Sequence record: SRR22947727_2782
Length of the DNA: 33,074 nt
Direction: 5' to 3' (one strand)
The notes under the pieces are model-generated. The model did no database searches, was not told the origin of the DNA, and saw nothing but the letters and a program-made list of their open reading frames with translations. Shown in pieces: positions 1 through 33,074 of this stretch. A program made the translations under genes and the position numbers. Each line of letters begins with the position of its first letter. Within the stretch, counting starts at the first letter, position 1.

Positions 1-702
1 GGTCACGGTGAGAGTGCCATCGACGGATGTATTTTTAAGTGTTGACTCTCCTTCAACATTCAGCGTGCTCTGCAGGTTCGTTGCTCCAGATGCCGTCAAC
101 GTCGTCAGGGACGTATCACCAGCTACCGATAAATCATTGGTGACAGAAGCATTGGCAACCGTAAGAGAGCCATCACTCGCCTTGATGCCAATCGCACGCT
201 TGAGCGTGCCATCTTGATTGGCAAGAATTAATTCCGTATCCTTATTTGTTCCCGCAAGACTTGCCGCTGTGATGTCTGTTGCGCTTGCGCCCAACATCAT
301 TTGATTATCGCGAATCGCTCTCGCACCAGCACCGATCGCGCTGGCTTGATATCCAGATGCACTGGCATTAGAGCCAATCGCCATAGAGAAAGCCAAGTTG
401 CTACTCGCTCCCCTGCCGATTGCAAAAGCACCTACACCACTGGCGCTTGCTGGTGTAGGTGCAATACCACCAGGCTCGGTACCCATGGCACCTGGGATGT
501 TGGTGATATCGGCCTTCGCGAGCTTTGGCTCTAAGGCTTCGCCAACGAGCACACCGATCGCTCCGAGCTGGCCGATCACCGCCCAACTAGCAAACAGCGT
601 TTGCGCCGATCTGCTCCAGCGTTTACTACGACTGCTTTTTCGCTTCGTTCCACCCCGGCGAAAACCACCTGTCTTAAGAACAGAGACGAGGAGGAAGAAC
701 AA
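1..702 (-). CDS. YadA-like / trimeric autotransporter-type adhesin, N-terminal part (runs off the left edge of the window)
   Basis: Not in the ORF track. Manual translation of the minus strand is open from 723 to position 1. From TTG at 702 it reads MFFLLVSVLKTGGFRRGGTKRKSSRSKRW...GAIGVLVGEALEPKLAKA|DITN (long basic leader, AxA site). Next come 14-residue-spaced AIG head repeats (GAFAIGRGASS, FSMAIGSNASA, QASAIGAGARA), then Ser/Thr-rich LxVxG repeats (LSVAGDTSLTT, LTASGATNLQST, LNVEGESTLKN). The start codon is uncertain and the C-terminal anchor is not visible. Confidence 0.75.
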   Translation of the reverse strand, partial: MFFLLVSVLKTGGFRRGGTKRKSSRSKRWSRSAQTLFASWAVIGQLGAIGVLVGEALEPKLAKADITNIPGAMGTEPGGIAPTPASASGVGAFAIGRGASSNLAFSMAIGSNASASGYQASAIGAGARAIRDNQMMLGASATDITAASLAGTNKDTELILANQDGTLKRAIGIKASDGSLTVANASVTNDLSVAGDTSLTTLTASGATNLQSTLNVEGESTLKNTSVDGTLTVT

Positions 703-946
703 AGTCCTAACTAAAACGTCTATTCACATTGCTGAGTTCTTGATGAGAATGTTTGAAATATCAAGTGAGTCTCAAAGGGACCCGCACGATTGGAATCATT
801 TTTTTTCATCACCTCCCAAAAACCCACTAAGCATTGGCCTGGCAAGTATTAATCAACGAATGATGCTGTCTCAGAGTGAGACATTGCCGTGATGCGGCTG
901 TCCCTATAAAAAGCCGATAAATTTGATCGATGATTAGTTCAATGCG

Positions 947-3900
947 ATGAGCACTGCCTCTCCCTTGCCTGGCGCAGTGCTCAGCGTTCCTGAACAGCGT
1001 TGGTGCTTAGCACCGATTCCCAAAACAAGCTCCACGTTGCTGAAGCGGCTAGCTGTGATTGCAGCAGGCCGCGAACCTTATGAAGGCGCAGCGATCGGTG
1101 AAACGCGCCCGGCCCTGGCCATCCACAGGGCCGATTTGCATGGCTTACCCGCCTTCACTGATCTTTCTAGTGAGCAGCAGAAAAAGCTTCTGCAAGATCC
1201 CCACGCGCTTCGGCTGGCCGTGACCCGCCATCCGGGAGAGCGCTTGCTTTCGTTTTGGCACGACAAGCTGCATCTGGCCGATCCCGCTTACGCGCCCCTG
1301 AATGCATCGGTGCAAGCCAGTTGCAGCAACAATCAAGCAGAGCCTTGCCGCTTTCATGATTTTCTCGCTTACCTCAGCGAGCATTGGGAGTTACTGAAAA
1401 GCGATGGCCATCTAAGGCCCCAAGCCGAGTGGCTTGGTGATGGAAGCTTTTTTAATCAATGGCTCGACCGTGATCATCTGATCAAGCGGTTGCCTCCCCT
1501 ACTCGAGCCTCTGCTTCCAGCCGATCGCCTGCAGCGCATCCGCAAAGAACTTCAGGCCTACGACCAGCGCTACCGCCAACGCTTGGGCAAGCGCTGGGAT
1601 GACGCCTTTGGGAAAGAGGGTTTAACCCTGCTCGAACGGCTGTATGCGGAGGATCTCAAGGCCTACAACTACGCCATACCCCGCCGCCGCAGCGACAAGG
1701 TGCGCCCCCTGGCAGCAGCAGACTCTGATGCCCTTGTGGATCCACTCCAACAGCTGCGCGATCGCCATTTGCAGATTTCTGGCCTGCAACAACAGCTGCT
1801 CGATCTCCATCAACAACTCGCCAATGCTCAGCAACAGCTGCAGCAGCCCCCCCTACCACCACTTCAGCCTCCCGCCGGTGCTTGGCCTAACCACAACAGC
1901 CCGGAAGCCGGCCTTGCCCACCTTTATGAGGCGCTGAGTCAAAACCGGCCGCAAGAAATCCTTGATCAAAGCGCCTCTCTACAAGGCCATCCCCATGCCG
2001 GTGAGATCGCTTACTTGGAAGGTCTTGCCCATGGCCTGCTCAATCAACACGAATTGGCATTGCGCTCCTATGAAGCAGCCCAAAGCCAAGGTTTTCTCAC
2101 CCCCTATGTGTTGTTTAACGGCGGCAATGCTTGCCGTGCCCTAGGCAATACAGACGAAGGCCTGCGTCTGTACAACGAAGCGATTGCCCTCTTCCCTGGG
2201 TTTGGAGAAGCAAGGCAAAACCGCGCACTGGCCCTAATCGATGCCGGCGATCCTCAGGCCGCTGAACGGGAGCTGCGCTTGCTGCTGCGCGATCAACCCA
2301 ATTTTTCCCAAGCCGCCTTTTCGCTTGGCAATTTGCTGCGGGATCACAAGCGCGACCCCGAGGCGATCGAAGCATTTCGGCTTTGCCTGGAGCATGCACC
2401 GGCCTACCCCGATGCCTGGAACAACATGGGCTTGGCCTACGCCAATCTCAAACAGATGGAGCCGGCAATGGCCAGCTACCGCCAGGCCCTCTCCATTGCT
2501 GCCAATTTCAAGCCATCACGCCAAAACCTCGCCCAAGCGCTGATCCAAGAGAAACGCCACAGCGATGCCCTGGAGCAATTCAAGCTGTTTGGCTCCATCG
2601 ATGGTCTCACGTCCTTTGAACAGGTGGTGGGGCTCCAGGGGGAGATCGCTTGCCTTACAGAACTCGATCGTTACGACGACGGGCTTTCTGCAGCTGATCA
2701 ATGCCATACGGATCGGCGCGTGCAATTGATGGCACGCCTCCATGTGCTTCCAGTGCTTTACGGCTCAGACGAGCAAGTGAGCAGCGTACGAAAGCGTTGG
2801 GCGGATGATTGCGCTGAGCTCTACGGGCTACTGGAGGGAATCACCCAGGAGGATTCCGCCTGGGAAACCCTCTATGCCCATGCCTGGTCGCTCACCAACT
2901 TCTATCTGGCCTATCAGATGGAAGACGACCGGCCCCTGCAGGAGCTCTATGCCGGCATCCTCGACCGAATCCTGCGCCCCAGACTGGGTGCGTTCATGCA
3001 ACCGCTCCCTCAACGCAACCCTTCCGACAGCTCACCCCTACGCGTGGGTGTGATCTCCCCCCATTTGATCAACCACAACGGCTCGATCTGGGCCCTCGGT
3101 TGGCTGGAAGGGATTGCCGGAAATCCTGGCTACGAGATCTTCACGTACAACACCTCCGATGGAGAAGACAGCGGTAGCGGACGTTTTGCCGCCTTGGGCA
3201 CCTACCGCCATCTGCCGCTGCGGGCCGAAAACCCCGAGCCGATGTTGCAGCAGATCCTGGACGACAAGCTCGATCTGTTGATCTTTACCGATATCGGCAT
3301 GCACCCATCGAGCAAGGTCACCTCGGTGCTGCAACTCGCACCCGTGCAAGGCCAGGGCTGGGGCCATCCGATTAGTAGTGGTTCGCGCACCATCCACTAC
3401 TACCTCTCAGGGGAAGGCATGGAACCAAAGGGCAATGAAGCGCACTACAGCGAAACCCTGTATCGCCTGCCCAAAACAGGCCTGAACTACGAAATTCCAG
3501 CCGCCATTCACGATGGCCAGCTCCTCTACGACAAGTACGACCTGCCCCGCGATCGCCCCATCCTCAATTCACTGCAAAGCACCTTTAAGTACCTGCCCCG
3601 CAACGACTGGACCTTTGCCGAAATTGCTGCACGCCGCCCCGAAGCGTTCATCGTGCTCGTAGGCCATATGGGTAGTGGTGGCATCGCCGAGCGCTTGCTC
3701 GAGCGGATGCGTCCCCATTTCAAACAGCGCGATTTAGAGATCGAAAACCATCTGCGCATCCTGCCCCGCCTCGATTACGGCGACTTCATGGGCCTGTTTG
3801 CGATTAGCCACCACACGATCGATACGATCGATTGGAATGGGGGCAATAGCTCCCTGCAATCCTTCTCGCTGGACTGCCCGGTGGTGACCTTGCCCACAGC

Positions 3901-4195
3901 GTTCATGCGCGGCCGGCACACCGTGGCGATGCTTGAAGTGTTGGAGCTGCCAGAGCTGATCGCCAGCAACGCCGATGATTACATCGCCATCTCCTGCAAA
4001 CTGCTCGACGATCCCGCCTTTTATCAAGCGATGAAACAGGCGATTCAAGAGCGTAAGCAGCGTCTTTTCCTTGATAAGAGCGTGGCCGAGGCCTTCCAAA
4101 CGGCGGTGGAAACGATCTGCAGGCAGACCCCAAGCGTGGGCCAACAACCCAGCGAAATCCTGCCGCTCGCCCAGCAAGCAAACGAGGCCGCCTGA
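947..4195 (+). CDS. Sulfotransferase (Sulfotransfer_2-like) + TPR + GT41 (OGT/SPINDLY-like) glycosyltransferase fusion protein
   Basis: The N-terminus has PAPS motifs IPKTSSTLLK and RHPGERLLSFW plus HLRPQ, followed by a Gln-rich coil and Pro-rich linker. TPRs include YPDAWNNMGLAYANLKQMEPAMASYRQAL. C-terminal GT41 motifs are RVGVISPHLINH, DLLIFTDIGM, LAPVQGQGWGHPISSG, QSTFKY, IDTIDWNGGNSS and PVVTLPTAFMRGR. Confidence 0.9.
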   Translation: MSTASPLPGAVLSVPEQRWCLAPIPKTSSTLLKRLAVIAAGREPYEGAAIGETRPALAIHRADLHGLPAFTDLSSEQQKKLLQDPHALRLAVTRHPGERLLSFWHDKLHLADPAYAPLNASVQASCSNNQAEPCRFHDFLAYLSEHWELLKSDGHLRPQAEWLGDGSFFNQWLDRDHLIKRLPPLLEPLLPADRLQRIRKELQAYDQRYRQRLGKRWDDAFGKEGLTLLERLYAEDLKAYNYAIPRRRSDKVRPLAAADSDALVDPLQQLRDRHLQISGLQQQLLDLHQQLANAQQQLQQPPLPPLQPPAGAWPNHNSPEAGLAHLYEALSQNRPQEILDQSASLQGHPHAGEIAYLEGLAHGLLNQHELALRSYEAAQSQGFLTPYVLFNGGNACRALGNTDEGLRLYNEAIALFPGFGEARQNRALALIDAGDPQAAERELRLLLRDQPNFSQAAFSLGNLLRDHKRDPEAIEAFRLCLEHAPAYPDAWNNMGLAYANLKQMEPAMASYRQALSIAANFKPSRQNLAQALIQEKRHSDALEQFKLFGSIDGLTSFEQVVGLQGEIACLTELDRYDDGLSAADQCHTDRRVQLMARLHVLPVLYGSDEQVSSVRKRWADDCAELYGLLEGITQEDSAWETLYAHAWSLTNFYLAYQMEDDRPLQELYAGILDRILRPRLGAFMQPLPQRNPSDSSPLRVGVISPHLINHNGSIWALGWLEGIAGNPGYEIFTYNTSDGEDSGSGRFAALGTYRHLPLRAENPEPMLQQILDDKLDLLIFTDIGMHPSSKVTSVLQLAPVQGQGWGHPISSGSRTIHYYLSGEGMEPKGNEAHYSETLYRLPKTGLNYEIPAAIHDGQLLYDKYDLPRDRPILNSLQSTFKYLPRNDWTFAEIAARRPEAFIVLVGHMGSGGIAERLLERMRPHFKQRDLEIENHLRILPRLDYGDFMGLFAISHHTIDTIDWNGGNSSLQSFSLDCPVVTLPTAFMRGRHTVAMLEVLELPELIASNADDYIAISCKLLDDPAFYQAMKQAIQERKQRLFLDKSVAEAFQTAVETICRQTPSVGQQPSEILPLAQQANEAA

Positions 4196-5100
4196 TGCAG
4201 ACGTCTCAGCCCACCCCTTTAACGCTCAAGCCAGAAGATCCAATCCCAGGCGTGCGCGTGCAAACCGGAGACGACTGGGCCCAGATTCAACTGCGCCTGC
4301 GCCAAGGCGAAACGCTCACGCCCCTGCTGCCTCTGGGAGCCGATGCAGGGCTTGTATGGATCCCCAAAAATGGCTGTTCAACGCTCAAACGCGCCTGGCT
4401 GCAACTCCAGGGAACACCATCTGCTGAGATCCACTCTCAAATCCATCAGGCCGTTCTGCCCAGCACCCACTGGCTGCGACCCCATGAGCTCAGCGCCGTG
4501 GCGAAACACAGAGCCTTAGTGGCCATTTGGCGCGACCCCATTGACCGCTACGTATCCGCTTGTCGTAGCCATTTGGTGGAACTCACCAGCAGCCGCATCC
4601 ATTCCAAGCTCCAGGCCAATACCCAAGGCAACCCTCAGGCCTATGAACAGGCGCTTTCTTTTCATCAACAGCTGTTTTCAGCGCAAGATGTGCGCAGTTT
4701 TGACGACACTGCAGATCCCATAGAAGTGATGAATGCCGTAGCGCTACAGCTACCCGCATGGATTCAGTGCCATCTCGACTGGAGCCACCACACCATTCCC
4801 CAGGTGAGCTATCTCGGCGGTGATCCCAGGCCCTATGCCACTGTTTTGGGCATGGAGCAGATCGATTGGCTGCTGCAGCAATGGGGCCAATCCGCAGGCA
4901 TCCAGCTCGATACCACTCCGCAGCATGTATCCCAAGAGCTGGAGCAAGCCGATCCCTGGAGACGTCTGCAGCGGGATCAACTCAGTTCGGAAGCCATCGT
5001 TGCTTTGCATCGCTTTTATGCCGCCGATTGGGCCTTTCTGGAATTAGCCCAACAGCACCTGGGAGCGATTTCGTACGGGGCGGAGATAGAACCCAAATGA
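4195..5100 (+). CDS. Sulfotransferase family 2 protein
   Basis: Motifs WIPKNGCSTLK (5'-PSB), RDPIDRYVSA (3'-PB), HTIPQ and FYAADW. TGATG overlap with the upstream gene at 4193-4197. Confidence 0.85.
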   Translation: MQTSQPTPLTLKPEDPIPGVRVQTGDDWAQIQLRLRQGETLTPLLPLGADAGLVWIPKNGCSTLKRAWLQLQGTPSAEIHSQIHQAVLPSTHWLRPHELSAVAKHRALVAIWRDPIDRYVSACRSHLVELTSSRIHSKLQANTQGNPQAYEQALSFHQQLFSAQDVRSFDDTADPIEVMNAVALQLPAWIQCHLDWSHHTIPQVSYLGGDPRPYATVLGMEQIDWLLQQWGQSAGIQLDTTPQHVSQELEQADPWRRLQRDQLSSEAIVALHRFYAADWAFLELAQQHLGAISYGAEIEPK

Positions 5101-5594
5101 GCCAAACAAATCTCCCAGCAGCGCCTTATCACGTAGACGTTGTCGATCACGCCAAAGATCCTGAAGCCCTCCACGCTGTCTTGGCCATGTGGGTTCGTTA
5201 TGGCGCGATGTCGGAGCAAGAGGCCAAACGCCGCGTCTCTGAAGTGATCTGCGTGATTCGTCATACCCCAACCCATGCGGTCGTTGGTGTCAGCACCGCC
5301 TTTATCTCCTTGATTCCAGGAGGAATACAACGCGTTTATCTCTACCGGATGTTCATCGATCCCTCCCATCGCGGTAAAACCATCCCTCACCGCCAGCCCT
5401 GGATTGCAGCTCAAACCATTGAGGCCCTGCGCCAACGCCAACACAACGATCAAACCGTTGGCGTCGTGGCCATCCTCGAGAACAAACGCATCCCCGATCG
5501 CCTCATGTTGTCATCGGGATGGTCGAAAATGCCACGCCTCTGGCAGGGCAACCGCATGTTCTGCGTGTGCTTCAACAAAGAAGAGATCCTCTGA
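5097..5594 (+). CDS. Hypothetical protein, possible GNAT-fold acyltransferase
   Basis: Start reassigned from 4866 to the ATG at 5097 (ATGA overlap with the upstream stop). YRMFIDPSHRGK resembles GNAT motif A (xxxVxPxxRGxG), and the later LEN...GW pattern is also GNAT-like. Confidence 0.55.
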   Translation: MSQTNLPAAPYHVDVVDHAKDPEALHAVLAMWVRYGAMSEQEAKRRVSEVICVIRHTPTHAVVGVSTAFISLIPGGIQRVYLYRMFIDPSHRGKTIPHRQPWIAAQTIEALRQRQHNDQTVGVVAILENKRIPDRLMLSSGWSKMPRLWQGNRMFCVCFNKEEIL

Positions 5595-6400
5595 TGGCGA
5601 ACGCTCTCCGCCGCTCACAATTCAATTACAACGCCATTGCCTTCACGGCCCACGTGATGTTGCTGATCCAATGCCTCTGGTTTGGCTGGACTTTTGCCCT
5701 AATTGCTTTGCTCAGCGGTCTTGTGATCTATAACCTCACGGCCGGCCTTTACATGCATCGGGTGGTCGTGCATCAGCATTTCAGCTTTTCCTTGGGTTGG
5801 CACCGCCTGTTCTGCAGGTTGTTTTCAATGTGCAATTTCGGAAGCTTGGCCATGAATTGCGCCATTCATCTACGCCATCATCGCTATTCCGATCAACCAG
5901 GGGATCCCCACAGTTACGAGCAACTTGGCCTTAGGCGCTTGCTTCTTAAGCAATGGAATCGCAGTTCCTTGCCGCAAAGCAGGCAGCTCCTGCGCTTCCT
6001 CAGCAATCCCTGCATCAGATATCAACATCGCAACCACATGGCCTATGGGATCGTCACGGCCCTACTGCTCCCGTCGATTTCTGTGTCGGCCTACTGGCTG
6101 ATCAACTTGTTGTTTGTGGTAGCCCATTGGGGGCCCAGCCATCACTCTTCTGAAGGACGAGCGACGGACTGGCCTGCCTTACTTCCATTGATGTGGGGTG
6201 ATGAAATGCATTACCGCCATCACAAATCTCCTGCGCGGAAACGGCTGCGGCGTTTTGATCTGCTTTACATAATTGGCCGCGCAATTGAGTGGCAAAGCTG
6301 GATGGGTCATCCCCCGCAGCCAATCATTGACCTTGATCCATATCCAGCCAGGCTTCAGACACCGGTTCGCTCCCTCAACCAAAACGTTGCATCGCTGTGA
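5594..6400 (+). CDS. Membrane fatty-acid desaturase family protein (delta-9/DesC-like His boxes)
   Basis: Start reassigned to the ATG at 5594 (TGATG overlap). Three His boxes HRVVVH, HLRHHRYSDQPGDPHS and GDEMHYRHH, with hydrophobic segments. Confidence 0.8.
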   Translation: MANALRRSQFNYNAIAFTAHVMLLIQCLWFGWTFALIALLSGLVIYNLTAGLYMHRVVVHQHFSFSLGWHRLFCRLFSMCNFGSLAMNCAIHLRHHRYSDQPGDPHSYEQLGLRRLLLKQWNRSSLPQSRQLLRFLSNPCIRYQHRNHMAYGIVTALLLPSISVSAYWLINLLFVVAHWGPSHHSSEGRATDWPALLPLMWGDEMHYRHHKSPARKRLRRFDLLYIIGRAIEWQSWMGHPPQPIIDLDPYPARLQTPVRSLNQNVASL

Positions 6401-7311
6401 CAACCACCACACCCAACTTTCCAGCCCTCTTGCGGAATCGCCCGGAAGCAGAGCGTCAACAATGGGCCCGCTGGGTGCTGGGCAGCCATAGCGATCAGTT
6501 CCTGCCGGAGATGCTGGCTGCTGTTCAGCAGCTCGACAAGCAAGACCCCATTGCCTATGGCGAACCCGCCGTAAATCCTGGCCCCAGGCCTGACGACCTG
6601 CTGGTCATCACTTCTGAGCGTGGAAAACATTGCGTGGTGTTTGATCAGCCCCTGCCCTGCCGGGCGGTGCTCCTGGATTTCACCGGCACAGGCTTTGAGG
6701 CCGGCAGCAATCCCCACGGCTTTGAAGAACTCAGCCAGGCCTGTGAGGGCATGGGTGACGCCATGAATGTTGTTTGGAACCAGCTCGAGATGCCACCTGA
6801 AGGGCATTACATCAGTGTGGTCTGTGATGACGTAATGCTCCGCTCTAGTGATATCTCCACAATTTTGGCCATAGCTCGGCTACATAATCTCAGTGCTGTG
6901 CAACCCTCAGTCGCTCTAAATCATGAGCTTTGCGCCGAGTACGGATTTCTACGACAACGACCCTGCGTTTCTATGCACCGCGTGCCAATCGTGGAGGTGA
7001 TGGCACCTTTCATTCGCCGCGATCTTTGGGAGTTGATGATGCCCTTTAACCGAGGTATTGGTAGTGCCTACGGCATAGATCGCTTCGCTATCCCACTGTG
7101 CGCTGCACATCTGAATGCATGGCGATTTGCCTCAGTCGATGTCAGCCCCATGACCCACATTCGCCGCGGCCGAACCATTGAAAAGCGGTATCGCAATGGT
7201 TTACTGAGCAAAGAGGAAGAATACTTAGTGCGTCAGCGGTTGATGCTGGCAATGGGATTTGATGTTGACAACGATATCTACAAACAACTTGAAAATAGTG
7301 TCGCGCCGTAA
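6397..7311 (+). CDS. DUF707-like putative glycosyltransferase
   Basis: CDDV, AVQPSV, VEVMAPFIRRDLW and AYGID match the DUF707-type pattern (VEIMAPvFsr.aW ... GWGlD). GTGA overlap with the desaturase stop. Confidence 0.65.
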   Translation: MTTTTPNFPALLRNRPEAERQQWARWVLGSHSDQFLPEMLAAVQQLDKQDPIAYGEPAVNPGPRPDDLLVITSERGKHCVVFDQPLPCRAVLLDFTGTGFEAGSNPHGFEELSQACEGMGDAMNVVWNQLEMPPEGHYISVVCDDVMLRSSDISTILAIARLHNLSAVQPSVALNHELCAEYGFLRQRPCVSMHRVPIVEVMAPFIRRDLWELMMPFNRGIGSAYGIDRFAIPLCAAHLNAWRFASVDVSPMTHIRRGRTIEKRYRNGLLSKEEEYLVRQRLMLAMGFDVDNDIYKQLENSVAP

Positions 7312-7470
7312 AGACTTGATGACTCACTTGCTTGTAGATACGCCTGCATCCTACATCCAATAACTAGGAGTTTAAAACTTGCATGGGCAATCTCAAGGCA
7401 GCTAAGCTTCAGGAGGATCATGCAGTTAACTAAAGCACGCTTAGAAGCTAGTAGGCATAGATTTTATCTT

Positions 7471-8241
7471 TTAGTTTACCGTTAGGCGAGCAAGAATTTT
7501 CAGCGCTTCCTCATTACTAAAAACCTTTTCGGATAAATCAAACAAGCGAGAGAAATATGCATCTCCCCAGGTATTCGCACCGGTTCGACAATAGGCATAA
7601 AGAGTGGGTGCAACAAAAGTAGCGACCTTTGCGTATTTCAACTGCATGGCAACCATTAAGGTGTCTTCTTCTTTGGGGAGTGAAGGATAGACAGGCATGC
7701 ATGATCTCTTCGCAAGCATGGTTCCTTCCCAAATCCTACGATTAGACAATGCAAGAACACTTCTGAGTTGATCATATAAAAGCCATTGACTCAGAAATAC
7801 AGCGTCAGCATTGGCTTCCTTGAGAATCATCAATGAGGCCTTAATTCGTTCTTTGTCATAAAGATCATCATCATCCCATTGGCAAATAAACTCTCCTTGA
7901 GCTCGTGCTACTGAGTAATTTCTTAAATCACCAAGACCAAGCAGCCTTGGTGCCTCGAAAATCCGAACAGATGCTGCCCCTCGTGCATCATCAATCGCAC
8001 GAATAAGCTGATCTGTTAGGCCGTCTGCAACAATAACAAGCTCTTTGTTGTTCCATGTTTGCCGAGCAAAGCTTTTCACTGAATTTGCAACCCTTCCAAT
8101 ATCTCCGCGAGTCACCATAAGCGCACTTACCATATCCTCAGAGAATGGAGTGACCTTACTTTGCAACCAACTAGAGGGATTCATAAATTCTGGGGAATTA
8201 ATCGTGCCAGGATTGAAAACTCGATATTTTATGGGCTCCAA
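7471..8241 (-). CDS. Glycosyltransferase family 2
   Basis: GT-A motifs VSALMVT, QTWNNKELVIVADG, LGDLRNYSVARAQGEFICQWDDDDLY. Visibly more AT-rich than its neighbours. Confidence 0.85.
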   Translation of the reverse strand: MEPIKYRVFNPGTINSPEFMNPSSWLQSKVTPFSEDMVSALMVTRGDIGRVANSVKSFARQTWNNKELVIVADGLTDQLIRAIDDARGAASVRIFEAPRLLGLGDLRNYSVARAQGEFICQWDDDDLYDKERIKASLMILKEANADAVFLSQWLLYDQLRSVLALSNRRIWEGTMLAKRSCMPVYPSLPKEEDTLMVAMQLKYAKVATFVAPTLYAYCRTGANTWGDAYFSRLFDLSEKVFSNEEALKILARLTVN

Positions 8242-8399
8242 ATTGCTATCTCCCTATTTTGCTAGAAATAAACAGCTAGTTTAGCATTAAGTAGCGCAGC
8301 TTGACTTTGTCCTAAAAGATGATGATTATTGATCTGGCAACACACTTACACAATTAAGAAGTAACCGATATTTTTCCATATCAAGATCACAGGCAACAG

Positions 8400-8633
8400 C
8401 GATGGTTTCCAGGCGAGCCACTTCCAGAAGGTGTTCGTTGCTAATCGCCAGCCATTGAAACCCCTCGTCCATCAACCTTTGTTCGAGAACTGCAAGGTCA
8501 ACAGTTAGTCGTCCAAGGCCCACTTTGATGGCCATTTCCCAGCGTGAAACCTGGCTCGCCAGCACGCTGTGCCGATCCGACTCCAGCTCAGACATCACAG
8601 CAGCAGGTGGGTGTCCAGCAAAACTCTGCTCAT
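8400..8633 (-). pseudogene. vapC: Degraded PIN-domain (VapC-like) toxin
   Basis: The ATG at 8633 gives MSRVLLDTHLLL then TGA (8595-8597) where PIN proteins have LLDTHxLLW. Another frame continues LASQVSRWEMAIKVGLGRL...GFQWLAISNEHLLEVARL. The C-terminal HxDPFDR motif is absent. The 3' boundary is approximate. Confidence 0.75.
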
Positions 8634-8704
8634 GGCTGAGTGCACTTAGCAGGCTCAATAGCCTCTTCAAACATCTCGTCCAGTGAGGCATCAAAACCGG
8701 CAAC
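8630..8704 (-). pseudogene. C-terminal remnant of a VapB-type antitoxin
   Basis: The minus-strand frame reads VAGFDASLDEMFEEAIEPAKCTQP*, like the FDAPL..F tail of antitoxins preceding PIN toxins. Its TGA overlaps the vapC ATG (ATGA). The 5' part is missing and the sulfotransferase stop sits at 8709. Confidence 0.5.
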
Positions 8705-8708
8705 TAAC

Positions 8709-9524
8709 TTATCCAAACCGTTCATAGAACCACCCATAGCGCTGCCGGATCCAATCACACAATCCAGGGCCAAAAATCTCTAAGGCCTGGCTGGGTTGTG
8801 GTTCTACTTTGTGGCGGATCTGATGATCTCCAAACACCCCATACACCTCATCATCTTCAATAGTGATTTGCTCCACATTGTTGAAATCATGTTTGGCGTA
8901 GTAAGGGAGCCCTACATAGGAATAAAAACGCTCAAGTTCTAAACGAGGGTTAGCGCAGAGATCCTCATAGCGAATGAACAACATCTGTTGATCAATGCCC
9001 TGGCGCAACGTTTCCTGCAAGCGTTCCATCGCCAAACCCACCGGCGGAGACACCACCCAATGGTCCAGGCGTTTCTCCAGGCTGGTGTTGACCATCTCAC
9101 TGTGATTCACCATTCCTGGATCATGCAAACCTGCCTTGCGAAAATTGCGCTCCATCGAACAGAGAATATCGAGGGGATCGCGGATCATGCACACAATTTT
9201 GGGGTTGGGATAAAACGCTTCAAGGAACGCGTAATGCACACTCCAACCACGGCTTTTATCCAACAACCAGGGCTTATCCGTGAGGGCACTGGCGTAGCCC
9301 TCCAGACCTCCACGGCAAAACCCGATGAAGGCCCGCTCCATCTCCTCTCGGCCCTGCGCCTTAAATTCCTCGCCGCGGCTGAACTGCCCGCGGGCCACAT
9401 AAAGCAGATCCAGCAACCCCGATGTAGGGGTCACATGAAAAGCGGGGTTCTGCCCCACGATGTTGCTGAACAGGGTTGAACCTGCCCGAGGCAGCGACGA
9501 TTGAAAAGCGAGTTGCGTTGTCAT
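8709..9524 (-). CDS. Sulfotransferase, RaxST-like family
   Basis: Motifs SSLPRAGSTL, QNPAFHVTPTS, DKSRGW, IRDPLDILCSMER, IRYEDL and HDFNNV. Start set at the ATG at 9524, which is preceded by GAGGAG. Confidence 0.85.
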   Translation of the reverse strand: MTTQLAFQSSLPRAGSTLFSNIVGQNPAFHVTPTSGLLDLLYVARGQFSRGEEFKAQGREEMERAFIGFCRGGLEGYASALTDKPWLLDKSRGWSVHYAFLEAFYPNPKIVCMIRDPLDILCSMERNFRKAGLHDPGMVNHSEMVNTSLEKRLDHWVVSPPVGLAMERLQETLRQGIDQQMLFIRYEDLCANPRLELERFYSYVGLPYYAKHDFNNVEQITIEDDEVYGVFGDHQIRHKVEPQPSQALEIFGPGLCDWIRQRYGWFYERFG

Positions 9525-9574
9525 TGGTGGTCTCCTCTGCACTGCACCGATGCATCCAGTTCACTCACGAAAGA

Positions 9575-9964
9575 TCACTCCAGTGACAACCGAACAAAAT
9601 TCAACACCACTTGAGCTGCATGACAAGCCAGGCTGGAGTCCCTGGCGTCAAAACGATCCACAGGCGCTTCATCGTCGCGGGGATAACGGGATTCACTATT
9701 CATTCGGCTGAGTCCCTTGAGATGGAGATCCCTTAGAGGGGCAACATTGATGCCCTGACCAGCAAGCTCATCCACCAGGCGATCCAGGGAATGGCTGTAT
9801 GGAGGAATGTTGCCAAGTGATATCAGCAAACCTTTCAGAGCTTTTTCGGCTGTCTGGCCGTAGTGATAACAAGCCTGGCTATGGAAGTTCTGGGCCTCGG
9901 TGAGCTGCCCCACCCTGAAATCACTCTCTGCCTGTCGCATCCATGCGTCGATCCGTGCGCTCAT
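9575..9964 (-). CDS. HEPN domain protein (MNT-HEPN pair)
   Basis: WMRQAESDF, ACYHYGQTAEKALKGLL, PPYSHSL and SRYP. The ATG at 9964 overlaps the MNT stop (ATGA). Confidence 0.88.
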   Translation of the reverse strand: MSARIDAWMRQAESDFRVGQLTEAQNFHSQACYHYGQTAEKALKGLLISLGNIPPYSHSLDRLVDELAGQGINVAPLRDLHLKGLSRMNSESRYPRDDEAPVDRFDARDSSLACHAAQVVLNFVRLSLE

Positions 9965-10323
9965 CGATCGCCCAGGCAAAAGCTATCTGCAGCGATCGCA
10001 CGCCAATAAGGGTCATGCCCCTGGCGCAACTTTTGCCACTCCTGCACGGTGAGCGCGATCACGTCATCCGCCATCCCGCAAGCAAGAACCTGATCCGCCA
10101 ATCGATCAGCACATCCCTGATCCCGGCCGACAGCAAGCACGTCTACATCAGAAAAGGCATCCCAATCTCCCCGCGCCAAGGAGCCAAACAACCAGAGACT
10201 GCACCCATCAAAATGTGAAAGCAATGAGCTGGCTTTGCTCCTGAGGGTTTGGACACGCTCCTCCCGTTTCCGCTCTCGAATCGCGGCCACAGAAGTCTTG
10301 GTTGTGGTTTCAGACGCAAGCAT
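9961..10323 (-). CDS. Minimal nucleotidyltransferase (MNT) domain protein
   Basis: LFGSLARGDWDAFSDVDVL fits GS-x10-DxD. Coupled to the HEPN gene. Confidence 0.88.
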   Translation of the reverse strand: MLASETTTKTSVAAIRERKREERVQTLRSKASSLLSHFDGCSLWLFGSLARGDWDAFSDVDVLAVGRDQGCADRLADQVLACGMADDVIALTVQEWQKLRQGHDPYWRAIAADSFCLGDR

Positions 10324-10329
10324 GCTCAA

Positions 10330-10358
10330 ACCCTATGGCGTGCCGAGCAAGCCTGCAA
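10330..10358 (-). promoter_or_regulatory. Putative sigma70-type promoter for MNT-HEPN, possibly leaderless
   Basis: On the minus strand: TTGCAG (10358-10353), 17 nt spacer, TAGGGT (10335-10330, TAnnnT), then 6 nt to the ATG at 10323. No Shine-Dalgarno is visible. Confidence 0.35.
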
Positions 10359-10367
10359 GGCCAATCC

Positions 10368-10637
10368 TTATGCGTAGTGACTCCAAAGCCTCAACACCTT
10401 CACGATTTGCTCTTCATCTAACACCTGATACACAAGCCGGTGCTGAATATTGATCCGGCGGGAATAGGCACCCTTGAGATCTCCAACCAAGGCTTCATAG
10501 GGAGGAGGCTTCTGGAAAGGATCGCTATGGAGCAAGGCAAGCAAACGTTCAGCCTTGGCCTTCAAAGCAGGCGAGGCGCTAGCGAGCTTGCGGGCATCCC
10601 GCTGAGCCTGGCGGGTAAACAACACACGCCAGCTCAC
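10368..10637 (-). CDS. yoeB: Txe/YoeB family toxin
   Basis: PPPYEALVGDLKGAYSRRINIQHRLVYQV...KVLRLWSHY. GTG start at 10637 overlaps the antitoxin stop (GTGA). Confidence 0.92.
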   Translation of the reverse strand: MSWRVLFTRQAQRDARKLASASPALKAKAERLLALLHSDPFQKPPPYEALVGDLKGAYSRRINIQHRLVYQVLDEEQIVKVLRLWSHYA

Positions 10638-10876
10638 CAGCCAGGGGACTCGCTGAGCGAGGATTCTGGTGCCGCCATCCCTTCCAGGATCGACTCCCGC
10701 ATGCCGGGAATCGAGGAGAGATAAAGGGTTTCTTGAATCGCTCGCCAATCCTCTTCCGACACCAACACGGCATTGCCGCGCTTGCCGTGGATCTCCACTG
10801 GAGCGTGGGATTCACCAACTTCATCCACCAAGGCAAACAAACGCTTGCGCGCTTCAGTCACGGAAATCGAAGCCAC
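10634..10876 (-). CDS. yefM: Phd/YefM family antitoxin
   Basis: SVTEARKRLFALVDEV...PVEIHGKRGNAVLVSEEDWRAIQETLYLSSIPGMRESI. GTG start at 10876. Confidence 0.92.
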   Translation of the reverse strand: MASISVTEARKRLFALVDEVGESHAPVEIHGKRGNAVLVSEEDWRAIQETLYLSSIPGMRESILEGMAAPESSLSESPGW

Positions 10877-10897
10877 CTCTGCACCAATAATCAACAC

Positions 10898-10913
10898 GTA
10901 CGCAAAAGCGTAC
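10898..10913. promoter_or_regulatory. Putative YefM-YoeB autorepression operator
   Basis: Inverted repeat GTACGC-AAAA-GCGTAC about 20 nt upstream of yefM, with two GTAC cores 12 bp apart, as in the TGTACA-core operators of yefM-yoeB. Confidence 0.65.
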
Positions 10914-10939
10914 ACAGACTCAGTGCCTGGAGCAAGGCC

Positions 10940-13441
10940 TCACCCCCGCTGCGCACCAGGAATCGTTTCCCAATCCGTGTGCGTGGCCCAAAGGCCCCAG
11001 ATCGCCATCGCCCGCAGGTAGTGGCAAGCCCTGAAGGTGTTCACGGCCGTGATCGCTTCCGGGGTGCGGAATTGCAAGCCCCCCGAATACACCTGGGTCA
11101 CCACCGCTGAACAAATCGCTTCTGCGGTTTTGCCCTCTCCCATCAAGCGGTAATAGCTGGCAATTCCAAAGTTGATCCCCGTCCACACCTCCAAGGGGTG
11201 GGTGCCATTTGGATCCAAGGGCGTGCCATCACGGCGCAAACCATTGGCGACCCCGAGCGTTCCGCCAGCAAAGTTGTCAAAGCAGGCTTCCTTCACCGCC
11301 TTCAAGGTGCTGCGGCTATTGGCCTCACTCACCACCGGCGGTAACTCCAGCAAGCGCGCATAGAAATCACCGCAAAGCTGATCGGCCATCACCACCGGCG
11401 TGCCGCTTTCAGCATCGATGTCGTAGTACTCACCGTTCCAAAGCAGCGCATCAAAATTGGCGCGCGATTGCTCCAGCCAGCCACTGAAGGTGTGCTGCTC
11501 ATCGCCGGTCTCCAATCCCAGCTCCAGCTGCAGCCGTTGCGCCATCGCCAAAGCCGCCTCCAGAGCTGCGATCCAAAGCGCACCGCAATAGGCGCTCACC
11601 CCCTTGAGTGGCCAATCATCAAAGGTTTGATCTGGGGCGCCGCCGTTATCGGGCAGGCCATCGTCATTCACATCAAATTGCTTGAGGTAGTGCAACGCCT
11701 GCACCGCCGCAGGCCAGCACTCCGCCAGAAAGCTCAGGTCTTCTCCGGTGGGCGCCAATTTGAACGTGCGCCACACCTGCAAGACGTAATCGCTGGCGAG
11801 ATCCTTCCAGAGATTGCAGTCCTGATAGGCGGTGTAGTTGGTGGCATCAAACGGCACCTCATTCGGTGCTCCCAAATCGTGAGGCGTGGCCCCTTTCACC
11901 TTGCGGTCTGCTTCCACCCGGCCGCGGCCCTGGGTGAAATACCAACCGATCGGTCGTTGGGTGGCATCGGCCGCCGGAATCGCCCGGGCAAAGCTGCGAA
12001 TCACCGCCTTATCCAGCTCCGGCCAGAGCTGTAACAGCGCAAAGGAGCCGTACAAACGCACATCAAGGCTTTCGTACCAGGCGTAATCGAGGCACTCGAG
12101 CACGCCAAAGCGGCCATAGGGATCCTTGGAGCTTGCGGCCGTCCAGAGGCTGCCGCCACTGGCGAGGTCATAGAGCTCGTTGAACAGCGCCATGCGCAGC
12201 TCCTCAGGAAGCTCCTTGCGCGCCAACACCGGCGCTTGCCAGGCTTCGATTTGCTCGTGCCAAGACGTCCAATCGCGCAGTGCTTCTGCCGCAATCGCTG
12301 CCGCATGGCAACCATCGGTGCCATAAAAGTCGGTGTAGCGGCGCAGGTCGCGCACCCCCGTCGCAAAGCTCGTGACCGGCAGATCCCAGCTGATCGCCAC
12401 CGGAATCTCTCGGGTTTCACCCGGCGCCAGGGTGAATTTCACGGCGATCGCCGCACTGGCGTGCTCACCCTTACGGCTGGCGCGATCGTTGTTGCTATCG
12501 GGGATCACCCCACCCGCGGCAAAGGGCTGCCAGAGCTCAGCGCCATCACCACTGGGATCCCAGCGGCTGCAGCGCATCAGCTCCACCCCTTCCAGCGTGT
12601 CTGGCAGAGCCAGACACCACTGCCCTTCCCCTTCCGCCACCGGCGTGGAGCGCTTGCCATCGAGCAGCACCCCGCTCAGGCCATCAGCATCGATCCAGCG
12701 GTTGCTTTGACCCTCGCCAGCTCCAATCGCTGGGGCGTAGTTGTGCTCGGGGCTGCCGTCATCACGGAAGTGCACCTCTGCCGAGGAATCGGTGTTGGTA
12801 AACCAGCCCACCGTGTTGCGCCAACTCAGCAGCAACGACATCTCCAAGGGCTTGTTGGTGGGGTTGCTGAGCGTCCAGCGGAACACCGCCACCGGATAAC
12901 TGCTGCGTTGGTAATCACCCGGAAGGATCGGGCTGAACGCCTCGCAGCTCACCTCAGCGCGAAACACCCCGGCGTAGTGATTCCAGCTCAGGGGATAGCG
13001 AGCGGCATAGGTGCCCTTACTGGTCTCCTCCGTGCTGGCGGGATACCACTGCCAGCTGCTGAGCGGCGTGCCCGACTCCGGCCTGGAGTCATCACGCGTT
13101 GGCTCTGTGGCCAAGGCATGCACGCGCACCTGATCGCCTTGCTGTTCCCAAAGCGCGAATTGGCAATCGGGAATGCTGCCGTACCAATGCTCACCGCCAT
13201 CGAGGTGCCAAAGGTTGAAATCACCACGGGAGCTGCGGCCGATACAACCAGCACCAAAGCCACCCAGGGGCATGCCATGCCAGGGGCCATCGTCGAGGTT
13301 GCTGGCGTAGCGCACCGTGAACGGGGACTGCCAGCCCAAGCCAAACGAACGGCTCCAGCTGGCCTCTGGTGGTTGCCAGCCCTTCCCTGCTGAGCCGCGG
13401 CTCAGCCGTGAACGCAATGCGGACAGTCCGAGCGGTGCCAT
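10940..13441 (-). CDS. GH116 glycoside hydrolase (non-lysosomal glucosylceramidase/GBA2-like)
   Basis: GMPLGGFGAGCIGR, FGVLECLDYAWYESLDVR, PHDLG, WKDL, DQTFDDW, EVWTG, FRTPEA and YLRAMAIW. Confidence 0.92.
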   Translation of the reverse strand: MAPLGLSALRSRLSRGSAGKGWQPPEASWSRSFGLGWQSPFTVRYASNLDDGPWHGMPLGGFGAGCIGRSSRGDFNLWHLDGGEHWYGSIPDCQFALWEQQGDQVRVHALATEPTRDDSRPESGTPLSSWQWYPASTEETSKGTYAARYPLSWNHYAGVFRAEVSCEAFSPILPGDYQRSSYPVAVFRWTLSNPTNKPLEMSLLLSWRNTVGWFTNTDSSAEVHFRDDGSPEHNYAPAIGAGEGQSNRWIDADGLSGVLLDGKRSTPVAEGEGQWCLALPDTLEGVELMRCSRWDPSGDGAELWQPFAAGGVIPDSNNDRASRKGEHASAAIAVKFTLAPGETREIPVAISWDLPVTSFATGVRDLRRYTDFYGTDGCHAAAIAAEALRDWTSWHEQIEAWQAPVLARKELPEELRMALFNELYDLASGGSLWTAASSKDPYGRFGVLECLDYAWYESLDVRLYGSFALLQLWPELDKAVIRSFARAIPAADATQRPIGWYFTQGRGRVEADRKVKGATPHDLGAPNEVPFDATNYTAYQDCNLWKDLASDYVLQVWRTFKLAPTGEDLSFLAECWPAAVQALHYLKQFDVNDDGLPDNGGAPDQTFDDWPLKGVSAYCGALWIAALEAALAMAQRLQLELGLETGDEQHTFSGWLEQSRANFDALLWNGEYYDIDAESGTPVVMADQLCGDFYARLLELPPVVSEANSRSTLKAVKEACFDNFAGGTLGVANGLRRDGTPLDPNGTHPLEVWTGINFGIASYYRLMGEGKTAEAICSAVVTQVYSGGLQFRTPEAITAVNTFRACHYLRAMAIWGLWATHTDWETIPGAQRG

Positions 13442-13613
13442 GCAGAGGCCGAAAGTGGACCCAGATTGCCAGAGCTGGCCAGAAGAGCCAGGGCCTTGCT
13501 AGGAGCTAGGCGACTGAGCCCTTCCCCCCTGCAGCCTTTAAACGCTCACCGGCAGCAAAGCCCAGCCCCTTGTGCCGTTGGCGCTGCCCTGATGGAAAAC
13601 GCGTGAGAGCCCA

Positions 13614-15152
13614 GTGAGAATAGGCAATTTAAGGGAATTGCAATCGCTGGCTTGCATCCCCTTTTTGGGCATCCTCGCCAGCCTGCAGCTGATCGACCCC
13701 AGCGTGGCCAATATCGCCTTGGTGAAAGCCAGCGATGCCTTGCAGATGCATGGCGCTGTGTTGGCCCTCGGCGCCAGCGTGTCGACCCTGGCCCAAGCCG
13801 CATCGGTGCTGGTAATGGGCTTTTTCGGCGACCGTTTTGGCCGGCGCAGGGTGCTGGCGGCCTCGCTACTGCTCGCGGTGGTGGGGAATCTGCTTTCAAT
13901 GCTGTCGGGCGAGGCGGGCCTATTCCTGGTTGGCCGTGCTCTCACCGGCATCGCCCTCGGCTCAGTGCTCACCAGCACTTTTGCCAGCGTGCGCTTCGTG
14001 ACACCCGCCGCTGGCGTGAGCGCCGCCCTGGGCCTCTGGAACCTGCTGATCGTGGTGGGCTTCATCAGCGGCTCCCTGATCGGTGGCTGGATGGCCACCA
14101 TCAATTGGCGCCTGTCTTTTTTGCTGGTGCCGATCATTTGCAGCGCCAGCCTGCTGCTCTTACCAGCACTGCTGCCTGCCATTCCAGGCAATCGCGCCCT
14201 CAAGCCCGACCTCCCTGGCCTGGCGAGCATCGCGATCGCGATGGTGCTGTTTTTATTTGGCATCAACCACGCCGCTTTAGGGCTGCGCAGCCCCAGCTTC
14301 TGGCTGCCGGCCTGCAGCGGACTGCTCTTGTTTGTGCTGCACATCAGCCTTGAGCGCCGCAGCCGCAAACCGATGTTTCCGCCGCGGCTGTACCTGCGTG
14401 GTTTCTTTGCCGCAGCCGTGATCAATGGGATCGGCTGGAATGTGGCCCAAGCGGTGGTGCAGCTGCAAACCAGCAACTTCTGGCAGCTGGTGCAGGGCTA
14501 CAGCACCAGTGCGGTGGCCTTCGCTCAACTGCCCTTCCTGATCTGTTTTGGCGTGGCGGGGATCTACGCCGGGCGCTGGATGGGTCCTGGCCGGCGCACC
14601 TTGGTGTTGATGGCGGGCGGCAGCCTGGCGCTGGTGCTCGGCCTGGCCCTATTCGCCATCGTGCAAGTGCAAACGCCCTATTGGCAGCTGCTGCCGGCCC
14701 TGATGCTGGCAGGCCTCGGCCTGGCCTTTGTGGCCGTGCCCCAATCCGCCTTGTTTGTACAGGAAGCACCAGAGGATTGCTTTGGATCGGTGCTGGCCTT
14801 TCGCACCACGAGCGGCCAGCTGGGCTTTGCCTTTGGACTCGCCGCCAGCGGCACGATGATCAGCGGCTTTGGCTTCCATGATCTCCACAGCCGCATGCAG
14901 GCCGCAGGCCTGGGCTTGGAGCATCTGCCCCAACTCGACGAGCAGATTCGTTTGTTTTTGCGCAATAGCCCGATCTCGCTTGAGGGATCGGCGTCTCAGC
15001 AGCTTCTCAATCTTCTGCGGGAGGCCTACACCCAGGGACTAGCCGGAACGATGCTGGTTGTGGCGGTGCTCACGGGGCTGCTGTTTGCGATCAGCTTGCT
15101 GCTGTTGATCATTGGCCGCGAGCAACAACTGCTCCATCAAGAAGGTTCCTGA
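13614..15152 (+). CDS. MFS transporter (DHA2/EmrB-QacA-like)
   Basis: MFS motif A GFFGDRFGRRRVL, GRALTGIALG, many hydrophobic segments and a large loop before the last helix. Confidence 0.88.
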   Translation: MRIGNLRELQSLACIPFLGILASLQLIDPSVANIALVKASDALQMHGAVLALGASVSTLAQAASVLVMGFFGDRFGRRRVLAASLLLAVVGNLLSMLSGEAGLFLVGRALTGIALGSVLTSTFASVRFVTPAAGVSAALGLWNLLIVVGFISGSLIGGWMATINWRLSFLLVPIICSASLLLLPALLPAIPGNRALKPDLPGLASIAIAMVLFLFGINHAALGLRSPSFWLPACSGLLLFVLHISLERRSRKPMFPPRLYLRGFFAAAVINGIGWNVAQAVVQLQTSNFWQLVQGYSTSAVAFAQLPFLICFGVAGIYAGRWMGPGRRTLVLMAGGSLALVLGLALFAIVQVQTPYWQLLPALMLAGLGLAFVAVPQSALFVQEAPEDCFGSVLAFRTTSGQLGFAFGLAASGTMISGFGFHDLHSRMQAAGLGLEHLPQLDEQIRLFLRNSPISLEGSASQQLLNLLREAYTQGLAGTMLVVAVLTGLLFAISLLLLIIGREQQLLHQEGS

Positions 15153-15406
15153 GCGATACCGTCTTCCGCATCAAGCAAGGCATCGAGCGTGACCGCTGTG
15201 CGCACCAGCGCTTGATAGCGCTGCAACACCCGTCGATTGCGCTCCAACCAACGGGCGGCATCGACTGGCGTATCTCGGCTGCCCCCACTCACCAAGCCGG
15301 AGGGATTATCCACATCCATCAGCTCTAAATCACCCTGTTGGGCCAGGAGGGCCAACAGGATGTCGTGGAGGCGTTGCCGGCGCTCCTTGATCCCATTGGT
15401 GCACAT
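15137..15406 (-). CDS. Small hypothetical protein
   Basis: Plausible helical protein (ERRQRLHDILLALL...ARWLERNRRVLQRYQALVRTAVTLDALLDAE) that fills the gap between genes. It overlaps the MFS 3' end by 16 nt. Start uncertain. Confidence 0.6.
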   Translation of the reverse strand: MCTNGIKERRQRLHDILLALLAQQGDLELMDVDNPSGLVSGGSRDTPVDAARWLERNRRVLQRYQALVRTAVTLDALLDAEDGIAQEPS

Positions 15407-15480
15407 TTCAACCACACCGCTCTCGCTGTGGCCATCTTGAAGGGATGGAGGTCATATGCCTCCGCGCACTCACCCTTTTC

Positions 15481-15981
15481 ATGCTTGTTTCCAAACGAAG
15501 CAAGGTGCTGACAGCTCTGCTGGCGCTCTGCAGCGGCCTTGGTGCTCCAGCGGTATTGGCCGAGGAGCTTTACGTACTCGACACCACCTGCAGCACCCCA
15601 ACCTCCCCCAACTTTTCTTGCCAAGTGAAGGCCATTGATGTGGATGACACCACGGAATATCGCCATCGCTTTGGATCACGCACGGTGAGTTACCGCGTGA
15701 TTGAAGATCCCTACGTCCGCATCGAAGGGCGGGCTAGCAACAGCGCGCCTTGGACCTCGGTGAAAAACGCCTCGATCAATTTCAAAACAGAGGAGCTTTG
15801 CTTCAACAGCAAGGCCTTTTGCGTGAACAATCCCACCTTTCTGGCCGATGTGCTGACCCAAGGCGGGGATGCCATTCAAGGCCGCACCCGCCTCGGCTTG
15901 GCCTTTGCCGGCAACGGCCGTGTGGATGTGTCTTGCTTTGACAACGGCTGCGATCGCCTCATGGAGGCCATTCAAAAATGA
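15481..15981 (+). CDS. Secreted Cys-containing hypothetical protein
   Basis: Signal peptide MLVSKRSKVLTALLALCSGLGAPAVLA|EE and three apparent Cys pairs in the mature part. ATGA overlap with the next gene. Alternative start at 15445. Confidence 0.7.
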   Translation: MLVSKRSKVLTALLALCSGLGAPAVLAEELYVLDTTCSTPTSPNFSCQVKAIDVDDTTEYRHRFGSRTVSYRVIEDPYVRIEGRASNSAPWTSVKNASINFKTEELCFNSKAFCVNNPTFLADVLTQGGDAIQGRTRLGLAFAGNGRVDVSCFDNGCDRLMEAIQK

Positions 15982-16913
15982 CAAACAAAGTCCAAAAGAC
16001 AGGCCTGGCAGGAGCGATCGGCGTTTTGCTGATGCTGCAACCAGCAGCAGCCCTCTCCGCCTTTGAGGCGACACCAACTTCTGCCACAACAACGTCTGCC
16101 ACAGAAGAGCTGCTGATCAGCCAACGCGGCGGGGGCGGCTCGAGAGGCGGCGGGGGATCCAGGGGAGGGGGATCACGCAGCAGTTCTCGCAGCAGTTCAC
16201 GCAGCAGTGGATCACGCTCCAGCAGCCGCTCCAGCAGTGGCCGCACCGGATTTAGTTCCTACAGCGGCAGCCGCCAGGGCACGCGACAGTCCACCCGCAG
16301 CAACCGGCAAAGCACGCGCAGCGGCACCCGTGATACGCGTCAAACGAGCCGGACCGACAACCGGGGAACGCGCCAAAACTCGCGCAGCAGCAATGTTGAT
16401 TCCCGTCAGCAGGGACGCACGAGCCGCACAGATACACGCCAAAGCGGCCGCAATGATCGGGTGAACAACCGCTCAGAGACCCGCCGCGATGCCGTGAACA
16501 ACTGGGATCGCTACGGCAATGGTTGGTACAGCGGATCGAGCTGGTACAACAACCGCCCCTGGAACAACGGTTGGTACGGCGGGTCCTATTACAACAACTG
16601 GCGTTGGTACCCCGGCCAAGCAGCTGCCTGGGGTCTTGCTGGGATGGCCACCTTTGCCACCATCAACAACCTGGTGAATTCAGCGCAAACCAGCCAAGTG
16701 AGCTACATCGAAGTCCCAAACTCCGATTACTCGCTCTACTACCCCAGCGTGACGGCCACTGGGGATGTGGTGAGTTTTGAAGCCGACAACGGCTATGACA
16801 CCGTGCGCTTCAACGCCAACTGCCGCGATGGCACCCTCAACGGCGGAGCACCGCTCAATGCCAATGAGGCCCAATTGCTCAATGCAGCCTGTCAGGTGGC
16901 CTTCGGTCAGTAA
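15978..16913 (+). CDS. Secreted low-complexity Arg/Ser/Gly-rich protein with Trp/Tyr-rich segment
   Basis: Signal peptide, SRGGGG/RSSS repeats, 11-aa RQxxR repeats, a GWY/NNW-rich block, a hydrophobic stretch and a C-terminal domain with two Cys. Confidence 0.75.
   Translation: MTNKVQKTGLAGAIGVLLMLQPAAALSAFEATPTSATTTSATEELLISQRGGGGSRGGGGSRGGGSRSSSRSSSRSSGSRSSSRSSSGRTGFSSYSGSRQGTRQSTRSNRQSTRSGTRDTRQTSRTDNRGTRQNSRSSNVDSRQQGRTSRTDTRQSGRNDRVNNRSETRRDAVNNWDRYGNGWYSGSSWYNNRPWNNGWYGGSYYNNWRWYPGQAAAWGLAGMATFATINNLVNSAQTSQVSYIEVPNSDYSLYYPSVTATGDVVSFEADNGYDTVRFNANCRDGTLNGGAPLNANEAQLLNAACQVAFGQ
16305..16502 (+). repeat. Six degenerate 11-amino-acid (33 bp) coding repeats
   Basis: RQSTRSGTRDT / RQTSRTDNRGT / RQNSRSSNVDS / RQQGRTSRTDT / RQSGRNDRVNN / RSETRRDAVNN. 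Confidence 0.7.
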
Positions 16914-16940
16914 CCGGTCCGCCATAGAGACAGCTCCGGC

Positions 16941-18005
16941 TCAGCTGAGCAACTCCTGCAGGCGTTGCTCAGCCTCCGGATCTAAGACAACAGGTTCGGC
17001 TTGATACGCCCTGCCCTTGGCAATGCGAGCCGCAATCGCCTCGCGCGCAAAGTCCCAGCCTCCAATTTTAAGAGCGCTGTAAATCCGCTGCAGCGTGTTC
17101 AGCGGTGACTGCACCAAGTCGTCGTAAGCGATCTCCACCAGCTGCCCCTTGGGGATCAAATGCCGCGACCGAGCAAAGGCCTCTTGCAATTGGTCATGGG
17201 CCGCCGCTGTTTCCTCTACTTGCCGCAGGCTGGATGGAGGCTCTTGCAGGCCTACCAATTGAGCTAACCGCTGCTTGACCTGCGCAAGCGAACGAATCGA
17301 ATCGATCGGCCACCGGTACAGATAGACAAACCGGGCCCGCGGAAACAGACGCAGTAGCAAAGCAACCCGTGCGGTGTGCGCAGAATTTTTGATCACCAGG
17401 TGGTTTTTACCAGCTCCCTCATGCAACCAGGTAAGGCGAGTGAAATGAAGCAACGTCTGCTCAAACTCGGGCGTGCTGTTGAGCACAGCGCGGCGGAAAT
17501 GCGTTGGGTAGTGCTGAGGAAAAGCAATGCCCGCCATGTTGGTGTCCATGGTGAGCCGGGCCAACCCCACCTCGTCTTCCTGGGGATCCTCTGCTCCCCA
17601 GGGCACAGCATCGATGGGGCGATGCTGTGTCATCCCCCACTTCAACAGGGGCTTGAGCAGCGGTTTCAGCACCAAGGCGGCCTGCGGCGCAATCGTGAAG
17701 TGGTTGCGAGCGGTGGCGGCAGCTGGATCAGCCGCCAACAGCTGGTGCAGATAGGTGGTGCCGCTGCGCCAGTGACCAATCACCACCACTGGGTTATCAG
17801 GGCAGGCGCAAGCCTGAATCCTGCGCCCATTGATCAGGGCTTGCAGCCAGGCAAACGGCTCGACCGCCAAGCCGCTGGCCGTAAGCAACAACGCAACGGG
17901 AAAACGCCTTGGGGACACAGATCCATGCCTTAACCCAGCAAGCAGAGTGGTGGGGCGAATGCATCCCCCAGCGACCAGCACATCGAAAAGGCGAGACACA
18001 GACAT
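16941..18005 (-). CDS. Sulfotransferase family protein (Sulfotransfer_3-like)
   Basis: VIGHWRSGTTYLHQLL, PQEDE, VIKNSAHTAR, FPRARFVYLYRWPIDSIRS and IAYDDLV. Confidence 0.85.
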   Translation of the reverse strand: MSVSRLFDVLVAGGCIRPTTLLAGLRHGSVSPRRFPVALLLTASGLAVEPFAWLQALINGRRIQACACPDNPVVVIGHWRSGTTYLHQLLAADPAAATARNHFTIAPQAALVLKPLLKPLLKWGMTQHRPIDAVPWGAEDPQEDEVGLARLTMDTNMAGIAFPQHYPTHFRRAVLNSTPEFEQTLLHFTRLTWLHEGAGKNHLVIKNSAHTARVALLLRLFPRARFVYLYRWPIDSIRSLAQVKQRLAQLVGLQEPPSSLRQVEETAAAHDQLQEAFARSRHLIPKGQLVEIAYDDLVQSPLNTLQRIYSALKIGGWDFAREAIAARIAKGRAYQAEPVVLDPEAEQRLQELLS

Positions 18006-18154
18006 CACAAACCTAGAAACCCGCAGCCCGCAGGGACAGAATGAAGGCTCATTTCGAAACCGCTATGGTCCCCAACAAAGTACTTAGGGAGTCTTATTGG
18101 CAGTCCTAGCAAAAACTATGCATAATTTGCACTCCAATGCGTAAGGAGCCGAGC

Positions 18155-19183
18155 ATGTTGCAGACGCCAAGCGCAATATCCAGCCAATATTCTGTCCCTC
18201 CCGGCTCATCGCAAAGCATTAGCTGGAGTACCAAATTTAACTCCGCCAGCGAATTAGCCGCTGTGCTCTTAAGGCTTGGCAAACAATTTGATGTTTTACA
18301 GCTGTCTACCGGTCAACTTCAAGGCCACTTCTCTGTTGTTCACCTCAATGATCTCAGCATTTTTAGTATTGAAACCAATCAGCTGCTCTTACTCAACGGC
18401 GAACGCGGACAAGATTGCATAACGTTTAGTTTAGAAACGAGCGGGAACCATTCTGATCACAAAGTTTACTGCCAATCCATTGAAGCCCATTCCCTACATG
18501 GATTCAAACTAGATCTCAACGAAAGCCATTTCCAATTAACAGCAAGCTCAACAACTGTTATCGCCATCACCTCAGCCAAAAAATTCTGTAGATTTCTTGA
18601 ATGCTGCGGAGCGTTTGAATTACGGGATAGTCTCTATACCAGCAATTCATTACAGCTAAATCCAGCACATTATTCTGCAATTGCAAACAATCTTTGCTGG
18701 CATTTAAACAACCCATCTAACAACCCAGAATTGCGTTCACTGCATACAGGAGAGATCTTCGCGCTGATGCTGGAAGCGCTTTCAAGCAGAAACAATCAAT
18801 CCTTCAAGGCATTCGAACTAGCACCACGCCAACAACTGGTTTGCGAATTGATCAGTTGGGGATTCGATAACAGCACAAACCCTCTCAAGCTTGATGATGT
18901 CAGCAACATTCTCTTTAGCTCAAGGCGCACTCTCATACAAGGTTGCAAAGAAAATTTCCAAATGGGACCAATGGAGCTGCTTCGCTTAATCCGCCTCGAG
19001 GAAGTGAACCATTTCCTCAGATCCAAAGAGCTACGCAGGGAATTAAAGCTAAATAAGGTCGGAGAAATTGCAAGTCATTTTGGCTTCTCAAGCCGAGGAC
19101 ATTTTTCAGCTTCCTATCAAAATCACTTTGGCGAATCACCAAGACAAACACTTTCGAAAGCAAACATAAACCATACGATGTAA
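18155..19183 (+). CDS. AraC/XylS family transcriptional regulator
   Basis: C-terminal double HTH: SRRTLIQGCKENFQMGPMELLRLIRLE...VGEIASHFGFSSRGHFSASYQNHFGESPRQTL. The ATG at 18155 is preceded by AAGGAG (alternative start 18137). Confidence 0.9.
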   Translation: MLQTPSAISSQYSVPPGSSQSISWSTKFNSASELAAVLLRLGKQFDVLQLSTGQLQGHFSVVHLNDLSIFSIETNQLLLLNGERGQDCITFSLETSGNHSDHKVYCQSIEAHSLHGFKLDLNESHFQLTASSTTVIAITSAKKFCRFLECCGAFELRDSLYTSNSLQLNPAHYSAIANNLCWHLNNPSNNPELRSLHTGEIFALMLEALSSRNNQSFKAFELAPRQQLVCELISWGFDNSTNPLKLDDVSNILFSSRRTLIQGCKENFQMGPMELLRLIRLEEVNHFLRSKELRRELKLNKVGEIASHFGFSSRGHFSASYQNHFGESPRQTLSKANINHTM

Positions 19184-19241
19184 GCGAAAATAAAGCCGAG
19201 AAAGACGAATCCCTACCCCTTCAAGACACACACTCCCTCGA

Positions 19242-19281
19242 TGCATCAAAATCATTGATGCAGAAAAACCTCGGTTATAAT
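19242..19281 (+). promoter_or_regulatory. Inverted repeat and putative -10 box upstream of the second AraC gene
   Basis: Perfect 8-bp inverted repeat TGCATCAA-N5-TTGATGCA (19242-19262), then TATAAT at 19276-19281 ahead of the GTG at 19303. Confidence 0.45.
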
Positions 19282-19302
19282 GAAGAGGTCTAAGTAACGA
19301 TC

Positions 19303-20329
19303 GTGTCTGACAGAATCATCAGCTCACCTCATCTAGGAGCCTTATCACAACCATCAAAAGGTGATCAGGTTGATCAGCACATAACAACTGGATTTCACTC
19401 TGCAAGCGAACTGAAGCAGCTGTTCATGCTGATCGGAAAATCCTTTGACGTGATTCAACAGCCGAGGTGCACTGCATGGACAGTTCAGCCTGACAGAAAT
19501 AGGCAGTATGGTCCTGCTAGAAATCCGCATCAATCAACGCCTACTCCTGAATGGAGATAGAGGAGCCGATTGCATGAGTTTTTGTTTTGAAGCCACAGGA
19601 CTGGCCGATGAACACCTGATGTACAACAAACCGATTGCGCCCTATTCCCTCAATGGGTTTCGCCAAGGGCAGAAAGAATCTCATTTCCAGCTCACAGCGA
19701 ATACAACCACTTATCTCATCATTCTCTCTATCAGCCGTTTCAATGCTTTCATTTCTTACTGCGAACGAGAAGATCTAATTGAACAACTCGAAGCCAGCAA
19801 TGCATTGCAGATCACCCCTAGGATGCATGCACATTTTCGAAAAACATGTCAGAGGCTTCTCGTTAAACCAGCGTTAACATCAGAAAAAAACCGGCAAATA
19901 ACAAATCATCTCTACGCAGAATTTGTAAAGTCTATAAGTGATAAGTCCAATATTTCTTACATCCCCCACGCACCATCTCCCCGACAGATCCTCATCAAAG
20001 AATTTGTCAATTTGGCCTTCGAAAACGCTCATGTTGGAAGCAATCTTGATCAAATCAGCGAATCGCTGTTTGCATCAAGGCGAACCCTGATCCAAGGCGC
20101 AAAAGAAGCATTCGGAATGGGGCCGATGGAAATGATGAAACATATACGCCTCGAGCAAGTGAATTGGATCTTGCGATCAACGGAAGCACGGGAAGACGAA
20201 AGGTTTAAAACAATCAGCCAAGTTGCCCAGCATTATGGGTTCCAGAGCCGCGGACATTTCGCCAAGGCCTACCAAAAGCTGTTTGCAGAAACTCCAAGCG
20301 AGACCTGGCTGAAGTCAACGAATCGCTGA
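19303..20329 (+). pseudogene. Second AraC-family regulator, split by a frameshift near 19459
   Basis: The frame from 19303 gives FHSASELKQLFMLIGKSFDVIQ, matching the paralog's FNSASELAAVLLRLGKQFDVLQ. Homology continues in the 19508 frame from 19460 (SRGALHGQFSL...NQRLLLNGDRG vs STGQLQGHFSV...NQLLLLNGERG). The HTH is intact. Confidence 0.8.
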
Positions 20330-20438
20330 TCGTTGCCAAAGATCCCATTCGGGCAGGTTTGAGTTCCCGAGCCGAGTCAAAGACTGAACCTGCAGTTAGC
20401 AAGTAATGGTCAGCTAACGCACGACTGGTTTCTCATCC

Positions 20439-22757
20439 ATGGGCAACAATCCACACGTCGACGGTTCAATCCTGCCGTTCCCTGCCAAGCCGTCGGGCAG
20501 CAAAGCCGGAACGACGATGCAGGAGTCGACATACAGTCCGCTTCCCGAACCCCAAAGGCTGCCAGACGATGCACCCAATATTCTTGTGGTGCTGATTGAT
20601 GATGCAGGTCCGGCACTGCCGGAGTGCCTTGGCGGCGATATCCATACGCCCACCTTGCAGAACGTAAAAGACGGTGGCGTGGGCTTCAATCGCTTCCACA
20701 CCACAGCAATGTGTTCGCCAACACGCTCATCACTGCTCAGCGGTCGCAACCACACCTTCGTGGGCAATGGCCAAATCTGTGAATTCGCGAACGACTGGGA
20801 CGGTTATTCAGGACGGATTCCAGAAAGTTGTGCACTCCAGGCCGACGTACTACGCAATTACGGCTACTCCACCGGTGCATGGGGCAAGTGGCACAACACA
20901 CCCACCAACCAAACCACGGCTGCAGGTCCCTTTGAGAACTGGCCAACGGGGCTGGGATTCGAATATTTCTACGGATTCCTGGCAGGAGAGGCCTCTCAAT
21001 ACGAGCCGCATCTGGTGCGCAACACCACAGTGGTGTTGCCACCGAAAACGCCAGCGGAGGGTTATCACATCAGTGAAGACCTCGCCGATGACGCCATCAA
21101 CTGGCTTCAAACCCACAAAGCCCTGAGTCCTGACAAGCCCTTCTACATGTACTGGGCTTCAGGAGCCCTGCATGGCCCGCACCATGTAAACAAGGAATGG
21201 GCTGATAAGTACAAAGGCAAGTTTGATGAGGGCTGGGACGCCTACCGCGAGCGTGCCTTCAAGAACGCCAAAGCCAAAGGCTGGATTCCAGAGAACGCCC
21301 AACTCACACCACGCCATCCCAGGATGGCAGCCTGGGATTCCATTCCCGAGCACCAGAAGCCCTTTCAGTCGCGTTTGATGGAAGTGCTGGCAGGCTTTGC
21401 CGAACACACGGATCATCAGGTTGGCCGCATTGTCTCTGAAATTGAACGGCTCGGGTACGAAGAAAACACCCTGGTTGTTTACATCTGGGGCGATAACGGC
21501 TCATCGGGCGAGGGCCAGGACGGCACGATCTCTGAGCTGCTCGCTCAAAACTCCATTGCCACAGAGATCGATGAGCACATCAAAGTGCTCGACGATTTAG
21601 GCGGGCTGGATGCGCTTGGCTCCCCGCTGGTGGACAACATGTATCACGCAGGCTGGGCCTGGGCTGGCAGTACGCCTTATCAAGGCATGAAGCTGATGGC
21701 CTCCTACCTCGGTGGCACTCGCAATCCGATGGCGATCAAGTGGCCAAAGGGCATCAAGCCAGATCCCAAACCTCGGTCGCAGTTCCACCACTGCAACGAT
21801 CTCGTGCCAACGATCTACGAGCTGGTAGGAATCACTCCACCCAAGGTGGTGAATGGCGTTGAACAAGACCCGATTCACGGCACCAGCTTTGCCTATGCCT
21901 TCAACGCACCGGATGCACCGGGTGCACTCAAAACCCAATTCTTCGACATCATGGGGTCTCGATCCATCTACCACAATGGCTGGATGGCTGGAGCCGTGGG
22001 GCCACGCCTGCCTTGGGTGAAGGGCGTCGACCCCGACATCCTCACCTGGTCACCAGACACCGACGTCTGGGAGCTCTACAACCTCGACGAGGATTTCAGT
22101 CAGAGCAAGAATGTTGCCAATGAGCATCCAGAAAAACTGCAGATGCTCAAGAATCTGTTCCTGGTGGAATCGGCGAAATACAAAAACATGCCGATTGGTG
22201 GTGGTCTCTGGACCGTCATCTTCCACCCCGAACTGAAGGTGGCCCCGGAAGCAACATCCTGGGAGTTGCCTGGCACCATTACCCGCATTCCTGAGACCTG
22301 TGCTCCACGTCTTGGTTGCCTAAACAACAAAGTCACGATCGACATGGACATTCCAGAGAATGCCAGTGGAGTGCTTTACAAACTTGGTGCCAATTCAGGT
22401 GGTCTCACCCTGTTCATGGATCAAGGGATCCTCACCTACGAGTACAACCTATTCATCATTGAACGCACCAAGCTGCGCTCTGATCAGCCACTACCCGCTG
22501 GCAGACACAAGCTGGAGGTGGTGACCGAACACACCGACGACAATCCAAGAGGTCCACTAGCGATCAAAGTGTCCCTTGATGGCACACAACTGATGAAAGG
22601 CATTGTGCCAAGAGTGGCAGCGCTGCTGTTCACTGCTAATGACTGCCTGGATGTTGGTCAAGCGCTCGGGTCTCCAGTTTCCCTGGATTACCACGAGCGG
22701 GCACCATTTAAATTCAACGGAACGATTCACACCATGCACGTGGAGTATCTCGAATAG
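20439..22757 (+). CDS. Arylsulfatase (formylglycine-dependent, Cys-type)
   Basis: PNILVVLIDD, CSPTRSSLLSGR (CxPxR), GKWH, HGPHH and GDNG. No signal peptide; an in-frame TAA at 20415 rules out a long N-terminal extension. Confidence 0.95.
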   Translation: MGNNPHVDGSILPFPAKPSGSKAGTTMQESTYSPLPEPQRLPDDAPNILVVLIDDAGPALPECLGGDIHTPTLQNVKDGGVGFNRFHTTAMCSPTRSSLLSGRNHTFVGNGQICEFANDWDGYSGRIPESCALQADVLRNYGYSTGAWGKWHNTPTNQTTAAGPFENWPTGLGFEYFYGFLAGEASQYEPHLVRNTTVVLPPKTPAEGYHISEDLADDAINWLQTHKALSPDKPFYMYWASGALHGPHHVNKEWADKYKGKFDEGWDAYRERAFKNAKAKGWIPENAQLTPRHPRMAAWDSIPEHQKPFQSRLMEVLAGFAEHTDHQVGRIVSEIERLGYEENTLVVYIWGDNGSSGEGQDGTISELLAQNSIATEIDEHIKVLDDLGGLDALGSPLVDNMYHAGWAWAGSTPYQGMKLMASYLGGTRNPMAIKWPKGIKPDPKPRSQFHHCNDLVPTIYELVGITPPKVVNGVEQDPIHGTSFAYAFNAPDAPGALKTQFFDIMGSRSIYHNGWMAGAVGPRLPWVKGVDPDILTWSPDTDVWELYNLDEDFSQSKNVANEHPEKLQMLKNLFLVESAKYKNMPIGGGLWTVIFHPELKVAPEATSWELPGTITRIPETCAPRLGCLNNKVTIDMDIPENASGVLYKLGANSGGLTLFMDQGILTYEYNLFIIERTKLRSDQPLPAGRHKLEVVTEHTDDNPRGPLAIKVSLDGTQLMKGIVPRVAALLFTANDCLDVGQALGSPVSLDYHERAPFKFNGTIHTMHVEYLE

Positions 22758-22803
22758 AGAAACCAAGCCAACACAAATGCAGCATGTCTTTGAGCAGATC
22801 TCT

Positions 22804-23163
22804 TTAAGAGGTCTGCTCTTTTTCTTTGAGTTCCAAACTCAGAAAGTAATTCAGGAATGTACGCACCAACGCTACTGCTCCAAGCTGAATCAAAGCAGAA
22901 GCTTCACGGCTAATGGTGGTCTGCACCACATCAGCACCAAGCTGAAATTCAAGAGCCAAGGCAATCCATCCGCCAAATGTCAAACGAGCGGAAGTTAACG
23001 GCCCTCGTTGCAAGAGTCGAGGTGGAATCGCTCGTAAACGGAGTGGACCAGCAGGGCTAAAAACTGCAACCAAGCCAACGGCAACCGATAGCACCGAAAG
23101 GATCTCAAGCAACAAGCGCAATCCCTCCGCAGTGTGTGTCAGAAGATGCTCAACCCATTCCAT
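22804..23163 (-). CDS. DUF1622 family membrane protein
   Basis: ARLTFGGWIALALEFQLGADVVQT...LGAVALVRTFLNYFL. Confidence 0.85.
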   Translation of the reverse strand: MEWVEHLLTHTAEGLRLLLEILSVLSVAVGLVAVFSPAGPLRLRAIPPRLLQRGPLTSARLTFGGWIALALEFQLGADVVQTTISREASALIQLGAVALVRTFLNYFLSLELKEKEQTS

Positions 23164-23311
23164 CCGTCATCCACGCAAGGTCTCAAACAATTGTGATCTC
23201 GAAACATGAAAATAAACAAACCATTTGCAGCAACATGCAGAATTCGGCACAAACGGGATCATTGATTAAGGCCCGAATTGGAAATGGTTTCTAATCTTGC
23301 AATAGAGGTAA

Positions 23312-23707
23312 ATGATGTCAGCAGAGATGTCCAATACCAGCACGGAATTGGCCAAAACACGCAACCGAGCTGCCGCAGAGCGCACCACCCTGGCTTGGAT
23401 CCGCACGGCCCTCGCACTGATCAGTTTCGGATTCGGGCTGGACAAGATCATCAGTGCGATCCGGGATGCAGGAGGCAACGGAAACGCAAGTCAAGACATT
23501 GGCGTGCAACTGATGTCGATGGGATTCATCGGAGTGGGGATCTTCACATTGCTGATTGCCATGCGCCAACACAAACGTGAACTCATTCGGCTACGCAGCG
23601 ACCCCTACCTCTACCGAGACGAGCCTTCTCTTTCAATTGCCACAGCAACAGCTGTTTTGGTAATCGGAGTATTGGCATTCTCATTGCTGCTTTCGGGATT
23701 GATCTGA
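23312..23707 (+). CDS. DUF202 / YidH family inner-membrane protein
   Basis: ELAKTRNRAAAERTTLAWIRTALALISFGF and three hydrophobic helices. Confidence 0.88.
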   Translation: MMSAEMSNTSTELAKTRNRAAAERTTLAWIRTALALISFGFGLDKIISAIRDAGGNGNASQDIGVQLMSMGFIGVGIFTLLIAMRQHKRELIRLRSDPYLYRDEPSLSIATATAVLVIGVLAFSLLLSGLI

Positions 23708-23752
23708 GCCAGTCACCATTCCCCCTATACCAAAACATCTTCCCCTATTCCG

Positions 23753-24607
23753 ATGTCACTCCTGATTTCACTGGTCCTCTTTTTCATCATGGTGTCACTG
23801 GGCCTCAACCTGCCCAGCCTGCAATTCGGGCTTCTCAAGCGCAGGCCTGCTTTGCTCATTCGCGTGTTGCTTGCCACCTGCGTTGCCATGCCAATCGCAG
23901 CACTTCTGCTATTGCAATCTCCTCTGGGAGATAGTCTTTCGCCTGCGATCAAAACAGCAGTGATGCTGATGGCAATCTGCCCAAGCGCTCCCATGATTGC
24001 CTTGAAGAGCAGAAAACTAGCGGAGAACCCTGAATTAGCAACAAGGCTGCAATTTTGGACAGCTTGCGCAGCCATCATCAGCGTCCCGCTTTGGGTCAGT
24101 CGGCTGCCAAGCGAAGCAGGTGAAACCGTGTGGAATATCCCAAGTCAAGACGTTGCCTTCCAGATCTTGACCGTGCAGTTGATTCCACTCCTGGTGGGAG
24201 TGTCACTCCGACGATGGCGAAGTGAGTGGGCCGAACGCTGGAATTCACTGGTTCAAAAAATAGCAACTGCGCTGTTATTAGCCCTCTTGGTCTTAATCCT
24301 GATCGTGGCATTACCACAAGCAGCGCCGATGCTGATCGGCAACCTCAAAGGTGCCTTATTAATGCTGATCCTCACCTGGATCGCACTCGCTCTAGGGTTT
24401 GCGATTGCGGGCGAGGATAGTGTCGAGCGCAGCACTGTTCCGCTGGTTCTTTCCATGCGCAATCCAGGCCTGGCATTGTTGATCGTTCAACAGATGGCAC
24501 CCGGCGCGATGGACATTAAGGCTGCTGTCGTGGGCTACGTCGTGATCACAGCAATCGGATCTACACCATTCATGAAATGGCGCAAAAAAACAACATCACA
24601 GGCTTAA
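23753..24607 (+). CDS. Bile acid:sodium symporter (BASS) family transporter
   Basis: IMVSLGLNL, AICPSAP, QLIPLLVGV and SMRNPGLALL; polytopic membrane protein. Confidence 0.82.
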   Translation: MSLLISLVLFFIMVSLGLNLPSLQFGLLKRRPALLIRVLLATCVAMPIAALLLLQSPLGDSLSPAIKTAVMLMAICPSAPMIALKSRKLAENPELATRLQFWTACAAIISVPLWVSRLPSEAGETVWNIPSQDVAFQILTVQLIPLLVGVSLRRWRSEWAERWNSLVQKIATALLLALLVLILIVALPQAAPMLIGNLKGALLMLILTWIALALGFAIAGEDSVERSTVPLVLSMRNPGLALLIVQQMAPGAMDIKAAVVGYVVITAIGSTPFMKWRKKTTSQA

Positions 24608-24634
24608 TGCGTCGAAAACAACGAAATCACACCC

Positions 24635-25240
24635 ATGCAAAACGATCCAATCAATGAAACCCCGCTCAAGTTAAAGCCCCGTAGAGGATCCGACTTGAGC
24701 GCTTTACTTATTTCCGCTGCGATCGGCTATTTTATCACACTTACAGCATCATTATTTGCAGGCTTAGTCATAAGCTGCCTTTTGCTAATTTTGCTGAGCA
24801 GACTGCGAAATCGCTTGCATCAACCTTTGCTCTGGTGGTCTGGGATCGGACTCTGCAGCGGAAGTTTCCTAGGAACAGCATCATCAATGGTGAACAATAT
24901 TCAACAACAAGGGGCTGCACCAGCGAATACGGCCTTAGAACGCTTTCTCTTTATTGTTGTCTTAGGCATCACTGGCTTTTTTTCAGGCTCTCGGGTCGGC
25001 ATCAACCCTGATGCTGTTGAAGGACGATCGATCGGAGAATTATTGCGCACGCTCAGTGGAACATTTACCGGTGTCTTCGGTGTCTTAGTTGGCATCGCCT
25101 TTGTATTGGGCGGCCTGGAAGAAGCACGAACGCTCTCAAGCCGGCTCACAGCCTCACTCACCATCATCGTTCTTGGCTTATTAGGCCCTGGATGGATCAG
25201 TCACCAGCTCAGAATCTACCAACGCAATCACTCGCATTAA
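24635..25240 (+). CDS. Hypothetical membrane protein
   Basis: 201-aa ORF with 5-6 hydrophobic segments, co-oriented with and 27 nt after the BASS gene. Confidence 0.65.
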   Translation: MQNDPINETPLKLKPRRGSDLSALLISAAIGYFITLTASLFAGLVISCLLLILLSRLRNRLHQPLLWWSGIGLCSGSFLGTASSMVNNIQQQGAAPANTALERFLFIVVLGITGFFSGSRVGINPDAVEGRSIGELLRTLSGTFTGVFGVLVGIAFVLGGLEEARTLSSRLTASLTIIVLGLLGPGWISHQLRIYQRNHSH

Positions 25241-25304
25241 GCCAATCAACACACCAAAAGGAAACACCACTGCTAGGCAATCAGTAATCCATTCAATCAA
25301 GAGT

Positions 25305-26864
25305 TCACGACCTCAAGCTGATCGGATCAGGATCTGCATCCAGCCAACTCTTGCCATCGCGGCACGACACCAAAGGCGTTAAACGGATGGTGAGGGGGCG
25401 CCCCTCTGCAACGTCGACACGCAAACCGCTGTAGCCATCGCGTCCCCCTGAATCAGTCGAATTTCGCCCAATAAACAGCTCGCTCGTTGCCACCACTCTG
25501 GTCTTTCCATCCACTGTTTGCTCCATGAGCTCAGCACCTTCCCGCCGCTGAGCTCGCAATCCATAGCCACTGCCGCCGCAAATCACCCAGTTGATGTGGC
25601 TGTCTGCATGTCCTGTGTCATGGGTGCGAAGCACCTCCAGGCAATGGGCATGCCCACTGAGCACAAGATCAACGGGTTTGGCCGATCCGAGCTCCTCCCC
25701 GAGGGCTCTCACAACAGCATCGAAAACAGCGCGCAATTGCCTGCGAATCGCATGCGTATCGGCCTGGTTGCATTTTGTTTTCTCGGTGACATAGGCCGGG
25801 TGATGCATCGTCAAAATCCTGCCCCTCACCGCTGGATCGCGATGGGATGTGATTAACCCCTCCTTGAGCCATTCCAGTTGCTCATGATCAACTAGCGCTG
25901 CTTGATTGGTCTGATTGATTTGCTTGATTTGACGTTGAAGATCGAAGCATTCCTCCTGGAGTGTTTCCAACGCATCAAACAGATCATCTCGGTGGGTTTC
26001 ATCGAGGTTGCTACTCGCCAATGTTTTGTAGAGAGTGGTTCGACGTTCTTCAAGACTGCGCAAATCTCTCCGCAGGTTGCAAAGATTGTTCGTTGGTTTT
26101 TCGGGCGACATTAGAGTGTTCGAATCGATCGCGAACACATCAACACCAGCCTGTCGGAAACGAAAATAACGATTGGGGAGACGCGTATTCACACCAGGCC
26201 GGTATCGCAAACATCGCTGTCCATCCCAAACAGCGTCGTAATGCAACTCGAGATGGTCTTGAAGCCGGGCTGGGGGGATTTGATTCAGAACATCCAAAAA
26301 CACGCGGGCATAGGCCTCACCCTGCTTTGAACCCCGCCAGCCGGCATCGACATCATCAAACCATTGCAAATAGCGGCGCAACGGAAGGGTGAGACCTGCG
26401 AGCAAGGCAACAGGCCATGAAAGGTCGTAGTAGTCGTGATTACCAGGAACTGGCAGAAATGGTTGATTAAAGACCAAGCCTTCAGGGCTCATGCTTTTCC
26501 AAGCGTTGCCGTGATCAAGCCATTCCCGGTAGGGCCTTAGAAAGTTGGCGCGGTACTGATCCAAAGCGCCAACCAGATAAACCACATCTCCGGTGTGCAG
26601 CAGAAAAGCGGCTTCCGCTTTATGCGGTAATAAGCGTTCAGCAATCCGACGGGGAGGGCTCTGAAAGCGATGACGGCCGGTGCCACTGTCACCCAGAACC
26701 AAGAAGTGAAAGGCATCGTCGCTCCCAGGGTTGTCATTCCCCTGGTCAATCACGAGTCGGGTCTGATCAATCCCTTGGCGAATCAGCTCTGGATGCTTCC
26801 AGCGCACGCGAGCTGCCATCTTGCTGATCTTCCGCTGGATGCTGGGATCACTGGCGAAGTTCAA
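25305..26864 (-). CDS. Calcineurin-like metallophosphoesterase with coiled-coil insertion
   Basis: LGDSG, HTGDVVY, PGNHDYY, MHHP and LSGHAH. TTGA overlap with the upstream gene; start uncertain. Confidence 0.88.
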   Translation of the reverse strand: MNFASDPSIQRKISKMAARVRWKHPELIRQGIDQTRLVIDQGNDNPGSDDAFHFLVLGDSGTGRHRFQSPPRRIAERLLPHKAEAAFLLHTGDVVYLVGALDQYRANFLRPYREWLDHGNAWKSMSPEGLVFNQPFLPVPGNHDYYDLSWPVALLAGLTLPLRRYLQWFDDVDAGWRGSKQGEAYARVFLDVLNQIPPARLQDHLELHYDAVWDGQRCLRYRPGVNTRLPNRYFRFRQAGVDVFAIDSNTLMSPEKPTNNLCNLRRDLRSLEERRTTLYKTLASSNLDETHRDDLFDALETLQEECFDLQRQIKQINQTNQAALVDHEQLEWLKEGLITSHRDPAVRGRILTMHHPAYVTEKTKCNQADTHAIRRQLRAVFDAVVRALGEELGSAKPVDLVLSGHAHCLEVLRTHDTGHADSHINWVICGGSGYGLRAQRREGAELMEQTVDGKTRVVATSELFIGRNSTDSGGRDGYSGLRVDVAEGRPLTIRLTPLVSCRDGKSWLDADPDPISLRS

Positions 26865-28171
26865 GATTTCAAGGGGATTGGAGCAACCACCTGCAGGGCT
26901 CCGGGGTTCACGCTCACAGTGATGGTTTTCTCATCGAGAACTTCACCATCGATCACCAATTTCTGAACATCATCCAGTTCAATTTGTAGTTCTTTGGTTC
27001 GAAAACAAGCAATATTGTTGTTGTGATTGGCGCTACTGCTCATGATCGCTGACCAAGCAAGACTTGAGAGCACCGAAAGCCCACTGATGCGGTCCTTCGG
27101 AGAAGCAACGATCACCTCGAGCAATCCATCGTCTGGAATCACCTCTCCAAAACCCTGGGCCATCACGGATGTGGCCGGAGCGGCATTGGCCATCGTGATC
27201 GCGCTGGCATCAAGCCTGTATTCCTTTCCATCAATCTGCATCGTGGCGTGGAAAGGTTGCTGATCCACCAGCTGCCGGGCACCTGAAAAAATGTAGGCCA
27301 TGGGTCCGAGAATGTTCTTTAATTCACGGCTAGCTTTATCAACCATTCCTGCCTCAAAGCCGAGGCCAGCTAACAAAATCATCGGTCGGTTATTGCAAAG
27401 AGCAACATCAACCCGACGCAGGTTGCCAAGGAGCAAATTGGTGCAAGCGGCCTTCAATCCCGTAGGAATTCCCAGCGCAACCGAAAAGGCATTGGCGGTG
27501 CCACGGGGAATGATGCCAAGGGGAATATTGCTGTTTTGAAGGGCACTAGCAACGGCACCAACCGTGCCATCGCCGCCCGAGGCAATGATGATCGAATCTC
27601 CCTCCCCTTCAGCATCAAAGGCATTGATCTCCTTGATCAAGTCTTTGGCTTGTTCGGCGGGGTCTCGATCGGGTCGCGTCTTCCAAATCTGCAGCATGAA
27701 CTGCGGTTCAAGATAAGAGCGAATTTCGGCCAGCTCGGCTTCAGGATCTCCTTGACCGGAGACGGGATTAAAAATCAGATACCCCCTGCGGCTTCTTTTC
27801 ACGCCCTGCATCAACGCCGATGCCGTCGCTGGATTCAGGGCAACCGGCAGGTCTTGGAGCAGTGCTGCACGAACCAAAGGCTCAGACAACACATCCCTGG
27901 CATGACGTTCAGGTGGAGAGGGGAAGTGAATGAGACCACTGATCTCACCGTTGAGGATCGTGGCGGCCATCGCAATGTCTCCGCCTTGGCGAATCGCCCG
28001 AGCCTGAACGATCGAGAGGCCCTGCAGGGGATAGCGCTTCGCGAGCTCCTGCAGCACGTCTTCTGCGATCAAGAGTGAAAACCCAGATAGCAGTTGGGTG
28101 TTGTTGATGATCCACGTCCCAAGGGCTGGGCAGACGTCTAAATCAGCGTTCAGGACAAGGGTTGAGGGCAT
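26861..28171 (-). CDS. Methylglyoxal-synthase-like domain fused to YegS/BmrU (DAGK) lipid kinase
   Basis: N-terminal GGDIAMA...PVALNPATA (MGS fold). C-terminal IFNPVSG, ASGGDGTV, IPRGTANAF, GLGFEA, DDGLLEV and IDGE. Confidence 0.88.
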   Translation of the reverse strand: MPSTLVLNADLDVCPALGTWIINNTQLLSGFSLLIAEDVLQELAKRYPLQGLSIVQARAIRQGGDIAMAATILNGEISGLIHFPSPPERHARDVLSEPLVRAALLQDLPVALNPATASALMQGVKRSRRGYLIFNPVSGQGDPEAELAEIRSYLEPQFMLQIWKTRPDRDPAEQAKDLIKEINAFDAEGEGDSIIIASGGDGTVGAVASALQNSNIPLGIIPRGTANAFSVALGIPTGLKAACTNLLLGNLRRVDVALCNNRPMILLAGLGFEAGMVDKASRELKNILGPMAYIFSGARQLVDQQPFHATMQIDGKEYRLDASAITMANAAPATSVMAQGFGEVIPDDGLLEVIVASPKDRISGLSVLSSLAWSAIMSSSANHNNNIACFRTKELQIELDDVQKLVIDGEVLDEKTITVSVNPGALQVVAPIPLKS

Positions 28172-28194
28172 GGCTTGGTCATGGGATAAGTCGT

Positions 28195-29049
28195 TCAGGG
28201 ACGCAGCGCTTGTTGCTCGAGCTCGCAGTCGATGCCGTTTGCGTTTTGATTCAGCGCTTGTTGCGCCTTGATTTCTGCTGCTGCTGCTCGTAAATCAGCG
28301 CGAAAGACGGGGTTGGCGTGCAGTTGGGCCACGGTTGCTGAGCCGATGAGCTGCCCCGCTTGCACGTCGCTGTACCAGTGCACATTGCAGACGTTTCGGC
28401 TCTTTCCATACTCAATCCCGCGTTGGAGAATTTGATCCTGTTGGCTTGGAGCAATCTCACTGAGGATCAGAGCCCAGGCCCAGCCCACTGATGTGTGCCC
28501 CGACGGATAAGAGCCGTCGGATCGGAGTATCGACTCATCTTCAGGGGTGCAGATCGACTGTCTATTGCTCACGAATGGCCTAGGCCGTTGGTAGTGCATC
28601 TTTGCTTTGTAAGAAGCAAGTCCCGCGTCGGTCAGTGAGCGACGCAGGAGCGTATACAGCCTGGGTGTTCGCTCCTCAGAAATCTCAACTCCCAAACTGC
28701 AGGAAAAAATTGACGCAGCAGCAGGGAAGTTGAGATCGGCATCCGTTGCGGCTTGGTTCCAGCGTGGGGTCTCCTGAAGAGCAATGTTGAGGTTGGCGTA
28801 CTCATCATCGAGCGCCTGTGCCGCTGATCCTGGAGCAGGCGGCGGAGCAAGCAGCTTTAAGGAATCAGGAAGAGTGTCCTGTGCGAGGTAGCCCTGCACA
28901 AGACCGTGTTTCAGCTCCTTCAGATCAGAAGGGGATCCCACGTTGGATTCACAGTGGCTTGGTGCATCCGCGGCTTGAACAGGACCTCCAAGCGGCAGCC
29001 CCCCACCGAGCAAAGCCAAGATCAACAGACTGGTTTCAAGCCGGGGCAT
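28195..29049 (-). CDS. Class A non-specific acid phosphatase (PAP2 family), secreted
   Basis: KMHYQRPRP, SYPSGH and SRNVCNVHWYSDV; signal peptide ending VQA|A. Confidence 0.92.
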   Translation of the reverse strand: MPRLETSLLILALLGGGLPLGGPVQAADAPSHCESNVGSPSDLKELKHGLVQGYLAQDTLPDSLKLLAPPPAPGSAAQALDDEYANLNIALQETPRWNQAATDADLNFPAAASIFSCSLGVEISEERTPRLYTLLRRSLTDAGLASYKAKMHYQRPRPFVSNRQSICTPEDESILRSDGSYPSGHTSVGWAWALILSEIAPSQQDQILQRGIEYGKSRNVCNVHWYSDVQAGQLIGSATVAQLHANPVFRADLRAAAAEIKAQQALNQNANGIDCELEQQALRP

Positions 29050-29142
29050 TAGAGAACAAAAACTTCCCTAAGCATTAGCTACTGGATTCGACAGCAAACA
29101 TCGGAAGGGATGAATTGAGCACGATTCGGATCAACTCACATC

Positions 29143-29991
29143 TCAGGCTGAATCCGCCGCACAACGGAATCCCATATGGCAGGTTGCTGTATCAGTTGTT
29201 TGTCCCATCAAAGCCGCTGGCCTGAAGCGATGGCAGTAGTTCTCAGCACAAAGGAAGGATCCACCTTTGATGATCCGACGCTCCTGCTCACCTTTGGGAA
29301 CCGGAAACAACGTGGAGGTCCACTCCCAAACATTGCCGCACATGTCGACAAGGCCGTAGCCGTTAGCGGGAAACGATCCCACCGGAGACGTCCAGAACCA
29401 TCCGTCCGTCTGTTCATTTGTCCAAGGGAACGCTCCTTGCCAAACATTGGCAAGCCACTGACCACCTGGAGTCATCTCCGCACCCCAGGAATAGTTCTGC
29501 TGAACCAAGCCACCTCTGGCAGCCACCTCCCATTCATCAGCAGTCGGTAAACGTTTGCCAATCCATTGGGCGTAAGCAAGGGCGTCTTCATAAGCAAGAT
29601 GAACCACAGGGTGATCCATCTTGTCGGCGATGCTGGAATCAGGCCCCTGGGGATGCCGCCAATCGGCTCCTTCGATCAAGGCCCACCAAGACATTGGTTG
29701 ATTGCGATCCACCGTTGGAGGAGGCGGAATAAACACCGCTGATTCTGGCTTCTGTTGATCAGGCGGAAGATTGGGATACAAGACAGGATCGGGCGGCTTT
29801 TCAGAGACCGTGACGTATCCAGTCTCAGAGACAAAACACGAATACTCGCTATTGGTAACAGGAGTTTCGTCGATCTTGAAAGACTTGATTTGAATAGAAC
29901 GAACAGGCGCTTCTTCTGGATAAAAAGAGTCGGAACCGATTGAGTATTCACCTGATGGAATAATAATCATTCGACCGTGTTGATTGCTCAT
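29143..29991 (-). CDS. Formylglycine-generating enzyme (sulfatase-modifying factor, SUMF1-like)
   Basis: FYPEEAP, PVTN, WRHPQGP, HPVVH, RLPTADEWE, GNVWEW, KGGSFLCAENYC and HMGFRC. Confidence 0.92.
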   Translation of the reverse strand: MSNQHGRMIIIPSGEYSIGSDSFYPEEAPVRSIQIKSFKIDETPVTNSEYSCFVSETGYVTVSEKPPDPVLYPNLPPDQQKPESAVFIPPPPTVDRNQPMSWWALIEGADWRHPQGPDSSIADKMDHPVVHLAYEDALAYAQWIGKRLPTADEWEVAARGGLVQQNYSWGAEMTPGGQWLANVWQGAFPWTNEQTDGWFWTSPVGSFPANGYGLVDMCGNVWEWTSTLFPVPKGEQERRIIKGGSFLCAENYCHRFRPAALMGQTTDTATCHMGFRCAADSA

Positions 29992-30087
29992 GAAAAGAAT
30001 AATTTTAAAGTAGACTCAATCCAAATCTAAAAGCATGCTAATCCAATCCTTTAGAAGCATCATCCCAACCACGGCAACCAACAGATG

Positions 30088-30117
30088 CAGGGTGAAAAGA
30101 TCAATTTTTACACCCTG
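30088..30117. terminator. Stem-loop downstream of the outer-membrane protein gene (possible terminator or processing site)
   Basis: CAGGGTG-AAAA...TTTT-A-CACCCTG inverted repeat about 30 nt past the stop at 30149. No clear U-tract. Confidence 0.35.
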
Positions 30118-30148
30118 ACATTAGCGTCATCAATGACAGTTGAAGGGC

Positions 30149-31159
30149 TTAGCTACCAGTTGGGAACAAGAACTGAACCTGTGCGCGCAATGTCCAATCG
30201 CCGATGAGAGTTTCGCCAGCAACCTCTGGCTTAATTGCGTTGTAATAAGCGCTAAGAGAAGCATTGACTGGCTGCTTGCCGAGCACAAAAACGCGACCAA
30301 AGCCAGCACCGACAGGAACTGTCCAACCCTTATTATCAGGGGTATTCCAATTCGCAGTAATAATGGGAGAGCTGGTCAAATACCACCCCTTAGGAAGGTT
30401 GTAATTCAAAAAAGGCTGGATCAACATTTTATTGACATCATTTTTCTTGCCATCTCCAGCGAATGACCAAATATTATTAATCAAACCGCCGGCAACGATT
30501 TTTCCTTTTGTGTAAACCAAAACACCCGTAGGACCAGCACTCCACTGCCCGGAACTAAGCCTGCTGTCAGTCGCCGTTGGGAGAACCACGGTAGGTCCCA
30601 CACCAACCGTGAAATTGCCTTTCAACGTGGGTACCAAGAACACCGAAGGATTGATATCTCCAAGTGCCTGAATCGAGGTACCGCCAACCCACGGCTGGGA
30701 AATAAAAGGAACAATCGTGCGTGTGACCAATGTCAGGCCATCGCTCACCTTGAAGGGAATAACCGGCTGCACATTGACTACATTTTGAGTCTGATTCTGC
30801 TTGGCCTTGGGGTCCAAAAGATTCGGCGCCCATTGCGTATTTGGAGTGCTGTTCCACTGAATGGGAAGGCTGATCAAACTGGCAATCGGGTTTTGCGCCG
30901 CCTTCGCCAACGAACCCTCCTCCGCAGCAACCGATTCGCCTGGAGTCACCGTGACCGGTTGATTATCCGTACCAGGAGGTTGACCGTCGGCAGAAGCCTG
31001 TGCAATTTCACTATGAACGAGAGGCGTGAAATCAAAATCAACAGGGTCGGCGACCAAAAACTCAGACTTCTCTTGCGCCTCAGCAACGGAAGGGGCCAGA
31101 AGGGCCACACATCCAAGTAGCCATGCCAGGCCTAAACGCCCACGGAAACGCGAAATCAT
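30149..31159 (-). CDS. Putative outer-membrane beta-barrel/transporter (family often labelled neuromedin U)
   Basis: Signal peptide ending AEA|Q, LAKAAQNPIASLISLP, QPVIPF, QPFLNYNL, WTVPVG and C-terminal QVQFLFP. Confidence 0.72.
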   Translation of the reverse strand: MISRFRGRLGLAWLLGCVALLAPSVAEAQEKSEFLVADPVDFDFTPLVHSEIAQASADGQPPGTDNQPVTVTPGESVAAEEGSLAKAAQNPIASLISLPIQWNSTPNTQWAPNLLDPKAKQNQTQNVVNVQPVIPFKVSDGLTLVTRTIVPFISQPWVGGTSIQALGDINPSVFLVPTLKGNFTVGVGPTVVLPTATDSRLSSGQWSAGPTGVLVYTKGKIVAGGLINNIWSFAGDGKKNDVNKMLIQPFLNYNLPKGWYLTSSPIITANWNTPDNKGWTVPVGAGFGRVFVLGKQPVNASLSAYYNAIKPEVAGETLIGDWTLRAQVQFLFPTGS

Positions 31160-31303
31160 CAATTTGATCCAAAAACCGATTGAGTTTTATTGCATCAAAC
31201 CAAGCCGACAAGGGCATCCCACAAAAATCAGCACGAATGGGATCAGATTCAGCAGCAATAACAAATTGCCCCGCCTAAGTTTCAGCGAATCTCAATTCCA
31301 TAC

Positions 31304-32368
31304 GTGACACGCTTTCTGCCCCTGGCTCTCATCGCTCCACTAAGCATGCTGTGCGTGGAAGCATCGATGAAACCGTTACTCGCGGCAGAAATCGTTGATA
31401 CCAATGAAACTCAGATTGAGACTGATGTAGTAGCCAACGTCGATCCTGAAATCTCTCAAACAGAAGAAATTGCACCCCTCGTGCTCAGTCAAGCGAATAA
31501 TGAAGAAACGCAATCCGAACAGGAACAAGACGAGGAAGACAGCTGGCGTGTGTACCTGGATCTCTATTCCTTCCTAGTTCCAACCACTTACAGCACAACA
31601 ACCATCAACGGCAATACAAGCAGCGCGGAACAATCCCTCTCGGATGTGCTTAGTTCGCTCGATGGAGTGCTCACCTTTAAAGCACAAGTTGAATATGGCC
31701 GATTCGGGTTCATGGCCGGTGTCAATCACGGGAGCCAGTCCGGAAGCGGATCCAAATCCTTCTTTAAGGAAACAACGAACCCATTGCCCGATCAGCTCGG
31801 ACTTCCTCCACAGAGCACGGTTCGCGTCGATGGAGATCTAGATGTTGACGTTGATGTCAATCAAACCATCGTTGATCTGGCCTTCCGCTACCGAGCAGGA
31901 GCGATTCAGAAACCACGGATGAAAAAAGGAAGTAGCAGTTTTCTTGGCCTGCTTGGAGCCCGAGTGATCGACGCCAACCTCAACACCAGCTGGTCCGTTC
32001 GCAATGAAACCACCGTTTCCGTGGAAGGTCAGGAAGTAAGCCCTGAGAACACGCGTGAACTGGAGAAAGCCTCCAGCGAAAGCTGGGGTAACACCTGGGT
32101 GCAACCGCTGATCGGTGCCTTCGGCACCTATGCCATCAGTGAAGACTGGCAGGCGTTTGCCTACCTGGATGCCGGCGGGTTTGGCTTAAGCGGAGAACAG
32201 GATCTGAGCGGAACGGCGCAGGCAGGCATTGCCTACGCCCTTGGAAACTCAGCCCAAATCTCCCTTTCCTATAAGTACTTCGGGCTTGATTACGCCGGAG
32301 GCGGAGGCAACGCCTACAGCGTGGACCAAAGCGGCGTGAACCTTGGCCTGCGCTGGCTGTTTGACTGA
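31304..32368 (+). CDS. Putative outer-membrane beta-barrel protein
   Basis: Signal-like N-terminus, acidic linker, amphipathic strands (WVQPLIG, DAGGFG, LSYKYFGLDY) and C-terminal GVNLGLRWLFD. Confidence 0.72.
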   Translation: MTRFLPLALIAPLSMLCVEASMKPLLAAEIVDTNETQIETDVVANVDPEISQTEEIAPLVLSQANNEETQSEQEQDEEDSWRVYLDLYSFLVPTTYSTTTINGNTSSAEQSLSDVLSSLDGVLTFKAQVEYGRFGFMAGVNHGSQSGSGSKSFFKETTNPLPDQLGLPPQSTVRVDGDLDVDVDVNQTIVDLAFRYRAGAIQKPRMKKGSSSFLGLLGARVIDANLNTSWSVRNETTVSVEGQEVSPENTRELEKASSESWGNTWVQPLIGAFGTYAISEDWQAFAYLDAGGFGLSGEQDLSGTAQAGIAYALGNSAQISLSYKYFGLDYAGGGGNAYSVDQSGVNLGLRWLFD

Positions 32369-32408
32369 TAGTCATTCACACAACATCGGGCATAGAAAAC
32401 GTCAAGTC

Positions 32409-32436
32409 AAAAAGCCCGGGTTAAAAACCCGGGCTT
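32409..32436 (-). terminator. Rho-independent terminator between convergent genes
   Basis: Perfect 11-bp stem AAGCCCGGGTT-AAA-AACCCGGGCTT (32412-32436) ending in a U run on the minus strand. Confidence 0.8.
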
Positions 32437-32441
32437 CAAAG

Positions 32442-33074
32442 TTATTGAACGGGCTGAAACTGAGGTAGTTTCCAGCTGCCATCGAAATACGACTTTGTTG
32501 GAGAGTAAACACGAATAGCCACATTCCAACCCGGATAAATATCAAGATAATTATCCTGATTTTTATCTCCACCTAGATGAATAACATATTCACCTTTTTC
32601 ATTGGCCTTGGCAAATGCACTGTTGACATTATATTTTTCACCGGTTGAAAACCCTTTGGCGTCATACACCGTGACGGACCAGAAAGCCCGAGGATCACTG
32701 GGCACATCCTTCATCACAAGAGTGTGAGGCTCGATGGAGTCAACAATCTTGGGGAAGGGATAGACGGCTCCTTGCTTAGGCAATCCACCCCAGCCCACTG
32801 CAACGCCGAAATTACGCAGCTCATCGCTGATCTCTCCCCTTTTGCCAAAGGCGTTCTCCGAGGTCACACCCTCGGGTTCACGGCGACTGTTGTAATCGGC
32901 ACGCAGATCAAGAATCTCCTGCATGTTGTAGCGATGGTTAGAGATAAATTCACCTCTGCTGGCCTGCTCCAAACCAATTTGCTTTTGAACAGCAGCGGCG
33001 GCTTGCAAATCAGCGGGATCCTGCATGTTCACCTGTGTGCGCACAAACGCGAACACATAGCGACTCCCTATGGC
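32442..33074 (-). CDS. DUF1254/DUF1214 family protein, C-terminal part (5' end outside the window)
   Basis: The frame stays open to the window edge (AIGSRYV...). Motifs GWGGLP, AFWSVTVYD, GWNVAIRVYSP and DGSWKLP. Confidence 0.85.
   Translation of the reverse strand, partial: AIGSRYVFAFVRTQVNMQDPADLQAAAAVQKQIGLEQASRGEFISNHRYNMQEILDLRADYNSRREPEGVTSENAFGKRGEISDELRNFGVAVGWGGLPKQGAVYPFPKIVDSIEPHTLVMKDVPSDPRAFWSVTVYDAKGFSTGEKYNVNSAFAKANEKGEYVIHLGGDKNQDNYLDIYPGWNVAIRVYSPTKSYFDGSWKLPQFQPVQ

What the first reader, a model, noticed from the sequence alone, without database searches (positions are those of the whole stretch)
1..7311. Candidate adhesin-decoration system: YadA-like adhesin divergent from a coupled glycosylation/sulfation/acylation operon
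Seen: a Ser/Thr-rich YadA-head protein on the minus strand shares a ~245 bp intergenic region with five plus-strand genes. Every junction overlaps (TGATG 4193-4197, ATGA 5097-5100, TGATG 5592-5596, GTGA 6397-6400). The genes encode sulfotransferase-TPR-GT41, a second sulfotransferase, a GNAT-like protein, a desaturase and a DUF707-like GT. Established: GT41 enzymes (HMW1C-like, OGT/SPY-like) glycosylate proteins, and HMW1C-like enzymes modify adhesins including trimeric autotransporters. Inference: the operon builds a sulfated, possibly acylated glycan on this adhesin, altering attachment, grazer recognition or phage binding. I do not know of such a system described in picocyanobacteria.
Basis: partly seen in the sequence, partly recalled or inferred. 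Interest (0 to 1): 0.85.

Follow-up and report, generated by a model that had tools for sequence, protein, structure and literature searches.

The report
Adhesin with its own glycosylation-sulfation genes
A marine Synechococcus island pairs the start of a giant trimeric autotransporter adhesin with an operon of a fused sulfotransferase/protein-glycosyltransferase and helper enzymes, a pairing kept across picocyanobacterial genera, so the enzymes probably decorate the adhesin, though no chemistry has been shown.

Summary
Window 1-702(-) is the truncated 5' end of a giant trimeric autotransporter adhesin (TAA). Orthologues are 1017-4803 aa and have YadA heads, a YadA anchor and a coiled-coil tail.

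Five overlapping genes lie 244 bp away on the other strand:
- a Sulfotransfer_2-TPR-GT41 fusion (STG);
- a second Sulfotransfer_2 (ST2);
- a GNAT-like protein (weak evidence);
- a His-box membrane enzyme;
- a DUF707-related GT-A glycosyltransferase (D707).

In 19 of 22 assessable STG loci, from 8 of 64 sampled genera plus extra MAGs, a TAA gene lies next to STG. STG identity falls to 48%, different genes are inserted between the pair, and in one locus the orientation differs. D707 follows STG in 20 of 24 loci and ST2 in 15 of 24. The GNAT-like and His-box genes occur only in the window.

All four soluble enzymes lack membrane segments. Best reading (about 0.5): an HMW1C-like cytoplasmic pathway that glycosylates and sulfates the adhesin before export.

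The "acylation" part is strain-specific and unsupported. No biochemical evidence exists. My literature searches found no description of this module.

The parts
1..702 (-). 5' end (234 codons, cut by the window start) of a giant trimeric autotransporter adhesin: basic N-terminus, hydrophobic signal-like segment at aa 35-54, then the first YadA-head repeats.
   Evidence: YadA_head 24.3 bits; hydropathy. Orthologues are 63-70% identical over these 234 aa and run to 3506, 4803 and 4612 aa, with a YadA_anchor.
703..946 (.). Divergent intergenic region, 244 bp, 41% GC. Presumed to hold promoters for both directions.
   Evidence: The consensus promoter and terminator scan was at chance level, and there was no Rfam hit.
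947..4195 (+). STG: a 1082-aa fusion of a Sulfotransfer_2 domain (aa 23-243), a Q-rich linker, TPR repeats (about aa 345-550) and a GT41 catalytic domain (about aa 590-1075). No membrane segment.
   Evidence: Invariant motif residues across 13 homologues are listed.
4195..5100 (+). ST2: a stand-alone Sulfotransfer_2 protein of 301 aa. Its start overlaps the STG stop.
   Evidence: (32.2 bits) and alignment A4 (P57, N59, G60, W112, R113, D114, P115 and R118 invariant in 10 sequences). Present in 15 of 24 loci.
5097..5594 (+). Strain-specific 165-aa protein, possibly a GNAT-fold acyltransferase.
   Evidence: No Pfam hit. Only 5 homologues among 5.8 billion clusters. The model is of low confidence (pLDDT 51.8). 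The top Foldseek rows are nearly all GNATs, but the best E-value is 0.058. The protein atlas gives a lead only. Absent from all 23 other loci.
5594..6400 (+). Strain-specific 268-aa membrane protein with three His-box-like motifs, like a fatty-acid desaturase or hydroxylase.
   Evidence: motifs HRVVVH, HLRHH, HYRHH read by eye; DesA family, 29.3 bits against a cut-off of 400; two hydrophobic blocks. No orthologue in 46 genomes of the genus.
6397..7311 (+). D707: a 304-aa soluble GT-A-fold glycosyltransferase with invariant D144 and D145, distantly related to DUF707, and a conserved 60-aa N-terminal extension.
   Evidence: Follows STG in 20 of 24 loci.
7471..8241 (-). GT2-family glycosyltransferase, convergent with the operon, in a low-GC (45%) stretch. 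Found only in the window, so it is a possible accessory tailoring gene.
   Evidence: Glycos_transf_2, 51.8 bits. No tblastn hit in the other loci.
8709..9542 (-). Sulfotransfer_3/Sulfotransfer_1-type sulfotransferase that recurs in or beside the module in other genomes.
   Evidence: 70.9 bits. Homologues lie in the island in G012 (two copies), G062, G017, G231, G138 and G116.

Best explanation
The region is an accessory cell-surface module. It combines a giant trimeric autotransporter adhesin with enzymes dedicated to modifying it.

Proposed mechanism, modelled on HMW1C/HMW1 and HMW1C-like/Knh:
1. In the cytoplasm, the TPR array of STG binds the unfolded, repeat-rich adhesin passenger.
2. The GT41 domain of STG puts a first sugar on it. 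The link is most likely O-linked to Ser or Thr, because the domain is closest to OGT and SPINDLY.
3. The GT-A enzyme D707 adds or extends a sugar.
4. The sulfotransferase domain fused to STG, together with ST2, uses PAPS to sulfate that glycan.
5. The decorated chain is exported through Sec and its own anchor.

Strain-specific genes would vary the decoration: a GNAT-like protein, a His-box enzyme and a GT2 in the window; a UDP-galactopyranose mutase or methyltransferases elsewhere.

Shown here: gene content, domain identities, conserved catalytic motifs, absence of membrane segments, conserved linkage to the adhesin, and a universal APS kinase.

Inferred: that the adhesin is the acceptor, the type of linkage, the order of steps, that sulfate goes onto the glycan, and any ecological effect.
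For: 1. Linkage. A TAA gene lies next to STG in 19 of 22 assessable loci. In the sampled family search, STG occurs in 8 of 64 genera. Three further records, L028, L030 and L033, were added to the tally. STG identity falls to 48%.

2. The pairing survives rearrangement. An AraC gene, a histidine kinase or RHH genes are inserted between the two genes in L026, L029 and L027. In L033 the two genes are co-directional. L037 lacks the sulfotransferase domain. G031 has a different chromosomal flank.

3. Co-occurrence. 14 of the 16 genomes with STG have a YadA_anchor hit, against 44 of the 385 without STG.

4. Joint loss. In G017 a single deletion removes the TAA up to about residue 2898 and STG up to residue 908.

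5. Specificity. A second class of giant TAAs (2839 and 3138 aa) and the small TAAs have no such neighbours.

6. Enzyme type. The GT41 domain aligns over about 340 residues with T. terrenum OGT, SPINDLY and XcOGT. The motif residues K881, H956, D959, T960 and N964-S969 are invariant in 13 homologues. Every characterised GT41 that I recall acts on proteins. HMW1C-like GT41 enzymes glycosylate the TAAs Knh and EmaA, and HMW1 is modified in the cytoplasm (PMC4550697, abstract read).

7. Location. STG, ST2 and D707 have no hydrophobic segment. No Wzx, Wzy or polysaccharide-export gene was seen in the loci I scanned.

8. Sulfate donor. APS kinase is present in 46 of 46 genomes of the genus. The putative PAPS-binding motifs are invariant.

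9. Translational coupling. All four gene junctions overlap.
Against: - There is no biochemical or proteomic evidence of any kind. Linkage is not modification.
- The loci are related by descent, so 19 of 22 overstates the number of independent observations.
- There are three exceptions. L028 has a subtilase-RTX gene upstream and no TAA in the 5.1 kb available. In G303 the TAA is about 10 kb away. G014 has no TAA in its genome.
- More distant GT41 homologues (31-36% identity) occur in five other cyanobacterial genomes, none of which has a YadA_anchor hit. The wider enzyme family therefore has other acceptors.
- The conserved flank of the window also carries a sulfatase, an FGE maturase, another sulfotransferase, a GH116 and an MFS transporter. 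The chromosomal neighbourhood deals with sulfated glycans whether or not the adhesin is present.
- S+T content and NX[ST] density do not separate linked from unlinked TAAs.
- Export of a sulfated, negatively charged chain through Sec and a TAA barrel has no precedent that I know of.
Confidence: 0.5

Rival explanations
1. The operon makes a sulfated non-protein glycan, such as an LPS or EPS side chain or a glycolipid. It sits next to the adhesin only because both belong to the same hypervariable cell-surface island and are inherited or regulated together.
For: - The island and its flank hold further glycan genes: a GT2, two Sulfotransfer_3 genes, GH116, an MFS transporter, a sulfatase and an FGE maturase.
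- The window-specific His-box membrane enzyme points to lipid chemistry.
- Glycosyltransferases and giant ORFs are known as generic contents of Synechococcus islands (PMC2441476, passages read).
- GT-A enzymes like D707 match teichoic-acid, hyaluronan and galactan enzymes as well as polypeptide GalNAc-transferases.
Against: - GT41 with TPR repeats is a protein-modifying architecture in the solved relatives that match.
- No flippase, polymerase, export or lipid-carrier priming gene appeared in the scanned loci.
- The STG-TAA adjacency persists while the rest of the island content changes from strain to strain.
- The nearest genome, G001, keeps the sulfatase/GH116 flank but lacks both the adhesin and the operon.
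Confidence: 0.2
2. STG is a broader protein O-glycosyltransferase whose real clients are other proteins, such as other autotransporters, pilins or cytoplasmic regulators, as reported for bacterial OGT homologues. The adhesin is at most one client among many.
For: - In G303 the gene next to STG is a type Va autotransporter (PF03797, 131 bits), not a TAA.
- G014 keeps a 64%-identical TPR-GT41 in a genome with no TAA.
- Distant homologues live in genomes without a TAA.
Against: - The subfamily is accessory, found in 16 of 401 genomes.
- Its presence tracks one TAA orthologue group.
- It is lost together with that TAA in G017.
Confidence: 0.15
3. STG acts mainly as a non-catalytic TPR chaperone or regulator of adhesin production, and its enzyme domains are vestigial.
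For: - TPR proteins often act as chaperones or scaffolds.
- The ST2 copy in L030 looks decayed: the motif Lys is replaced and a segment of about 36 residues is missing.
Against: - Catalytic-motif residues of both the sulfotransferase and the GT41 domains are invariant across 13 homologues down to 40% identity.
- Partner enzymes are co-conserved: D707 in 20 of 24 loci and ST2 in 15 of 24.
Confidence: 0.05

Closest known systems
HMW1C/NGT-type cytoplasmic GT41 glycosylation of adhesins: HMW1 in Haemophilus influenzae, and the TAAs Knh in Kingella kingae and EmaA in Aggregatibacter aphrophilus (PMC4550697, abstract read)
   Same: A soluble GT41-family enzyme is paired with a large type V secreted adhesin. 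Modification would take place in the cytoplasm before export. TAAs are proven acceptors in that system.
   Different: The catalytic domain here matches OGT, SPINDLY and XcOGT better than HMW1C/NGT (49.5-40 bits against about 29 bits), and the NGT model scores 29.7 bits against a cut-off of 1000. STG carries TPR repeats and a fused sulfotransferase. A second glycosyltransferase and further sulfotransferases are co-encoded. The host is a free-living phototroph.
TPR-GT41 O-glycosyltransferases: human OGT, Arabidopsis SPINDLY, Xanthomonas XcOGT and Thermobaculum terrenum OGT (PDB 7yeh, 7y4i, 2vsn, 5djs)
   Same: A TPR array followed by a GT41 GT-B catalytic domain, with aligned motifs.
   Different: Those enzymes modify many intracellular proteins and have no sulfotransferase domain. 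STG is an accessory-island gene tied to one secreted adhesin.
Carbohydrate sulfotransferases of Pfam Sulfotransfer_2 (PF03567)
   Same: The domain scores above the cut-off in STG and in ST2, and the loop residues I take to bind PAPS are conserved.
   Different: The characterised members that I recall are Golgi enzymes of animals. A bacterial member fused to a protein glycosyltransferase turned up in none of my searches.
DUF2827 putative glycosyltransferases encoded next to TAAs in Burkholderia, Veillonellales and Pasteurellales (bioRxiv 10.64898/2026.01.22.700529, passages read)
   Same: A candidate cytoplasmic glycosyltransferase repeatedly encoded beside TAA genes, proposed from genomic association alone. 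The same preprint notes the long periplasmic coiled-coil tail of Synechococcus TAAs, which I also see.
   Different: It is a different enzyme family with no sulfotransferase. In the passages I read, the preprint does not mention a GT41 or sulfotransferase partner in cyanobacteria.

Membership tests
Trimeric autotransporter adhesin (type Vc) | YadA-head repeats in the passenger | tested here: met
   The window fragment scores 24.3 bits (cut-off 25, E 4.1e-5). The orthologue P0007 scores 524 bits over 32 stretches.
Trimeric autotransporter adhesin (type Vc) | C-terminal YadA-like membrane anchor | tested here: inconclusive
   This cannot be seen in the window, because the gene runs off position 1. 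It is met in the orthologues: 41.9 bits in P0007, and above the cut-off in the STG-linked genes of G036, G024, G068, G231, G116, G138 and others.
Trimeric autotransporter adhesin (type Vc) | N-terminal Sec signal | tested here: inconclusive
   There is a hydrophobic segment at aa 35-54 after a basic stretch. No dedicated signal-peptide predictor was available.
GT41 (OGT/SPINDLY type) | GT41 catalytic domain above the family threshold, aligned to solved members | tested here: met
   PF13844 scores 40.1 bits against a cut-off of 25. Alignments of about 340 residues were obtained to 5djs, 7y4i and 2vsn.
GT41 (OGT/SPINDLY type) | N-terminal TPR array | tested here: met
   TPR_1 scores 62.6 bits and TPR_2 60.5 bits, spanning aa 390-550.
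GT41 (OGT/SPINDLY type) | Conserved nucleotide-sugar-binding Lys and neighbouring motifs | tested here: met
   K881 in the STFKY motif aligns with the Lys of SPINDLY's NLAKI motif and is invariant in 13 homologues. That this Lys is the catalytic, UDP-binding one is recalled, not tested.
GT41 (OGT/SPINDLY type) | Glycosyl transfer to protein | not testable with these tools
   Needs an enzyme assay or glycoproteomics.
HMW1C/NGT N-glycosyltransferase subfamily | Match to the NGT equivalog model and absence of TPR | tested here: not met
   NF049992 scores 29.7 bits against a cut-off of 1000. The PDB matches 8j30 and 3q3e score about 29 bits, weaker than the OGT-type matches. TPR repeats are present.
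Sulfotransfer_2 (PF03567) | Domain above the threshold, with conserved PAPS-loop residues | tested here: met
   STG scores 50.4 bits and ST2 32.2 bits against a cut-off of 22. K26, T30, K33, R34 and R94-R99 are invariant in STG. P57, N59, G60, R113, D114, P115 and R118 are invariant in ST2. The assignment of these residues to PAPS binding is recalled.
DUF707 (PF05212) / GT-A glycosyltransferase | Direct match to PF05212 | tested here: inconclusive
   The window protein has no hit at E <= 1, and 1 of 11 orthologues hits at E 0.033. Of 10 more distant relatives found with the family profile, 7 hit DUF707 at E <= 3.4e-4 and 3 of those exceed the cut-off.
DUF707 (PF05212) / GT-A glycosyltransferase | GT-A fold with an acidic DxD-type motif | tested here: met
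   The model has pLDDT 83.5 and pTM 0.85. Foldseek and VIA hits are all GT-A enzymes; the best is Z 11.7, rmsd 4.5, 233 residues aligned to 2d7i_A, and many rows are tied within 1 Z. D144 and D145 are invariant.
GNAT acyltransferase | GNAT fold and acyl-CoA-binding motif | tested here: inconclusive
   There is no Pfam hit. The model is poor, at pLDDT 51.8. Nearly all of the top 50 Foldseek rows are GNATs, but the best E-value is 0.058. One protein-atlas cluster has Acetyltransf_1 on 12% of its members.
Membrane fatty-acid desaturase/hydroxylase | Family model match and three His boxes in a membrane protein | tested here: inconclusive
   The DesA family model scores 29.3 bits against a cut-off of 400, and there is no Pfam hit. 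Three His-box-like motifs were read by eye, and there are two hydrophobic blocks.

The most novel reading that the evidence does not exclude
Picocyanobacteria carry a previously undescribed kind of adhesin-maturation system. A single polypeptide couples an OGT-type protein glycosyltransferase to a carbohydrate sulfotransferase. With a DUF707-type glycosyltransferase, it coats a multi-thousand-residue trimeric autotransporter fibre with sulfated O-glycans in the cytoplasm before export. The result would be a mucin-like, polyanionic surface fibre, the first sulfated glycoprotein adhesin in Bacteria. Strain-variable tailoring genes (Galf supply, methylation, acylation) and a fast-recombining adhesin 5' end would diversify this fibre against phages and grazers.
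Probability: 0.3. Interest if true: 0.85.

Novelty: new variant of a known kind. Interest (0 to 1): 0.7.

Why it matters
Marine Synechococcus, Cyanobium and low-light Prochlorococcus are among the most abundant phototrophs. Their hypervariable surface islands are thought to control phage adsorption, grazing and aggregation, yet almost none of the giant surface proteins has a known function or maturation pathway.

This module gives a concrete hypothesis that can be tested: one adhesin, with two to four dedicated enzymes. The locus records name cultured strains that carry it.

If the hypothesis is right, cytoplasmic GT41 glycosylation of autotransporters extends from a few animal pathogens to free-living phototrophs. 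It would also add sulfation, a modification barely known on bacterial proteins, and it would supply a compact fused enzyme of possible use in glycoengineering.

Tried and rejected
- The window's own assembly is not held, so the adhesin gene could not be extended. I used orthologous loci instead.
- The nearest genome, G001, lacks window 1 to about 10950 and gave no help with the module.
- The promoter and terminator scan of 500-7700 gave counts near those of shuffled sequence (2 promoter-like sites against 3.7 +/- 1.9; 11 terminator-like sites against 7.1 +/- 2.4). I call no promoter or terminator.
- There were no Rfam families and no tRNAs in the whole window.
- Ser/Thr content (18-25%) and NX[ST] density (1.3-4.3 per 100 aa) of the STG-linked TAAs overlap those of the two unlinked giant TAAs (22.6-23.4%; about 3.3 per 100 aa). 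I rejected both as substrate signatures. The NX[ST] excess in P0007 (101 against 67.6 +/- 7.1 in shuffles) is therefore not specific.
- PDB sequence searches gave nothing for D707 and only a chance-level hit for ST2.
- The model of the GNAT-like protein was too poor for a firm fold call.
- The His-box protein has only weak partial matches (27-34% over about 100 aa) to housekeeping desaturases in the genus.
- APS kinase is present in 46 of 46 genomes, so it does not discriminate.
- Metatranscriptome contigs (X17-X19) hold pieces of 150-540 nt, 90-99% alike, of STG, ST2, the GNAT-like gene, the His-box gene and D707, and one piece of the adhesin 5' end. These show presence in RNA libraries only. 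They do not prove transcription, operon structure or expression level.
- The search of earlier findings returned nothing.
- I did not run complex prediction. An enzyme-substrate pair is a poor case for it, and a pass would not have tested the main claim.
- Literature searches that found no description of this module.
- Supplementary tables of PMC2441476 and PMC7522525, which list island genes, could not be opened and may mention these genes.
Full report
**What is in the window.** The minus-strand frame 1-702 runs off the window start. It encodes a basic N-terminus, a hydrophobic signal-like segment (aa 35-54) and alanine/serine/threonine/glycine-rich repeats. These repeats score 24.3 bits against Pfam YadA_head, just under the cut-off of 25 (E 4.1e-5). 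A 244-bp spacer of 41% GC follows, and then five plus-strand genes. Their junctions all overlap exactly as reported: TGATG 4193-4197, ATGA 5097-5100, TGATG 5592-5596, GTGA 6397-6400.

**The five operon genes.**
- Gene 1 (947-4195), here called STG, is a 1082-aa fusion. It has Sulfotransfer_2 (50.4 bits, aa 23-243), a Q-rich linker, TPR repeats and Glyco_transf_41 (40.1 bits).
- Gene 2 (4195-5100, ST2) is a second Sulfotransfer_2 protein (32.2 bits).
- Gene 3 (5097-5594) and gene 5 (6397-7311, D707) have no direct Pfam or NCBIfam hit.
- Gene 4 (5594-6400) has only a weak DesA-family hit (29.3 bits against a cut-off of 400). It also has three His-box-like motifs visible in the translation and two hydrophobic blocks.
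- STG, ST2, gene 3 and D707 have no membrane segment.

**The adhesin is a giant trimeric autotransporter.** The window's own assembly is not held. The nearest genome, G001, is 97% identical from about window 10953 onward but lacks everything to the left of that point. The finding therefore lies in an accessory island. Orthologous loci were found in other genomes of the genus. There the gene whose first 234 residues are 63-70% identical to the window fragment runs for 3506, 4803 and 4612 codons. The 3506-aa protein, P0007, scores 524 bits on YadA_head in 32 stretches and 41.9 bits on YadA_anchor (cut-off 22.7). It ends in a coiled-coil tail of about 140 aa. A 2026 preprint notes such a long periplasmic coiled-coil domain for Synechococcus TAAs (10.64898/2026.01.22.700529, passages read). 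TAAs in Synechococcus were already listed in 2008 (PMC2373917, passage read).

**What the enzymes are.**
- STG, catalytic domain. The C-terminal 490 residues align over about 340 residues with Thermobaculum terrenum OGT (49.5 bits), Arabidopsis SPINDLY (42 bits) and Xanthomonas XcOGT (40 bits). The match to HMW1C/NGT is weaker, about 29 bits. The NGT equivalog model scores 29.7 bits against a cut-off of 1000. STG is thus a TPR-bearing OGT/SPINDLY-type GT41, not an HMW1C-type enzyme.
- STG, conservation. Across 13 homologues down to 40% identity, the GT41 motif residues (K881, H956, D959, T960, N964-S969) are invariant, and so are the sulfotransferase loop residues (K26, T30, K33, R34, R94-R99).
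- ST2. It keeps the equivalent residues in 10 sequences. The exception is the copy in L030, which looks decayed.
- D707. Modelled from 11 orthologues (pLDDT 83.5, pTM 0.85), it has a GT-A fold. Foldseek's best rows are TarS, hyaluronan synthase, ColGalT1 and GlfT2. VIA-align gives Z 11.7 to 10.3 for polypeptide GalNAc-transferases, GpgS, MPGS, TarS, TarP and GlfT2, and these rows are tied. D144 and D145 are invariant.
- D707, family. A profile search of 1.84 billion representatives found 635 relatives at E <= 0.001. Of 10 distant relatives that I scanned, 7 hit Pfam DUF707 and 3 of those exceed the cut-off.
- Gene 3. The GNAT idea for gene 3 remains a lead only. The protein has just 5 homologues, all from metagenomes. 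Its model is poor (pLDDT 51.8). Its top Foldseek rows are nearly all GNATs, but none is significant (best E 0.058).

I searched STG in three ways:
- in the 46 held genomes of the genus: 9 with a match at E <= 1e-25;
- in 401 sampled genomes of the family: 16 with a match at E <= 1e-100, from 8 of 64 genera;
- in the contigs of one genome per species: 14 loci, including records titled Synechococcus sp. RCC307, Cyanobium sp. CH-040, Synechococcus sp. BA-120, Aphanothece stagnina and Prochlorococcus sp. MIT 0707.

After merging duplicates there are 24 distinct loci, counting the window. Two begin inside STG and cannot be assessed upstream. Of the other 22, 19 have a TAA gene next to STG (tblastn and ORF maps).

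**The pairing survives many changes.**
- STG identity falls to 48%.
- The TAA ranges from 1017 to 4803 aa.
- An AraC regulator (L026), a histidine kinase (L029) or two RHH genes (L027) are inserted between the two genes.
- The two genes are co-directional in L033.
- The sulfotransferase domain is missing in L037.
- The flank differs in G031.
- In G017 a single deletion has removed the TAA up to about residue 2898 and STG up to residue 908, so both were lost together.

**The three exceptions.**
- L028 has a subtilase-RTX gene upstream and only 5.1 kb of flank.
- G014 has a 64%-identical TPR-GT41 without a sulfotransferase domain, among paralogues, in a genome with no YadA_anchor hit.
- In G303, STG is followed by a type Va autotransporter (PF03797, 131 bits), and a 2170-aa TAA lies about 10 kb further on.

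**Baseline and specificity.** YadA_anchor occurs in 58 of the 401 family genomes. It occurs in 14 of the 16 genomes with STG and in 44 of the 385 without. Conversely, a second class of giant TAAs (2839 and 3138 aa) and the many small TAAs have no STG, ST2 or D707 nearby. These genomes are kin, so the counts overstate independence. The variety of rearrangements is the stronger argument.

**Core and accessory parts.**
- D707 follows STG in 20 of the 24 loci and ST2 in 15 of 24.
- The GNAT-like and His-box genes were found in none of the 23 other loci. The His-box protein has no orthologue in 46 genomes of the genus.
- The GT2 gene at 7471-8241 is also found only in the window.
- Other strains carry other tailoring genes in the same place. 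G036 carries a UDP-galactopyranose mutase directly after D707 (181 bits); the equivalent ORF in G024 and G068 was not scanned against Pfam. L050 and L030 carry methyltransferases.
- A Sulfotransfer_3 gene like window 8709-9542 recurs in G012, G062, G017, G231, G138 and G116.

This pattern, a fixed priming enzyme with variable tailoring genes, is what glycan-diversifying loci look like. It also means that acylation is not part of the conserved system.

**Mechanism and its limits.** The solved and characterised GT41 relatives that match are protein glycosyltransferases. HMW1 is glycosylated in the cytoplasm by HMW1C, and HMW1C-like enzymes glycosylate the TAAs Knh and EmaA, which need the modification to function (PMC4550697, abstract read). 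The enzymes here are soluble. The sulfate donor pathway is universal in the genus (APS kinase in 46 of 46 genomes). No polysaccharide export or lipid-carrier genes appeared in the loci I scanned.

I therefore favour, at about 0.5, cytoplasmic glycosylation of the adhesin passenger by STG, with extension by D707 and sulfation by the fused sulfotransferase domain and ST2 before Sec export.

Against this reading:
- There is no chemistry at all.
- More distant GT41 homologues (31-36% identity) sit in five cyanobacterial genomes, none of which has a TAA.
- The conserved flank of the window carries a sulfatase, an FGE maturase, another sulfotransferase, a GH116 and an MFS transporter. A role in a sulfated non-protein glycan is therefore a serious rival (0.2).
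- Composition does not mark the linked TAAs as special.
- Short pieces of all five operon genes and of the adhesin 5' end occur in contigs of three metatranscriptome runs. This does not prove transcription.

**Novelty.** Giant ORFs and glycosyltransferases in Synechococcus islands are known in general terms (PMC2441476 and PMC7522525, passages read). Neither paper's main text contains the words sulfotransferase, autotransporter or adhesin, and I could not open their supplements. Seven literature searches found no description of a GT41 or sulfotransferase module tied to cyanobacterial TAAs, nor of a sulfotransferase-GT41 fusion in bacteria.

I rate the finding a new variant of a known kind. Cytoplasmic GT41 decoration of autotransporter adhesins is known. 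The OGT-type enzyme, its fusion to a sulfotransferase, the co-conserved DUF707-type glycosyltransferase and the host group are new.

Noticed in passing
window 18137-19183 (+) and 19508-20329 (+): Two AraC-family regulators lie in a low-GC (44-45%) stretch. They are full-length homologues (32% and 28% identity) of the AraC gene that sits between the TAA and STG in locus L026. They may be regulators of the module.
   Followed up: partly
window 10940-13441 (-), 13614-15152 (+), 16941-18008 (-), 20439-22757 (+), 29143-29991 (-): The flank shared with the nearest genome encodes GH116, an MFS transporter, a Sulfotransfer_3 protein, a 772-aa sulfatase and an FGE-type sulfatase maturase. Genes for sulfated glycans therefore sit here independently of the adhesin island.
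   Followed up: no
window 9575-10748 (-): A HEPN/nucleotidyltransferase pair and a YoeB/ParE-like toxin gene lie at the inner edge of the island. Homologues sit at the same place in G012, G062 and G017.
   Followed up: no
L010 (G012) 3-305 (-) and 777-1328 (-): A decayed 183-aa TAA N-terminal fragment lies between STG and a second TAA start. The window's adhesin 5' end is 63-70% identical to genomes whose STG is only 73-75% identical to the window's. It is only 42-44% identical to genomes whose STG is 93% identical. The adhesin and the enzyme genes therefore have mosaic histories.
   Followed up: partly
L048 17267-18487 (-) and L051 10475-16987 (-) (G303): Here STG stands without ST2 or D707. 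A type Va autotransporter beta-domain protein lies next to it, and a 2170-aa TAA lies about 10 kb away.
   Followed up: partly
L014 (G014) 8501-19904 (+): Three tandem genes of 1038-1129 aa each match STG by tblastn. The first is 64% identical to STG over TPR+GT41. None matches the sulfotransferase domain, and the genome has no YadA_anchor hit. Their acceptor is unknown.
   Followed up: no
L037, about 1671-8420 (-), and beyond: The genome behind this locus has two TAA anchor hits about 6 kb apart (ORFs of 2249 and 1759 aa), so two large TAAs stand in tandem next to its TPR-GT41 gene.
   Followed up: no
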